From: Gammaproteobacteria bacterium
Lineage (GTDB): Bacteria > Pseudomonadota > Gammaproteobacteria > Steroidobacterales > Foliamicaceae
Assembly: GCA_965116895.1 (NCBI GenBank)
Contig: OZ220729.1
Location: forward strand, 2,344,857 to 2,408,856
Reading direction: 5' to 3'
Length of the DNA stretch: 64,000 nt
In this document: piece after piece, positions 1 through 64,000 of the stretch
Layout of the letters: each line of letters starts with the position of its first letter
How positions within the stretch are numbered: position 1 is the stretch's first letter
The notes under the pieces: model-generated
The model's input: the letters and a program-made list of their open reading frames with translations, nothing else
The model's database searches: none
What the model was told of the DNA's origin: nothing
Program-made: the position numbers and the translations under genes

Positions 1-112
1 TGGGCTTGGCGGGTCTGGTAGGGAACAAGGCATTGAACGACAATGCCCTGTGGGTTAGACCGATCCAGGCACCAAGAGAAAAAGACACGCTAAGCACTTT
101 TTTCTATACATA

Positions 113-160
113 CTGTTGACGATACACATTGCATGTGAGCTTCTTGTGTTCGTAGCCAAC
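113..160. repeat. Copy A of a ~45-bp conserved element (ctgTTGACgATACacATTgCATGTGAGctTCTTGTGTtcgTAGCCAac), directly after the LRR gene stop
   Basis: Aligned by eye to 2531..2575; about 37 identical positions plus one 3-nt indel. Confidence 0.6.
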
Positions 161-2490
161 TATCGAGTGTGGATGTCGTGAGAATGCAGGGAATTCGGGG
201 AAGGGACCTTGTGGCGCAACTGTTCTCCCCGTCCACGAACTTGCAGTCCGTCCGCAACCATTGGGTCCAGCGCCGAGAGATCGGCAATCCGGTTGAAGCC
301 AAACGAGAGTCGCAACAGTCCCGTCAGTCCAGCGAGCGGCCGAATGTCGTGGATACGATTGTTGTCAAGCTCCAACCACTGAAGCCGGACCAATCCGCCC
401 AGCGGCCGGAGGTCGGCGACGCGATTGAAACTCGCGTTCAGCCGCGTCAGCTCCGGCAGGCCGGAGAGCGGCACAAGACGCACGATCCGATTGCGCGAAA
501 TATCCAACTCCGACAAGTCGGTCAATCCACCCAGAGCCGCGAGACTTTCCACCCGATTGCCGGACACGTCCAGCCTCCGCAACGAGACCATACCGGCCAG
601 CGCGTCGAGCCGAACCAACCGGTTTTCGGAAACATCAAGGGATCTCAATTGCGTCAGGCCGACCAGCGGAACCAGGCTCTCGACCCGATTGCCGGACACG
701 TCCAGAATTTTGAGTTCCGCCAAGCTCGCCAAAGTGTCCAGACCGCCCACTTCGTTGTGCGAAATATTCAATTCTTCCAGTTGCACGAGGCCGCTCAGCG
801 GCGCGAGGTCGCGGATGCGATTCCCGGACAAGTCCGCAACCCGCAAACGGCTCAATGTCATAAGCGGTGAGAGGTCCGAAACGCGGTGGTTCGGGATCCT
901 GAGGACCTGCAGATTCCGGGCCTTTTCCAGACCGTCCAGCCGGTCGATGGTTCCGCCGTCCACTTTCACGCGCTTGAGGCGCTGCAGGAGAGCGTCTTCG
1001 TTGGCCGGCGTAAGCGTGGAGTTGAGCGCCGACTCGATGTGCGCGCGCAACGTGCCGTTGATAATCGCCGTGGACGACGATCCAGCGACGATCGAGAACC
1101 GCGCCGTCAATGCCGGGCCCGCTGTTCCACCTCCGCCCGGTTCCGGGTACGGCGTGATGGTGAGCGTGTAGTTGCCCGGGCGCAGCGTGAAACCGCTGCC
1201 GGACTCGCTGAGCAGATAGGGCGCATCTTCGGCCAACCGCTCGAGCGCCACGGGACCCTCCAGTGTCAGGCGCACGCTCTCGACCACCGCAGGGTCGGTC
1301 AGTTCCGCGCGCAGGTTCATGCGGCCGCCTGGCAGTTCCCTTGCATGCAATGAACGACCGTCCCAGATCGCCCGAGCGAACCGGTTTCCGTCCACGCTGA
1401 CGAGGGAAGCGCTCTCAACAATCGAGAGGGCGGGAAAAACGCTCCATAACACCCTCCCGAAACGTCCGCGAAAACGCCCCAATTCCTTGGTCAGCGCGCC
1501 ATCGTCCGCATCATGGGCGACGCGGACCATCTTGGGCTCGCGTCCCGTTGCCGGAACCGTATTGGACTCCGCAACAATCGTTCGGTACGGAAGCGTCTCG
1601 CCGTCCATTTGGAACCCCTCGACGGTGATCGTCAGGGCCGGCACGCGCTCTGCCGGAAACGGGCTGGGCAGACCGTAGATTTCCGCGAAGAGTACGTTTC
1701 CCTCCCCCAGTGCCAGCGTCGGCCCCGGAATGGCGAGCGCGCCGACGAATGTCGTGGTGTCCGCGTTCAGATCGGTGGCCTCCATGCGCACCCAGGTATG
1801 TTCGTAGCGGTCCCAGGCAAAGGCGATATCCTCCGCTTCGTAGTCAACCGGCAGCGGCGCGCCGTCGACGCGCCCGGATTGGCGCAGGCACAACCGATAA
1901 CGGCCCGCGTCCCAGGAAAAATCGTTTCGAACGCTGATGAAGTCGCGCTCGTGTCCGGAACTCTCGATGAGGCCACCCGGCGCCCGCATGATGGCGGCCG
2001 TGTCGCGCTCGCTCCAGCGCGAGAAGATCGCGCCGCGGCCGCTTCGGGTACGGTTGCCGTCAGCGTCCAGGCCGGTGATGGCGGTCTGTACGCCGCCATA
2101 GAACTGCAATTGATTGATCATGCCGTTGAACGGCGAGATATAAAGGTTGACATCCTCGCCCGCTTCGCCTTCGATCTGAAAGGTAGTGCAGAACGACTCA
2201 AAGGTCTCCGGCGCGCGATCGAATGTCACGCGCACGTTGGTCAGATGCCAGGGCGTCGTAACCGTGGTATCCGGAGGCAACTGCGGGCCATCGGTATACA
2301 CAGGCCGCGTCACAGGTGGAAGAATCGTGGTCACGACCTCGTCCGCAACGATGGCTCCATCGTCGTCCGCATTGGCGAGAGGCGGAACGTTCGCCGGTGC
2401 GGACGGCGACGTACCGCCCCCGCATCCAACCAACGCGAGGGAAATGGCAATACTGCATAGCACGAACGGAAAAAAGCGAAACGCGCCCAC
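160..2490 (-). CDS. Leucine-rich-repeat lipoprotein (~776 aa): lipobox signal peptide, ~560-aa region of unknown fold, ten 22-aa LRRs at the C-terminus
   Basis: Frame of ORF 160..2868(-). The first 126 codons of that ORF are antisense to the kinase gene, so the start is placed at GTG 2490, giving VGAFRFFPFVLCSIAISLALVGC (hydrophobic core plus L-V-G-C lipobox). C-terminal units of type LxxLxxLxxLDVSGNRVESL recur every 22 aa. Confidence 0.75.
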   Translation of the reverse strand: MGAFRFFPFVLCSIAISLALVGCGGGTSPSAPANVPPLANADDDGAIVADEVVTTILPPVTRPVYTDGPQLPPDTTVTTPWHLTNVRVTFDRAPETFESFCTTFQIEGEAGEDVNLYISPFNGMINQLQFYGGVQTAITGLDADGNRTRSGRGAIFSRWSERDTAAIMRAPGGLIESSGHERDFISVRNDFSWDAGRYRLCLRQSGRVDGAPLPVDYEAEDIAFAWDRYEHTWVRMEATDLNADTTTFVGALAIPGPTLALGEGNVLFAEIYGLPSPFPAERVPALTITVEGFQMDGETLPYRTIVAESNTVPATGREPKMVRVAHDADDGALTKELGRFRGRFGRVLWSVFPALSIVESASLVSVDGNRFARAIWDGRSLHARELPGGRMNLRAELTDPAVVESVRLTLEGPVALERLAEDAPYLLSESGSGFTLRPGNYTLTITPYPEPGGGGTAGPALTARFSIVAGSSSTAIINGTLRAHIESALNSTLTPANEDALLQRLKRVKVDGGTIDRLDGLEKARNLQVLRIPNHRVSDLSPLMTLSRLRVADLSGNRIRDLAPLSGLVQLEELNISHNEVGGLDTLASLAELKILDVSGNRVESLVPLVGLTQLRSLDVSENRLVRLDALAGMVSLRRLDVSGNRVESLAALGGLTDLSELDISRNRIVRLVPLSGLPELTRLNASFNRVADLRPLGGLVRLQWLELDNNRIHDIRPLAGLTGLLRLSFGFNRIADLSALDPMVADGLQVRGRGEQLRHKVPSPNSLHSHDIHTR

Positions 2491-2530
2491 TTGAGGAACC
2501 TGCACAGTATGAGAAAAGATATGCGAGGCG

Positions 2531-2575
2531 CTATTGACTATACGAATTACATGTGAGTATCTTGTGTAGCCATCC
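2531..2575. repeat. Copy B of the ~45-bp conserved element, in the divergent intergenic region between the LRR gene and the kinase gene; contains TTGACT-17nt-(TGa)GTATCT, a possible promoter toward the kinase
   Basis: ctaTTGACtATACgaATTaCATGTGAGtaTCTTGTGTTAGCCAtc aligns with 113..160. The promoter reading is a hexamer match only. Confidence 0.5.
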
Positions 2576-2580
2576 ACTTT

Positions 2581-4935
2581 TTGTGTGTACGAACTGTGAA
2601 CAGGGAAATTGACGGAAAGATCCAGGCGCTTGAAGAGCGGATTTCGCAACTGACCGCGGCGATCCTGCGCATCAGCCAGAGCCTGGATCTGAGAACGGTA
2701 CTGCAGGAGGTGGTCGACAGCGCCTGTGCGCTGACGGGCGCGCGATACGGCGCGATCGTTGCGATCGACGAGGCGCGCGAAGCAATCGAGTATGTGATTT
2801 CCGGGTTGACCGACGAGGAACAGCGCCAGTTCGCCGATTGGCCCGACGGTCCCCGGATGTTTGCGCATCTCCGCGACCTGCCGGGACCGCTACGGATCAC
2901 GGACCTGCCGGGCTACGTGTCCAAGCGCGGCTTTTCGCCGGAGTTGATGCGTTCCAAGTCTCTGCAGGCGATACCCATGCGCCACCGCGGCGAGCAAGTT
3001 GGCAATTTCTTCGTGGCCGAAAAGACGGGCACTACGAACTTCACGGACGAGGACGAGGAGTTACTGATGCTGTTCGCCGCCCAGGCGGCGACTGCGATCG
3101 CCAACGCGCGCACCTACCGCGACGAGCAGCGCGCACGGGCCGATCTGGAAGCGCTCGTGGAGACCTCGCCCGTGGGCGTGGTGGTGTTGGATGCCAGGAC
3201 CGGACGGCCGATGTCGTTGAACCAGGAAGCGAAACGAATTACAGAAGGCCTCCGCTTGCCGGACCGCTCGCTGGAGCAACTGCTCGAAGTAATCACCTTC
3301 CGGCGCGCGGACGGACGCGAGTTCTCGCTCAGCGAGTTGCCGATCACACAAAGTCTGATCGATGCCGAGACCGTGCGCGCCGAGGAAATCGTGCTGTCGG
3401 TGCCTGACGGCCGGAGCGTAGCCGTGCTGGTGAACGCAACGCCGATCCGGTCACCCGAGAACGAGGTCATATCGGTTGTCATTGTTATGCAGGATCTGGC
3501 GCCGCTCAAGGAACTGGATCGCCAGCGATCGGAGTTCCTGAGCCTGGTGAGCCACGAGTTGCGCGCGCCGCTGGCCGCCATCAAGGGCTCGACCGCCATC
3601 TTGCTGGACGCTTCGCCTGAACCGGGTACTGTCGAGAACGAACCGTTCTTTCGCGTGATCGACGAGCAGGTGGATCAGATGCACCGGCTGATAAGCGACC
3701 TGCTCGATGTCGGCCGTATCGAAGCGGGGATGCTGTCCGTGTTCCCCGTGCCCACTGACTTGACGGCGATCGTGGAACAAGCGCGCAACGCGTTTCTGAA
3801 CGGCGGCAGCACCCAGGCGATCCTGATCGATCTTCCGCACGACCTGCCTCCCGTACAGGCGGACGGACGGCGCATAGTACAAGTGCTGAACAACCTCCTG
3901 GCCAACGCCGCCCGGCACTCGACCGGACCTTCCCCCATCCGGGTTGCGGCCGTTCGGGATGGACTGCACGTGGCGGTCTCGGTAGCCGACGAGGGCCGTG
4001 GCATTCCACCGGAGCAGTTGCCGCACCTGTTTCGCAAATACGCGGGCAACGAGGCCGGGAATGCGCAGCGGGGCGCGCAGGGAACCGGCTTGGGTTTGTC
4101 CATCTGCAAGGGCATCGTGGAGGCCCACGGTGGGCGCATCTGGGCCGAGAGCGGTGGAGCGAATCAGGGTGCGCGATTCAGTTTTACGTTGATTGCGGCG
4201 GACGAAGCGAGCAGGGCGGCCGACACCGGACAGAGTCGATCAGGCTCCGTCAAGGGCGCGGACCCTCGCGTGCCCATTCTGGCGTTGGATGACGATGCGC
4301 AAACGCTTCGCTTCGTTCGGGAAGTGCTCATCCGTTCGGGATACTCCGCAACGGTAACGTCCGACCACCGGGATCTGTCCCGCCTGATCCTGGCGAACAA
4401 ACCCCAGCTGATCCTCATGGACCTGGTGCTGCGGGACGCCGACGGCATCGAACTGCTCAAAACCGTTCCCGAGATTGCGGATCTGCCGGTTATCTTCATC
4501 TCCGCTTACGGCAGGGACGAGACGATCGCCAAGGCTTTGGAGAGCGGCGCGGTCGACTACCTCGTCAAGCCCTTCTCCGCAACCGAACTCACTGCGAGAA
4601 TCCGGGCAGCGCTGCGCGCACGGGCCGAGCCACCGAAGTTCACCCTCGGCGACCTAACGATCCGCTACGAGCAGCGGCGTGTGACTCTTGGCGAGCAGGA
4701 CTTGCGTCTGACCCCCAGCGAGTATGAACTGCTGCGCGTTCTCTCAATCAACTCCGGGCGATGCGTGACCTTTGATGCCCTGATCCGCCAGATGTGGAAA
4801 CGGCCCGGCGCCGGCAACTCCGGCTGCGTACGCACCTTTGTCAAGCAGTTGCGCCGCAAGCTCGGCGATGATCCCCAACGACCTCGCTACATCGTCAACG
4901 AGCGCGGTGTGGGCTACCGCATGGCCGATGCGTGA
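2581..4935 (+). CDS. Soluble hybrid sensor histidine kinase fused to a complete OmpR-type response regulator (GAF-PAS-HisKA-HATPase-REC-winged helix)
   Basis: H-box SHELRAPL, N-box NLLANAARH, G-boxes DEGRGI and GTGLGLSI. REC motifs LALDDD, LILMDLVLRDADG and VDYLVKPF. wHTH motifs LTPSEYELLRVL, VKQLRRKLGDD and GVGYRM. No hydrophobic TM segment is visible. Start is TTG 2581 or GTG 2596. Confidence 0.85.
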   Translation: MCVRTVNREIDGKIQALEERISQLTAAILRISQSLDLRTVLQEVVDSACALTGARYGAIVAIDEAREAIEYVISGLTDEEQRQFADWPDGPRMFAHLRDLPGPLRITDLPGYVSKRGFSPELMRSKSLQAIPMRHRGEQVGNFFVAEKTGTTNFTDEDEELLMLFAAQAATAIANARTYRDEQRARADLEALVETSPVGVVVLDARTGRPMSLNQEAKRITEGLRLPDRSLEQLLEVITFRRADGREFSLSELPITQSLIDAETVRAEEIVLSVPDGRSVAVLVNATPIRSPENEVISVVIVMQDLAPLKELDRQRSEFLSLVSHELRAPLAAIKGSTAILLDASPEPGTVENEPFFRVIDEQVDQMHRLISDLLDVGRIEAGMLSVFPVPTDLTAIVEQARNAFLNGGSTQAILIDLPHDLPPVQADGRRIVQVLNNLLANAARHSTGPSPIRVAAVRDGLHVAVSVADEGRGIPPEQLPHLFRKYAGNEAGNAQRGAQGTGLGLSICKGIVEAHGGRIWAESGGANQGARFSFTLIAADEASRAADTGQSRSGSVKGADPRVPILALDDDAQTLRFVREVLIRSGYSATVTSDHRDLSRLILANKPQLILMDLVLRDADGIELLKTVPEIADLPVIFISAYGRDETIAKALESGAVDYLVKPFSATELTARIRAALRARAEPPKFTLGDLTIRYEQRRVTLGEQDLRLTPSEYELLRVLSINSGRCVTFDALIRQMWKRPGAGNSGCVRTFVKQLRRKLGDDPQRPRYIVNERGVGYRMADA

Positions 4936-5828
4936 ACGGTCAATTTACGCAGCGTGGCCGCAAGGGTTCGGAAGTCATTTGTCCTCAATGACGAGTGGCG
5001 CCACGCCAATCCGATCTGACGCGACGCGGGAACCGCAAGCCGCGAGAGGGAGATCCCCGTTTTCTCGATGATCCCGGCTTCAATGGCGAGCCGCGGTATG
5101 AGAGTGACGCCGATCCCCGCCGCCACCAACTGCACCAGCGTATGCAGGCTGCTGGCCTCGAACTGTTCCCGTACGCGCATGTCGCCGATGCCGCACACAT
5201 CCAGCGCATGACCCCGCAGACAGTGACCTTCCTCCAATAACAGGAGCCTTTCGCGCGCCAGCGCTTCGCGCGGAATTTCTTCGCTGCCGGACAGCGCGTG
5301 TTGCCGGTTGCAAGCGAACAGAAATTCATCCTCGCCGACGACCTCAATCTCCAGAGTCCCCGTTTCGTACGGCAGTGCAATCAACGCCACGTCCAGTTCT
5401 CCATCGTCCAATCGGGCGAGTAGCGTGGCCGTCTGTTCCTCGCTCAGGTAGATCGTCAGTTCCGGGAAACGTTCCCGCAACACCGGCAGGATGCGCGGCA
5501 GGAGGAACGGGCCGATCGTCGGGATCACCCCGAGACGCATGTCGCCGGTCATCGGGGACCGTCCGGCTCTCGCCAGGTCCATGATCTCTTCGGCTTCGCG
5601 CAACAGCGTCTTGGCTCTCCCGGCGATCTGCACCCCCACGCGGGTCATTCGCACGTGGCGGTTCGAGCGCTCCGCAACCGCCGTTTCGAGCACCGACTCC
5701 AGATCGCGGATCCCCGCGCTGAACGTCGATTGCGTGACGAAGCAACGCTGCGCTGCGCGGCCGAAATGTTGGGTGTCCGCCAGCGCGACCAGGTATTGCA
5801 ACTGCTTCATCGTGGGTACGCGTTTCAT
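4914..5828 (-). CDS. oxyR: LysR-family peroxide-sensing regulator OxyR
   Basis: C-terminal 304 codons of ORF 4914..8159(-). N-terminal HTH MKQLQYLVALADTQHFGRAA. Redox pair GHCLRGHALDVC has the spacing of OxyR C199/C208. Divergent from katG. An alternative start is ATG 5810. Confidence 0.85.
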   Translation of the reverse strand: MKRVPTMKQLQYLVALADTQHFGRAAQRCFVTQSTFSAGIRDLESVLETAVAERSNRHVRMTRVGVQIAGRAKTLLREAEEIMDLARAGRSPMTGDMRLGVIPTIGPFLLPRILPVLRERFPELTIYLSEEQTATLLARLDDGELDVALIALPYETGTLEIEVVGEDEFLFACNRQHALSGSEEIPREALARERLLLLEEGHCLRGHALDVCGIGDMRVREQFEASSLHTLVQLVAAGIGVTLIPRLAIEAGIIEKTGISLSRLAVPASRQIGLAWRHSSLRTNDFRTLAATLRKLTVHASAMR

Positions 5829-5849
5829 CGGTTGTCCCTTGGACCAATA

Positions 5850-5864
5850 ATCGATAATTACGAT
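5850..5864. promoter_or_regulatory. Putative LysR/OxyR T-N11-A box ATCGATAATTACGAT in the oxyR-katG intergenic region
   Basis: Dyad ATCG-N7-CGAT lies between the divergent oxyR and katG starts. The katG SD AAAGGAGG is at about 5947. Confidence 0.4.
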
Positions 5865-5924
5865 CATGATATCCGAAAATAATCGTTTTACACGAAGGTA
5901 AGTGCGAACTATTCTCTGCGTTAA

Positions 5925-8153
<2,229 letters not shown>

Positions 8154-8161
8154 TTGCAAGA

Positions 8162-8199
8162 GCGAAGGTCCCCGGAGAGAGCGCCCCGGGGACCTTCGC
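8162..8199 (+). terminator. 14-bp-stem hairpin after katG (GCGAAGGTCCCCGG...CCGGGGACCTTCGC), no U-tract
   Basis: Perfect inverted repeat read directly, 9 nt after the katG stop. Confidence 0.5.
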
Positions 8200-8307
8200 C
8201 AACAGTATGGCCAGCTCTTGATCGCCTGGCGCCCGGCCAGTTCTATTCTGAAGTCTTTCGCAACGTCCTTGCGATTCTGCAGCTGTCAACCGAAATACAT
8301 AAGCCCC

Positions 8308-8341
8308 AAAAAAAGCGAGGCGGGCATGTAGCCCGCCTCGC
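8308..8341 (-). terminator. Intrinsic terminator of giant gene A (GCGAGGCGGGC-tacat-GCCCGCCTCGC followed by T7 on the minus strand)
   Basis: 11-bp perfect stem plus a run of 7 T on the transcribed strand, 24 nt after the stop. A near-identical copy is at 17695..17726. Confidence 0.8.
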
Positions 8342-8364
8342 TGCAACGTTAAGTTGCTGTTGGA

Positions 8365-11300
8365 TCAGGCGATATCGAGACCGTCGTCGATCACGAGCAT
8401 GAAGTCTTCGAGCAGGTCCTGTTCGAAGGTGTCCATGTTGTCGACAAAGTCCTCGATGATCCCGCCGAGCGACCCTCCCGGAGGCGGAGGCGGGGCGCCG
8501 CCATCGGTGTCGCCGTCGTTGCTACTGCCGTTTTCATCGTCTTCCCTTTCGTCCGGGTCGGTGGTTTCGTCATCCATCAGGCCGGGCACGTCGGTCGGCG
8601 TCGCAGCCGGCGGTTCGGTAACGTCGCCATTAGCCCTGGTGACATCGGTGACCGTAATCGTGAGCTTGACCGGAGCCGGCGTGGCCAGACCCTCGCTATC
8701 GGTTGCCGTGAGGGTAAGCACGATGGTGGGATCGCGATCGGCATTCTCCACCTCATAGTCCAGCATCGCGCCTGGCTTCAGACGCACCTCCCAGGTGCTG
8801 CCGTCTTTGTCGTCGTCCGTCCTGGTGCCGTTGGCCGCATTGGTGTGGGTGTGCGTGATCATGAACCGATCATCGTCAACAGTGACCGTGTGCGTCCCGA
8901 ACTTGTGCGTCTCGGAGTTCTGATCCTGAACATCCACCCGCGCAATGAACATGCCACCGGGAGGGGCACGCCCAGGAAGCTCGTCAATGTTGATGGCGGC
9001 GGCCGTCGTCCCGGTGCCGTCCGCTGCATTATTGAAGTTGATGCCTGTGGGGGCCACGTTGATCCGGACGTTCACAGCTGCCGTCTGAGCATCCGTGTCA
9101 GAGTTGCTACTACTGCTATTGCCGTCGGGGTCTGTGGCGGTGATATTCAGCGTAATGACGTTGCCCGCGCCATCATCAGCGGGGGTGCCAGAATTGTCGT
9201 GTCCCTGGTAAACGTCACTGTTGTAGGTGAGCTTTCCGGTGCTCGCCTCAAACACCAGCACGCCGCCTGGGGAGTTGGCTCCGTCGAACACATACGTGGT
9301 GCCCGTTACGGTGGGGGTTCCCAAGCCCGAAGCAGAATCCGCAGCAACCGTGTAGGTCAAGCTGGCGCTGTCGGGGTCCTGGAACAGGCTGGCCAGCGGA
9401 ACGATCTCCGTGTGCGAGAGATTGTGTCCCGCTTTGTTGGCGTCGGCGGGCGGGGTCCGGGCCGGCGCGTGTCCGGGAGCGTCGACGCTGATCTCGATAT
9501 TGTGGTCGTCCACCGCGTGTGGAGTAGCGCCCGTCCCTGTCGTGCCGCCGCCAATCGTCTCCCCGTCCGTGGCGACAATCGCCGTCACGCCCGGATTGTC
9601 GTCGTCCGTGCTGCGGTAGGAAACCAGCGCCCGGACCGTATCGCCGGCATGCGCCGACGTGAGGGTCAGGCTTCCGGTGGCGCCAGGAATGTCCACCCAA
9701 TCGGTTCCGATCCGCTCCTGCCACTGCACCGACGTGTCGCGCACGTTGACGCTCAGCGTGCCGCCCGGGAAGGGGTTGCCGGTAATCGTCGGTGCGGTCG
9801 TTGCTCCGTCGGTTACATCGGAAACCTGGATCGCGTCGCTGTAGATGCTCTCCGTCTCCGTACCCGCACGCGTACCGTTCGCGTCGTAGCTCACGACCGC
9901 ACGGTAGTACTTGCCTTTGCCGTCGTCCAGCTCCAGCGTTGCCGTCTCGGTGTCATCTCCCTCGTCCACGGGTTCCCATCCGCCGCGCCCGTTGTCGGAC
10001 ATCTCCCAAGAAACGGTCAGATCAGCCAGGTTCGTGTCCGGCACCAATGCGGGGGAATAATCCCCGTCGGTAATGCGCACATTGACATCCGTAACGCTCA
10101 ATACATTGTTGTCGGCAAGGACCGTGATGCTTCCCGCACCCTTGTCGGGCGTGTCGGTCACCATCCGTGTGGTTGTCGCCTGGTTGAGCACGGTAGTGCT
10201 GGTCGTATCGAATCCGACAAGCTGGCCTGTGGTTCCGGCTGTGGTTGCGTCTGCCCCAACCTCGTAGTACTTGACCTTGACCGTGATGTATTTGTTGACA
10301 TCGGCCTGGGTGAGCGTATAGGAATTGCTGGTGCTCTGACGGAACGGGGTCGTCGCGTCGGACGCATTGGCCTCGTCCCCCCGGAACCACTGGTACAGCA
10401 CCAGCGCGGGCATCGCGTCGCCGCGGAGATCGGGGTCCCTGTCGTCGTTGAAGGTGGCCCGCAACGTGGCACCCTCACGAGCGCTGCCGCTCACCGAGAC
10501 GGCGTTGGTGGGATTCAGGTTCTCGTCGGTGACGGGGACCTTGTAGGTCTTGCTGCCCGTTGCTCCGCGCCTGTCGCTCGCCATGAGCGTGAAGCTGATG
10601 TCGTCGTCCTGGCCATCGTTCCGTCCGGTGCGGTCGATCTCGATGATGACCACCCAATCGTCTAGGGCCGGCGGGGTCGCATCATCGCCGATTACTACGG
10701 CGGTCTGGTCACCCGGGGGGTCGTTCCAGGTCACGTCATCATCTATATCGCCCCATTCATCCGGTCCTTGCAGAATCTTGATCCCGGGACCATCAACATC
10801 CGCCTTGAAGGACCTCACATTCAAATCGTTCTCCGGATCACTCCAGATGTCCTCCAGCTTGATGTACAGGACTTCCTTTTGTCCCTCCGACTGGTTGACG
10901 CCGTAGGGGCCGTGCGTATTGGCGGTGCCAATATCCTCGGCCGTCGGTTTTTCATTAACGGGATCAACGACAACGCGAATATCCTGGGTTCTCGTGGCTC
11001 CCACGCCATCGGTGGCCGTGATCGTGACAATGACCCGATTGATGGTCTCGTGGTTCAAAATTGCTGTCGTGTCGTGGCTGGGGCCGCTCGTGGCCGGATT
11101 CGTGTCCTTGACCAGCAGGTCGTAGGTCCACGTGTCACCGCTCTTCCTGGGCTGGGACAACTGGAAAGCCGATACGTAATCATCATCCGAGTCAGCTGCC
11201 GCAACATCAATAACCAAGTCATCCGTGCCAGCGTCCTGAAAATCGACCACAATTTGTGTAATGGTCACGGTTTCCAGCGCGAACGGATGGTGGCCCAGGT

Positions 11301-13377
11301 CGCTGTCGTCGTCCATAACACTGAACGTAGCGACCCTGCGATCGCCTGAGTTTTCGGGATAATCGAATTCGTTCGGGGTCCCGAACCTCGGTTCATCGCT
11401 GTAGGCGACGGCGTTGGTGCCGTCCCGGGACAGGGCTACGGCCAGCTTGAAGGACGTGGTTACGGTTGCGCCGTCCGGGTCGGTCGCCGTGACGGTGAGC
11501 GTGTGAACACCGCGCACGGGCTCCCCACCCTTGGTGTTGGTGATCATGCCATCCTCGCTGATCTCCAGGAAGGCGGGCCCCCGCAGGGAATAGGTCAGAT
11601 CATCGCCATCGGGATCCCAGAAGGCCCCTTCGCCCGGCATATCGCCAGCTTCCTCCAGCTCGAATGTCAGCCACTCGCCCTTACTCACTTCGTCGGACTG
11701 CTGACCGGACTCGGCGGTGACCCACCAGTTGCCGATCGTGTTGGCTTTGGGCGCATCGTTTTCGTCCTTGATGACGATCGAGACGGTCTGGAACTCGACG
11801 TTACCCGTGAACTTAGTGCCACTGCTGTTCGTCGCGCCGTTCATGTCCACCGCGCGGATGGTGATGTCGACTACCCCGTCATTCGTTTCTTCATCCAGAG
11901 ACATCCCTGCCTTCAGTGCCAACCACGGGATGCCGGCGTCGTCGTACTTGACCTCGAAGCGGTCATCCAGTTGGGCGCTGGGCTTAATACGCTCGCTACT
12001 GACAGGGTTTCCTTTCAATATCTGGATTAGGTGCATGCCGTTTGGATGCATCTTGTGGTCCCTGTCGGTCACCCGGATCTCGCCGAACACCACGCCCGAG
12101 GCATCGTTCTCGTCCACGTCGGCTTCGACGGCGACTCTGCCATTACTGTCGATCAGGTCCACGTCCGTGATGTCGTCGTTGCCGTCGTCCACAATCACGT
12201 AGAAGCTGATCGGGTCCGATTCGGCACCATCGCTGTCGGTGGCGGTAAGGGACACCTTGTGGGCGGCGTCGCTTTCGGTACCGGTAACCGGCGGCGTGCC
12301 GGTGAAGATGCCTTGCGCCGTATCGTTGCCGTCGTCGTCTTCGCCGAATTCGACAGCGAACCTCAACCAGGAAGGCCCGCCGCTCAACTCGTAGCGCACG
12401 GCGCTCGCATCGCCCGCGTCCGGGTCGTTGAACAGCTTGAGCAGATCGATCGCGTTGGGCTTGATGGGCTCGCCGGACTCGGTCGTTATGGCATCGACCG
12501 TTCCGACCGCGACCGGGGCTTCGTTCACGTCCGTGACCATGACCGTTACGTCGGTGCTGGCAGTGTTGCCGGCGCTGTCCGTATAGGTGACGGTGACCGT
12601 GACTTCGCTGTCTTCCTCATGGTCGAGGCTGGCGTCGTCCGCCAGATGCAGCCACAGGCCGTTGGCGGGATCGAGAATGACCTGGAACTTGTCGGCTTGT
12701 TCGCCCGTAATCGATACGGCGGCCTTGCCGGCTTCGCCCTTGAGCATGTCCGCATCGGCGGCGTCCGGATCCATCACCTCGATCAGGGCCAGGGGCGGAA
12801 CGCCCTCGTCGCCCTTCATGGCGTTCTCGGCGATGGTCAGGCTCGATACCGGGCGGCCTTCCGTCGAACCCTCCGCATCGGGCACGGCTTCGCCGTCACG
12901 CACGTCGATGGAGGGGTCTTCGTTGACGTCGTTGACGGTGACGGTGACGGTGGCGGTGGCGGACTCGCCGTCGCCGCTGGCGGTAAGGGTGAGTTCGATC
13001 ATGCCGCCTTCGACGGCCTCGAAGTCGAGGCTCATGCCATCCTTCAGCTTCAGGTTGCCGTCGGCGACTTCGAAGTAGTCGTTATCAACCGTAACTTCGC
13101 TGGAGTTCTCGGTAGTGACTGATGCCACCATGACGCCCTCGTCGTTTTCGTCCACTGCCGAGGCTTCGCCGACCGTGATCGTCGCTGCCGGAGGCGGCGG
13201 CGGAGGTGGAGGCGGAGGCGGTGGAGGCGGAGGAGAAATTCCCCACTGATTTTGCGATCCGCCGTTCAGGCTATAAGGAGCTGATCTGACTAAGGAATGT
13301 TGGTTTTCCTGTTTCTGCCGATTTCTTGCTGAATCACTCGTTTCCGAGAACTTTGTAGTAGCCGAAGTGATACGCAA
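8365..13377 (-). CDS. Giant cadherin/dystroglycan-type repeat protein, copy A (1670 aa as drawn); no signal peptide, doubtful TTG start
   Basis: Collinear with copy B from GGSQ...poly-Pro onward. Repeats carry DVNEDP/DVNEAP/DENDAP linkers and F.DPD.D.LTY...P.WL...GTP units. The N-terminal 47 aa (MRITSATTKFSETSDS...) have no hydrophobic segment, and no SD precedes the TTG. Confidence 0.7.
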   Translation of the reverse strand: MRITSATTKFSETSDSARNRQKQENQHSLVRSAPYSLNGGSQNQWGISPPPPPPPPPPPPPPPAATITVGEASAVDENDEGVMVASVTTENSSEVTVDNDYFEVADGNLKLKDGMSLDFEAVEGGMIELTLTASGDGESATATVTVTVNDVNEDPSIDVRDGEAVPDAEGSTEGRPVSSLTIAENAMKGDEGVPPLALIEVMDPDAADADMLKGEAGKAAVSITGEQADKFQVILDPANGLWLHLADDASLDHEEDSEVTVTVTYTDSAGNTASTDVTVMVTDVNEAPVAVGTVDAITTESGEPIKPNAIDLLKLFNDPDAGDASAVRYELSGGPSWLRFAVEFGEDDDGNDTAQGIFTGTPPVTGTESDAAHKVSLTATDSDGAESDPISFYVIVDDGNDDITDVDLIDSNGRVAVEADVDENDASGVVFGEIRVTDRDHKMHPNGMHLIQILKGNPVSSERIKPSAQLDDRFEVKYDDAGIPWLALKAGMSLDEETNDGVVDITIRAVDMNGATNSSGTKFTGNVEFQTVSIVIKDENDAPKANTIGNWWVTAESGQQSDEVSKGEWLTFELEEAGDMPGEGAFWDPDGDDLTYSLRGPAFLEISEDGMITNTKGGEPVRGVHTLTVTATDPDGATVTTSFKLAVALSRDGTNAVAYSDEPRFGTPNEFDYPENSGDRRVATFSVMDDDSDLGHHPFALETVTITQIVVDFQDAGTDDLVIDVAAADSDDDYVSAFQLSQPRKSGDTWTYDLLVKDTNPATSGPSHDTTAILNHETINRVIVTITATDGVGATRTQDIRVVVDPVNEKPTAEDIGTANTHGPYGVNQSEGQKEVLYIKLEDIWSDPENDLNVRSFKADVDGPGIKILQGPDEWGDIDDDVTWNDPPGDQTAVVIGDDATPPALDDWVVIIEIDRTGRNDGQDDDISFTLMASDRRGATGSKTYKVPVTDENLNPTNAVSVSGSAREGATLRATFNDDRDPDLRGDAMPALVLYQWFRGDEANASDATTPFRQSTSNSYTLTQADVNKYITVKVKYYEVGADATTAGTTGQLVGFDTTSTTVLNQATTTRMVTDTPDKGAGSITVLADNNVLSVTDVNVRITDGDYSPALVPDTNLADLTVSWEMSDNGRGGWEPVDEGDDTETATLELDDGKGKYYRAVVSYDANGTRAGTETESIYSDAIQVSDVTDGATTAPTITGNPFPGGTLSVNVRDTSVQWQERIGTDWVDIPGATGSLTLTSAHAGDTVRALVSYRSTDDDNPGVTAIVATDGETIGGGTTGTGATPHAVDDHNIEISVDAPGHAPARTPPADANKAGHNLSHTEIVPLASLFQDPDSASLTYTVAADSASGLGTPTVTGTTYVFDGANSPGGVLVFEASTGKLTYNSDVYQGHDNSGTPADDGAGNVITLNITATDPDGNSSSSNSDTDAQTAAVNVRINVAPTGINFNNAADGTGTTAAAINIDELPGRAPPGGMFIARVDVQDQNSETHKFGTHTVTVDDDRFMITHTHTNAANGTRTDDDKDGSTWEVRLKPGAMLDYEVENADRDPTIVLTLTATDSEGLATPAPVKLTITVTDVTRANGDVTEPPAATPTDVPGLMDDETTDPDEREDDENGSSNDGDTDGGAPPPPPGGSLGGIIEDFVDNMDTFEQDLLEDFMLVIDDGLDIA
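13189..13233 (-). repeat. Run of 15 consecutive proline codons (CCN)15 in giant gene A
   Basis: Minus-strand codons cct ccg cct cca ccg cct ccg cct cca cct ccg ccg ccg cct ccg were read directly. Confidence 0.95.
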
Positions 13378-13458
13378 TAAAGCGCGTGAGGCGGCGCTCC
13401 GCTTCGTTCGCGCGCCCAGTCAACCGGAAATCTTGCAATAACCGAAGTGATACTCGAA

Positions 13459-14648
13459 TTCCACCTCGGTGAAAAATAGCATCGGCTATTTTCTACCAGA
13501 GTGGAAAATCGCCGTATAATGCTGCGGGTGCCCACCACCGACCGCTACCTCACAGACCAGGTTATTTCCGACCTGGACCGCAAGATGGTGTTTGTCGCCG
13601 GCCCCCGTCAGGTCGGAAAGACCACACTCGCTCTCAGCCTGCCCGGGGCAAGTGAAGGGTACCTGAACTGGGACATTGACGCGCACCGCGCACGCATCCT
13701 CAGAAGCGAACTGCCTCCGGGGGCGTTGTGGATATTCGACGAGATTCACAAGTACAGGCGCTGGCGAAACTATCTCAAGGGCCTGTACGACGGTCGCCCG
13801 CCAGGCCAGCGCATTCTTGTTACCGGCAGCGGGCGGCTGGACCTCTATCGGTTCGGCGGCGATTCGTTGCAGGGACGCTACCATCTGCTGCGTCTGCATC
13901 CGTTCTCGGCGGCGGAGCTCGGGCTGGACCGGCCCGCCATGCTCGAGAACCTTCTCAGGCTGGGAGGCTTTCCGGAACCCTGGCTGTCCGCCAGCGAAAC
14001 GGAATCCAGGCGCTGGTCCCGCGAGTACTCGTCGCGGCTCGTGCAGGAAGAGGTGGCCACACTGGAAAACATTCGGGATCTGGGCCAGCTGCAGTTGATG
14101 ATGCTGTCGCTGCCGGAGCGCGTCGGATCGACGCTCTCGATCAACGCGTTGCGCGAGGATCTGAACGTGAGCCACAAGACCGCCAGCGTATGGCTCGAAG
14201 TCCTGGAGCGCCTCTACGCGATCTTCCGGCTTGCTCCCTTCGGCTCGCCGCAGCTTCGGGCCCTGCGCAAGGACCGCAAGCATTATCACTTCGACTGGTC
14301 GGTCGTTCCCTCGCGCGGAGCGCGCTTCGAGAACCTGGTGGCCTGCCACCTGCTCAAATGGGTGCATTTCCGGCAGGACGCCGAGGGGCTGGACTTCGAA
14401 CTGCGGTATTTCCGGGACCGCGACGGCCGGGAAGTGGATTTCGTGGTGACGAACCGGGGCGCGCCCGTGCTGCTGGTCGAATGCAAGTGGTCGGACGCGG
14501 GCCTCGACCGCGGCCTCAAGTATCTCAAGTCCAGGTTCCCCGACGCCGAGGCCTGGCAGATCTCCGCTGCAGGCAGCAAGGACTACGCCTCCCCGCAGGG
14601 CATACGCGCGGCCCCGGCGCTCAAGTTGCTTTCCACTCTGGTCTAGCG
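13459..14648 (+). repeat. 1.19-kb direct repeat, copy 1 (ATPase gene plus 69 bp upstream)
   Basis: Aligns without net indels to 16501..17690 (constant offset 3042). Homology starts at ttccacctcggtgaaaaatagcatcgg and ends just after the stop codon. Confidence 0.9.
13528..14646 (+). CDS. AAA (AAA_14-like) ATPase with DUF4143-like middle region and PD-(D/E)xK-like C-terminus, copy 1
   Basis: Walker A GPRQVGKTT, Walker B-like LWIFDEIH, C-terminal VDFVV...LLVECKW. Start is set at the GTG shared with copy 2; the ORF track starts at 13501, and ATG 13519 is also in frame. Confidence 0.8.
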   Translation: MPTTDRYLTDQVISDLDRKMVFVAGPRQVGKTTLALSLPGASEGYLNWDIDAHRARILRSELPPGALWIFDEIHKYRRWRNYLKGLYDGRPPGQRILVTGSGRLDLYRFGGDSLQGRYHLLRLHPFSAAELGLDRPAMLENLLRLGGFPEPWLSASETESRRWSREYSSRLVQEEVATLENIRDLGQLQLMMLSLPERVGSTLSINALREDLNVSHKTASVWLEVLERLYAIFRLAPFGSPQLRALRKDRKHYHFDWSVVPSRGARFENLVACHLLKWVHFRQDAEGLDFELRYFRDRDGREVDFVVTNRGAPVLLVECKWSDAGLDRGLKYLKSRFPDAEAWQISAAGSKDYASPQGIRAAPALKLLSTLV

Positions 14649-14740
14649 GGCGGGACGCCGTGGGGGACATGCCCCCACTCCCAGGCCGCAGGCTTTACTG
14701 CGAAAACGTCAGTGAGTTGGCAGGTCGGCACGCACCAGTC

Positions 14741-14769
14741 TTGACTCATTTGCATACAAAAGGCAATAT
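14741..14769 (+). promoter_or_regulatory. Candidate sigma70 promoter for hipBA (TTGACT-17nt-CAATAT)
   Basis: Hexamers read directly in an AT-rich stretch about 45 nt upstream of the hipB ATG. Confidence 0.4.
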
Positions 14770-14810
14770 ATGGCCTATAAAGTTATATATCGGGTTTCAA
14801 CAGGCCAGAT

Positions 14811-15164
14811 ATGGATGTTCAATATTCAACGAATGCGCCGAGAGTGGCCTCTGAACTGGGCCGGCGCCTGGCGCAGCTGCGTCTTTCGAGAAATGTGACC
14901 CAAAAGATTCTGGCCCGCGAAGCCGGTATAGGATTGCGAACGCTTCGCCGGCTGGAAGCCGGGCAGCCTACGAGTCTTGACAGTTTCCTGCGCGTCGCAC
15001 TCGCGCTGGGACTTGGCGACGCCTTGCTGGCGGCTCTGCCCTCGCACGGAATACGGCCGATCGAGCGCGTGGAACGGCGCGGCGCAGAACGGCGCCGCGC
15101 CCGCCCAAAACACGCGGAAGCTTCGAACGCGCCCTGGACCTGGGACGACCATCAACGTGACTGA
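14811..15164 (+). CDS. hipB: XRE-family HTH antitoxin HipB
   Basis: LSRNVTQKILAREAGIGLRTLRRLEAG is a helix-turn-helix. It overlaps the start of the HipA-like gene by 8 nt. Confidence 0.8.
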   Translation: MDVQYSTNAPRVASELGRRLAQLRLSRNVTQKILAREAGIGLRTLRRLEAGQPTSLDSFLRVALALGLGDALLAALPSHGIRPIERVERRGAERRRARPKHAEASNAPWTWDDHQRD

Positions 15165-16458
15165 TGCCACCGTAAGACTGTGGGGACGGCGTATCGGTGC
15201 TGTGTCCTGGGATGCCGGGCGCGGCGTTGGCGTGTTCCAGCACGACCCCGCCTTCGCGGCAGCCGGGATAGAACTTGCCCCTTTTGCCATGCCGGCCCGT
15301 GAGGCGCCGTATGAGTTTCCGGCCTTGGGACGTGACGCGTTCAAGGGACTGCCCGGGCTGCTGGCGGACGCACTGCCGGACGACTTCGGCAACCGGCTGA
15401 TCAACGTCTGGCTCGCGACGACCGGACGGCGCATGGAGGATTTCAGTCCGGTCGACCGGCTCTGCTACATAGGTTCGCGCGGCATGGGCGCTCTCGAGTT
15501 CGAGCCCGCAATTGCGCGGAGCGGCAAGGATGGGGAAGTGGAAGTCGCGGAGCTGGTGGATCTGGCGAATCGCGTATTGAGGTCCCGAACGCAGCTTCAT
15601 GGCGCGTTGGACGGAATCGACGATCATGCCGCGCTCGAAGACATCCTCACCGTGGGAACATCGGCCGGCGGCGCCCGCGCCAAGGCTTTGCTGGCCTGTA
15701 ACCCCGGAACCGGAGAGTTCCGGTCCGGCCAGGTCGAGACGAAAAAGGGATTCGAGCACTGGATTCTCAAGTTTGACGGGGTCAGTAACAACCGCGATCG
15801 GGAACTTGCCGACCCGCAGGGCTACGGAAAGATCGAGTACGCCTATCACCGGATGGCGCAAGATGCCGGGATCGCGATGTCGGAGTGCCGGTTGTTCCAC
15901 GAAGGCGGCCGCAGCCATTTCATGACCCGCCGGTTCGACCGCGACGCGGAGGGCCGCAAGATCCACATGCAGTCACTCGGCGCGCTACGGCATTTCGACT
16001 ACTACCAGCCCGGCGCCTATGCCTACGAACAGGCAATGGAAACGATTCACCGGCTGGGGCTGGGAATGGCCGCGGTGGAACAGCAGTATCGGCGCACGGT
16101 GTTCAACATTGCGGCCCGCAACCAGGATGATCACGTGAAGAACATCTCGTTCTTGATGACACCCGACGGCAAGTGGACGCTGTCTCCGGCCTACGACGTT
16201 GCCTACTCCTACAATCCCGGCGGCTCCTGGACCGGCAAGCACCAGATGAGCGTTGTCGGCAAGCAGGACAATTTCGAGCGCAGCGACCTGCTGCAGTTCG
16301 CCCATTCATCCGGAATCAAGGCGGTGGCCGCAAACCGGATTACCAACGACGTGATCGCAGCGGTGGCGGACTGGCCACGGCACGCCAGGGACGTCGGCGT
16401 CCCGCAAGGCGACATTCGCCGGATCGGCGCAACACACAGAACCAAGGTACTGGCGTGA
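15157..16458 (+). CDS. hipA: HipA-family serine/threonine kinase toxin
   Basis: 433 aa from GTG 15157, in the frame of ORF 14977..16458. The catalytic-loop motif DDHVKNISF matches the HipA DxHxKN signature. The N-terminal coupling region is LWGRRIGAVSWD. Confidence 0.85.
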   Translation: MTDATVRLWGRRIGAVSWDAGRGVGVFQHDPAFAAAGIELAPFAMPAREAPYEFPALGRDAFKGLPGLLADALPDDFGNRLINVWLATTGRRMEDFSPVDRLCYIGSRGMGALEFEPAIARSGKDGEVEVAELVDLANRVLRSRTQLHGALDGIDDHAALEDILTVGTSAGGARAKALLACNPGTGEFRSGQVETKKGFEHWILKFDGVSNNRDRELADPQGYGKIEYAYHRMAQDAGIAMSECRLFHEGGRSHFMTRRFDRDAEGRKIHMQSLGALRHFDYYQPGAYAYEQAMETIHRLGLGMAAVEQQYRRTVFNIAARNQDDHVKNISFLMTPDGKWTLSPAYDVAYSYNPGGSWTGKHQMSVVGKQDNFERSDLLQFAHSSGIKAVAANRITNDVIAAVADWPRHARDVGVPQGDIRRIGATHRTKVLA

Positions 16459-16500
16459 AGACGCTGCCGATGCCGATCCAGCTACTGTGCATCGGCGTTT

Positions 16501-17690
16501 TTCCACCTCGGTGAAAAATAGCATCGGCAATTATCTACCGGAGTCGAATATTGCCGTATAATTCGGCGCGTGCCCACCACCGACCGCTACCTCACAGAAC
16601 AGGTTCTTGCCGACCTGGACCGCAAGATGGTGTTCGTGGCCGGCCCCCGGCAGGTGGGCAAGACCACCCTCGCGCTGAGCCTGCCCGAGGCGCAGGCAGG
16701 CTACCTGAACTGGGACATTGACGCGCACCGCGCGCGCATCCTCAGGAACGAACTGCCTCCGGGCGCGTTGTGGGTATTCGACGAGATTCACAAGTACAGA
16801 CGCTGGCGCAACTACCTCAAGGGCCTGTACGACGGCCGCCCGCCGGGCCAGCGCATTCTTGTTACCGGCAGCGGGCGGCTCGACCTCTACCGGTTCGGCG
16901 GCGATTCGTTGCAGGGTCGCTACCATCTGCTGCGCCTGCATCCGTTCTCGGCGGCGGAGCTCGGGCTGGACCAGCCCGCCATGCTCCAGGATCTTCTCCG
17001 GCTGGGAGGCTTTCCGGAGCCCTGGCTGACCGCCAGCGAAACGGAATCCAGGCGCTGGTCGCGCGAGTATTCGACGCGGCTTGTGCAGGAAGAGGTGGCC
17101 ACGCTGGAAAACATTCGCGATCTGGGTCAGCTGCAGCTGATGATGCTGTCGCTGCCGGAGCGCGTGGGATCGACGCTCTCGATCAACGCGCTGCGCGAGG
17201 ACCTCAACGTGAGCCACAAGACCGCCAGTGCATGGCTCGAAATCCTGGAGCGGCTGTACGCGATCTTCCGGCTTGCCCCGTTCGGCTCACCGCAGCTTCG
17301 GGCCCTGCGCAAGGACCGCAAGCACTATCACTTCGACTGGTCGGTCGTTCCCTCGCGCGGCGCGCGCTTCGAGAACCTGGTGGCCTGCCATCTGCTCAAG
17401 TGGGTGCATTTCCGGCAGGACGCCGAGGGGCTGGACTACGAACTGCGGTATTTCCGGGACCGCGACGGCCGGGAAGTGGATTTCGTCGTGACGAACCGGG
17501 GCGCGCCCGTGCTGCTGGTCGAATGCAAGTGGTCGGACGCGGACCTCGACCGCGGCCTCAAGTATCTCAAGTCCAGGTTTCCCGACGCCGAGGCCTGGCA
17601 GATTTCCGCCGCAGGCAGGAAAGACTACGCTTCGCCGCAGGGCATACGCGCGGCCCCGGCGCTGAAGTTGCTTTCGACTCTGGTCTAGGG
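16501..17690 (+). repeat. 1.19-kb direct repeat, copy 2
   Basis: See 13459..14648. Confidence 0.9.
16570..17688 (+). CDS. AAA/DUF4143-like ATPase with PD-(D/E)xK-like C-terminus, copy 2
   Basis: 372 aa, with about 18 amino-acid differences from copy 1 counted by eye. Same Walker A and ECK motifs. Confidence 0.85.
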   Translation: MPTTDRYLTEQVLADLDRKMVFVAGPRQVGKTTLALSLPEAQAGYLNWDIDAHRARILRNELPPGALWVFDEIHKYRRWRNYLKGLYDGRPPGQRILVTGSGRLDLYRFGGDSLQGRYHLLRLHPFSAAELGLDQPAMLQDLLRLGGFPEPWLTASETESRRWSREYSTRLVQEEVATLENIRDLGQLQLMMLSLPERVGSTLSINALREDLNVSHKTASAWLEILERLYAIFRLAPFGSPQLRALRKDRKHYHFDWSVVPSRGARFENLVACHLLKWVHFRQDAEGLDYELRYFRDRDGREVDFVVTNRGAPVLLVECKWSDADLDRGLKYLKSRFPDAEAWQISAAGRKDYASPQGIRAAPALKLLSTLV

Positions 17691-17694
17691 GCGC

Positions 17695-17726
17695 AAAAAA
17701 ACGAGGCGGGCATATAGCCCGCCTCG
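17695..17726 (-). terminator. Intrinsic terminator of giant gene B (CGAGGCGGGC-tatat-GCCCGCCTCG followed by T7)
   Basis: 10-bp stem plus T-run on the minus strand, 25 nt after the stop. Homologous to 8308..8341. Confidence 0.8.
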
Positions 17727-17751
17727 CTGCAACGTTAAGTTGCGGGGGTGG

Positions 17752-20700
17752 TTATGCGATCTCGATTCCGTCGTCGATCACGAGCATGAAGTCTTCGAGC
17801 AGATCCTGTTCGAAGGTGTCCATGTTGTCAACGAAGTCCTCGATGATTCCGCCGAGCGACATTCCCGGAGGCGGAGGCTGGGTGCCGCCGTCGGTGTCGG
17901 TGTCGTCGCCATCTACCACCTCGTTGTCGTCAGTACCGTCGTTGTCCCTCAGGCCCGGCACGTCGTTCGGCGTCGGCGTGACGTCGTCAGTCGTGTCGTT
18001 GTCGACCGTGATGGTAATTGTGATCGGCGTTGTCGGCGTGCTCAGGCCGCCACCGTCCGTGGCTGTCAGCGTGAGCACGATGGTGGGATTGCGATCGGCA
18101 TTTTCCGCCTCGTAGTCCAGCTTCGCGCCCGGCTTCAGGCGTATCTCCCAGGTGCTGCCATCCATGTCGGTATCCCTCGAATTGGGGAGCCCGGTGTACC
18201 CGGTGTGCGTGATCATGAACCGGTCGTCGCCCGAGAGCGTGACCTCATGGGTTCCGAACTCGTGCGAGCCCATGTTCTCGTCCTGAACATTCACATGGGC
18301 AATGAGCTGGCCGGCAGGCCTGGCGGCCGAGCCGGTCCCTGGGATCTCATCCACCATGAGATTGAAGGTGCCATTCGTTCCATCGCCGTTGGTTGCTGCG
18401 TCAACAGCACCATCGGAAGCAGCGAAGAAGATGTCGGTCGGAGCCACGTTGATCCGGACGTTCACATCGGCCGTGCCTGTGCGTGCGCCTTCGTCGGTGG
18501 CGGTTACGGTCAGCGTAATGATGTTGCCTGTGCCGTCGGTACGCGTGCCATCGTGGCCCTGGTAAACGTCACTGTTGAAGGTGAGCTTTCCGGTGCTCGC
18601 TTCAAACGTCAGCACACCACCATCGTTTTCGTAGACATACGTGCTGCCCGATCCGCTGTTGGTCGGGGAGTTCGTAACTGCCGTGACCGTGTAGGTCAAA
18701 CGCGCGCTGTCGGGATCCTGGAACAGGCTGGCCAGCGGAACGATCTCCTCGTGCGAGAGGTTGTGCCCCGCCTCGATGGCGGTGCCCCGGGCGGGGTGCC
18801 CGGGAGCGGCCACGCTGACTTCGATGTCGTGGTCGTCCACGCCGGTCGGAGTAGCGGTGCCCGCCGTGGTGCCGCCAATCGGCGTTCCGCCGTTGGCGGC
18901 AACCGCAACTACCGCCGTCACGCCCGGATTGTTGTCATCCGTACTGTGGTAGGAGACCAACGCCCGGATCACCTTGCCGGCATGCGCCGAGGTGACGTTC
19001 AGGCTGCCGGTGGCGCCCGGAATGTCCACCCAATCCGTACCGCGCTGCTCCTGCCATTGCGTCGATGTGTTGCGCACGTTGACGCTCAGCGTGCCGCCCG
19101 GGAAGGGGTTGCCGGTGATCGTGGGTGCGGTCCCTGCAGTGTCGCGCACGTCGGCGACCTGGATCGCATCGCTGTAGACGCTCTCCATCTCCTCGTCGGC
19201 AGCGTCCACGTCAGGATCATCGACCCCGTCCGCGTCGTAGCTCACGACTGCGCGGTACCACTTGCCTTTGCCGTCGTCCAGTTCCAGCGTTGACGTCTCG
19301 GTGTCACCCTCCTGGTCCACGGCTTCCCATCCGCCGCGTCCGTTGTCGGAGATCTCCCAGGAAACGGTTATACCGGTCAGGCCGCTGTCCGCCACCAGGC
19401 CGCCCGGGGTGGAATAATCCCCGTCGGTGATGCGCACATTGACATCCGTAACGCTCAATACATTGGCGTCGGCAAGGACCGTGACGCTTCCCACACCCTT
19501 GTCGGGCGTGTCGCTCACGGCCCGCAGGGTGGTGGCCTCGTTGTCGATCGTGGCCGTATCGAGTCCGACGAGCTGGTTACCGAAGACTTCGTAGTACTTC
19601 ACCTTCACGGTGATGTAACTGCCGACATCGGCCTGGGTCAGCTGGTAGGCACTGCTGGTGCCCTGACGGACCAGGGCCTCTCCGGTGCCGGCGTCGTCCT
19701 CCGCCCGGTACCACTGGTAGATCACCAGTGCGGGTGTGGTGGAGCCGCCGAGGTCGGGGTCCCTGTCGTCGTTGAAGCTGGCCCGCAACGTGGCGTCCTC
19801 ACGAGCGGCGCCACTTAGCGTGACGGCGTTCGTGGGATTCAGGTTCTGGTCGGTGACCGGCACCCTGTAGGTCATGGTGCCCGTTCCGCCGTCCCGGTCG
19901 GTCGCGTTGATCGTGAAGCTGCCCATGGCGCCCTGATCATTGTTCCTTCCGGTGCGGTCGAGCTCGATGATCAGCACCTGTTCGCCGTCGGCCGGAGCGT
20001 CCGCATCGTCGCCAATGATTACGGCGGTCCGATTGGCCTGGCCCGTATCGCCGATGTCAGTGTCGCCCCAGGTCACGTTCTCCAGATCGCCCCACTCGGC
20101 CGGGCCGTGCAGAATCGAGACCCAGGAGCCGCTAACCGACGCCGTGAAGGTCAAACGATCCGAAGCGTCCTCCTCATCGGTCCAGATGTCCTCCAGCTTG
20201 ATGTACAGGATTTCCTTCAGCGTCTCCGACTGGCCGACGCCGTAGTCTCCGGACCCAATATTGAAATCGGTTTCAACGGCTTGAGTAGCGGGGTTGTCGG
20301 CAATACCTTCAGCCATCGGCCGGTCGTTCACATCGTCAATATCGACTGCGATTTCTTCGGTGTAAGTGTCGGGCTCGGTGTCCGTGTCGGGCCCGTCTAT
20401 GCCGTCAGTGGCCGTGACCGTGACCGTGATCCGATTGATGGTCTCGTAGTCCAGAAGTTCCGTCGTGTCAACGCGCGGGCTCGGGTTCGTGTCCTTGACC
20501 AACAGGTCGTAGGTCCACGTGTTGCCGCTCTTCCTTGGCTCGGACAGCCGGAACGCCGATACGTAGTCCGCAGTCTGGTTAGCTGCCGTGACAGCAATCG
20601 TCTGGTCTGTCGTGCCGCTGTCCCGGAAATCGACCACAATTTGCGTAATGGTCACGGAGTCCAGCGCGAACGGGTGGTGGCCAAGGCTGTTGTCGTCGTC

Positions 20701-22782
20701 CCTGATCGTGAACGTGGCGACTACCTGATCGCCCGAATTTTCCTCGTAGTCGCGTTCGTTCGGGTTGCCGAACCTCGGCGCCTCGTTGTCGTTGTCGGCG
20801 GTCTCGTCGGTGCCGTCGCCGGACAGGGCCACTGCCAGATTGAAGGTAGCGGACGCCGATGCGCCGTCCGGGTCGGTGGCCGTGACGGTGAGGCGATGAA
20901 CGCCGCGCACGGGCAGTCCGCCCTTGGTGTTGGTGATCTCGCCGGTCCGCTCATTGATCTCCAGCCAGGAGGGACCCGACAAGGAGTAGGTGAGCGTATC
21001 GTTATCGGGATCGGTGAACGCCGGCTTGGCATCGTCCGTATCCTCGATGAAGAATCTCAGCCAGGCGCCTTTTTCCACGTCATCGGCCTGCTGACCGCCC
21101 TCGGCGGTGACCCACCAGTTGCCGATCGTGCCGGCCTTGGGCGCGTCGTTCTCGTTGTTGATTACGATCGAGACGGTCTGGAACTCGACGTTGCCCAGGA
21201 AAGCCGTTCCGCGGGGGTTCGTCGCGCCGTTCATGTCCACCGCACGGATGGTCACTTCGACGGCGCCGGGTGAGGTCCGATCCTCGAAATCGAGGGACTC
21301 GCCTTCCTTCAGCACCAGCCAGGGGATGCCCAGGTCGTCGTACTTGACTTCGAAGCGGTCATCCACCGGGGCGTTGGGAGCCTCGCTCCTGGAGTCCCCT
21401 TTCAGTATCTGGATCAGGTGCGTCCCGTTCGGATGCATGGCGTGGTCCTGGTCCGTCACCCGGATCTCGCCGAACACCACGCCCGAGTCGTCGTTCTCGT
21501 CCACGTCCGCTTCGACGGCCACGTTGCCGGCGTCGTCGATCAGGTCAACGTCGGTGATGGCGTCGTTGCCGTCGTCCACGATCACGTAGAAGCTCACGGA
21601 GCCTTCCTCGCCGCCGCTGTCGGTGGCGGTAAGGGTCACCATGTGAGCGGCGTCGCTGTCGGGGCCGGTGGTGGGCGGCGTGCCCGAGAAGATGCCCATC
21701 GTCGTATCGTTGCCGTCGTCGTCCTCGCCGAACTCGACGCTGAATGTCAGCCACGAAGGCCCGCCACTCATTTCGTAGCGCACGGCGTTGGAATCGCCGG
21801 CATCCGGATCGTTGAACAGCGCGAGCAGATCGATCGGGTTGGGCTTGATTTCCACGCCGGACTCGGTGGTTATGGGATCGACCATGCCGACCGCGACCGG
21901 GGGTTCGTTTACGTCATTGACCATGACCGTAACGGTCTGTTCGGCCGTGTTGCCGGCGCTGTCCGTATAGGTGACGGTGACCATGACCTCATCGTCGGCC
22001 TCGTGGTCGAGGCTGGCGCCTTCGGCCAGGTGCAACCACAGGCCGTTCTCGGGATCGAGGATCACGGCAAACTTGTCCGCTTGCTCGCCGGTAATCGAAG
22101 TGGCGGCCACGCCGGCATCGCCGGTGAGCATGTCCGCATCGGCGGCGTCCGGGTCCATCACCCTGATCAGGGCCAAAGGCGGAGGACCGCCGTCGCCCCG
22201 CATGGCGTTCTCGTCGACCGTCAGGTTCGAGATCACGCCCGGATGTCCGGGAACTTCTCCGCCCTCATCGCCGTCGAGTACTTCAATGGAAGGCGCTTCG
22301 TTGACGTCGTTGACGGTGACCGTCACCATGGCGGTGGCGGATTCGCCGTCGCCGCTGGCGGTAAGGGTAAGTTCGATCATTCCGCCTTCGACGTTTTCGA
22401 AGTCGAGGCTCATGCCGTCCTTGAGCTTCAGGTTGCCGTCGGCGACCTCGAAGTAGTCGTTGTCAACCGTAACTTCGCTGGCGTTTTCGGTGGTAACCAT
22501 AGCCACCATGGCGCCATCGTCGTTTTCGTCCACTGCCGAGGCTTCGCCCACCGTGATCGTCGCTGCCGGAGGCGGCGGCGGAGGGGGAGGCGGAGGCGGA
22601 GGAGGCGGAGGAGGCGGAGGTGGTGTGGGCCTTTGCGACCCACCGCCTCCGCAGGCATCCAGCGCGAGCGCCAGCGCGGGCAGAATGAGAATATCCGTGC
22701 GAGACGGATTTTCCCGGCGCCGGCGTATCGCCCTTTCAAGGCGCGCCTGCAAGAGTTGAATTACGGTTCCTGATTTAGACAT
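17752..22782 (-). CDS. Giant cadherin/dystroglycan-type repeat lipoprotein, copy B (1676 aa)
   Basis: ATG is preceded by AAGGAGG (22791..22797). Signal ILILPALALALDAC has a lipobox and is followed by 19 Pro. Cadherin-like linkers DVNEAP, DVNEPP, NENDAP and DVNDRP are present, and the protein ends in an acidic C-terminal tail. Confidence 0.85.
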   Translation of the reverse strand: MSKSGTVIQLLQARLERAIRRRRENPSRTDILILPALALALDACGGGGSQRPTPPPPPPPPPPPPPPPPPPPAATITVGEASAVDENDDGAMVAMVTTENASEVTVDNDYFEVADGNLKLKDGMSLDFENVEGGMIELTLTASGDGESATAMVTVTVNDVNEAPSIEVLDGDEGGEVPGHPGVISNLTVDENAMRGDGGPPPLALIRVMDPDAADADMLTGDAGVAATSITGEQADKFAVILDPENGLWLHLAEGASLDHEADDEVMVTVTYTDSAGNTAEQTVTVMVNDVNEPPVAVGMVDPITTESGVEIKPNPIDLLALFNDPDAGDSNAVRYEMSGGPSWLTFSVEFGEDDDGNDTTMGIFSGTPPTTGPDSDAAHMVTLTATDSGGEEGSVSFYVIVDDGNDAITDVDLIDDAGNVAVEADVDENDDSGVVFGEIRVTDQDHAMHPNGTHLIQILKGDSRSEAPNAPVDDRFEVKYDDLGIPWLVLKEGESLDFEDRTSPGAVEVTIRAVDMNGATNPRGTAFLGNVEFQTVSIVINNENDAPKAGTIGNWWVTAEGGQQADDVEKGAWLRFFIEDTDDAKPAFTDPDNDTLTYSLSGPSWLEINERTGEITNTKGGLPVRGVHRLTVTATDPDGASASATFNLAVALSGDGTDETADNDNEAPRFGNPNERDYEENSGDQVVATFTIRDDDNSLGHHPFALDSVTITQIVVDFRDSGTTDQTIAVTAANQTADYVSAFRLSEPRKSGNTWTYDLLVKDTNPSPRVDTTELLDYETINRITVTVTATDGIDGPDTDTEPDTYTEEIAVDIDDVNDRPMAEGIADNPATQAVETDFNIGSGDYGVGQSETLKEILYIKLEDIWTDEEDASDRLTFTASVSGSWVSILHGPAEWGDLENVTWGDTDIGDTGQANRTAVIIGDDADAPADGEQVLIIELDRTGRNNDQGAMGSFTINATDRDGGTGTMTYRVPVTDQNLNPTNAVTLSGAAREDATLRASFNDDRDPDLGGSTTPALVIYQWYRAEDDAGTGEALVRQGTSSAYQLTQADVGSYITVKVKYYEVFGNQLVGLDTATIDNEATTLRAVSDTPDKGVGSVTVLADANVLSVTDVNVRITDGDYSTPGGLVADSGLTGITVSWEISDNGRGGWEAVDQEGDTETSTLELDDGKGKWYRAVVSYDADGVDDPDVDAADEEMESVYSDAIQVADVRDTAGTAPTITGNPFPGGTLSVNVRNTSTQWQEQRGTDWVDIPGATGSLNVTSAHAGKVIRALVSYHSTDDNNPGVTAVVAVAANGGTPIGGTTAGTATPTGVDDHDIEVSVAAPGHPARGTAIEAGHNLSHEEIVPLASLFQDPDSARLTYTVTAVTNSPTNSGSGSTYVYENDGGVLTFEASTGKLTFNSDVYQGHDGTRTDGTGNIITLTVTATDEGARTGTADVNVRINVAPTDIFFAASDGAVDAATNGDGTNGTFNLMVDEIPGTGSAARPAGQLIAHVNVQDENMGSHEFGTHEVTLSGDDRFMITHTGYTGLPNSRDTDMDGSTWEIRLKPGAKLDYEAENADRNPTIVLTLTATDGGGLSTPTTPITITITVDNDTTDDVTPTPNDVPGLRDNDGTDDNEVVDGDDTDTDGGTQPPPPGMSLGGIIEDFVDNMDTFEQDLLEDFMLVIDDGIEIA
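22567..22623 (-). repeat. Run of 19 consecutive proline codons (CCN)19 in giant gene B
   Basis: Codons were read directly; one further Pro lies two codons upstream (P-T-P19). Confidence 0.95.
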
Positions 22783-22821
22783 GAGCCTGCCTCCTTACCG
22801 AGCAAGTTCAATTGGTTGAAA
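22628..22821 (-). repeat. 5' module of giant gene B (leader, SD, ATG, signal peptide, lipobox), repeat copy 1
   Basis: Aligns at constant offset 305 with 22933..23126. Roughly 9 of 10 positions are identical by eye. Confidence 0.85.
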
Positions 22822-22907
22822 AGGTAGTGATGGTTAGAGTGATAACCATACTGATAAACGTTTCAAATAATTCCGAAAAAAGCCTTATAAGTCAGTTTAT
22901 TAAGCAA

Positions 22908-23087
22908 TTAACTCCAATTCGGAGGAGGAGTCGGCCTTTGCGACCCGCCGCCTCCGCAGGCGTCCAGCGCGATCGCCAGCGCGGGCAGGATAAGAATATC
23001 CGCACGCGATGGGTTTTCCCGGCGCCGGCGTATCGCCCCTTCTAGGCGAGCCTGCAAGAGTTGAATTACGGTTCCTGACTTAGACAT
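22908..23087 (-). pseudogene. Orphan 5' fragment of a giant-adhesin gene (59 codons: signal peptide, lipobox, GGGGSQRPTPPP, then stop)
   Basis: Hand translation gives MSKSGTVIQLLQARLEGAIRRRRENPSRADILILPALAIALDACGGGGSQRPTPPPNWS*. It has the same SD (AAGGAGG) as gene B. It is below the ORF-track length cutoff. Confidence 0.75.
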
Positions 23088-23126
23088 GAGCCTGCCTCCT
23101 TACCGAGCAAGTTCAATTGGTTGAAA
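22933..23126 (-). repeat. 5' module, repeat copy 2 (orphan)
   Basis: See 22628..22821. Both copies end at the dyad TTCAAttggTTGAA. Confidence 0.85.
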
Positions 23127-23448
23127 TGTGGTCGAGCCCTCCCGGGCGGAATGACGCAATAGTATAACTCCGTGACCTGTCAAGCAAGCCATCGGGCGAA
23201 TTATAGGGCACACACCTTTCCGATGTATAGACGAATCTATAAGTGAATCGACACTTCCCCGGAACGGGGCCCCAAAATCGATCACACCGGTTTGCCGCTT
23301 CACCCGACTAACCGGCCGTGGCCTAGTGAGTGCTGCATTTTCCCCCCCGATCGCCGGATCTCCATAAGGAATTCCAGGATCATTCTGGTCTCGTTGGCAC
23401 GATTCTACACGAAAGAAAGCGCGCAAGTCATTCATTTTTTCAAAAGTT

Positions 23449-24492
23449 TCAGCCTGCCCGGAATCGCAGCACGTCGCCGTCGCGGACTTCGTAATCGCGC
23501 CCCTTGAGGGCGGGAAGGGCTTGCGGGGCGGCGCTGAAGGCCTCCCAGGGCGTGACTTCGGCGCGCACGAAGCGCTGCTGGAAATCGGTGTGTACGCGGC
23601 CCGCGGCGTGGTGCGCGGTGGCGCCGTTGGGGATCAGCCAGGCGCGGGCCTCGGACGGGCCCGCGGTGAAGAAGGTATTGAGGTTCAGGAGGGTGCGTAG
23701 CGCCTGCATGAAGCGCTGGAAGGTTTCGTGCGGAAGGCCGAGTCCCTGGCGCAGGTCCTGCTGCTCTTCTTGCGGCAGTGCGGCGAGCTCGGACTCGAGC
23801 TCGGCGGTGACGCGAACGGCGGGTTTGCCCTGTTGTGCGGCATATTCCTCGGCGAGGTCCGCCGGACCGCCCGTTGCGATGTGTTCTTCGGCCACGTTGA
23901 GCGCGTAGAGCGTGGGTAGTGCGGTGAGGAGTGGGAGGGCGGACGTCTCGTCGTTCGTGGAGGGCGGGACGCCCTCGCTCCCAAGGTGGTTGTGGAGCTC
24001 TTCGAGCTCTTCGACGCGCTTTTTCAGGTCGGGGTGGCCGGACTTGGCGCGGCGGCGGGCGGAGTCCAGCGCGCGCTCGACGGTTGCGAGGTCGGCCAGC
24101 GCCAGTTCGGTGTTGACGGTCTCGGCGTCATCGACCGGATCGACGGCGCCGGCGACGTGCGTGACGCGCCCGGATTCGAAGCAGCGCAGCACGTGCACCG
24201 CGGCGTCGGCCTCGCGCACCTGGGCCAGGAAGCGGTTGCCCAGGCCCTCGCCGCGCGACGCGCCCTTCACCAGGCCGGCCACGTCCACGAGCTCGAGCGT
24301 GGCCCGGACCTTGCGCTGCATCCCTGCGGCTTGCGCCACCGCATCCAGCCGCGGATCGGGGATGGGCACCCGCGCGACGTTCGGATCGATGGTGCAGAAG
24401 GGCCGGTTCTCGGTGGGGACTTCGGCGGCGGCCAGTGCGTTGAAGAGCGTGGACTTGCCGACGTTGGGCAGCCCGATGATCGCGGCCTTCAC
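23449..24492 (-). CDS. ychF: Ribosome-binding ATPase YchF
   Basis: VKAAIIGLPNVGKSTLFNAL (P-loop) from GTG 24492. C-terminal TGS-like end DGDVLRFRAG. The ORF-track N-terminal extension overlaps pth and is not used. Confidence 0.9.
   Translation of the reverse strand: MKAAIIGLPNVGKSTLFNALAAAEVPTENRPFCTIDPNVARVPIPDPRLDAVAQAAGMQRKVRATLELVDVAGLVKGASRGEGLGNRFLAQVREADAAVHVLRCFESGRVTHVAGAVDPVDDAETVNTELALADLATVERALDSARRRAKSGHPDLKKRVEELEELHNHLGSEGVPPSTNDETSALPLLTALPTLYALNVAEEHIATGGPADLAEEYAAQQGKPAVRVTAELESELAALPQEEQQDLRQGLGLPHETFQRFMQALRTLLNLNTFFTAGPSEARAWLIPNGATAHHAAGRVHTDFQQRFVRAEVTPWEAFSAAPQALPALKGRDYEVRDGDVLRFRAG
23960..23982. repeat. REP-like GC-rich hairpin element GAGGGCG-gga-CGCCCTC-GCTCCC, located inside the ychF CDS
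   Basis: 23-nt match to 39490..39512 with one mismatch. Related copies are at 48814..48856, 53251..53297 and 61762..61782. Confidence 0.7.
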
Positions 24493-25058
24493 TCGGGGGG
24501 TTCGGTGTGGAGCTGGGTCATGGCGGCCTGCATTCCTTTTATATATAGGGTGTCGAAGGCCTGCAGGGCGTCCTGCAGGGCTTCTTCGATGACCTGGCTC
24601 TCGGCGGCCGTGGGTCTGGACAGTACATAAGGAGTAACGCGGTCCTTGTCGCCGGGGTGCCCTACTCCCAGGCGCAGGCGCTGGAAGTCGGGGCCGCAAT
24701 GCCGGATCACGTCGCGCAGGCCGTTATGGCCGCCGTGGCCGCCGCCTTCCTTGAGCCGGGCGGCGCCGGGCGGCAGGTCGAGGTCGTCGTGGACGATGAG
24801 GGCTGCGGACGGCGGCAGCTTGAAGTAGTCGAGGACGCCGCGCACCACCTGGCCGCTGGAGTTCATCCAGGCCAGCGGCTTGATCAGCATCACGCGCGCG
24901 CCTTCGATGTCGATGCGGGCCGCGGCGGCCTGGGCGCGCTTGTCGCCGGAGAACGGCGGCGCCTCGTAGCGCTGGGCCAGCAGGTCGATGAATCGAAAAC
25001 CGGCGTTGTGCCGGTCGTGAGCGTGATCGGGGCCCGGATTGCCGAGGCCGAAGACCAG
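24489..25058 (-). CDS. pth: Peptidyl-tRNA hydrolase (start uncertain)
   Basis: GGHGGHNGLRD and HDDLDLPPG lie in ORF 24489..24893. The conserved N-terminus LVFGLGNPGPDHAHDRHNAGF continues in frame upstream with no ATG, GTG or TTG, so the start is provisionally placed at CTG 25058. Confidence 0.7.
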   Translation of the reverse strand: MVFGLGNPGPDHAHDRHNAGFRFIDLLAQRYEAPPFSGDKRAQAAAARIDIEGARVMLIKPLAWMNSSGQVVRGVLDYFKLPPSAALIVHDDLDLPPGAARLKEGGGHGGHNGLRDVIRHCGPDFQRLRLGVGHPGDKDRVTPYVLSRPTAAESQVIEEALQDALQAFDTLYIKGMQAAMTQLHTEPPE

Positions 25059-25071
25059 TTCGGGCGGGGCT

Positions 25072-25761
25072 TCAGTCCTCTCCAGAGGATTCCTCTTCGG
25101 CCGGCGCCTCTTCGCCCTCGGCGACCTCGCCCTCGGCCTCTTCGTCGAGCAGCTCTTCGTCTTCGTCCACTTCGTCCACCTCGGCGATGCGGCGCAGGTG
25201 GATGGAGACCACCGGGTGGTCGGTGGCGCCGTGAACGCGCTCGTTCACCGTAACGCCTTCCGGAATGTCGAGGTCGGACAGGTGCAGCATTTCGTCCATC
25301 TCTACCTCGGCCAGGTCCACCTCGATCTGCTCCGGCAGGTCCCTGGGCAGGCAGATGATGTGAAGCTCGCTCAAAAGGTGGGAAACGCTGCCGCCCATCT
25401 TCACGCCCGGCGACGCCTCGGCGTTGAGCAGGGTGATGGGCACGGCCATGCGGACGGTCTCCTCGTCGCGCACCCGCTGCAGATCGATATGCAGCACCGT
25501 GTTGCGGGCCGGATGGCGCTGCACGTCCTTGACGATGGCCGGCTGCGACTTGTCGCCCACGCGGATGTTCAGCACCCGCGAGCGGAAGGTGGGGTCCTCG
25601 AGCCGCCGGTTCAGGACCTCGGAAGAGAACGACAGCATGCGCGCGGGGCGCCCGGCGCCGTACAGCACCGCCGGCGCTTTTCCTTCGCGGCGGGCGCGGC
25701 GAGCGGAACGCTTGCCGGCGCCTTCGCGGAGCTCGCCTTCGAGATCGATCATCGTGGCCAT
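25072..25761 (-). CDS. rplY: 50S ribosomal protein L25 / general stress protein Ctc, with acidic tail
   Basis: 229 aa. Contains GKAPAVLYG...VQRHPARNTVLHIDLQRV and lies in the typical ctc-pth-ychF gene order. Confidence 0.9.
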   Translation of the reverse strand: MATMIDLEGELREGAGKRSARRARREGKAPAVLYGAGRPARMLSFSSEVLNRRLEDPTFRSRVLNIRVGDKSQPAIVKDVQRHPARNTVLHIDLQRVRDEETVRMAVPITLLNAEASPGVKMGGSVSHLLSELHIICLPRDLPEQIEVDLAEVEMDEMLHLSDLDIPEGVTVNERVHGATDHPVVSIHLRRIAEVDEVDEDEELLDEEAEGEVAEGEEAPAEEESSGED

Positions 25762-25862
25762 GGCGCGCGCGATTTTACTTCATCAGGCGCCTTGGGGCGA
25801 CACCGCGCGCGGCGTCCGCCTTTACATTTCCCCGGAATGAGTTCACAATGCCGTTGTCGTAC

Positions 25863-25887
25863 GTGTATTACTTGCAATACACGCAAG
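25863..25887. promoter_or_regulatory. Overlapping dyads GTGTATT-N6-AATACAC and CTTGC-N7-GCAAG upstream of the RHH antitoxin gene; putative autoregulatory operator
   Basis: Inverted repeats read directly, 15..40 nt upstream of ATG 25902. Confidence 0.4.
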
Positions 25888-25901
25888 CTTGTGAGTGAAT
25901 C

Positions 25902-26114
25902 ATGCTAGCCGTCCGCCTGCCGGAAGACATCGAAAAGCGTATCGCCGAACTGGCCTCTCGCACGGGCCGGACAAAGACCTATTACGTCAAGGAGGCGATC
26001 ATGGGGCAGATTGACGAATTGGAAGAAAAATACCTGGCCCTGGACCGCCTGGAGAATCCCGCGAAACGATGGTCACTGGAAGACATGGAGCAGGGACGTG
26101 ACATGGAAGGTTGA
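25902..26114 (+). CDS. Ribbon-helix-helix (CopG/ParD/RelB-like) antitoxin
   Basis: 70 aa. MLAVRLPEDIEKRIAELASRTGRTKTYYVKEAI is an RHH beta-strand plus helix pattern. It overlaps a toxin-like reading frame. Confidence 0.7.
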   Translation: MLAVRLPEDIEKRIAELASRTGRTKTYYVKEAIMGQIDELEEKYLALDRLENPAKRWSLEDMEQGRDMEG

Positions 26115-26163
26115 GTTCGACGACCGCGCCGCAAAAGAACTACGGAAACTGAACCCGTCCTGA
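26098..26163 (+). pseudogene. 21-codon remnant of a RelE/ParE-family toxin gene
   Basis: Hand translation gives VTWKVEFDDRAAKELRKLNPS*. This resembles the usual toxin N-terminus (WKVEF..A.K.L.KL) but stops after 21 codons. It overlaps the antitoxin 3' end, as in intact TA pairs. Confidence 0.55.
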
Positions 26164-26220
26164 TATTACGCGTCGGTCATCGCAGGAGCATTTACGCCTG
26201 AGCTCGTTTCCGCTCCCGGG

Positions 26221-29200
26221 TTACGGGGTGGAGGCGGCCGTGGTGGTGGGATGGCGCTTGCGCAGCGCCTGCACGGCGCGCGTCACGGTGTTGATCGGGC
26301 GGGTGCGGCCGGCCAGCATGGCGTAGAAGCACGGCACCACGTACAGCGTGAGGATCACCGAAATCAGCACGCCGAACAGCACCACCACGCCGATCGAGCG
26401 GCGGGCCTCGGTGCCGGCCCCGGCGCCCACGATCAGCGGGATCGAGCCGCCGATGGTGCACATGCTGGTCATCAGCACCGGCCGCAGGCGCGTGGTGGCG
26501 CCTTCCAGCACCGCCTGCACCACCGACAGGCCGCGGTCGCGGAGCTGGTTGGAGAACTCCACGATCAATATGCCGTTCTTGGCCGCCAGGCCAATCAGCA
26601 TGATGCAGCCGGTGAGGCTGAACACGTTGAGCGTGCCTCCGGACACGTTCAGCCCCAGCATTCCGCCGGCCAGCGCCAGCGGCACCGTGAGCAGGATGAT
26701 GAACGGATGGATGAAACTCTCGAACTGCGCCGCCAGCACCAAAAAGCAGATCAGCAGCGCCAGCAGGAAACTGAAATAGATCTGGCCGCCCGACTCCTTG
26801 TATTCGCGCGACTCGCCGTCGTACTGCACGCTCAGGGACTCGTCGTCGATTTCCTCCTCGATCACCGTCTCGATGTATTCCAGCGCCTCGCCCAGCGAGT
26901 AGCCGGGCATGACGTTCCCGGACAGCTTGATGGCGCGGCGCCGGTTGAAGCGCGAAAGCTGGCGCGGGCCGGAGCTCTCCTCCAGACGCACCAGGCTGGC
27001 CAGCGGCACCAGGCCGCTGGAAACGGACCGTACATATATGTTGTTGAGGTCCTGCGGCGTAACCCGGTCCTCTTCGGAGGCCTGCAGGACCACGTTGTAT
27101 TCCTCGCCGCGGTCGATGAAGGTGGTGACGCGGCGCGAACCGAGCATGGTCTGCAGCGTCTCGCCCACGTCGCGCAGCGACACGCCGAGATCGGTGGCGC
27201 GGGCGCGGTCCACGGTGACCTTGATCTCCGGCTTGGTCTCGTAGTAATCCGAGTTCATGTTGGCGATGCCCGGGTTCTCGCGCACCCGGGCCATGATCCG
27301 GTCGCGCCACTCAGCAATCTGGTCGTACTCGTTGCCGCGCAGCACCACCTGCAGCGGTTGGCCTCCGCCCATGTTCAGGCTGGGCGGCAGGAACACGAAA
27401 GCGTTCACGCCCGGCATGGCCGCCAGCGGGCCGCGCAGCATGCCGGCGATCTCCGGCGAGGAGAACTCGCGCTGGGAGCGCGGCTCGAGCGGCGAATAGA
27501 TGAACGCCGAGTTCACGTCGCCGCCGGCGCCCCAGCTTCCGGTGCGCAGGATGATCCGCCTGACTTCGCCCCGCTGGACCCAGGGCATCACGATATCTTC
27601 GATCTGGCCGAGCTGGTCGTCCATGTATTCCAGGCTGGCGCCTTCGGGGCCGCGCACCATCATGATGATCATGCCGCGGTCCTCGGTGGGCGTGTATTCC
27701 TGGTCGAGCCGGTCGAACAGGTACCAGCCGACGCCGGATACGGCCACCACCAGCACGATTGCAAGCCAGGGCGCGCGCAGGGCGCGGGTCATGCCTCTGC
27801 GATAGCCGCCGGCCAGGGCCTGGAAGACGTTGCCGCGCTTGCGTCCGCGGGTTGAAGCGGCCACCTTCTCCTGGGGGCGCATCATGCGCGAGCACAGCAT
27901 CGGCACCAGAGTCAGCGCCACCACCGACGAGAACGCCACGGCCGCCGCCAGCGTGATGCCGAACTCGCCGAAGATCACGCCGATGCGTCCGGGCGCCAGG
28001 GCCACCGGCAGGAACACGGACACCAGCACCACGGTGGTGGCGATGACGGCGAAGCCGATCTGGCGGCTGCCGTCGATGGCCGCGAGCAATGGCGGGCTGC
28101 CCTGCTCGCGGTGACGCACGATGTTCTCCAGCACCACGATGGCGTCGTCCACCACCAGGCCGATGGCCAGCACCGCGGCCAGCAGGGTGAGCGTGTTGAT
28201 CGTGTAGCCGAGCACCGCCAGCACCATGCAGGCGGCGATGATCGAAACCGGGATCGTGAGCCCGGGAATCAGGGTGGCGCGCCACGAACTCAAAAACAGC
28301 AGCATCACCACCAGCACCACGCCCAGCGCGATCGCCAGGGCCTTGAATACTTCGCGCATGGACTCGCCGACGAATTCGGAGAAGTCCACGTTCACGTCCA
28401 CGGAGACGTCGTCGGGCAACGAGGACTGGAGGAGTTCGACCTCCTCCTTGACCGCCTGGTTGACCGCCACGATGTTGGCCTGCGCCTGCGGCACGATCCC
28501 CAGGCTGACCCCGGCCTGGCGGTTGGAGCGGGCAATGGATCGCATGTTTTCGGGCGACAGGCGGATATCGGCGACTTCGGCCAGGCGCACGAAGCGGCCG
28601 GAGGCGCCGCGGCCGATTACCAGCGCACCGAATTCCTCGGGCGTGTCCAGCGCCGTGACGGCGCGCAGCGTGAACTCGCGCTCCACCGACTCGATGCGGC
28701 CGGCCGGCAGCTCGACGTTCTCGTTGCGCAGGGTGCGCTCGACGTCCTGGACGGTGAGGCCGCGGGCGGCCAGCGCCTCGCGGTCCAGCCACACGCGCAT
28801 CGCCGGGCGGCGGCCTCCGGACAGGCGGATCGAAGCCACGCCGTCCACGGCGCCCAGACGGTCGACCAGGCCGCGTTCCGCGTAGTCGGTGATGTCCATG
28901 ACGGAGCGCAGGTCGCTGGAGACGTCCACGTACATGGTCGCTTCCATCATTGCGTCCTGCTTGGTGATCTGCGGCGGGTCGGCCTCTTCCGGCAGGGCCC
29001 TGAGCACGCGCGCCACGCGCTCGCGAACGTCGTTGGCGGCGCCGTCGATATCGCGGTCCAGCGCGTACTCCATCGTGATGGTGGAGCGCTCCTCCTGGCT
29101 GCGCGAGGTCATCTTCACCACGCCGGGCAGGCCGGCCACCTGGTCCTCTATCACCTGGGTGATGCGCCGTTCGACGATGTCGCCGGAGGCGCCGGTGTAG

Positions 29201-29349
29201 TTGGTGTTGATGGACACCACCGGCGGCTGCACGTCGGGATACTCGCGCACCGACAGCGTGTTGAGCGCCAGCAGTCCCAGGATGAACAGCACCAGGCTGA
29301 TCACCGCGGCCAGCACCGGCCGGCGCACGGATATATCGGAAATGATCAT
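26221..29349 (-). CDS. RND efflux transporter permease (AcrB/HAE1-like)
   Basis: 1042 aa. The N-terminus MIISDISVRRPVLAAVISLVLFILG is typical of AcrB-type pumps, and the length and 12-TM layout are consistent with them. Confidence 0.9.
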   Translation of the reverse strand: MIISDISVRRPVLAAVISLVLFILGLLALNTLSVREYPDVQPPVVSINTNYTGASGDIVERRITQVIEDQVAGLPGVVKMTSRSQEERSTITMEYALDRDIDGAANDVRERVARVLRALPEEADPPQITKQDAMMEATMYVDVSSDLRSVMDITDYAERGLVDRLGAVDGVASIRLSGGRRPAMRVWLDREALAARGLTVQDVERTLRNENVELPAGRIESVEREFTLRAVTALDTPEEFGALVIGRGASGRFVRLAEVADIRLSPENMRSIARSNRQAGVSLGIVPQAQANIVAVNQAVKEEVELLQSSLPDDVSVDVNVDFSEFVGESMREVFKALAIALGVVLVVMLLFLSSWRATLIPGLTIPVSIIAACMVLAVLGYTINTLTLLAAVLAIGLVVDDAIVVLENIVRHREQGSPPLLAAIDGSRQIGFAVIATTVVLVSVFLPVALAPGRIGVIFGEFGITLAAAVAFSSVVALTLVPMLCSRMMRPQEKVAASTRGRKRGNVFQALAGGYRRGMTRALRAPWLAIVLVVAVSGVGWYLFDRLDQEYTPTEDRGMIIMMVRGPEGASLEYMDDQLGQIEDIVMPWVQRGEVRRIILRTGSWGAGGDVNSAFIYSPLEPRSQREFSSPEIAGMLRGPLAAMPGVNAFVFLPPSLNMGGGQPLQVVLRGNEYDQIAEWRDRIMARVRENPGIANMNSDYYETKPEIKVTVDRARATDLGVSLRDVGETLQTMLGSRRVTTFIDRGEEYNVVLQASEEDRVTPQDLNNIYVRSVSSGLVPLASLVRLEESSGPRQLSRFNRRRAIKLSGNVMPGYSLGEALEYIETVIEEEIDDESLSVQYDGESREYKESGGQIYFSFLLALLICFLVLAAQFESFIHPFIILLTVPLALAGGMLGLNVSGGTLNVFSLTGCIMLIGLAAKNGILIVEFSNQLRDRGLSVVQAVLEGATTRLRPVLMTSMCTIGGSIPLIVGAGAGTEARRSIGVVVLFGVLISVILTLYVVPCFYAMLAGRTRPINTVTRAVQALRKRHPTTTAASTP

Positions 29350-30458
29350 TGCGGTTGCGAGGCGGCCGCGCCCGGCGCCCCGGATCGGGACGGCGCGTTG
29401 GCCATGCGCACCGGCAGGCCGTCGCGCAGCCGCTGCACGCCCTGGGTCACGATCTCCTCGCCCGCCTCGAGGCCGTTGACGATTTCCACCGCGCCCGGAG
29501 TGCGCGAGCCCAGCTTCACTTCACGCTCCAGCGCGCGCCCGTCGTCCACCACGAACACGTACTGGCGGCCCTGGCGCGGGACCAGCGCGGCTTCGGCCGC
29601 CAGCACCACGTCCTCGCGACGCCGGGCGATCACGACCTGCAGGAACATGCCGGGTTTCAGGTTGCCGTCCTCGTTGGGCAGTTCCGCCACCACCGCCAGC
29701 GAACGGGTCATGGGGTCGATCCGGCTGTCCACGCTGATGACGGTGCCGGCGAACATGCGGTTGGGGAAGGCCGCGCCGCTGGCTTCGATGTCCAGGCCCT
29801 CGCGCACGACCGCGAGGTATTCCTCCGGCACCGAGAACTCCAGCTTCATGACGCCGATGTCGTCCAGCGTGGTAATGATGGTGTTGGGCTGCACCAGGCC
29901 GCCCACGCTGATCCTTCTCAGGCCCACGGTCCCGGAGAACGGCGCGCGGATGACGGTGTCCTCCAGCCGGGCGCGGGCCGAGTTGACCTGTGCTTCGGCC
30001 ACCTGCAACTGCGCCTGTATCTCCTCCAGTTCGACTTCGGAGACCACCTGGCTCGCGGCCAGCGTTTCCAGCCGCCCGTAGCGGCTGCGCCGTTCGCGCA
30101 GGTTCGCTTCGGCCAGGTCGAGGTCGGCGCGGATCTCGCGGCTGTCGAGCTCCACCAGCACTTCGTTCATTTGCACGGCCTGGCCTTCGTCGAAGTGGAC
30201 GGCCGACACCACGCTGGAAATGCGCGGCGTGACGTCGATGGCCTCGTTGGCCCGGGCGGTGGCCAGCGCGATGTACTCGTCGGTTACGTCGCCCAGGCTC
30301 ACGGTCTCGGTGAGCACCGGCGCGGCCCCGCCGCCGCGGCGCATGGCGTTGCCGGCCGAGTCGTCGCTGCCGCAGCCCGCCAGCAGCATCGCCAGCGCGC
30401 CGGTGGCGGCGATGGCGGTGCTGAGTCGGTCAGCGGTTGGGGGCCGGGGAATTGACAT
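29346..30458 (-). CDS. RND efflux periplasmic adaptor (membrane fusion) lipoprotein
   Basis: Start at ATG 30458 gives MSIPRPP...ALAMLLAGC (lipobox). It has coiled-coil and barrel motifs and a 4-nt overlap with the pump gene. Confidence 0.85.
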   Translation of the reverse strand: MSIPRPPTADRLSTAIAATGALAMLLAGCGSDDSAGNAMRRGGGAAPVLTETVSLGDVTDEYIALATARANEAIDVTPRISSVVSAVHFDEGQAVQMNEVLVELDSREIRADLDLAEANLRERRSRYGRLETLAASQVVSEVELEEIQAQLQVAEAQVNSARARLEDTVIRAPFSGTVGLRRISVGGLVQPNTIITTLDDIGVMKLEFSVPEEYLAVVREGLDIEASGAAFPNRMFAGTVISVDSRIDPMTRSLAVVAELPNEDGNLKPGMFLQVVIARRREDVVLAAEAALVPRQGRQYVFVVDDGRALEREVKLGSRTPGAVEIVNGLEAGEEIVTQGVQRLRDGLPVRMANAPSRSGAPGAAASQPQ

Positions 30459-30596
30459 GGTGCGAGAAAGCAATTCGGTTTCTCCGCGCAAGCGGATTTA
30501 ACCTCCCCATTGTAGCGTCCCGCCGAAACCGGACGCCTTCCCCGCGGGTATCTTACTATAGGATAGAAACCTCGGGCCGACGACGGAGGACACACC

Positions 30597-31850
30597 ATGA
30601 ATACACCGTTGCTTAAGCTTTGCGGTGGCCTCATGCTGGCGCTTTTCATTCTGGCCGGCGGGGACGCCATGGCGCGCACCGTCAAGGGCGTCAAGGTCAC
30701 CGACCGGATCTACATGGCCACCGACATGAGCCGGACCTTCCTGGTCGTGACCCCCGAAGGGAACGTGGTCATCGACACGACCACGCGCGATTCCGCGCCG
30801 CGCCACTACCAGGTGCTGCGGGAGATGAGTTCGGCGCCGGTGAAGTACATCCTTCTTACCCACGCGCACGAGGACCACGTGGGCGGCGTGCACCTGTGGC
30901 GGGAAGAAGACACCGAGGTCATCGCCCAGCGGCGGTTCCCGGAATACATGCACTATCGCGAGCGGCTCGCGGGCTTCTTCCAGTACCGCAACGAGGCGCA
31001 GTTTCTCGCCCCGCCCAGGGACGTGAAGTCGAAGGGCAATTTCGCCGCGGAGATTCCCACCACGATCCTGTTCGACGACAAGTACGAGTTCGAGTTCGGC
31101 GGACTGACGTTCAAGATGATGCACACGCCGGGCGAAACCTGGGACCACGCGACCGTCTGGATCCCGGAGTTGAAGGCGGCGTTCATCGGCGACAACTACT
31201 ACAGCAGTTTCCCGAACATCGCCGCGCTTCGGGGCGCCCCGCCCCGGTTCGCGCTGGACTACGTCAATTCCATCGACATCGTGCTGGCGCTGGACCCGGA
31301 ACTGGTGCTGGTGGCGCACGCGCCGCCGCTGGTGGGGCCCGAGGAGATCAATTCGAAGCTGGGCGATTATCGCGACGCGATCGAGTACGTCCATGACGCG
31401 ACCGTGCGCGGGCTCAACGAGGGCAAGGACGTCTTTACCGTGATGAACGAGGTGAAACTGCCGGAGCGGTTCGAGATCGACGAATCGTATGGCGGCGTGG
31501 CCTGGAGCGTGCGCGGCATCTACCACGGCTACGCGGGCTGGTTCGACGGCGAGCCCGCCACCCTGCTCTCGGAATCGCCCGACGTGAAGATCCGTGAGCT
31601 GGTGGAGCTGGCGGGCGGCATCGACGCGGTCGTGGCGCGCGCCGAGGCTCTGGAAAACGAAGGCGACCTGGTGTTGAGCCTGAACATGGCCGACGCGGCG
31701 CTGGCCGTGGACCCGAACCACCCGGGCGCCCTGGCCGTGCGCGTTTCGCTCTTGACCGAACTCGGCCGCAACGAAAAGAACTTCAACGCCCGAAGCTGGA
31801 TCGGCTACCACCGCCGCCAGGCCAGGAAGCGCCTCGAGGCCCAGCAGTAG
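30597..31850 (+). CDS. Secreted MBL-fold metallo-hydrolase (alkyl-sulfatase-like N-terminal domain plus helical C-terminal region)
   Basis: Signal peptide LCGGLMLALFILAGGDAMA and metal motif HAHEDHVGG (HxHxDH). Confidence 0.75.
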   Translation: MNTPLLKLCGGLMLALFILAGGDAMARTVKGVKVTDRIYMATDMSRTFLVVTPEGNVVIDTTTRDSAPRHYQVLREMSSAPVKYILLTHAHEDHVGGVHLWREEDTEVIAQRRFPEYMHYRERLAGFFQYRNEAQFLAPPRDVKSKGNFAAEIPTTILFDDKYEFEFGGLTFKMMHTPGETWDHATVWIPELKAAFIGDNYYSSFPNIAALRGAPPRFALDYVNSIDIVLALDPELVLVAHAPPLVGPEEINSKLGDYRDAIEYVHDATVRGLNEGKDVFTVMNEVKLPERFEIDESYGGVAWSVRGIYHGYAGWFDGEPATLLSESPDVKIRELVELAGGIDAVVARAEALENEGDLVLSLNMADAALAVDPNHPGALAVRVSLLTELGRNEKNFNARSWIGYHRRQARKRLEAQQ

Positions 31851-31898
31851 CCCCCTGGCAGCGCGGGCATGCCCCACGCGGCGCGCCCCTGACCGGCT

Positions 31899-33254
31899 TC
31901 AGCCGAACAGGGCGTTGTACATGATGATCAGGATGGCGGCGGGGGCGACTACGCGCAGCAGCCACAGCCAGACGGTGAACAGCGCGCCGGTCTGCCAGCC
32001 CAGTTCGCCGAGCAGTAGCGCGCGGTTCATGCGCCAGCCGGCGAACAGCGCCATCAGCGCGCCGCCCAGCGGCATCATGATCGTGGCCGTGAGGTAGTCG
32101 ATCAGTTCGAAGGGGTTCTTGCCGGCAATCACGTTCCACTCCGCGCCTTCGCCGAACGACATAACCGTCAGCCAGCCCAGGCCCCACAGCGTGACGCCCA
32201 CCGACAGCGTCGCCGCCCAGCGGCCGAGCTTGAGGCGTTCCTGGATCAGCGTGACCGCCGCTTCCATCAGCGCGATGGCCGACGTCAGCGCCGCGAAAGC
32301 CAGCAGCAGGAAGAAGATCGAGCCGAAGAAGGTCCCGCCGGGCATGCCGCCGAAGGCGATCGGAAGCGTCAGGAACACCAGCGAGGGGCCGGAGCCGGGT
32401 TCCAGCCCGTTGGCGAACACCAGCGGGAAGATCGCGATGCCGGCCAGCACCGCGACGCCGGTGTCGGCGATGGTGATGCCCACGCAGGTCTGCGGAAGCG
32501 ACACCTCGCGCGGCGCGAAGGCCCCGTACATCATCATCAGCCCCATGGCCACGCCGATCGAGAAGAAGGCGTGGCTGATGGCCTCCAGCGCGGAAGCGGC
32601 GGTGAGCTGCCCGAAGCGGAAATCGAATATGAAGTTGAGGCCGGCGGCGGCATCGCCTTCGATCAGCGCATAGGCGATCACCGCCAGCAGCAGGAGGAAG
32701 AGCAGCGGCATCAGGAGCCGCACCGCCGCCTCGATGCCGCGGCGAACGTTCCGTCCCACGATGAAGCAGCTCGCCGCCATGAACAGCGTGTGCCAGGCGC
32801 CCAGGCGCAGCGGGTTGTCGTTGAGCCCGGCGTTCAGCGCCTCGGCGGATTCCCGGGTCAACCCCTTGAACGCGCCGCCCGCCGCCAGGAACAGGTAGTC
32901 CACCGTGCTGCCGGCGATCACGCTGTAGAAGCTCATGATCAGGTAGCCGGTCAGAAGGCCCATGCCGCCCACCAGCCCCCAGGCGGCCCAGCGGCCGCTC
33001 TCGGTGGACACCGCGGCCATGGCCGTGAAGGGACTGGCGCGCCCGTGCCGCCCGATCGCGACTTCCACCGACAGGATGGGCACCGCCACCAGGAAGGCGG
33101 CGACCAGGTAAACGAAAACGAACGCGCCGCCGCCGTTCTCCCCCATGATGTAGGGAAAACGCCAGATGTTGCCCAGCCCGATCGCGCCGCCGATCGACGC
33201 AAGCAGAAAAGTGCGCCCCGAACTCCAGCGCCGTGCGGAAGTGTTCTCCTGCAT
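31899..33254 (-). CDS. Sodium-dependent transporter, NSS/SNF family
   Basis: GGAIGLGNIWRFPY signature; 451 aa and polytopic. Confidence 0.9.
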   Translation of the reverse strand: MQENTSARRWSSGRTFLLASIGGAIGLGNIWRFPYIMGENGGGAFVFVYLVAAFLVAVPILSVEVAIGRHGRASPFTAMAAVSTESGRWAAWGLVGGMGLLTGYLIMSFYSVIAGSTVDYLFLAAGGAFKGLTRESAEALNAGLNDNPLRLGAWHTLFMAASCFIVGRNVRRGIEAAVRLLMPLLFLLLLAVIAYALIEGDAAAGLNFIFDFRFGQLTAASALEAISHAFFSIGVAMGLMMMYGAFAPREVSLPQTCVGITIADTGVAVLAGIAIFPLVFANGLEPGSGPSLVFLTLPIAFGGMPGGTFFGSIFFLLLAFAALTSAIALMEAAVTLIQERLKLGRWAATLSVGVTLWGLGWLTVMSFGEGAEWNVIAGKNPFELIDYLTATIMMPLGGALMALFAGWRMNRALLLGELGWQTGALFTVWLWLLRVVAPAAILIIMYNALFG

Positions 33255-33444
33255 GCCTTGCTTGTTCCTTCAGAAAGCTGCGCGCATCATGCCACACGGG
33301 TTGCGGGAGCGGGCATTGCCTGGATCGGCGGCGCGGCGGTCTTCCGGCGCGATTCGAGCAAGACAATTCAGCATAAAGGGTTGTTTTAGTTGGTGAATCA
33401 TGCTATAGTTCGGGGGACTTCAACGGACTGAACGGAGCCCCGAA

Positions 33445-35073
33445 ATGGACCTTCACTGCACCCCCTCCCGCTCCCCTGTTTGCGATGCCGAGTTACCCCC
33501 GGCTGTCGCTGTTGAGCCTTCCTCAGCCCGCCTGGCGCGCTATCCCGATCCGGACCCCGAGGTGCGGATGGCCGAGTGGCGGCGCAAGGAAAAGGCGCTT
33601 GGTGCGCTGGAGGCGCAGATCATGGAGCTGTGGGGGAACATCAACGCGGCCACCGCTCACTTTCTGGAGTTGGTCGCGGAGTTCGACCGCAGGCAGGGCT
33701 GGGCGCAGCACGGCATGGCGAGTTGCGCCCAGTGGCTGAGCTGGCAATGCGGCATCGGCCGGGTGGCGGCAACGGAGAAGGTGCGCACCGCGCGGGCCCT
33801 GGAATCGCTGCCCAAGATCTCCGCGGCATTCGGCGAAGGCCGGCTGTCGTACTCGAAGGTGCGCGCACTCACGCGGGTGGCGACGGTGGAGACGGAAGAG
33901 AGCTTGCTGCACATTGCCCTGAACGGAACGGCAGCGCATGTGGAACGCACGGTACGGGGTTATCGGCGGGTTACGCGTCATCTCGAGCGTGACGAGGCCG
34001 AGGCGATGCACGAGCGGCGCCACCTGCTCTGCTGGCAGGAAGCCGACGGCAGCGTCACGCTTCAGGCGCGCCTGACGCCGGAAGTGGGCGAATTGCTGTT
34101 CAAGGCACTGGACGCGGCACAAGCGCAACTCGAGGAGCGGGCCGGAGATGCGCAGAACACCGGGGGAGCGGAGAGCGGCGCAGCCGCGGAAACGGCAAAG
34201 GATGCTGGGACGGGCGCAGCGGCGGATGCAGAGCCCCGGGATGTTTCCGCGGAAACATCTGCGCAGCCACGGACGCGACCCGCGCTGCCGCCATGCTGGA
34301 ACGCGGACCCTGAAGATGTTTCCGCGGAAACACCCTCTCGCAGCGCCGGTCAGCGGCGTGTGGATGCCTTCGAGCACATCGTCCAGCAGTTTCTGGCCGG
34401 AGGCGGTTCAGGTTCCGGTGCTGGCGCGCATGAAGTAGTAGTGCACATTGCCCACGATGCGCTGTGCGATGTGCCCGAGAGCAGTGGGGCGGAGTTCGAG
34501 CACGGGCGTCCCGTAGCCGTGGAGACGGCGCGGCGGCTGGGCTGCGACGGCGCCCTGGTCGGGGTAGTTGAAGGCGCAAAGGGCGAGCCGCTGGCCATCG
34601 GACGTCGGACCCGCGCCGTGCCGCCGGCCATTCGGCGCGCGCTGCGCATTCGCGACGGCGGCTGCCGCTTCCCGGGATGCGATCGTTCCCGCTATGTGCA
34701 GGCTCACCACATCAAGCATTGGGCCGATGGCGGAGAGACCAACCTTGATAACCTCGTGACCCTGTGCTCTTTCCATCACCGGCAGGTGCACGAGGGGGGA
34801 TATGGCGTTCATGTGGACGGGGGCGAGATCCGGTTCACGCGCCCGGATGGCGGGGTGATCCCGCCGGCGGGGAAAGAGCACGGGGGAAAGGCGCACGAGG
34901 GGTGTTTCCGCGGAAACACTTCCGCAGCCATGGGCGCTGAGCAGCTGGCGGCGTGCAACGCGGCGCGGGGCCTGGCCATTGACGCTGGGACCGCGCGGTG
35001 TCGCTGGCGTGGCGAGCGTATGGACTACGACATCGCGATCGATGGGCTGTGCCGGGAGGCGGGGTATCCCTGA
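33445..35073 (+). CDS. DUF222-like N-terminal domain plus HNH endonuclease domain protein
   Basis: CRFPGCDRSRYVQAHHIKHWADGGETNLDNLVTLCSFHHRQVH is an HNH motif. The protein has a long low-complexity linker. Confidence 0.85.
   Translation: MDLHCTPSRSPVCDAELPPAVAVEPSSARLARYPDPDPEVRMAEWRRKEKALGALEAQIMELWGNINAATAHFLELVAEFDRRQGWAQHGMASCAQWLSWQCGIGRVAATEKVRTARALESLPKISAAFGEGRLSYSKVRALTRVATVETEESLLHIALNGTAAHVERTVRGYRRVTRHLERDEAEAMHERRHLLCWQEADGSVTLQARLTPEVGELLFKALDAAQAQLEERAGDAQNTGGAESGAAAETAKDAGTGAAADAEPRDVSAETSAQPRTRPALPPCWNADPEDVSAETPSRSAGQRRVDAFEHIVQQFLAGGGSGSGAGAHEVVVHIAHDALCDVPESSGAEFEHGRPVAVETARRLGCDGALVGVVEGAKGEPLAIGRRTRAVPPAIRRALRIRDGGCRFPGCDRSRYVQAHHIKHWADGGETNLDNLVTLCSFHHRQVHEGGYGVHVDGGEIRFTRPDGGVIPPAGKEHGGKAHEGCFRGNTSAAMGAEQLAACNAARGLAIDAGTARCRWRGERMDYDIAIDGLCREAGYP
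34240..34259. repeat. 20-bp perfect palindrome GATGTTTCCGCGGAAACATC (core TGTTTCCGCGGAAACA), copy 1, inside the HNH gene
   Basis: Read directly; self-complementary. Confidence 0.9.
34317..34332. repeat. 16-bp palindrome TGTTTCCGCGGAAACA, copy 2
   Basis: Read directly; same reading frame as copy 1 (DVSAET). Confidence 0.9.
34902..34919. repeat. 18-bp palindrome GTGTTTCCGCGGAAACAC, copy 3
   Basis: Read directly; different reading frame (CFRGNT). Confidence 0.9.
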
Positions 35074-35116
35074 CAGGACGGCCGCGCGCCGGGGGATGGG
35101 CCCGCCGCGCGCCGGG

Positions 35117-35173
35117 GGGGTTAGTTGGCGCCAGGGGGGTTAGTTGGCGGTGTCGGGGTTAGTTGGCGGTCTC
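35117..35173. repeat. Three tandem 19-bp repeats GGGGTTAGTTGGCG(GTCTC/GTGTC/CCAGG); the last one contains the rplQ stop codon and final codons
   Basis: Units at 35117, 35136 and 35155. The rplQ TAA lies at 35159..35161. Confidence 0.9.
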
Positions 35174-35530
35174 GGCTTCTTCTACGAGGCGGACGATGGC
35201 CATGGGGGCGGCGTCGCCGGGGCGGTGGCCTTTTTTCAAGATGCTCAGGTAGCCGCCGGAGCGTTCCTTGAAGCGGGGGCCTAGTTCGTCGAACAGTTTG
35301 CCGACGGCTTTCTTGTTGCGCAGGCGGTTGAAGGCGAGGCGCCTTCTCGCCACGCCGTCTTCGCCGGCGAGCGTGATCAGGGGTTCCACCACGCGGCGCA
35401 GTTCCTTGGCCTTGGGGACGGTGGTGGTGATGCTCTCGTGCTCGATCAGCGAGGCGGCCATGTTGCGGAACATGGCGCGCCGGTGGTCGCTGGTGCGTCC
35501 CAGGCTGCGGCCGGATTTGCGATGTCGCAT
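35159..35530 (-). CDS. rplQ: 50S ribosomal protein L17
   Basis: [24 protein letters not shown] is the canonical N-terminus; the gene follows rpoA. Confidence 0.97.
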
Positions 35531-35574
35531 GACGAGACCTCTAGCTCGGTCAGGGGTCGGGGGTCAGGCCGCGT

Positions 35575-36570
35575 TCAGGCGGCGGTCTTGAGCCCGGCAG
35601 GCGGCCACTCGGGCAGTTCGGAGCCCAGCTCCAGGCCGCGCTCGCCGAGCTTCTCCTGGATTTCGGTCAGGGAGCGCTTGCCGAGGTTGGGCGTGCGCAG
35701 CAGTTCGGCGTCGGTCTTCTGCACCAGGTCGCCCACGTAGTGGATGTTTTCGGCCTTGAGGCAGTTCACCGAACGGGCGTTGAGCTGCAGGTCCTCGATC
35801 GGCGACATGTAGAGCTGGCGCAGTTGCGGGTCGATGCCCATCAGGCCCACGTTCTCGCTCGGCGCCAGGTCCACGAACACGGTGAGCTGGTCGCGCAGGA
35901 TTTCGCCGGCGCGGCGCACGGCGTCGCCCGGGTCGATGGCGCCGTTGGTCTCCAGCTCCACGATCAGGCGGTCGAGGTCGGTGCGGCGTTCCACGCGCGC
36001 GGCCTCCACGTCGTAGCTGACGCGCTTGACCGGGCTGAACGAGGCGTCGAGCTGAAGCCGGCCCATCGTGACGCTGCCCTCGGTGACGTCGGCCATGCGA
36101 GTGGCCGGACGGTAGCCGCGGCCGGTGGCCACGGTGAGGCGCATGCTCAGTTCCACGCCGGAAGTGAGCGTGGCGATGTGCTGGTCCGGGTTGACCACCT
36201 CGACGTCATGGTCGGTGGCGATGTCGCCGGCCGTGACCTGGCCCGGCCCCTTCTTCACCAGCATCAGCTCGGCGCTGGCGCGCGCGTGCATGCGCACGGC
36301 CACGTCCTTGAGGTTCAGCAGGATTTCCACCACGTCTTCCTTGACCCCCTCGATGGAGCTGTATTCATGCAGCACTTCGTTCTGGATCTCGGCCTCGATG
36401 ATGGCGGCGCCCGGCATGCTCGACAGCAGCAGGCGGCGCAGCGCGTTGCCGAGCGTATGGCCGAAGCCGCGCTCCAGGGGCTCGATGGTGATGCGGGCGC
36501 GGTTCGCGTGGCCGCGCTCCTCCACGCGCACGATGCGGGGCTTCAGGAAGGTATGTACTGATTGGTCCAT
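35575..36570 (-). CDS. rpoA: DNA-directed RNA polymerase subunit alpha
   Basis: 331 aa. Contains [14 protein letters not shown] and the C-terminal domain motif [16 protein letters not shown]. Confidence 0.97.
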
Positions 36571-36586
36571 GGCGCTTGCACTCCTG

Positions 36587-37210
36587 CTACTTGGAATAAA
36601 GCTCTACAACCAGGCTTTCGTTGATGTCGGGCAGGATCTCGTCGCGCTCCGGCAGGCTCTTGACCGTGCCTGACAGCGCTTTCTGGTCCACCTCCAGCCA
36701 CTCGGGGAAACCGAGCTGGCGGGCAATCTCCAGGGCGTTCTGAATCCTGAGCTGTTCCTTCGCGCGCGGATGCACGGCAACGACGTCGCCCGCCTTGACC
36801 TGGTAGGACGGGATGTTGACCGCGCGGCCGTTGACCTGGATTCCGCGATGCGTAACGAGCTGCCGGGCCTCGGGCCGGGTGGCGCCGAAACCGAGGCGAT
36901 AAACGATATTGTCCAGGCGGCCTTCGAGCAGCCTCAGCAGGTTATCGCCGGTGGAGCCCTTCTGGCGCGCGGCGCGCTTGTAGTAGTTGCGGAACTGCCG
37001 CTCGAGCACGCCGTACATGCGCCTTAACTTCTGCTTCTCGCGAAGCTGCAGGCCGTAGTCGGAAATGCGACCGGGCCGCTGGGTGCTGCGCGCGCCGGGC
37101 ACGCGGTCGTGGCGGCACTTGTCTTCGAGCGAGCGGACCCGGCTCTTGAGCAACAGGTCGGTGCCCTCGCGGCGCGAGAGCTTGCATACGGGTCCGGTGT
37201 AACGGGCCAT
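36587..37210 (-). CDS. rpsD: 30S ribosomal protein S4
   Basis: [16 protein letters not shown]; 207 aa. Confidence 0.97.
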
Positions 37211-37223
37211 GGCTCAAACCTCC

Positions 37224-37610
37224 CTATACGCGGCGCCGCTTGGGGGCGCGGCAGCCGTTGTGCGGGATCGGGGTGACGTCCTCGATGTGGGTGATGCGGA
37301 ACCCGGCGGCGTTGAGCGCCCGCACCGCGGACTCGCGCCCGGGGCCGGGGCCGCGCACCCTGACCTGCAGGTTGGCCATGCCCATCTCGCGGGCGCGGTT
37401 GGCGGCGCGCTCGGCCGCCACCTGGGCGGCGAACGGCGTGGACTTGCGCGAACCGCGGAAGCCCGAGCCGCCGGAAGTGGCCCAGGACAGCGCGTTGCCC
37501 TGCGGGTCGGTGATCGTGATGATGGTGTTGTTGAACGACGCGTGGATGTGCGCGATGCCGTCCACGACATGACGCCTGGTCGCTTTCTTGCGGGGTTTGG
37601 GTTTTGCCAT
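37224..37610 (-). CDS. rpsK: 30S ribosomal protein S11
   Basis: [18 protein letters not shown]; 128 aa. Confidence 0.97.
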
Positions 37611-37621
37611 CTCGATAACCC

Positions 37622-37978
37622 CTATTTGCGGATGGGCCGGCGCGGACCCTTGCGGGTGCGGGCGTTGGTGCGGCTGCGCTGGCCGCGCACCGGCAGACCG
37701 CGCCGGTGGCGCAGCCCGCGGTAACAGCCCAGGTCCATGAGCCGCTTGACGTTCATGGAGTTCTCGCGCCGCAGGTCGCCTTCGAGCTGGTAGCGGGCCA
37801 CGGTCGAGCGGATGCGCTCGACCGCGGGCTCGTCCAGGTCCTTGACCTGCACGTCCGGCTGGACGTTCGAGAGCTGGCAGATCTCCAGGGCCCGGCTGGG
37901 GCCGATGCCGAAGATGTGCGTGAGCGCCACGTGCACGTGCTTGTACACGGGCACGTTGATGCCGGCTATTCGCGCCAT
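37622..37978 (-). CDS. rpsM: 30S ribosomal protein S13
   Basis: Start at internal ATG 37978 gives [10 protein letters not shown]; 118 aa. Confidence 0.95.
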
Positions 37979-37980
37979 GC

Positions 37981-38094
37981 TCAGCCCTGCCTTTGCTTGT
38001 GCCGCGGGTCCGTGCACAGGACCCGGAGCACGCCCTTGCGCCGCACGATCTTGCAGTTGCGGCAGATCTTCTTGACCGATGCGCGTACTTTCAT
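37981..38094 (-). CDS. rpmJ: 50S ribosomal protein L36
   Basis: Hand translation gives [37 protein letters not shown]. It is below the ORF-track cutoff. Confidence 0.93.
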
Positions 38095-38127
38095 GCTTGC
38101 GTCTCCTTCAGGCCGTCAGCCCGGCGC

Positions 38128-39477
38128 TCAGCGCAGTCCCCTGCGCCCGTACGAGCCGAGATTGGCTTTCTTCATCAGGCCCTCGTACTGGTGCGACATC
38201 ATGTGCGCCTGAAGCTGGGCCAGGAAATCCATGGTGACCACCACCATGATGAGCAGCGAGGTGCCGCCGAAATAGAACGGCACCTGCCATTGCATGATCA
38301 GGAACTCGGGCATCAGGCACACGCCGGTGATGTAGATGCCGCCCCACAGCGTGATGCGGGTCAGCACCCGGTCGATGTAGTTGGCGGTCTGCTGGCCGGG
38401 GCGGATGCCGGGGATGAAGGCGCCCGAGCGCTGCAGGTTCTCGGCGGTGTCGCGCGCGTTGAACACCAGCGCGGTGTAGAAGAACGCGAAGAACATGATC
38501 AGCGCGCCGTACATCATCACGTAGATGGGCTGGCCCGGCGACAGCCGCGCGCCCAGCGTCTGCAGCCAGCTGAATCCCTCGGCCTGGCCGAACCAGGAGG
38601 CCAGCGTGGCCGGGAACAGGATGATGCTGCTGGCGAAGATCGGCGGGATCACGCCCGACATGTTGAGCTTGAACGGCAGGTGGCTGGACTGGCCGGCATA
38701 CATGCGCCGGCCCTGCATGCGCTTGGCGTAGTTGACCGGGATGCGCCGCTGGGCGCGCTCCACGAACACCACGAAGGCGGTCACGGCCAGGATCAGCAGC
38801 ATAAGGATCAGCGCGAAGGCGCCGTTCAGCTCGCCGGTGCTGACCAGTTGCAGGGTGCCGCCGAAGGCCGACGGCAGCCCGGCCAGGATGCTGGCCAGGA
38901 TGATCATGGAAATGCCGTTGCCGATGCCGCGCTCGGTGATCTGCTCGCCCAGCCACATCAGGAACACGGTGCCGGTGGTGAGCGTGATGGCGGCGGTCAG
39001 CACGAAGCCGGGGCCGGGGTTGATGACCACGCCCTGGCCCTGCAGCGCCACCGACATGGCGATGGACTGGAAGGCGGCCAGGATGACGGTGAAATAACGC
39101 GTGTACTTGACGATCTGGCGGCGGCCGGACTCGCCTTCCTTGCGGAGCTGGGCAAGGGTGGGCACGACCACGCCGGCGAGCTGCATGATGATCGACGCGG
39201 ATATGTAGGGCATGATGCCGAGCGCGAAGATCGACAGCCTCTCCAGCGCACCGCCGGAGAACATGTTCATCATGCTCAGGATGGTGCCTTCCTGCTGCTG
39301 GAAGAACTGGGCCAGCGCCTCGGGATCCACTCCGGGCACGGGGATGAAGGCGCCGATGCGGTACACGACCAGCGCGCCGGCCAGGAACAGCAGGCGCTTG
39401 CGCAACTCGCCGAAGCGCGTGGCCTCGCCAAGCGCCGCGGCGGGGTTGAACGTGCCGGCCTGTCCGCGCCGCGCCAT
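38128..39477 (-). CDS. secY: Preprotein translocase subunit SecY
   Basis: 449 aa and polytopic. Contains [16 protein letters not shown]. Confidence 0.97.
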
Positions 39478-39941
39478 CAGTCTTTCTTCGAGGGCGAGAC
39501 GCCCTCGCTCCCGGAATCTTCGACGGAACCGCCGGCCTCTTCGATCGCCTTGCGCGCACCGGGGGTCGCCGCAATGCCTACCAGCTTCACCGGCTTCTTG
39601 ATTTCGCCGCTCAGGAACACCTTCGCGGCGCGCGTGTCGAAGCGCGCCAGGCCGCGCTCCTTGAGCAGCGCCAGGTCAACGGTCTTCTCGCCCAGGCCGG
39701 CGATCTCGCCGGTGCGGACGCGGGCCGTGTAGCGTGCGGTGCGCGAAGCGAAGCCCACCTTGGGCAGGCGCCGCTGCAGCGGCATCTGGCCGCCCTCGAA
39801 ACCGCGTATGACGCCGGACCCCGAGCGCGAGCCCTGGCCCTTGTGGCCGCGGCCACAGGTCTTTCCGCCGCCGGCGGATGCGCCGCGCCCTACGCGCTTG
39901 CGGTGCTTGCGCCCGCCGGGTTGCTTCAGCGAGTTCAGCAT
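39477..39941 (-). CDS. rplO: 50S ribosomal protein L15 (with ~10-aa C-terminal extension)
   Basis: ATG 39941 gives [20 protein letters not shown]...; 154 aa. Its stop overlaps the secY ATG. Confidence 0.93.
39490..39512. repeat. REP-like hairpin element GAGGGCG-aga-CGCCCTC-GCTCCC inside the last 13 codons of rplO, 13..35 nt upstream of the secY ATG
   Basis: Direct read; see 23960..23982. Confidence 0.7.
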
Positions 39942-40138
39942 CAGTCGAGCTCCTCGACGTCGAGCATGTACGAGACCTTGCGCACCATCCCGAGGTTCTC
40001 GGGCGTGGCGGGCACGGTCACGGCCTGGCGTATGCGCCTCAAGCCCAGGCCGCGCACGCAGGCCTGGTGCTTGCGCAGGCGCCCGTGCAGGCTGCGCTTG
40101 AGCGTGATCCGCACGTTTTTCTGCTTCGCCTTCGCCAT
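39941..40138 (-). CDS. rpmD: 50S ribosomal protein L30
   Basis: [19 protein letters not shown]...; 65 aa. Confidence 0.93.
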
Positions 40139-40638
40139 TACGCCACGATCTCCTTGACGGACTTGCCGCGTATCCGGGCGACCTGGCCCGGCGAGCGGGC
40201 CTCGTGCAGCGCCCTGACGGTGGCGCGCACCACGTTGATCGGGTTGCGCGAGCCGTACGACTTGGCCAGCACGTTGCGCACGCCGCAGCACTCGAACACG
40301 GCGCGCATGGCGCCGCCGGCGATGATGCCGGTGCCCTCGGCGGCCGGCTGCATGTACACCTTGGTGGCGCCATGGCGCCCGGTCATGGCGTAGTGCAGCG
40401 TGCCGCGCTTGAGCTTCACGGGCTTCATCTCGACGCGCGCCTGGGCCAGCGACTTCTGGATCGCCAGCGGCACTTCGCGGGCCTTGCTGTGGCCGAAGCC
40501 CACCTGTCCGGCCCCGTCGCCGACCACGGTCAGCGCGGTGAAGCCGAACTGCCGGCCGCCCTTGACCACCTTGGCCACGCGGTTGACGTGCACCAGCTTC
40601 TCGAGCAGGTCTTCGCGGGATTCGTTGTCGTTCGCCAT
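40138..40638 (-). CDS. rpsE: 30S ribosomal protein S5
   Basis: [27 protein letters not shown]; 166 aa. Confidence 0.97.
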
Positions 40639-40653
40639 AACTCGCGTTTCTCG

Positions 40654-41007
40654 CTAAAACTTAAGCCCGGCTTCGCGCGCGGCGTCGGCCAGCGCCTTGA
40701 TCCGCCCGTGATAGCGGAAGCCCGAGCGGTCGAAGGAGACGGCCTTTACGCCGGCTTCGGCGGCCTTCTCGGCCAGTTGCTTGCCCACCGCCTTGGCCGC
40801 TTCGACGTTGCCGGTGTTCGCGACTTCCCCGCGCAGCTTGAGCGTCGAAGCCGACGCCAGCACCTTGCCGCCGGCGGGCTCGATGAGCTGGGCGTAGATG
40901 TGCCGGGGCGTGCGGTGCACGCTGAGCCTCGGCGATCCCAGCCGCGCGATCCGCGCGCGCGTCTTGCGGGCGCGCCGGGCGCGGGCGGTCTTCTTGTTGG
41001 TGGCCAT
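40654..41007 (-). CDS. rplR: 50S ribosomal protein L18
   Basis: [14 protein letters not shown]...[11 protein letters not shown]; 117 aa. Confidence 0.97.
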
Positions 41008-41022
41008 GACGCTACACCCCGC

Positions 41023-41556
41023 CTACTTCTTCTTGGCTTCCTTGAGGCGCAACTGCTCGCCGAAATAGCGCACGCCCTTGCCCTTGTAGGGCTCCGGCGG
41101 GCGCAGGGCGCGGATTTCCGCGGCGGCCTGGCCGACGAGCTGGCGGTTGATCGATTCGAGCACGATTTCGGTCTGCGAGGGCGTCTTCACCGACACCTTG
41201 TCCGCCACCTTGTATTCGACGGGGTGCGAAAAGCCCAGTTGCAGGGCCAGCGTGCTGCCCTTGGCCTCGGCGCGGTAGCCGGTGCCGACGAGTTGCAGGC
41301 GGCGCTCGAAGCCCTGGCTGACGCCGGTGAACAGGTTGCGCACCAAAGCGCAGGTGGTGCCGGTCATGCTGCGCGCGAGGCGCGAACCGGAACGCGGGGC
41401 CACGACCACGGCGCCGTCGTCGAGCTTCATGCTGATCTCGCTGTGAACGGTCATCGAGTCCTCGCCCCTGGGACCCTTCGCGGTCAGCGCGCCGTTGGCC
41501 AGGCTGGCGGTTACGCCGTCCGGGACGGGAATCGGTCGTTTGGCCAGGCGGGACAT
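41023..41556 (-). CDS. rplF: 50S ribosomal protein L6
   Basis: MSRLAKRPIPVPDGV...YKGKGVRY; 177 aa. Confidence 0.97.
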   Translation of the reverse strand: MSRLAKRPIPVPDGVTASLANGALTAKGPRGEDSMTVHSEISMKLDDGAVVVAPRSGSRLARSMTGTTCALVRNLFTGVSQGFERRLQLVGTGYRAEAKGSTLALQLGFSHPVEYKVADKVSVKTPSQTEIVLESINRQLVGQAAAEIRALRPPEPYKGKGVRYFGEQLRLKEAKKK

Positions 41557-41559
41557 GGT

Positions 41560-41958
41560 TCAGCTCACCACGCAGAGCACTTCGCCGCCCTGCCCGGACG
41601 CGCGCGACTCGCGGTCGCTCATCACGCCCTTGGAAGTGGAAATCACGGCCACGCCGAGGCCGCCCATGACCCGCGGCAGGTCGTCGGCGCGGCGATAGAC
41701 CCTAAGACCCGGCCGCGAGGCGCGCTCGAGCCGGCGGATGACCGGTTCGCCCTGCACGTACTTGAGCTCGATGCGCAGCGTGCGCTCGGGCCCGGGCTCG
41801 CCGGTGGTCTCGTAGCCCTCGATATAGCCCTCGGACTGGAGCACGCGCGCGATCGCCTCCTTGATCTTCGCGCCGGGCATGGACACGTTGTCGTGCAGCG
41901 CCGCCTGCGCGTTGCGGATGCGCGTCAGCATATCGGAGATGGGGTCTTGCAGGCTCAT
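41560..41958 (-). CDS. rpsH: 30S ribosomal protein S8
   Basis: [17 protein letters not shown]; 132 aa. Confidence 0.97.
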
Positions 41959-41968
41959 GCGTGCGTTC

Positions 41969-42274
41969 CTACCACGACGCCTTGCTCACGCCGGGGATGT
42001 TGCCGAACATGGTTTCCTCGCGCAGCTTGTTGCGGCTCAGGCCGAACTTCTTGAAATAGCCGCGCGGGCGGCCGGTGATGGCGCAGCGGTTGCGCAGGCG
42101 CACCGGGCTGGAGTCGCGCGGCAGGCGCTGCAGCGCCTCGAGCGCGTCGGCCAGGTCGTCCGGGCTCGTGGAGCGGTCGGCGATGATGCGCTTGAGTTCG
42201 GTCCGGCGTTCGCGGTAGCGCTCCACCATGCGCCGGCGCTTCTTCTCGCGTTCCACCATGCTCTTCTTGGCCAT
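41969..42274 (-). CDS. rpsN: 30S ribosomal protein S14
   Basis: Internal ATG 42274 gives [13 protein letters not shown]; it ends with KASW. 101 aa. Confidence 0.95.
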
Positions 42275-42278
42275 GCGC

Positions 42279-42818
42279 CTACCTCTTGAATGGAAAATTG
42301 AACTCATCGAGCAGGGCGCGGCCCTGTTCGTCGTTCACCGCCGTCGTGGTGATGGCGATGTCGAGGCCGCGGATGACGTCGATGTTGTCGTAGTTGATTT
42401 CGGGAAAGATGATCTGCTCGGACACGCCGATGCTGTAGTTCCCGCGGCCGTCGAAGGAGCGGGGGTTCAGGCCCCGGAAGTCGCGGATGCGGGGAATGGC
42501 CACGTTGACCAGGCGCTCGATGAAGTCGTACATGCGCGCGCGGCGCAGCGTGACCTTGCAGCCCAGGGGGTAGCCTTCGCGCACCTTGAACGTGGCCACC
42601 GAACGGCGCGCGTAGGTGATCACGGCCCGCTGTCCGGCGATCAGGGTCAGGTCCTCGGCGGCTTTCTTTACCGCGCCGCGATCGGTCGTGCCCTCGCCCA
42701 CGCCCATGTTGAGCGTGATCTTGGCGAGCCTGGGCGCCTGCATCGGATTGCTGAGGTTCAGCCGCTCCATCAGGCGCGGCGCCATCTCGCTGCGGTAGGT
42801 CTGTTCGAGCGCGCTCAT
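42279..42818 (-). CDS. rplE: 50S ribosomal protein L5
   Basis: 179 aa. Contains ITLNMGVGE...[10 protein letters not shown]. Confidence 0.97.
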
Positions 42819-43135
42819 ACGGTGTCGATGACCTCGCCGTCGCTCTTGAAGTAGCGCACCCGCTGACCCTCGGCCAGCGTCTTGATGCCGATTCGCCCGC
42901 CCTTCTCGGTGGCGGGGTTGTAGAGCGCCACGTTGGAGACATGCAGCGGACGCTCTTCCTCGACGATGCCGCCGGGCTGGTTCTGCTGCGGGTTGGGCTT
43001 GCGGTGCTTGCGCACCAGGTTCACGTTCTCGACCAGCACGCGGTCCTCGCCGACCAGGCGCGTGACGACGCCCCGCGCGCCGCGGTTGCGGCCCGTGGTG
43101 ACGATGACTTCGTCGCCTGTCTTCAAGCGCTTCAT
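42815..43135 (-). CDS. rplX: 50S ribosomal protein L24
   Basis: [19 protein letters not shown] (KOW motif); 106 aa. Confidence 0.97.
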
Positions 43136-43139
43136 GAGG

Positions 43140-43508
43140 CTAGAGCACCTCCGGGGCCAGCGAGACGATCTTCATGAAGCGGGCCGAGCGCAGCTCGCGC
43201 GTGACGGGGCCGAAGATGCGCGTGCCCACGGGTTCCAGGCGCGGGTTCAGGAGCACCGCGGCGTTGCCGTCGAAACGGATCAGCGAGCCGTCGGGGCGCC
43301 GCACGCCGCTGCGGGTGCGCACCACCACGGCGTGATAAAGCTCGCCCTTGCGCACGCGCCCGCGAGGCACGGAGTCCTTGACGGTCACGCGGATCACGTC
43401 GCCGATGCGCGCATAGCGCCGGCGCGATCCGCCCAGCACCTTGATGCACTGCAACTTTCTCGCGCCGGAGTTGTCGGCCGCGTTCAATACGGTTTGGGCT
43501 TGAATCAT
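43140..43508 (-). CDS. rplN: 50S ribosomal protein L14
   Basis: [18 protein letters not shown]; 122 aa. Confidence 0.97.
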
Positions 43509-43524
43509 GACCGCGGGTCCTCAC

Positions 43525-43782
43525 TCAGTCGCTGCTCCCGTCCGCGCGCCGAAGCACGCGCACCAGCCTCCAGGACTTGCGGCGCGACACCGGACGGCCA
43601 TCGGCGATGGCGATCAGGTCGCCTTCGCGCGAAGTGTTGTCCTCGTCGTGAATCAGCATGCGCGTGGTGCGCCGCACGTATTTGCCGTACATGGGATGCT
43701 TCACGAGGCGCTCCACGGCCACCCGCCGGGTCTTGTCGGACCCGCCGGGAAGGACCCGCGCCGTGCGTTCCGAGGCGCTCAT
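43525..43782 (-). CDS. rpsQ: 30S ribosomal protein S17
   Basis: VERLVKHPMYGKYVRRTTRMLIHDE; 85 aa. Confidence 0.95.
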   Translation of the reverse strand: MSASERTARVLPGGSDKTRRVAVERLVKHPMYGKYVRRTTRMLIHDEDNTSREGDLIAIADGRPVSRRKSWRLVRVLRRADGSSD

Positions 43783-43967
43783 GATCCGGCCTCGCGCAAT
43801 ACGGTCTTCACCCGCGCGATGTCGCGGCGCAGCTGGCTGTGGCGATGCACGCGCGCCTCCTGCCCCGTGGCCTGGCTCAGGCGCATCTGCAACTGCTCGC
43901 GCCGGAGCTCCACAAGCCGCTGCCTGAGCCCGGCGGCGTCCAGTTCCCTGAGTTCGGAAGCCTTCAT
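43779..43967 (-). CDS. rpmC: 50S ribosomal protein L29
   Basis: [24 protein letters not shown]; 62 aa. Confidence 0.95.
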
Positions 43968-44377
43968 TGCAGTTGCCTTTGTACGAACGCGGTATTCACC
44001 GGCAGCTTGGATGACGCCAGCCGGAAGGCCTCGCGCGCCAGCGGCTCGGGCACGCCCTCGATTTCATAGAGCATGCGGCCGGGCTGGACCAGCGAGACCC
44101 AGTATTCGACGTTGCCCTTGCCCTTGCCCTGGCGCACTTCCAGCGGCTTCTGGGTGATGGGTTTGTCCGGAAAGATGCGGATCCAGACCTTGCCGCCACG
44201 GCGCACGTGGCGGGTCAGCGCGCGCCGCGCAGCCTCGATCTGGCGGGCGGTGATGCGGCCGCGCGTGGTGGCCTTGAGGCCGTATTCGCCGAAGGCCACG
44301 AAATTGCCGCGCTGGGCCAGGCCGCGGTTGCGGCCCTTGTGCATCTTGCGGTACTTGGTGCGCTTGGGCTGCATCAT
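43964..44377 (-). CDS. rplP: 50S ribosomal protein L16
   Basis: [19 protein letters not shown] is found within the frame of ORF 43964..45439. The ATG overlaps the rpsC stop (ATGA). Confidence 0.95.
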
Positions 44378-45276
44378 GACGGCGTTACCGGTGTGGCGGG
44401 CTCCGCATCGGTTGCAGGCTCCGCGGGGGTTGCAGGCTCCGCATCGGTTGCAGGCTCCGCGGGGGTTGCGGGCTCCGCAGCGGCGGCGGGCGCCGCATCG
44501 GTGGCGGGCGTCGCATCGGTGGCCGGAGCCGCGGGCGTTGCCGGAGTCGCGGGCGTGGCCGGAGTCGCGGGCGTGGCCGGAGCCGCGGGCTTGGCCGGAG
44601 TCGCGGGCTTGGGCTCCGCGCCGGTCAGCGTGTCTGTGGGCGAGGACTTCTCGCCGCGGTAGATCCACACCTTCACGCCCACCACGCCGTAGGTGGTGAA
44701 GGCTTCCGCCAGGCCGTAGTCGATGTCGGCGCGGAAAGTGTGCAGCGGCACGCGGCCCTCGCGGTACCACTCCGAGCGGGCGATTTCGGCGCCGTTCAGC
44801 CGCCCGGACACCTTGACCTTGATGCCCTGGGCGCCGAGCCGCATCGTGGTGCTGACCGCGCGCCGCATGGCGCGGCGGAACATCACGCGGCGCTCGAGTT
44901 GCGAGGCGATGTTCTCGGCCACCAGCCGGGCGTACAGCTCGGGCTTCTTGATCTCCCTGATGTTCACACGCACCTGGTGCAACTGGGTGTCGATCAGCTT
45001 CGCGAGGTCGCGACGCAGCCTCTCGATGTCCTCGCCCTTCTTGCCGATGACGGTGCCGGGGCGGGCCGTGTGGATCTGGATCTGGGTGCTCTCGCGGTGG
45101 CGCTCGATGTCGATATGGCTCACCGCGGCGTCCTTGAGACGCTTGCGCAGCATCTCGCGGATCCGGTAGTCGGACTCGACCAGCGCCGGGAAATGCTTCG
45201 AATCGGCGTACCAGGTGGACGACCACGGCCGGGAGATGCCGAGACGGATGCCGATGGGATTTACTTTCTGGCCCAT
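44374..45276 (-). CDS. rpsC: 30S ribosomal protein S3 with ~80-aa Pro/Ala/Thr-rich C-terminal extension
   Basis: Internal ATG 45276 gives [13 protein letters not shown]. The conserved body ends near WIYRGEKS, and the tail is [23 protein letters not shown]...EPATPVTPS. 300 aa in total. Confidence 0.93.
44377..44619 (-). repeat. Coding tandem repeats (18/36-nt periodicity) specifying the S3 PAT-rich tail
   Basis: Repeated gcaggctccgcatcggtt / gcaggctccgcgggggtt and gccggagtcgcgggcgtg units are visible on the plus strand. Confidence 0.85.
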
Positions 45277-45278
45277 GG

Positions 45279-45653
45279 CTAGCTCTCGTCTTCCTCGCTG
45301 TCCCACCCGGACCCGCGCTGGTCGGACACCGTGAGGCTGATGTGAGTCTGGGGCTTGAGGATGCGCGCGCCACGGCCGCGGGCCCGGGCCCGGAAGCGGC
45401 GGAAGGGCTTGGCCTCGTCCACCAGGACGCTGCTGACATAGAGCTCGTCGATGTCGGCGCCGAAATTGGTCTGCGCGTTGGCGATGGCGGAGTTGAGCAC
45501 CTTGCCCATCAGCTGCGCCGCGCGCCTGGGCGTGAACGCCAGGGCGTTGGCGGCCTCCTCGACGTGGCGGCCGCGGATCATGTCGGCGGCCAGGCGCGTC
45601 TTGCGCGTCGAGATGCGGGCGTAGCGCAGGCGGGCGGAAACTTCCATCATCAT
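45279..45653 (-). CDS. rplV: 50S ribosomal protein L22 (short acidic C-terminal tail)
   Basis: [22 protein letters not shown]...; there are three possible ATG starts at 45653, 45650 and 45647. Confidence 0.95.
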
Positions 45654-45666
45654 TCTCCGGGGGCGC

Positions 45667-45942
45667 TCATTCCTTGGCCTTGCGGTCGCCGGAGTGGGCG
45701 CGGAAAATGCGGGTGGGCGCGAACTCGCCGAGCTTGTGGCCCACCATGTTCTCGGAAATCAGGATCGGGATATGGTCGCGCCCGTTGTGCACCGCGATGG
45801 TGAGCCCGACCATGTCGGGCACGATCATCGAGCGGCGCGACCAGGTCTTGATCGGGCGCGGGCTGCGGTTGGCCGCGGCCACCTGCACCTTCTTCATCAG
45901 GTGCAGATCCACGAACGGGCCCTTGCGAAGCGACCGGGGCAT
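45667..45942 (-). CDS. rpsS: 30S ribosomal protein S19
   Basis: [15 protein letters not shown]; 91 aa. Confidence 0.97.
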
Positions 45943-46769
45943 TACTTGCCCTTCCTTCGGCGCACGATCATGCGCTCGACGCCCTTGCGGCGGCGGGTGC
46001 GGTAGCCCTTGGTGGGCACGCCCCAGGGACTGACCGGGTGGCGCCCGCCCGACGAGCGGCCCTCGCCGCCGCCGTGCGGATGGTCCACCGGGTTCATGGC
46101 CACGCCGCGCACGGTGGGACGGATGCCCCGCCAGCGCTTGACGCCGGCCTTGCCGTCCTTGCGCAGGCCGTGCTGGTCGTTGCCCACCTCGCCGATGGTG
46201 GCGCGGCAGACGACGGGCACCTTGCGCATTTCGCCCGAGCGCATCCGCAACGTGGCGTGCGGGCCCTCGCGGGCCAGGAGCTGCGCGGAAGCGCCGGCGG
46301 CGCGGGCCAGCTGGCCGCCCCTGCCGGGCTTCATCTCGATGTTGTGGATCTGCGTGCCCAGCGGAATCCGGCTGAGCGGCAGGCAGTTGCCCGTGCGGAT
46401 CGGCGCCTCCAGTCCGGACATGAGCTGCTGGCCGGCCTTGACACCGTTCGGCGCCAGGATGTAGCGGCGCTCGCCGTCGGCATAGACCAGCAGCGCCAGG
46501 TGGGCGCTGCGGTTGGGGTCGTACTCCAGCCGCTCGACCCGCGCCGCGATGCCGTCCTTGTCGCGGCGGAAATCGACCACGCGGTAGTGGCGCTTGTGCC
46601 CGCCGCCGCGGTGCCGGGTCGTGATGCGCCCGGCGTTGTTGCGCCCGCCGCGGCCCGGCAGCGGCCTGGTGAGCGGCCTGTAGGGCTCGCCCTTGTGCAG
46701 TTCGGGCGTCACCACGCGCACCGCGAAGCGCTGCCCGGGCGTCGTGGGATTGAGTGGTTTCAGCGCCAT
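45942..46769 (-). CDS. rplB: 50S ribosomal protein L2
   Basis: 275 aa. Contains [18 protein letters not shown] and HPHGGGEG. Confidence 0.97.
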
Positions 46770-46784
46770 TTCTCTTTCCGCCCT

Positions 46785-47099
46785 TTACTCGCCCGCCACG
46801 AAGTCGAGGTCCTGGCCTGCCGCCAGGGTGACGTAGGCCTTCTTCCAGTTCGGCCGCCGGCCCAGCGTCGTGCCGCGCCGCTTGACCTTGCCCTTGTAGT
46901 TGATGACCGTGACCGAGTCCACTTCCACGTCGAAAATCTCCTTCACCGCCCGGGCGATCTCCGGCTTGGTGGCGTCCACGGCCACCCGGAAGGCGAGCTG
47001 CTTGCGCCCCTCGCTCTCGGCCAGGTTGAGGGCCTTCTCGGACAGGTGCGGCGCACGGATCGTGTTGAGCAGGCGCTCGGAAAGGTTCTCGGCGCTCAT
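46785..47099 (-). CDS. rplW: 50S ribosomal protein L23
   Basis: ATG 47099 gives [23 protein letters not shown]; 104 aa. It lies within the frame of ORF 46785..47531. Confidence 0.93.
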
Positions 47100-47755
47100 T
47101 GCAGGCGCTCCTTGAGTTCCTTGAATGCGCCTTCCGTGATCAGGATGGGGCCGGAGCCCGCCAGCGCCACGGGGCCGAGTTCGCGCAGATCGACGATGTC
47201 CACGCCGGGAAGGTTGCGGATGCCCAGGCAGAACTCGCGGTAGTCGTCGTACGACTCGACCACGATCAGCCCGGCGTTGAAGTCCAGCTCGTCGAGCAGC
47301 TTGAGCGCCGTCTTCGTGCGATGGTCGGCGGGCTCGATCTTGCGGGCGACGGTCAGGCGCCTGCTGCGCGCCACTTCGGCGAGCAGGCAGCGCATGGCGC
47401 CACGGTACATCTTGCGGTTGATCTTCTTGGCGTGCGAGCGCGGGGTTGCGGCGAAGGTGCGGCCACCGCCGCGCCAGAGCGGGCTGGATCGGGTGCCGGC
47501 GCGGGCCCGTCCGGTGCCCTTCTGCCGCCACGGTTTGGCGCCGCCGCCGCGCACCGCGGAGCGGTTCTTCTGCGCCTTGGTGCCCTTGCGGGCGCCGGCC
47601 AGCCAGGCGACTACCGCCTGGTGCACCAGCGACTCGTTAAAGGGAACGTCGTCGGAGAAAGGCTTGTAGACCTTTCTGGTCGGCTTCGCCTTCTTTGGCT
47701 TCGCAACGGCTGGTTTCTTTTCCTGCCGGTCGGATTTGTTGGCCGTTGCGTTCAT
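47096..47755 (-). CDS. rplD: 50S ribosomal protein L4
   Basis: [19 protein letters not shown]; 219 aa. Confidence 0.95.
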
Positions 47756-47758
47756 GGT

Positions 47759-48406
47759 CTATCCCTGTTGGACCGGCATTTTCACGGCGGGACGCACCAG
47801 TACCCGGCCCGTGGTGTGGCCCGGAATGGCGCCCTTGATCATGATGAGGTTTCTCTCCTCGTCGACCCGCACCACTTCGAGGTTCTGGACCGTTCGGCGC
47901 ACGTTGCCCATGTGGCCGGACATCTTCTTGCCCTTGAACACGCGTCCGGGCGTCTGGTTCTGGCCGATGGAGCCGGGCACGCGGTGGGCCTTGGAGTTGC
48001 CGTGGGTGGCGTCCTGGCCGTGGAAATGGTGGCGCTTGATGGTGCCCGCATAGCCCTTGCCGATGGTGGTGCCGGTGACGTCCACGTGCTGGCCCGCGGC
48101 GAACACGCCGACGGTGATTTCCGCGCCGGGCTGGTATTCCTCAAGCTGGGAGGGGTCGTCGAGGCGATGCTCGAACAGGCCCTCGCCGGGGGACTGATCG
48201 GCGTACTGGCCGGCCAGCGCCTTGCCCGGGGCCTTGCGCGCCTCGCCCACGGTGACCTGCACGGCTGCGTAGCCGTCCTTGTCGGGCGTGCGCTGGCGGG
48301 TTATGCGATTCGGGTGCGCTTCGATCACGGTGATGGGCACACTGGCCCCTTCCTCCGTGAACAGGCGCGTCATTCCTCGCTTTTGGCCTATTAAACCAAT
48401 GCTCAT
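47759..48406 (-). CDS. rplC: 50S ribosomal protein L3
   Basis: Internal ATG 48406 gives [16 protein letters not shown]; 215 aa. Confidence 0.95.
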
Positions 48407-48483
48407 GGCAGTCTCTTGGGAGTGCGATTCAGCCCTTACTGGGCTATTGGGCAAAGACTATCAATGTTAGCAATCATGTACTT

Positions 48484-48798
48484 CTAGTTCAAGCGGATTT
48501 GGGCGTCGACGCCGGCGGGGAGTTCGAGCTTCATCAGCGCATCGACGGTCTTGTCGCTGGGCCCGATGATGTCCAGCAGGCGCTTGTGCGTCCGGAGCTC
48601 GTACTGGTCGCGCGCGTCCTTGTTCACGTGCGGCGAAATCAGCACGGTGAAGCGCTCCTTGCGGGTGGGCAGCGGCACCGGGCCGTGCACCCTGGCGCCG
48701 GTGCGGCGCGCCGTTTCGACGATCTCGCGGGCCGACGAATCGATCAGCCGGTGATCGAAAGCCTTCAGCCGGATTCGGATATTTTGCGGTTCAGCCAT
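48484..48798 (-). CDS. rpsJ: 30S ribosomal protein S10
   Basis: [24 protein letters not shown]; 104 aa. Confidence 0.97.
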
Positions 48799-48813
48799 AT
48801 TTATCTACTCCTG

Positions 48814-48856
48814 GGAGCGAAGGCGTCTCGCCTTCGAGGAGGGCGGGACGCCCTCC
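48814..48856. repeat. Two adjacent REP-like hairpins (GGGAGC-GAAGGCG-tct-CGCCTTC and GGAGGGCG-gga-CGCCCTCC) filling the tuf-rpsJ spacer
   Basis: Direct read. The first unit is the reverse orientation of the GAAGGCG...GCTCCC form seen at 53275..53297. Confidence 0.7.
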
Positions 48857-48859
48857 TTC

Positions 48860-50050
<1,191 letters not shown>

Positions 50051-50078
50051 AAGTGATCCTCTCCTTGCAGTTCGGCTC

Positions 50079-52166
50079 TCAGCCGGTATGAGTAAGGTCC
50101 GCCGCCACCTTGGCGGGAACCGGAGTGTAACGGGAAAATTCCATCGAATAGGTCGCGCGGCCATGCGACATCGACCGCAGGGTGGTCGCGTAGCCGAACA
50201 TTTCCGCCAGCGGCGCCTCTCCGCGCACTACCTTGCCCGCGGGCGACTCCTCCATGCTGTGCAGCTCGCCGCGCCGGCGGGTCAGGTCGGCGCTCACGTC
50301 GCCCATGTGGTCGTCGGGCGTGACCACTTCGATCTTCATCGTGGGCTCGAGCAGGATCGGCTTGGCCCGCTTCATGCCCTCGCGGAAAGCCTGGGCCGCG
50401 GCCACGCGGAAGGCGACCTCGCTGGAGTCCACCTCGTGGAACGAACCGTCGTAGAGCGTCGCCTTGACGTCCACGACCGGGTAGCCGCCCAGCACGCCTT
50501 CGCCCATCTGCTGCTGCACGCCCTTGTTCACGGCCGGGATGAACTCCCTGGGCACGGCGCCGCCGACGATCTTGTCCTCGAACTCGTAGCCGCCGCCGGA
50601 CGGCAGCGGTTCGAGGCGCAGGAACACGTGGCCGTACTGGCCGCGGCCGCCGGTCTGGCGCACGAACCGGCCTTCCTGCTCCACGGCCTGGCGGATCGTC
50701 TCGCGGTAGGACACGCGCGGGCGCCCCACGTTGGCCTCGACCTGGAACTCGCGGCGCATCCGGTCCACGAGGATCTCCAGGTGCAGCTCGCCCATGCCGG
50801 CGATGATGGTCTGGCCGGACTCCTGGTCGGTGGACACCTTGAACGAGGGGTCCTCCTTCGCCAGCTTCTGCAGCGCCAGCGACATCTTCTCCTGGTCGGC
50901 GCGGGTTCGGGCCTCCACGGCCACGTGGATGACCGGGTCGGGGACCGTGATGCGCTCCAGCGCGATGGGTTTGCCGACTTCGGTCAGGCTGTCGCCCGTG
51001 GTCACGTCCTTCAGGCCCACCGCGGCCACGATGTCGCCGGCGCTGATTTCCGAGACTTCGGCGCGGTCGTTGGCGTGCATCTGCAGCAGGCGTCCGATGC
51101 GCTCCTTCTTGCCTCGGGTGACGTTGAGCACGCGGTCGCCGGACTTGATGCGGCCCGAATACACGCGGATGAACGACAGGTTGCCCACGTACGGGTCGTT
51201 GGCGATCTTGAAGGCCAGCGCCGAGAACGGCGCCTCGTTGTTCGGCGCGCGCTCGGCCGTTTCTCCGGAGCCGTTGATGCCGGTGATCGGCGGTTTTTCG
51301 GCCGGAGAAGGCAGATAGTGCACGACGCCGTCCAGCACCGCCTGCACGCCCTTGTTGCGGAACGCGCTGCCGCACATGGCGGGCACGATCTCGTTGCGCA
51401 GCGTGCGCTCGCGCAGGCCCCGGCGGATCTCGTCGGCCGCGAGCGGTTCGCCGCCCACGTACTTCTCCATCAGCTCGTCGTCGCTCTCGGCGGCGGCCTC
51501 CACCATGCGCTCGCGCCATTCGGCGCAGAGTTCGGCCAGCTCTTCGGGAATGTCGTCCTCGCGGTAGGTGGTGCCGAGGTCCGTCTCGCTCCAGTAGATC
51601 GCGCGCTCCTCGACCAGGTCCACGACGCCGGCGAAATCGGCTTCGCTGCCGATGGGGACCTGGATCGGGACGGCCTTGGCGCCGAGGCGGGACTCGATCT
51701 GGCCGGCGACGCGGAAGAAGTCCGCGCCGATGCGGTCCATTTTGTTGATGAAAGCGAGCCGCGGCACGCCGTAGCGGTTGGCCTGGCGCCATACGGTCTC
51801 GGACTGGGGCTCGACGCCGCCCACCGCGCAGAACAACGCTACCGCGCTGTCCAGCACCCTCAGTGAGCGCTCGACCTCGATCGTGAAATCCACGTGCCCC
51901 GGCGTGTCCAGGATGTTGATGCGGTGCTCGGGGAACTGGCGGCGCATCCCGCTCCAGAAGCAGGTTGTGGCCGCCGAAGTGATCGTTATGCCGCGTTCCT
52001 GCTCCTGCTCCATCCAGTCCATGATGGCCGCGCCGTCATGGACCTCGCCCAGCTTGTGCGAAACGCCGGTGTAGAACAGGACCCGCTCGGTGGTCGTGGT
52101 CTTGCCGGCGTCGATGTGGGCCATGATGCCGATGTTGCGGTAACGGCCGATGGGCGTAGCGCGCAT
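50079..52166 (-). CDS. fusA: Elongation factor G
   Basis: [22 protein letters not shown]; 695 aa. Confidence 0.98.
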
Positions 52167-52235
52167 GGTTCTGTACCCGTACCGTGAAGGCCGAAGGACG
52201 TTTGGGCGAGCAAGGATCTGGCGCCGGCGTCCGGC

Positions 52236-52715
52236 CTACCAGCGGTAATGCGCGAAAGCCTTGTTGGCCTCCGCCATTCGATGCGTTTCCTCGCGGCGGC
52301 GGGCGGCAGCTCCGGAGTTCTCGGAGGCTTCCATGAGTTCGCGCGCCAGGCGCTCGGCCATGGTCTTTTCGGTGCGCTTGCGGGCCGCGTCGATCATCCA
52401 GCGCATCGCCAGCGTCTCGCGGCGGGCGGTGCGCACTTCCACCGGCACCTGGTAGGTGGCGCCGCCGACCCGGCGGGAGCGCACCTCGACGGTGGGCTTG
52501 ACGTTCTCCAGTCCTTCTTCCAGCAGTTGCAGCGCCTCTTCGGGGCTCTGCTTGCGGATCCTGGAGATCACGTCGATGGCGCCGTAGACGATGTTTTCCG
52601 CCACCGACTTCTTGCCGCTCTTCATGATCATGTTGATGAAGCGCGACAAAAGCTCGCTGCCGTACAGCGGGTCGGCCAGAACGGGCCGGCGCGGGGCGCG
52701 GGAGCGGCGGGACAT
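52236..52715 (-). CDS. rpsG: 30S ribosomal protein S7
   Basis: [15 protein letters not shown]...; it ends with AFAHYRW. 159 aa. Confidence 0.97.
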
Positions 52716-52719
52716 GGTG

Positions 52720-53091
52720 TCAGCGCGGGCGCTTGGCGCCGTACTTGGAGCGGCCCTGGCGGCGGTCGGTTACGCCGGCGCAATCGAGCGTGCCGCGGAT
52801 GGTGTGGTAGCGCACGCCGGGAAGGTCCTTTACGCGTCCGCCCCGGATCAGCACAACCGAGTGCTCCTGCAGGTTGTGGCCTTCGCCGCCGATGTAGCTG
52901 GTGACCTCAAAGCCGTTTGTGAGACGTACCCGGGCCACCTTGCGCATCGCCGAGTTGGGCTTCTTGGGCGTGGTGGTGTACACGCGCGTGCAGACGCCCC
53001 GCTTCTGCGGACTGTTCTCCAGCGCCGGAACGCTGGTCTTGGCCCGTCGCGGAGCGCGCGCCTTGCGCACAAGCTGATTCACCGTGGACAT
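52720..53091 (-). CDS. rpsL: 30S ribosomal protein S12
   Basis: Internal ATG 53091 gives [10 protein letters not shown]...[11 protein letters not shown]; 123 aa. Confidence 0.96.
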
Positions 53092-53202
53092 TGCTTTAAG
53101 GCCTGCCCCTTGCCCTTGTGTTGCGGTTGGAAAAACCCGGCTTGCAGCGGTCCTTGAGGACGCCCATTCAGACAGCCTCGGCCGCAAGCACGGAATCCGC
53201 GA

Positions 53203-53230
53203 ATTATGCGGAATTCGCCCATAAAGTCAA
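53203..53230 (-). promoter_or_regulatory. Candidate sigma70 promoter of the str operon (TTGACT-16nt-CATAAT on the minus strand)
   Basis: Plus-strand agtcaa at 53225..53230 and attatg at 53203..53208, about 110 nt upstream of the rpsL ATG. Confidence 0.5.
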
Positions 53231-53250
53231 TATTGTGCCTACCCCCGGGA

Positions 53251-53297
53251 GGGAGGTCGTCCCGACCTCCCCGCGAAGGCGGGACGCCTTCGCTCCC
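53251..53297. repeat. Two REP-like hairpins (GGGAGGTCG-tcc-CGACCTCCC and GAAGGCG-gga-CGCCTTC-GCTCCC) just downstream of the rpoC stop
   Basis: Direct read. They may act as a transcript-end or stabilising structure; no U-tract is present. Confidence 0.7.
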
Positions 53298-53301
53298 AGG
53301 G

Positions 53302-57546
<4,245 letters not shown>

Positions 57547-57580
57547 GCATCGCTCCTTTGAGTGTTTGTCTGGGTAAACA

Positions 57581-61714
<4,134 letters not shown>

Positions 61715-61761
61715 ACGTGGTTAATCCTTGATTGGCGGGCGCGGAAGTCGTACATGGCGGC

Positions 61762-61782
61762 GGGAGGACGGGACGCCCTCCC
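61762..61782. repeat. REP-like hairpin GGGAGGaCG-gga-CGcCCTCCC in the rplL-rpoB spacer (the position of the classical rplL-rpoB attenuator)
   Basis: Direct read; there is one internal mismatch. Confidence 0.6.
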
Positions 61783-61806
61783 TCCGGTTTGGGGCGCAAT
61801 GCCCAA

Positions 61807-62187
61807 CTACTTGACTTCAACCGTGGCGCCGGCTTCTTCGAGCGTGGTCTTGAATTTCTCGGCGTCTTCCTTCGATACGCCTTCGGATACGGGAGCGGGA
61901 GCGCTCTCGACCAGGTCCTTGGCCTCCTTGAGGCCGAGGGTCGTGATGGAACGCAGGGCCTTGATGACCTTGACCTTGGACTCGCCGAAGCCTTGCAGCA
62001 CCACCGTGAATTCGGTCTGCTCCTCGGCGGCGGCGGCGTCCTCGGCCGGGCCCGCGGCGGGACCGGCAACGACGGCCGCGGCCGCGCTGACGCCCCACTC
62101 TTCCTCAAGTTCCTTGATCAGTTCAACCAGTTCGAGCACCGGCATCTTGCCGAGCGCTTCGCGGATTTCTGCTCTTCCTGCGGTCAT
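61807..62187 (-). CDS. rplL: 50S ribosomal protein L7/L12
   Basis: ATG 62187 gives [33 protein letters not shown]...; it ends with [10 protein letters not shown]. 126 aa. Confidence 0.95.
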
Positions 62188-62236
62188 GACTTGCTCCTTG
62201 GGAGTATGAATCGATAGTGGATATGCAAAAGCCGGT

Positions 62237-62764
62237 TCATTCGGCTTCCGCCTGTTCCTGCCGCGACGCCAGCAGTCGCGCCAGGCGCGCCTGCGGCTCG
62301 GCGATGGTGGCGACCAGTTTCTGCATCGGCGCCTTGAGCGCGCCCAGGAACTTCGAGCGCGCCTCGTCCAGCGTCGGCAAAGTGGCGATCCGATCGGTCT
62401 GATCGCCGGAATACAGCACGCCGTCGAGCACGAAGCCGCGCGGCTGAAGCGCCTCGTGCTGTTTGGCGAAGTCCTTGAAAAGCCTGGCGATCGAACCCGG
62501 ATCGTCATCCGAGAACGCCAGCAGCGTGGGACCGGTCAGCGCCTCGGCGAGGTTCTCGCAGGGCGTGTCCTTGACCGCGCGCCGCGACAGCGTGTTCTTG
62601 ACCACGCGCAGCGTGACGCCGGCGCCGCGAGCCTGGCGCCTCAGGTCGGTCATTTCCTTGACGTTCAGGCCGCGGTAGTCGGCCGCCGCCGAAACCACCG
62701 CGCCCTCGGCGGCGGAACGCAGGTCTTCGACCAGCTCTTTTTTCTGTTCAAGGCTAAGGGGCAT
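62237..62764 (-). CDS. rplJ: 50S ribosomal protein L10
   Basis: [15 protein letters not shown]...[13 protein letters not shown]; 175 aa. Confidence 0.95.
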
Positions 62765-62784
62765 GGGTCCGCTTTCCGTGTTCG

Positions 62785-63483
62785 CTATTGCAGCTTTATG
62801 CTCGACTGGTCGATGCGCACGCCCGGTCCCATGGTGGAGGACAGGGTGATGCGCTGCATGTAAACGCCCTTGGCCGCGGGCGGCTTGGCCTTTACCAGTT
62901 CGTTCAAAAGCGCCGTAAGGTTTTCGAGGATGGCTTCCTCGCTGAAATTCTTCTTGCCGATCGAGCAGTGAATGATCCCGGACTTGTCGGTGCGGTAGCG
63001 CACCTGGCCGGCCTTGGCGTTGCGGACCGCCTCGCCCACGTTGGGCGTCACCGTGCCGGACTTGGGATTGGGCATCAGCCCGCGCGGTCCGAGGACCTTG
63101 CCGAGCGCGCCGACCACGCGCATGGCGTTGGGCGCGGCGATATAGACGTCGTGCTCGATCTTGCCCTCCTTGATCTCGTCGGCGAGTTCCTGGAGGCCCA
63201 CCGCGTCGGCGCCCGCTTCGGAGGCGGCTTCGGCGGCCTCCCCGTCGGCGAACACGGCCACGCGGATTTCCTTGCCGAGCCCGTGCGGCAGCACGGTGGA
63301 GCCGCGCACGATCTGCTCGGCCTTGCGCGGATCGACGTTGAGGTTGATGGCCACGTCCACCGATTCGCCGAACTTCGCCGGCACGCTCTCGCGCACAACG
63401 CGGATGGCCTCGTCAACGGGCAGCGGGGCCGAGCGCCCCGGAGTCTCCCTGAAGGCCTTCTGTCTCTTGCTCAGGCGGGCCAT
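62785..63483 (-). CDS. rplA: 50S ribosomal protein L1
   Basis: [13 protein letters not shown]...[15 protein letters not shown]; 232 aa. Confidence 0.97.
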
Positions 63484-63485
63484 GG

Positions 63486-63923
63486 CTATACCTCCCCGCC
63501 GGCCACGGTCAGCCCCATGCTGCGCGCGGTACCGGCGATGGTGCGCACGGCGGCGTCCATGTCGGCGGCGGTGAGGTCCGGATCCTTGGCGCGCACGATT
63601 TCCTCGAGCTGGGCGCGCGTGACCTCGCCCACCTTCTCCAGGTTGGGTTCGCCGCTGCCCTTTTCCACGCCGGCGGCGCGGCGCAGGAGCACGGCGGCCG
63701 GCGGGGTCTTGGTGATGAAGCTGAAGCTGCGGTCGTTGTAGATCGTGACCACGACGGGCGTGGTGATGCCGGGCTCCAGGCTGTCGGTCTGGGCATTGAA
63801 GGCCTTGCAGAATTCCATCAGGTTCACGCCGTGCTGGCCCAGCGCCGGGCCCACCGGCGGACTCGGGCTGGCCTGCCCGGCCCCAACCTGCATCTTGACC
63901 ACTGCCATTACGTTTTTCGCCAT
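63486..63923 (-). CDS. rplK: 50S ribosomal protein L11
   Basis: [23 protein letters not shown]; 145 aa. Confidence 0.97.
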
Positions 63924-63936
63924 AACCGTGCCCTGC

Positions 63937-64000
63937 CTATGCCTTGCGCACCTGACCGAAACTGAGATCGACCGGCGTGGAGCGGCCGAGGATCTGCACC
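63937..64000 (-). CDS. nusG: Transcription antiterminator NusG, C-terminal 20 codons only (runs off the window)
   Basis: Hand translation gives ...[20 protein letters not shown]. The position upstream of rplK fits. Confidence 0.7.

Follow-up and report, generated by a model that had tools for sequence, protein, structure and literature searches.

The analysed stretch of DNA, hereafter the window, is 64,000 nucleotides long and comes from a gammaproteobacterium of the Foliamicaceae. Unless stated otherwise, the features described below lie on its minus strand. Gene B (17752-22782) is located downstream of ychF and encodes a protein of 1,676 amino acids with a pI of 4.05. An earlier note, made from the sequence by itself, had assigned it a strong Shine-Dalgarno (SD) sequence; a perfect AGGAGG is indeed present 8 nt upstream of the ATG. 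Gene A (8365-13233) is a full-length paralog of 1,622 codons, counted from its polyproline tract, and has the same tail. By sequence comparison it has neither leader nor start codon and is a putative silent cassette. Two AAA_14/DUF4143 ATPase genes lie on the plus strand. One (13501-14646) is divergent from the 5' flank of gene A, an arrangement also seen at locus L008, and is possibly part of the repeat unit. The second copy (16570-17688) is convergent with gene B and belongs to repeat family D1, with 89% identity at the 5' end. What the earlier note observed at gene B is confirmed; the note had missed paralog A, the absent leader of A, and a truncated copy of the leader at 22908-23087.

The N-terminus of gene B reads MSKSGTVIQLLQARLERAIRRRRENPSRTD, ILILPALALAL, DAC and GGGGSQRPT, and is followed by 19 proline codons (22567-22623), so that the P-T-P19 stretch of the earlier note is confirmed. 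The leader (residues 1-43, 22654-22782) has a basic n-region of 30 residues with seven Arg/Lys within residues 1-28, an 11-residue core, ILILPALALAL, and LDA before Cys44. The core has a Kyte-Doolittle mean of 2.9 and falls within the 7-22 residues of a lipoprotein h-region. Cys44 (22651-22653), a putative lipidation site, precedes GGGGS, is the sole cysteine of the protein, and is invariant in the leader-bearing homologs seen. A PROSITE-type lipobox was defined as [LVI][ASTVI][GAS]C with the cysteine within approximately the first 35 residues. The LDAC of gene B, with Asp at -2 and Cys at 44, departs from this canonical pattern and fits it only when position -2 is left free. Of the lipoprotein signal claimed previously, the signal-peptide-like leader and Cys44-GGGG stand, but the lipobox is non-canonical. 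Elsewhere in the window, an LRR protein has a canonical LALVGC lipobox with GGG next to it.

A leader-only phmmer search of 1.84 billion representative proteins gave six matches, all from the same family. The leader is nearly invariant across the family, whereas the attached bodies are merely 34-58% identical. Known sorting-signal models in NCBIfam (PEP-CTERM and similar) gave no match to gene B, in agreement with the earlier note. The leader had a sub-threshold similarity to NF058595 'invert_tail' (19.7 bits vs a cut-off of 37), a model on which no literature was found. The (CCN)19 polyproline tract, which is followed by Pro-Ala-Ala-Thr, would act as the stalk of the protein and also as the point at which exchangeable bodies are joined in frame to the leader module; all leaderless copies start exactly here, in frame.

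The body (17890-22566) consists of tandem cadherin-like, He_PIG and Ig-like beta-sandwich domains. Pfam Cadherin (PF00028) matched in three stretches (E=5e-26, 91 bits vs a cut-off of 28.8) and He_PIG (PF05345) in two (E=2.6e-13, 50.6 bits vs 24), the best of them at residues 587-651. The cadherin hallmarks and dystroglycan-type units quoted in the earlier note are both borne out by these matches. The AlphaFold model of residues 73-410 (pLDDT 88) has three beta-sandwiches in tandem. Each of its 50 best Foldseek matches in the PDB (E 1e-13 to 1e-11) was a protocadherin, a cadherin, a desmosomal cadherin or CELSR1, and the modelled domains resemble the seven-strand beta-sandwich of cadherin ectodomains. 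A sequence search of the PDB with the whole protein gave no match. The motifs DVNEAP (residue 159), DVNEPP (290), NENDAP (543) and DVNDRP (817), together with DPD, are candidate inter-domain calcium motifs placed at domain ends, and the protein is probably calcium-binding.

The acidic tail, i.e. the last 45 amino acids (17755-17889), has a net charge of -11 and ends in DDGIEIA, as quoted in the earlier note. It is a putative type I secretion system (T1SS) signal and 3' constant block. Of 337 homologs found, 120 were inspected, and almost every one of these has the conserved tail; protein function alone could account for such conservation. The earlier note had called for a model of the ends and a search with the tail, and these were less informative. 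In the AlphaFold model of the last 150 residues (pLDDT 54), the tail fell below 50, had no predicted secondary structure, and offered no comparable fold. The tail-only search gave 11 short fragments and no information on other architectures. Unrelated T1SS-linked cadherin proteins end alike, e.g., in ..ALDLV, ..YFDLV or ..EGVVI (loci L018, L041, L026 and L022). RTX nonapeptides (GGxGxDxUx) had zero matches in the gene B protein, as had been claimed. An intrinsic terminator with a 12-bp stem and a T run follows gene B (17700-17728) and is conserved after every family copy; the same hairpin follows gene A (8314-8342). The sole match of an Rfam scan of 7900-24000 was a sub-threshold SorX on the terminator.

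The region upstream of gene B (23126-23400) contains a promoter-like TATACA-18-TATAAT at 23229-23200, found by promoter scan. Approximately 270 bp of it align with the upstream DNA of leader copies at L001, L002, L005 and L009. The truncated leader duplicate (22908-23087) is a 59-codon upstream open reading frame with its own SD, which ends in ...QRPTPPPNWS and a stop codon. A related genome (L009) shows this structure as well, and similar leader fragments were found (P0254 and P0255). An AT-rich spacer (22822-22907) separates the duplicate from the real gene start; it is shared with L009 and absent at the single-leader sites L001 and L005. The DNA that separates gene A from the leader fragment was considered as a possible 9.7-kb insertion with CTCCTCCG as its target duplication, an idea dropped as the main explanation because the leader-fragment structure and the cassette flank recur in other genomes.

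The 5' flank of gene A (13234-13460) is conserved. It has 20-nt direct repeats (13353-13372 and 13433-13452) spaced 80 bp apart, then ATCAGC..CTTATAGCC, and then GGGGAATT, which directly abuts TCT-(CCN)n. This flank of about 230-250 bp was also found upstream of leaderless copies in L001, L004, L006-L009 and L051, with the 80-bp spacing fixed across loci. Possible traces of the 5' end of the AAA_14 gene were seen upstream of other cassette flanks. No sigma-70-like promoter was found in the flank. A structured RNA is unsupported there, because the consensus energy was -8.4 kcal/mol and covariation almost absent.

Across loci, 13 full-length leaderless copies and seven leader copies were compared. 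An ATG at codon -53 and AGGAGG were present in all seven leader copies. In none of the 13 leaderless ones is the polyproline tract preceded by an in-frame start with an SD, and in-frame stops occur 1-62 codons upstream of it. All 13 begin in frame at (CCN)n (n=10-23) and stay open for 1,590-1,790 codons. Their candidate internal starts are not conserved, match the SD at 3-5 of six positions, and use codons that are also present in leader copies. In the window, gene B alone has a start signal and an export leader; gene A, full-length and intact but start-less, suggests a system that swaps an exposed surface protein.

The promoter region, SD, ATG and leader are confined to one or two loci per genome. 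On a 3.19-Mb contig of a related complete genome, ychF, a leader copy and five leaderless copies lie in this order within about 37 kb; a second leader copy is found elsewhere and is followed by a partial cassette, which gives two leader copies vs at least five leaderless ones and one partial. At the syntenic ychF site of three genomes, very different bodies stand behind the same leader. The family resembles vls, vsa and pilE/pilS in combining an expression site with start-less copies, and in having conserved blocks around a variable region. Across 13 copies, the centre is the most variable part (52-67% identity), and identity rises to 78-80% at the 5' end and 71-79% at the 3' end. Comparison of these sequences establishes the organization of the family: the leader occurs only at the expression site, and start-less copies begin at the (CCN)n tract. 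The odd combination of leader and tail in the earlier note is real and conserved in the family, but the leader is restricted to expression-site copies.

The dN/dS ratio was 0.43 at a dS of 0.48 between genes A and B, and 0.26-0.44 at dS 0.33-1.26 across the compared pairs, which indicates purifying selection. Two comparisons between related genomes, made independently of each other, placed mosaic breakpoints some 2 kb inside the body. Recent duplicative conversion is not evident, because no tract of at least 97% identity over at least 150 nt joins any two of nine copies within a genome. Five true family loci were obtained in a scan of genome and metagenome contigs, and the remaining hits were distant cadherin proteins. 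Among the 120 listed homologs, few products include the N-terminus, and those share the leader. Most inspected database entries start after the polyproline tract, partly owing to truncation by gene callers. The homologs derive from metagenome-assembled genomes (MAGs) with sponge-study names, and the family hosts are apparently sponge-associated Gammaproteobacteria. Cadherin genes are reported to be overrepresented in sponge symbionts and to pass laterally between them (PMC8163846). The host association that the earlier note had offered as speculation is therefore plausible. Literature searches found no cassette systems in sponge symbionts or 'Foliamicus'.

No T1SS genes were found in the window, where Pfam on the larger open reading frames gave an RND pump only and tblastn with related T1SS ABC and membrane fusion proteins gave nothing, and none in the 3.2 kb that adjoin it on the left. 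The earlier note was right in this respect for the window; yet in three related lineages (L007/L054, L051 and L052) a PrtD/HlyD/TolC operon is located 2-9 kb from family members. It encodes a PrtD-type ABC transporter (TIGR01842, 673 bits), an HlyD-type adaptor (TIGR01843, 356 bits) and a TolC-like outer membrane protein, and the first two pass the NCBIfam cut-offs. The copy nearest the T1SS is leaderless in L051 and L007. Mobile DNA always lies between the T1SS and the arrays, and an integrase near the arrays of relatives has the look of a P4-type island integrase. No dedicated recombinase was found within the window; apart from the integrase in relatives, only genes of the AAA_14/DUF4143 type were noted nearby, here and at L008. 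Because this operon neighbours family members in relatives, the tail is most simply a T1SS signal rather than the new docking peptide of the earlier note. That note had named a cognate exporter together with an unconserved lipobox as evidence against its reading; an exporter that looks cognate is present in relatives, but conservation of the leader is strong.

T1SS adhesins of the cadherin type are known (PMC3034196, PMC10990149), and T1SS substrates are without N-terminal signals (PMC3034196). Gene B carries a signal-peptide-like leader; the leaderless copies lack one and are themselves without start codons. The PrtD channel is narrow with a basic entry window, and unfolded substrates are taken from the cytoplasm (PMC8277102). 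A cleavable Sec-type leader and a T1SS route from the cytoplasm to the outside are hard to combine topologically.

We propose that gene B is a T1SS-type giant adhesin with a leader/polyproline anchor, encoded by an expression site and silent full-length cassettes; we give this reading an even chance. Within a family of many gene copies that encode giant acidic cadherin-like surface adhesins, gene B would be the one that is expressed. The leaderless copies, here gene A, would be silent cassettes that are expressed once recombination joins them to the leader module. Crossover would take place in or near the repetitive DNA that codes for polyproline, the conserved tail and terminator would supply homology on the 3' side, and switching would vary the exposed adhesin as in the vls and vsa systems. 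The unstructured acidic tail would be an uncleaved T1SS signal, read by the PrtD/HlyD/TolC system found beside the arrays of relatives. In the weakest step of the proposal, the leader with Cys44, GGGGS and a polyproline-II stalk of about 6 nm would form an N-terminal retention anchor and hold the extruded rod on the cell, a role akin to that of LapA-type retention modules. No switching event was observed; between related genomes, bodies are mosaic and different ones occupy the same site. Because of the direct orientation of most cassettes, DNA would be lost in a simple reciprocal swap with the expression site. A more far-reaching version, which we consider unlikely, combines programmed surface variation in a mutualistic sponge symbiont with a so far undescribed hybrid export of a lipid-anchored, antigenically variable T1SS adhesin. 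Recombination inside the (CCN)n tract would fuse a constant module of promoter, lipobox-like leader and polyproline stalk in frame to any of several archived 5-kb cadherin-rod cassettes. A PrtD-type T1SS would extrude the rod C-terminus first, and the leader, lipid-modified or hydrophobic, would act with the rigid polyproline-II stalk as a retention plug or anchor.

Three other explanations were weighed against this proposal. Gene B could be an ordinary Sec/Lol lipoprotein, exported by Sec, lipidated at Cys44 and tethered by polyproline. Its tail would then be a functional peptide and not an export signal, e.g., a helix for docking to a ligand or the host, or an element that aids folding, and the neighbouring T1SS would serve other substrates. 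The 11-residue h-region, the basic n-region and the single invariant Cys before GGGGS are in favour of this, as are the similar Cys-GGG arrangement behind the canonical LALVGC lipobox of the LRR protein, the absence of T1SS genes from the window and the adjoining 3.2 kb, the mobile DNA that always parts T1SS from arrays in relatives, and the awkward topology of Sec with a PrtD-type T1SS (PMC8277102). However, T1SS linkage recurs in three lineages, and the C-terminus fits the acidic and hydrophobic ending of T1SS-linked cadherin proteins. The pI of 4, the otherwise absent cysteines, the tail without predicted structure, and an Asp at -2 and a Cys at 44 that break the lipobox rule also argue against it, and no outer-membrane route is evident for a 170-kDa lipoprotein. 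We judge this explanation fairly unlikely.

The other two concern the leaderless copies. These may be translated in the cytoplasm as they are, from weak internal starts just past the polyproline tract, as free adhesins secreted by the T1SS, with the leader copy as the cell-anchored isoform. The starts in question are those that gene callers annotate, but they are poorly matched and unconserved, as described above, and a polyproline tract kept in frame in 13 of 13 copies would be unnecessary if translation began downstream. Each copy has its own terminator and the conserved flank, which could hold an unrecognised promoter, although the flank has no sigma-70-like one and a partial cassette without the 5' half exists. 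That T1SS substrates need no N-terminal signal (PMC3034196), that the T1SS is adjacent and has a leaderless copy as its closest family member in L051 and L007, and that the copies are intact under purifying selection speak for expression; on balance we regard it as doubtful. Alternatively, the leaderless copies may have arisen by tandem duplication through unequal crossing-over in the slippery (CCN)n, as by-products that were inert from the outset and part of no variation system, with the 'flank' being the original downstream intergenic DNA. A duplication with one breakpoint in the polyproline tract would automatically yield a leaderless copy behind what had been downstream sequence. In L008 and in the window, the flank lies directly next to the AAA_14 gene, and recent conversion tracts were not found. 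Inert copies are difficult to reconcile with 13 copies at dS 0.5-1.26 that all remain open for about 1,600 codons at a dN/dS of 0.33-0.44, with conserved ends around variable centres, with bodies that are mosaic between strains, and with different bodies at the same expression site. We consider this explanation highly improbable.

Known systems share parts of the proposed organization. The sapA/sapB S-layer family of Campylobacter fetus has clustered full-length homologous cassettes with a conserved 5' region and one promoter, and its products are exported by an adjacent type I secretion system via a C-terminal signal. Every sap homolog retains a start codon and an N-terminus, the family switches by inverting the promoter, and signal peptide, lipobox and polyproline tract are lacking. 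The gene B family is similar in its full-length homologous cassettes and conserved 5' region, but its leaderless copies have no start codon or leader. In vlsE/vls of Borrelia burgdorferi, as here, a lipoprotein-type leader is present only at the expression site, and contiguous promoter-less, start-less cassettes are conserved at their 5' and 3' ends and vary in the centre (PMC4534519, PMC2632889). Gene B cassettes differ in that they are full-length, at about 5 kb apiece, have a terminator and a flank of about 230-250 bp of their own, and lie mostly in direct orientation; no segmental conversion was seen among the copies, a T1SS-like tail is present, and, apparently, a sponge is the host instead of a vertebrate with adaptive immunity. 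In vsa of Mycoplasma pulmonis and vpma of M. agalactiae, a lone expression site likewise provides the promoter and N-terminal DNA, which is joined in frame to silent genes without a 5' end (PMC4534519, PMC2268961). There, a dedicated recombinase inverts the DNA at defined specific sites, whereas the junction here is (CCN)n, the repeats are mostly direct, and no recombinase was identified.

With regard to export, LapA, MpIBP and FrhA are, like gene B, giant acidic rods of Ig-like or cadherin-like domains, and they have an uncleaved C-terminal T1SS signal and N-terminal surface retention. Gene B differs in having no RTX nonapeptides and no folded N-terminal retention domain; it has a Sec-type, lipobox-like leader and a polyproline stalk, and it belongs to a multi-copy family with start-less members. 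Aat/dispersin and MacAB-TolC are precedents for a Sec-signal protein that leaves via an ABC/adaptor/TolC-type machine (PMC8277102). Those pumps are of the MacB type and take small periplasmic cargo, but the transporter linked to gene B relatives is of the PrtD type (TIGR01842), with cytoplasmic threading.

The gene B family may bear on how the cadherin genes of sponge symbionts are displayed and why they are so numerous. It is also a natural test case for the joint working of a Sec/lipobox-type leader and a putative T1SS signal on one polypeptide, which bears on the retention of T1SS adhesins. Signal-peptide-based surveys of symbiont surface proteins will miss the family, because the polyproline tract and what precedes it are missing from most inspected entries. 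Should the start-less copies serve as an archive, symbionts of sponges would vary a giant adhesin by a pathogen-style strategy of expression site and cassettes. The pressures behind such a strategy might be recognition by host phagocytes, phage receptors or competition between strains, and the family would then represent surface variation in an early-branching animal symbiosis.

Gene B (17752..22782, minus strand) is a genuine open reading frame encoding a 1,676-aa product, with TAAGGAGG located 5' of its ATG. The N-terminus consists of a basic region of 30 residues, an 11-residue hydrophobic core (ILILPALALAL), L-D-A-C44, GGGGSQRPT, and 19 proline codons in a row (22567-22623, minus strand). 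Pfam returned Cadherin in three stretches (E = 5e-26) and He_PIG (E = 2.6e-13). Residues 73-410 were modeled by AlphaFold as three tandem beta-sandwiches (mean pLDDT 88), and the best PDB matches of this model were the ectodomains of protocadherin, cadherin-23, desmocollin, and C-cadherin (Foldseek E ~1e-13, probability 1.0). The product is acidic (pI 4.05; Asp+Glu, 18%), has Cys44 as its sole cysteine, and contains no RTX nonapeptide. Its last 45 residues carry a net charge of -11 and end in DDGIEIA; no known C-terminal sorting model of NCBIfam was matched. The frame, leader, P19 stalk, cadherin/He_PIG repeats, and acidic tail described in the earlier note were all confirmed. Its lipobox was only partly borne out: a signal-like leader with a Cys is present, but the standard lipobox pattern failed because of the Asp at -2 and the Cys at position 44. 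The L(-3) and A(-1) are presumably equally suited to signal peptidase I. Right behind the stalk, most family members carry Pro-Ala-Ala-Thr/Val-Ile (gene B residues 73-76; 22555-22566, minus strand), whose dialanine is similar to the motif at which LapG cleaves LapA-type adhesins. The LRR protein at 163-2490 (minus strand) has a canonical lipoprotein signal (..SLALVGC), also followed by GGG; the public collection records its start as the GTG at 2490 and not as that of the longer mechanical ORF.

A database search returned 337 homologs of the gene B product, mostly of 1,500-2,200 aa. Homologs with a name come from 'MAG: Gammaproteobacteria bacterium', apart from a few in bins of other phyla. The names of bins and samples (COS2_bin_9, SB0673_bin_2, ROBB21, and NGUY21) resemble those used in sponge studies and suggest a sponge origin, which fits the enrichment and lateral transfer of cadherin genes in sponge MAGs (PMC8163846). 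Among the 120 homologs listed, nearly all share the tail consensus ...DxDGGxPPPPGMSLGGIIEDFxDNMDxxEQDLLEDFxLxIDDG(I/L)D(I/M)(A/V/L), and a minority have the alternative end ...MDAMMMSTLDDGLF. In one subfamily (P0037, P0047, P0053-P0055, P0058, P0083, P0085, P0095, and P0120), the tail is ...DGGA..PSMDAMMMSTLDDGLF, with Phe as the last residue. The leader (residues 1-43) is near-invariant, while the bodies are just 34-58% identical. An exhaustive phmmer comparison of the leader with 1.84 billion representative proteins gave six matches, all to this family or its fragments; hence, the leader is specific to the family rather than a general sorting signal. In the databases, most entries of the family begin directly behind the polyproline tract. 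For homolog P0001 this start is a gene-caller truncation, and many other entries are truly leaderless genes.

Such a gene lies in the window. Gene A (8365..13233, minus strand) is a paralog of gene B with ~76% nucleotide identity overall (blocks of 75-90%) and the same tail. It has no leader, its polyproline tract comprises 15 codons, and the sequence further 5' is unrelated to gene B, with no SD-preceded start upstream of the tract. Every copy in the fetched loci was classified as leader-bearing or leaderless, giving 7 leader copies and 13 full-length leaderless copies. All seven leader copies (gene B and those of L001, L002, L003, L005, L009, and L010) have an ATG 53 codons before the tract and match AGGAGG at 5-6 of 6 positions. 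The 13 leaderless copies (gene A; five in a related complete contig; two in L004; one each in L005, L006, L011, L012, and L051) all start exactly at an in-frame (CCN)11-23 tract, with in-frame stops 1-62 codons upstream and no start preceded by an SD. Each genome has the promoter, SD, ATG, and leader at just one or two loci.

The apparent junk upstream of gene A is a conserved flank of ~230-250 bp that lies 5' of every leaderless copy. Its elements are a pair of 20-nt direct repeats, TATCACTTCGGCTAYTACAA, always spaced 80 bp apart, the motif ATCAGCGCCTTATAGCC, and GGGGAATT directly before TCT-(CCN)n. Neither a sigma-70-like promoter nor a convincing RNA structure was found in the flank upstream of gene A. 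At the 3' end, every copy has the same tail followed by a terminator with a 12-bp stem. The family has a modular anatomy, with an in-frame polyproline boundary and conserved flanks.

The related genome, a 3.19-Mb contig with ~84% nucleotide identity to the window in L25-pth-ychF, carries an extended array. ychF is followed by the upstream region and leader of an expression copy. Next come, in order, two leaderless copies, a toxin-antitoxin module and an AAA_14 gene, a further pair of leaderless copies, and another toxin-antitoxin module. A single leaderless copy in inverted orientation follows, and beyond it lie genes for an integrase and for a hybrid histidine kinase and then a T1SS operon. 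Elsewhere in this genome, a second leader copy is followed (L001 14749-17733) by a terminator, a cassette flank, and a partial cassette that starts at ~residue 930; the tail is kept, whereas the polyproline tract and some 930 codons at the 5' end are missing.

Other genes recur in these arrays. Two AAA_14/DUF4143 ATPase genes (13501-14646 and 16570-17688, plus strand) and a hipBA module (14811-16458, plus strand) lie between gene B and gene A. In the window and the related genome (L008 8363-9610), an AAA_14/DUF4143 gene is divergent and adjoins a cassette flank; this gene may be part of an ancestral repeat unit or have a role in recombination. Short stretches like its 5' end seemingly occur upstream of several other cassette flanks. 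Toxin-antitoxin modules among or beside cadherin copies of relatives (L008 7571-8254 and 21361-21950; L002 6305-6924) are of the PIN/DUF6364, PemK, and PIN/MazE types. A hybrid GAF-PAS histidine kinase/receiver/Trans_reg_C gene stands at the distal end of the arrays in the window (2581-4935, plus strand), L007 (6292-8553), and L054 (6827-9088), the related contig's gene having ~68% nucleotide identity to that of the window over 1.2 kb; a role in controlling the adhesin or the T1SS is possible. The window also has an HNH/DUF222 endonuclease gene between the SNF transporter gene and rpoA (33445-35073, plus strand), and a gene of this type is also found in L052 (5517-7076), in mobile DNA separating a cadherin copy from the T1SS.

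A truncated second leader copy (22908-23087, minus strand) lies 305 bp upstream of gene B. It has its own SD and forms a 59-codon upstream ORF reading ...QRPTPPPNWS before the stop, followed by an AT-rich spacer of ~85 nt with a T-run (whole structure, 22822-23087, minus strand). The structure is kept in a related genome (L009) and absent from the leader-bearing L001 and L005. It may be a scar left by recombination, or it may act as a regulatory upstream ORF with a proline stall. Similar truncated leaders occur in P0254 and P0255.

The start-less copies are under selection. dN/dS was 0.26-0.44 for copy pairs diverged to dS 0.33-1.26, and all compared copies were open for 1,590-1,790 codons, which is unexpected of neutral pseudogenes; the leaderless copies are therefore not dead. 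Across 13 copies, nucleotide identity was 78-80% in the first 360 nt, 71-79% in the last 240 nt, and 52-67% between. At the syntenic ychF site, very different bodies stand behind the same leader in three genomes (gene B and P0111, 34% identity). Gene B and the expression copy of the relative are collinear over the first ~2 kb only, and beyond this gene B is closest to the same relative's other leader copy (86%). In two strains with 97%-identical T1SS DNA, the T1SS-adjacent cassette was 87% identical over the 5' 2.1 kb, at most 70% over the next 2.7 kb, and 83-93% in the tail region. The patchwork in both comparisons shows that bodies are mosaic between genomes and have been exchanged. No tract of at least 97% identity, as a sign of a recent exchange event, was found between copies within a genome.

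As described in the earlier note, the window has no T1SS genes, and none were found in the 3.2 kb beyond its left end; relatives do have them. In the related contig, genes for an ABC transporter of 596 aa and an adaptor of the AprE type lie ~8 kb from the last cassette, and three further loci carry a whole T1SS operon 2-9 kb from a family member, two of them in lineages whose ABC transporter is only 82-84% identical. Its parts are a conserved ORF of 87-89 aa and genes for an ABC transporter (TIGR01842 type_I_sec_PrtD, 673 bits; NCBIfam cut-off, 510), an adaptor (TIGR01843 type_I_hlyD, 356 bits; cut-off, 209), and a TolC-like OEP. A T1SS ABC transporter 79% identical carries the name Candidatus Foliamicus sp. 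The highly conserved small ORF (MSDTKIFVDGLM...QANGGTAT) lies directly before the ABC gene in 4/4 loci (L007 2215-2478, minus strand; L051 9448-9714; L052 9639-9908; L054 9674-9937) and had no match in Pfam or NCBIfam. In other metagenomes, distant cadherin proteins likewise have PrtD-like ABC and adaptor genes beside them. At the C-terminus of these proteins stands an acidic residue with two to four hydrophobics (..ALDLV, ..YFDLV, ..YLDTII, and ..EGVVI), the same pattern as the DIA, DIV, DIL, and DMV endings of the gene B family. The AlphaFold model of the gene B tail was of low confidence and had no secondary structure, which fits an unfolded signal. T1SS substrates have an uncleaved C-terminal signal of ~60 residues, their genes usually lie close to those of the exporter, and T1SS adhesins of the cadherin type are known (PMC3034196). 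The narrow channel of PrtD has a strongly basic entry window (PMC8277102), which suits a tail of charge -11. Given the linkage in relatives, the similar endings, the unfolded model, and this published background, the tail is probably a T1SS signal, more tentatively so in the window's own genome.

We propose that the start-less copies constitute a cassette archive, each copy being expressed once recombination at or close to the (CCN)n tract has joined it to the leader module. The T1SS would export the cadherin rod, and the leader, Cys, GGGGS, and ~6-nm polyproline-II stalk would hold it on the cell, a function that LapA-type adhesins assign to their N-terminal retention module. Retention is the weakest step. 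A cleavable Sec-type leader and the cytoplasm-to-outside PrtD route are topologically hard to combine. Precedents for Sec-then-TolC export are MacB-type (PMC8277102), a transporter class other than the PrtD type linked to the gene B family.

In both vlsE/vls and the vsa system of M. pulmonis, only the expression site has a promoter and N-terminal lipoprotein-leader DNA (PMC4534519). With a 5' module restricted in this way, these systems are closest in logic to the gene B family. C. fetus sap, which has full-length cassettes and T1SS export, is likewise close. The gene B family differs in its 5-kb full-length cassettes with their own terminators and distinctive flank, a junction that is a homopolymeric proline-coding tract, the mostly direct orientation of cassettes, and the T1SS-type tail together with a lipobox-like leader. 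No description of such an expression-site/cassette arrangement was found in the literature on sponge symbionts. The arrangement is unexpected in a mutualist of an animal without adaptive immunity, and is directly testable with long reads.

What the first reader, a model, noticed from the sequence alone, without database searches (positions are those of the whole stretch)
22908..23126. Orphan second copy of the adhesin expression module (leader, SD, ATG, signal peptide, lipobox, PTPPP) upstream of gene B: the missing half of gene A?
A 194-bp segment (22933..23126) repeats 22628..21 at constant offset 305, that is 22628..22821. It encodes MSKSGTVIQLLQARLEGAIRRRRENPSRADILILPALAIALDACGGGGSQRPTPPP and then runs into an AT-rich 100-bp spacer and stops. 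The locus therefore contains two 5' modules (one orphan, one on gene B) and two bodies (B complete, A headless), all in the same orientation. The orphan ends, and A begins, within the same GGSQ/poly-Pro segment. This fits a ~9.7-kb segment having been inserted or duplicated through the poly-Pro-coding repeat. It also fits recombination at that repeat swapping which body is joined to an expression module, as in cassette-type surface-protein variation. Sequence upstream of the orphan carries TTGCTTGACA-N11-TATACT (23161..23187, minus strand). The spacer upstream of gene B carries TTGAAA-16-TATCAC and the dyad ATGGTTA-N6-TAACCAT (22830..22849).
Basis: partly seen in the sequence, partly recalled or inferred. 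Interest (0 to 1): 0.7.

Follow-up and report, generated by a model that had tools for sequence, protein, structure and literature searches.

The report
Conserved truncated leader before variable adhesin
The "orphan" copy of the adhesin start is real, but it is an old feature shared by many sponge-symbiont genomes (a 56-59 codon signal-peptide mini-gene in front of a giant cadherin-like surface protein) at what looks like the expression site of a system that swaps adhesin bodies from stored headless copies.

Summary
The repeat is real: 22920-23126 matches 22615-22821 (207 nt, 92%). Copy 1 is a 59-codon ORF that stops just inside the poly-proline tract. Copy 2 heads the 1676-aa gene B.

It is not the detached head of gene A. 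The same layout occurs next to ychF in four other assemblies, with a homologous spacer: promoter, truncated module, spacer, full module, gene. About 25 distinct 56-59-aa orphan ORFs exist in public data. All are cut at PTPP and evolve like coding sequence (dN/dS 0.13).

A close relative, L001 (flanks ~95% identical), has the orphan-type module (99%) fused directly to a different body.

Gene A belongs to a class of headless cassettes with no σ70-like promoter detected upstream. They start at the poly-proline tract, share their own ~200-nt upstream element, end in a conserved tail plus terminator, stay open (dN/dS ~0.4) and are mosaics of one another.

My best reading is one or a few expression sites plus archived cassettes, exchanged by recombination as in Borrelia vmp. 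The orphan would then be an inherited, probably selected upstream ORF. No switching has been observed, and the function of the orphan is inferred. Relatives come from sponge metagenomes.

The parts
23130..23414 (-). Conserved non-coding region between ychF and the expression module. It contains promoter-like elements: TATACA-18-TATAAT at 23229-23200, and the conserved CTTGCTTGACA...TTATACTATTGCG at about 23157-23190.
   Evidence: 75-95% identical in L001, L003, L007, L008, L009 and L011. Promoter scan. No Rfam match.
22920..23126 (-). Repeat copy 1, the native module of the expression site: 39-nt leader with SD, ATG at 23087, signal-peptide-like segment, LDAC Cys, GGGGSQRPT, and 3 Pro codons.
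   Evidence: 207 nt, 92% to copy 2. 99% identical to the gene-attached module of L001.
22908..23087 (-). Orphan small ORF of 59 codons, ending PTPPPNWS*.
   Evidence: Homologous short ORFs P0121-P0148. Orphan-to-orphan dN/dS is 0.13.
22822..22919 (-). AT-rich spacer with the invariant core CTTAT..G.T.T.G-TTATCACT (TTATCACT at 22838-22845) and the dyad at 22830-22849.
   Evidence: Homologous to the spacers of L009, L007, L010 and L011 (alignment A3). No terminator-like site inside the spacer.
22615..22821 (-). Repeat copy 2: leader, SD (22790-22796), ATG at 22782 and the module attached to gene B.
   Evidence: 96% identical to the L008 module but only 92% to the orphan.
17752..22782 (-). Gene B: a 1676-aa cadherin/He_PIG repeat protein with the N-terminal module, 19 Pro (22567-22623) and a conserved acidic C-terminal tail.
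17691..17860 (-). 3' homology block of B: the last ~36 codons plus an intrinsic terminator (17700-17728).
13501..17688 (+). Genes lying between the two adhesin genes: AAA_14/DUF4143 ATPase (13501-14646), hipB (14811-15164), hipA (to 16458), and a second AAA_14/DUF4143 ATPase (16570-17688).
   Evidence: The two ATPases form repeat D2.
13234..13456 (-). Inter-cassette element upstream of headless gene A. It has two direct copies of GTATCACTTCGGCTAYTACAA (13353-13373 and 13433-13453) flanking a GC-rich dyad, followed by ACATTCC..ATCAG..CTTATAGCC..GGGGAATTTCT.
   Evidence: Conserved upstream of headless cassettes in L001, L002, L003 and L004. No sigma-70-like promoter.
8365..13233 (-). Headless cassette A: 15 Pro codons (13189-13233) plus a 1607-codon body and tail. 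It has no start codon, SD or signal peptide.
   Evidence: dN/dS against B is 0.44, and the other two frames carry 52-54 stops.
8309..8473 (-). 3' homology block of A: tail plus intrinsic terminator (8314-8342).

Best explanation
The orphan is the promoter-proximal module of a conserved expression site. That site lies next to ychF and serves a family of giant cadherin-repeat surface proteins in sponge-associated Gammaproteobacteria.

Origin (shown). In an ancestor, a complete unit (short flank, leader, module, poly-Pro, body) became joined behind the resident module, two to three codons into its poly-Pro tract. The resulting tandem is promoter, 56-59-codon signal-peptide-only ORF, spacer, second SD/ATG with full module, gene. 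It has been inherited by several lineages.

How it works (inferred). The only good promoter-like elements lie upstream of the orphan, and no terminator-like site lies in the spacer. The orphan and gene B are therefore most likely co-transcribed, with the orphan acting as an upstream ORF. The orphan peptide and the spacer core appear to be under purifying selection, so I take the pair to be a cis-acting 5' control region for the adhesin. How it controls expression is unknown.

Wider context (shown). Gene A is a separate kind of element: a headless cassette with no detectable σ70 promoter. It is bounded by the poly-Pro tract plus a conserved N-terminal block on the 5' side, and by the tail plus terminator on the 3' side.

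Wider context (inferred). Such cassettes are archived donors. Homologous recombination or gene conversion through these blocks replaces the expressed body. Recombination at the orphan's own Pro codons, or between the two 207-nt repeats, collapses the tandem to the single-module form seen in L001.
For: Tandem layout and its age
- The tandem layout, with a homologous spacer, occurs at the ychF-linked site in L007, L009, L010 and L011 (alignment A3).
- About 25 distinct short orphan ORFs are cut at PTPP. They fall into two junction classes: 59 aa ending PTPPP[HN]WS* and 56 aa ending PTPPL*.

Evidence of constraint
- Orphans have dN/dS 0.13 at dS 0.45, the same as gene-attached modules (0.10). Within-genome copies differ by up to dS 0.47 with dN no higher than 0.07.
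- SD1 and ATG1 are invariant, and the spacer core TTATCACT is invariant.
- The hairpin in the long spacer class carries a compensatory change in L010 (GACTTTG/CAAAGTC to GATTTTG/CAAAATC) and a repaired mismatch in L011.

Transcription
- Promoter-like sites occur only upstream of the orphan, and the spacer has no terminator-like site.

Relation to L001
- The window's orphan is 99% identical to the gene-attached module of L001. L001's flanks are ~95% identical, but its body is only ~70% identical.

Headless cassettes
- An in-frame stop or non-conserved sequence lies immediately 5' of the poly-Pro tract in window A, L001 G2, L002 and three L004 cassettes.
- They share an upstream element with no sigma-70 promoter.
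- Strong terminators follow each tail.
- The ORFs are open over ~1600 codons with dN/dS 0.40-0.48, while the other frames carry 34-64 stops.

Recombination
- Identity profiles between cassettes are mosaic.
- Two L004 cassettes share a tract of 1,556 identical nucleotides and then diverge abruptly.
Against: - No population or read data are available, so no switching event has been seen. All evidence for recombination is comparative.
- The orphan is dispensable. L001 (a close relative), L006 and L008 have a single module at the same site, and the cas-linked sites L003 and L005 also lack it.
- Residues after PTPP and the position of the stop differ between classes.
- Predicted RNA folds of the region from the orphan's end to SD2 are no better than shuffles (z -1.0 to -1.7). 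They do not sequester SD2.
- The low dN/dS of orphans could come from exchange with functional attached modules. The two L009 copies are 97% identical, and the window's orphan nearly equals L001's attached copy.
- The lipobox is LDAC, with Asp at -2, which is non-canonical. The export route is therefore not certain.
- A T1SS-like ABC/MFP pair lies 8 kb from a cassette array in L012.
Confidence: 0.5

Rival explanations
1. Neutral scar. The orphan is a non-functional remnant of one ancient imprecise cassette replacement. It is kept only by descent and occasionally overwritten by gene conversion from the adjacent or imported functional modules. In this reading it has no role in expression.
For: - The orphan is absent from the close relative L001 and from L006 and L008, with no other visible change at the site.
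- Copies within a genome can be homogenised: 97% in L009 and 94% in L010.
- Sequence after PTPP varies, and L011 has lost the stop, giving a 78-aa ORF.
- No RNA structure links the orphan to SD2.
Against: - Direct repeats of ~200 nt separated by 100-170 nt are expected to delete readily (general knowledge). Yet the layout persists across lineages whose bodies are only ~30-50% identical to B.
- All sampled orphans keep SD, ATG and an open frame over the ~55 shared codons, with dN/dS 0.13.
- The window, L007 and L011 copies differ from their partners at dS 0.39-0.47, so they have not been recently homogenised. Even so, dN stays at 0.03-0.07.
- The spacer core is invariant, and the hairpin shows a compensatory change.
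Confidence: 0.3
2. The orphan is the original head of gene A, separated from it by a recent ~9.7-kb insertion or duplication through the poly-Pro repeat.
For: - The orphan ends where A begins, at the start of a poly-Pro run, and both are in the same orientation.
- There is a 12/14-nt GGCGG.TCGCAAA match just upstream of A's poly-Pro.
Against: - The orphan-spacer-module junction is shared, with homologous spacers, by four other assemblies that differ downstream.
- A's upstream flank is a conserved inter-cassette element found in front of many headless cassettes.
- L001 has a headless cassette downstream of hipBA but no orphan.
- The A-to-B offset (~9.38 kb) and the ATPase duplication offset (3.04 kb) do not fit one duplication.
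- B's module is closer to L008's (96%) than to the orphan (92%).
Confidence: 0.03
3. There is no silent archive. The 'headless' genes are independently expressed paralogous adhesins that start at an internal GTG or ATG after the poly-Pro tract. They would be exported through their conserved acidic C-terminal tail, for example by a type I secretion system. The module-bearing copy would then be a cell-anchored variant, and the orphan would be unrelated to cassette switching.
For: - Gene callers start most homologues just after the poly-Pro tract.
- The tail (...DDG[IL][DE]I[AV]) is conserved across the family. By recollection it resembles the acidic-then-hydrophobic C-termini of some T1SS substrates.
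- An ABC transporter and an AprE-like MFP lie 8 kb from a cassette array in L012.
- Headless copies are under coding constraint.
Against: - No SD precedes the candidate internal starts (direct reading), and no sigma-70-like promoter lies upstream.
- Gene callers also mis-started L001 G1, whose DNA carries the module in frame.
- The expressed copies carry a Sec-type N-terminal signal, which argues against a C-terminal-signal pathway.
- Pfam and NCBIfam detect no RTX or T1SS family match in B, and none in its C-terminal 150 aa.
- No T1SS genes were found among the window ORFs scanned against Pfam.
- The poly-Pro run and the ten codons after it stay in frame and ~90% identical to the expressed copies.
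Confidence: 0.2
4. Assembly artefact: the orphan is a spurious duplication created when strain variants were merged.
For: - The window comes from a metagenome-type assembly.
- The two copies resemble modules of two different lineages: 99% to L001 and 96% to L008.
Against: - The unique spacer between the copies is homologous to the spacers in four independent assemblies from other samples.
- Dozens of orphan ORFs were called in unrelated assemblies.
Confidence: 0.01

Closest known systems
Relapsing-fever Borrelia Vmp system (one expression site; archived promoterless vmp genes; upstream and downstream homology sequences)
   Same: - The promoter-bearing site is single or rare.
- The archived copies are whole-gene-length, lack a detectable promoter and keep open frames.
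- A conserved 5' block (here the poly-Pro run plus ~100 codons) and a conserved 3' block (tail plus terminator) flank the variable body.
- Extra isolated 3' blocks exist (L002).
- The product has an N-terminal lipoprotein-like signal.
- The description of the Borrelia system is from general knowledge and from the abstracts (PMC12510640, PMC3974855).
   Different: - The organism is a chromosomal locus in sponge-associated Gammaproteobacteria, not a linear plasmid of a spirochaete.
- The bodies are ~1600-aa cadherin-repeat proteins.
- The archived copies also lack the start codon and signal peptide.
- A truncated duplicate of the expression module sits upstream.
- Switching has not been observed.
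Neisseria pilE/pilS and Borrelia burgdorferi vlsE/vls cassettes
   Same: - An expressed gene plus 5'-truncated silent copies.
- Mosaic sequence relationships between copies.
- A repetitive tract sits at the recombination boundary. The complement of the poly-Pro run is a GGN repeat, which recalls the G-rich initiators discussed for pilE and vlsE (PMC3585125 abstract). This is only a lead.
   Different: The cassettes here are full-length bodies rather than short segments. No G4 element or dedicated recombination genes were identified, and the hosts are not vertebrates.
Export-monitoring arrest peptides (SecM-secA, VemP-secDF2, MifM-yidC2)
   Same: An upstream ORF encodes an export signal and ends shortly after a proline-rich motif (RPTPP[P]). 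It is co-oriented with the regulated gene and lies just upstream of it.
   Different: - The downstream gene is a cargo protein, not export machinery.
- The residues after PTPP are not conserved.
- No SD-sequestering stem was predicted.
- The uORF is a truncated duplicate of the main gene's own N-terminus.
LapA-type giant repeat adhesins (T1SS, N-terminal retention module, LapG di-alanine site)
   Same: Giant repetitive Ig/cadherin-like adhesins in a Gammaproteobacterium, with an acidic C-terminus. A PAAT/PAAV motif follows directly after the N-terminal module (by recollection the LapG consensus is [T/A/P]AA[G/V]).
   Different: - The N-terminus looks like a Sec/lipoprotein signal rather than a folded retention domain.
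- No RTX repeats are present.
- No T1SS, LapG or LapD genes are in the window.

Membership tests
Expression-site / silent-cassette recombinational variation systems | One or a few promoter-bearing expression sites for the family | tested here: met
   Promoter plus leader plus module is found only at the ychF-linked site in the window, L001, L006, L007, L008, L009, L010 and L011, and at a cas-linked site in L003 and L005. The window contains one such site.
Expression-site / silent-cassette recombinational variation systems | Archived copies that lack a promoter or translation start but keep the variable region open | tested here: met
   Seven headless cassettes were checked at the DNA level. 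None has a sigma-70-like promoter. The ORFs are open, with dN/dS 0.40-0.48. That they are actually silent is inferred, not measured.
Expression-site / silent-cassette recombinational variation systems | Conserved homology blocks on both sides of the variable region, shared by the expression site and the cassettes | tested here: met
   The 5' block is the poly-Pro run plus the first ~100 codons, 86-91% identical among the closest copies. The 3' block is the tail plus terminator, 78-90% identical.
Expression-site / silent-cassette recombinational variation systems | Sequence exchange between copies (mosaicism, conversion tracts) | tested here: met
   Sliding identity between pairs ranges from 40% to 100%. 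Two L004 cassettes share a 1,556-nt identical tract. Window and L001 have ~95% identical flanks but ~70% identical bodies.
Expression-site / silent-cassette recombinational variation systems | Observed switching of the expressed copy within a clonal population | not testable with these tools
   No reads or time-series data are available. Exact-protein look-ups for the window's own genes (B, the orphan ORF, P0012 = gene A) and for P0005 (same-length contig) returned nothing.
Bacterial lipoproteins (Lgt/LspA substrates) | Signal peptide ending in a lipobox [LVI][ASTVI][GAS]C | tested here: inconclusive
   The module has a positively charged n-region, an 11-residue hydrophobic core and an invariant ...LALALDAC-GGGGS. 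However, Asp at position -2 violates the usual lipobox (direct reading). No signal-peptide predictor was available.
Export-monitoring / arrest leader peptides (SecM, VemP, MifM) | A downstream SD sequestered in a stem that a ribosome stalled on the uORF opens | tested here: not met
   MFE and centroid folds for the window, L009 and L007 leave SD2 unpaired with the end of the orphan. z-scores are -1.0 to -1.7.
Export-monitoring / arrest leader peptides (SecM, VemP, MifM) | A conserved C-terminal arrest motif in the uORF | tested here: inconclusive
   RPTPP is nearly invariant in the orphans (one has PTPAL), but it is also part of the duplicated module. The residues after it (PNWS, PHWS, L, F, FYG, SC) vary.
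Cadherin-repeat proteins | Matches to the Cadherin domain model | tested here: met
   Pfam Cadherin E=5e-26 with 3 stretches, and He_PIG E=2.6e-13, in gene B.
T1SS LapA-like adhesins | RTX or other T1SS C-terminal signal, with adjacent ABC/MFP/OMP genes | tested here: not met
   Pfam and NCBIfam give no RTX or T1SS family match for B or for its last 150 aa. No T1SS genes were found among the window ORFs scanned against Pfam. The only hint is an ABC plus AprE-like MFP 8 kb from a cassette array in L012.

The most novel reading that the evidence does not exclude
Sponge-associated Gammaproteobacteria run a true recombinational surface-variation system for ~1600-aa cadherin-like proteins. It would have one or a few expression sites, many archived headless cassettes exchanged through a poly-proline-coding tract and a tail/terminator block, and a conserved signal-peptide-only upstream ORF with a structured spacer that gates expression of the adhesin. 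As far as my two literature searches went, this would be the first such system described in a mutualistic marine symbiont.
Probability: 0.4. Interest if true: 0.85.

Novelty: new variant of a known kind. Interest (0 to 1): 0.66.

Why it matters
Sponge symbionts are known to be rich in eukaryote-like adhesion domains. How they vary or control these proteins while living inside a phagocytic, filter-feeding host is an open question. A chromosomal expression-site and cassette-archive arrangement for giant cadherin-like proteins would be a mechanism for changing surface identity, to evade host or phage recognition or to change partner specificity. Until now such arrangements have been associated with vertebrate pathogens.

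The conserved truncated module gives a concrete, testable element: a 56-59-codon signal-peptide ORF plus a spacer with an invariant TTATCACT core. The 305-nt tandem, the poly-Pro boundary and the tail/terminator block are all simple PCR or long-read targets for detecting switching in natural populations.

Tried and rejected
- **Simple tandem duplication.** The sequence after copy 1 (the spacer) is unrelated to the sequence after copy 2 (the poly-Pro run). The A/B offset (~9.38 kb) also differs from the ATPase offset (3.04 kb).
- **Origin of the spacer.** BLAST and local alignment found no match elsewhere in the window or in single-module loci. Homology appeared only once other tandem loci were found.
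- **Spacer derived from the inter-cassette element.** Only the short TATCACT(TC) core is shared, and local alignment is not significant (p 0.44-0.75).
- **SD2 sequestered by the orphan's CCUCC codons.** Folding does not support this.
- **Promoter in the spacer (TTGAAA-16-TATCAC).** It fails the scan, and its spacing is not conserved in L009.
- **Known RNA family in the upstream region.** There are no meaningful Rfam hits.
- **Named family for the C-terminal tail.** Pfam and NCBIfam find none.
- **Look-ups of the window's own proteins in other assemblies.** Searches for B, the orphan ORF and P0012 (gene A), and for P0005 from a same-length contig, aimed at alternative junctions, returned nothing.
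- **Literature.** Two searches found no description of such a system in sponge symbionts.
- **'GGSQ' remnant upstream of A.** This is marginal and not shared by other cassettes.
Full report
**1. The observation**

The window carries a direct repeat of 207 nt at 92% identity, 22615-22821 against 22920-23126, with offset 305. On the minus strand the region reads in this order:
- ychF (23449-24699);
- a non-coding stretch;
- a leader with AGGAGG;
- an ATG at 23087;
- a 59-codon ORF, MSKSGTVIQLLQARLEGAIRRRRENPSRADILILPALAIALDACGGGGSQRPTPPPNWS*;
- a 98-99-nt AT-rich spacer;
- the same 39-nt leader, SD and ATG (22782), now continuing through 19 Pro codons into a 1676-aa Cadherin/He_PIG repeat protein, gene B.

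Gene A (8365-13233) is about 66% identical to B at the protein level. It begins at a 15-codon poly-Pro run preceded by non-homologous sequence, and it has no ATG, SD or signal peptide. Between the two genes, on the other strand, lie an AAA_14/DUF4143 ATPase, hipB, hipA and a second copy of the ATPase. The two module copies differ at 17 of 207 positions, so this is not a trivial assembly duplication.

**2. The orphan is inherited, not a local accident**

L001 is a related MAG (JAPOWV010000080.1, recorded as a Gammaproteobacteria bacterium) whose flanks are ~95% identical to the window. It has the same upstream region and a module 99% identical to the window's orphan. In L001 that module is fused in frame, at the poly-Pro tract, to a 1700-aa gene.

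A metagenome scan with the invariant SD-ATG stretch found L007, from an *Aplysina aerophoba* metagenome (MKWU; PMC5099237). L007 carries a second example of the layout: promoter, module truncated after PTPP (…PTPPL*), a ~172-nt spacer, a second leader and module, and then the gene.

Searching the 59-aa orphan against the protein collection returned only short proteins of 56-78 aa. Their six clusters hold 29 sequences. About 25 of these are genuine short ORFs ending at the same point:
- a 59-aa class ending PTPPP[H/N]WS*, to which the window belongs;
- a 56-aa class ending PTPPL*;
- a few variants.

Three of them were fetched with their surroundings (L009, L010, L011). Each lies downstream of ychF and is followed, 119-204 nt after its stop, by a second SD/ATG/module attached to a large cadherin-type gene.

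Aligning the five tandem loci shows that their spacers are homologous. All share an invariant CTTAT..G.T.T.G-TTATCACT core. The window and L009 lack an ~88-nt segment that, in L007, L010 and L011, completes a 16-bp hairpin (alignment A3). That hairpin shows one compensatory change in L010 (GACTTTG/CAAAGTC to GATTTTG/CAAAATC) and a repaired mismatch in L011.

The tandem layout therefore has a single, old origin. It spans lineages whose adhesin bodies are only 30-50% identical to B.

**3. Is the orphan under selection?**

Across the five DNA copies, orphan-to-orphan dN/dS is 0.13 (dN 0.059, dS 0.448). This is indistinguishable from the gene-attached modules at 0.10. Within a genome the two copies range from 97% identical (L009) to 86-90% identical (L011, L007, window). 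In the divergent pairs, dS is 0.39-0.47 and dN only 0.03-0.07. The SD and ATG of the orphan are invariant, and all the short ORFs keep the frame across the shared codons.

These features fit a translated, constrained peptide. They also fit repeated exchange with functional attached modules, because the window's orphan is 99% identical to L001's attached module and B's module is 96% identical to L008's. The orphan is not indispensable, since L001, L006 and L008 have a single module at the ychF site.

I tested one specific mechanism: the orphan's CCUCC Pro codons pairing with the second SD, so that a ribosome stalled on PPP would free it. The folds do not support this (z -1.0 to -1.7, SD2 not paired with the orphan's end).

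The only σ70-like sites lie upstream of the orphan, and no terminator-like site lies in the spacer. The spacer's TTGAAA-16-TATCAC fails the scan, and its spacing is not conserved in L009. Co-transcription of the orphan and B from the upstream promoter is therefore the most economical reading, but it is an inference.

**4. What gene A is**

Seven family members have either an in-frame stop or non-conserved, start-less sequence immediately 5' of an 11-19-codon poly-Pro run. They are window A, L001 G2, L002 at 12999, and L004 at 3682, 9911 and 21116, plus a partial copy in L003. In front of them lies a conserved ~200-nt element. It has two direct copies of GTATCACTTCGGCTAYTACAA around a GC-rich dyad, followed by ACATTCC..ATCAG..CTTATAGCC..GGGGAATTTCT (alignment A1). 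In the window the 21-nt motif occurs only there. No σ70-like promoter is found in this element.

Each gene, expressed or headless, ends in a conserved acidic tail (…GGIIEDFVDNMDTFEQDLLEDFMLVIDDGI[D/E]IA) followed by a 12-bp GC-rich terminator. For B this is at 17700-17728, and for A at 8314-8342. A therefore cannot be read through from B.

The headless bodies nevertheless stay open for ~1600 codons, while the other frames carry 34-64 stops, and they evolve with dN/dS 0.40-0.48. Identity between copies is strongly mosaic, from 40% to 100% in 50-codon windows. Two L004 cassettes share 1,556 identical nucleotides, from 887 nt upstream of the poly-Pro run to 669 nt into the body, and then diverge abruptly. 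L002 also carries two isolated 3' tails. L012 shows an array of three cassettes elsewhere in the genome that also holds expression site L003.

Of the 120 best homologues of B, only four were called with the module. This count is inflated by gene calling, however: L001 G1 was called from an internal ATG even though its DNA has the module in frame.

**5. Interpretation**

The orphan junction is older than the window's arrangement, A's flank is a family-wide element, and L001 has a headless cassette without an orphan. So the orphan is not A's head split off by a 9.7-kb insertion.

In that proposal, recombination at the poly-Pro tract decides which body is joined to an expression module.

The nearest known logic is the Vmp system of relapsing-fever Borrelia. 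That system has one expression site, archived promoterless genes, and upstream and downstream homology sequences (general knowledge; abstracts). pilE/pilS and vlsE are looser parallels.

It keeps the orphan-type sequence right up to the CCTCCTCC codons and then continues into a different body. I cannot say whether L001 collapsed a tandem or the window acquired one by recombination with a tandem-bearing strain.

Shown:
- the anatomy of the locus;
- its conservation in other assemblies;
- the coding constraint;
- the mosaicism between copies.

Inferred:
- that the headless cassettes are silent;
- active gene conversion;
- co-transcription of the orphan and B;
- any regulatory role for the orphan and spacer.

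**6. Rivals that remain**

(a) The orphan may be a neutral scar refreshed by gene conversion.

(b) The headless genes may be independently expressed and exported through the C-terminal tail. An ABC plus AprE-like MFP pair lies 8 kb from the L012 array. By recollection, the tail resembles the acidic-then-hydrophobic termini of some T1SS substrates, and the PAAT/PAAV motif after the poly-Pro run resembles a LapG site. Against this, there are no RTX or T1SS family matches and no T1SS genes were found among the window ORFs scanned against Pfam. The expressed copies carry a Sec-type signal, and there is no SD in front of the candidate internal starts.

The lipobox itself (LDAC) is non-canonical, so 'lipoprotein' is provisional.

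**7. Context and novelty**

The window is core chromosome: rpoBC, fusA, the ribosomal protein operon, secY, an RND efflux operon, L25, pth and ychF. It also encodes an LRR protein.

The relatives whose source I could check come from sponge metagenomes: *A. aerophoba* (L007) and *Sarcotragus foetidus* (L008), as documented in PMC5099237. L001 and L002 are GenBank MAGs labelled Gammaproteobacteria; I did not check the sources of the other loci (ENA ERZ assemblies).

Two literature searches found no description of an expression-site and cassette system, or of this upstream ORF, in sponge symbionts. I rate it a new variant of a known kind.

Noticed in passing
window 23230-23414 (-); L001 9720-9900; L009 9745-9880: The non-coding block between ychF and the predicted promoters is highly conserved. 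It contains a hairpin, GGCCGGTTAGTCGGGTGAAGCGGCAAACCGG, with two compensatory pairs across 7 loci, and an invariant GCCCCGTTCCGGGG. It has no Rfam match. It could be a small RNA, the ychF 3' end, or a regulator site.
   Followed up: partly
L002 5940-6098 and 6640-6798: Two isolated copies of the 3' block (the last 33 codons plus the terminator region, 88% identical to the window's) lie downstream of a full-length gene. They are orphan 3' modules, the counterpart of the orphan 5' module.
   Followed up: partly
L004 9024-10579 (+) and 20448-22003 (-): Two cassettes in inverted orientation share a tract of 1,556 perfectly identical nucleotides. It covers a 162-aa ORF, the inter-cassette element, the poly-Pro run and ~200 codons, and is followed by abrupt divergence. 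This is either recent gene conversion or an assembly effect.
   Followed up: partly
window 13459-14648 and 16452-17688; hipBA 14811-16458: Two AAA_14/DUF4143 ATPase paralogues (~89% identical to each other over the 300-nt D2 repeat; each ~92% to the L001 ATPase) flank a hipBA toxin-antitoxin pair between the adhesin genes. Toxin-antitoxin or ATPase genes also sit in inter-cassette spacers in L001 (two ATPases, hipBA, MntA-like), L004 (hipBA) and L012 (PemK). In L004 the hipBA insertion splits the inter-cassette element.
   Followed up: partly
L007 5133-5176, L010 8238-8281, L011 8239-8282: The long spacer class has a 16-bp hairpin, ATCACTTCTGACTTTG/CAAAGTCAAAAGTGAT, with a compensatory change and a repaired mismatch. 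Y1_Tnp (RAYT/IS200-like) genes lie a few kb upstream in L009 and L011, so a REP-like origin is possible.
   Followed up: no
window 22567-22623 and 13189-13233: The poly-Pro tracts are (CCN)15-19, so the opposite strand is a long GGN repeat. Both orphan classes are cut within 2-3 codons of where this tract starts. The tract may be a break-prone recombination initiator. I did not test this.
   Followed up: no
window 17755-17860 and 8368-8473; all family members: The ~40-aa acidic C-terminal tail comes in at least three types (…DFMLVIDDGIDIA, …DYLLTIDDGLDIV, …MDAMMMSTLDDGLF). It is conserved far better than the body and has no Pfam or NCBIfam family. Different tail types combine with the same N-terminal blocks.
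   Followed up: partly
L012 1-2141 and 6292-9734; window 2581-4935: A cassette array in the genome of L003 lies next to a phage-type integrase and a hybrid GAF-PAS-HisKA-REC-Trans_reg_C protein with the same architecture as the window's 2581-4935 gene. An ABC transporter and an AprE-like MFP lie 8 kb away.
   Followed up: no
window 160-2868 (-): A 902-aa leucine-rich-repeat protein, a eukaryote-like repeat protein, lies a few kb from the adhesin locus.
   Followed up: no
L007 5040-5052: In L007 the SD of the gene-attached module is mutated (AAGTAGG instead of AAGGAGG), while the orphan keeps the consensus SD.
   Followed up: no
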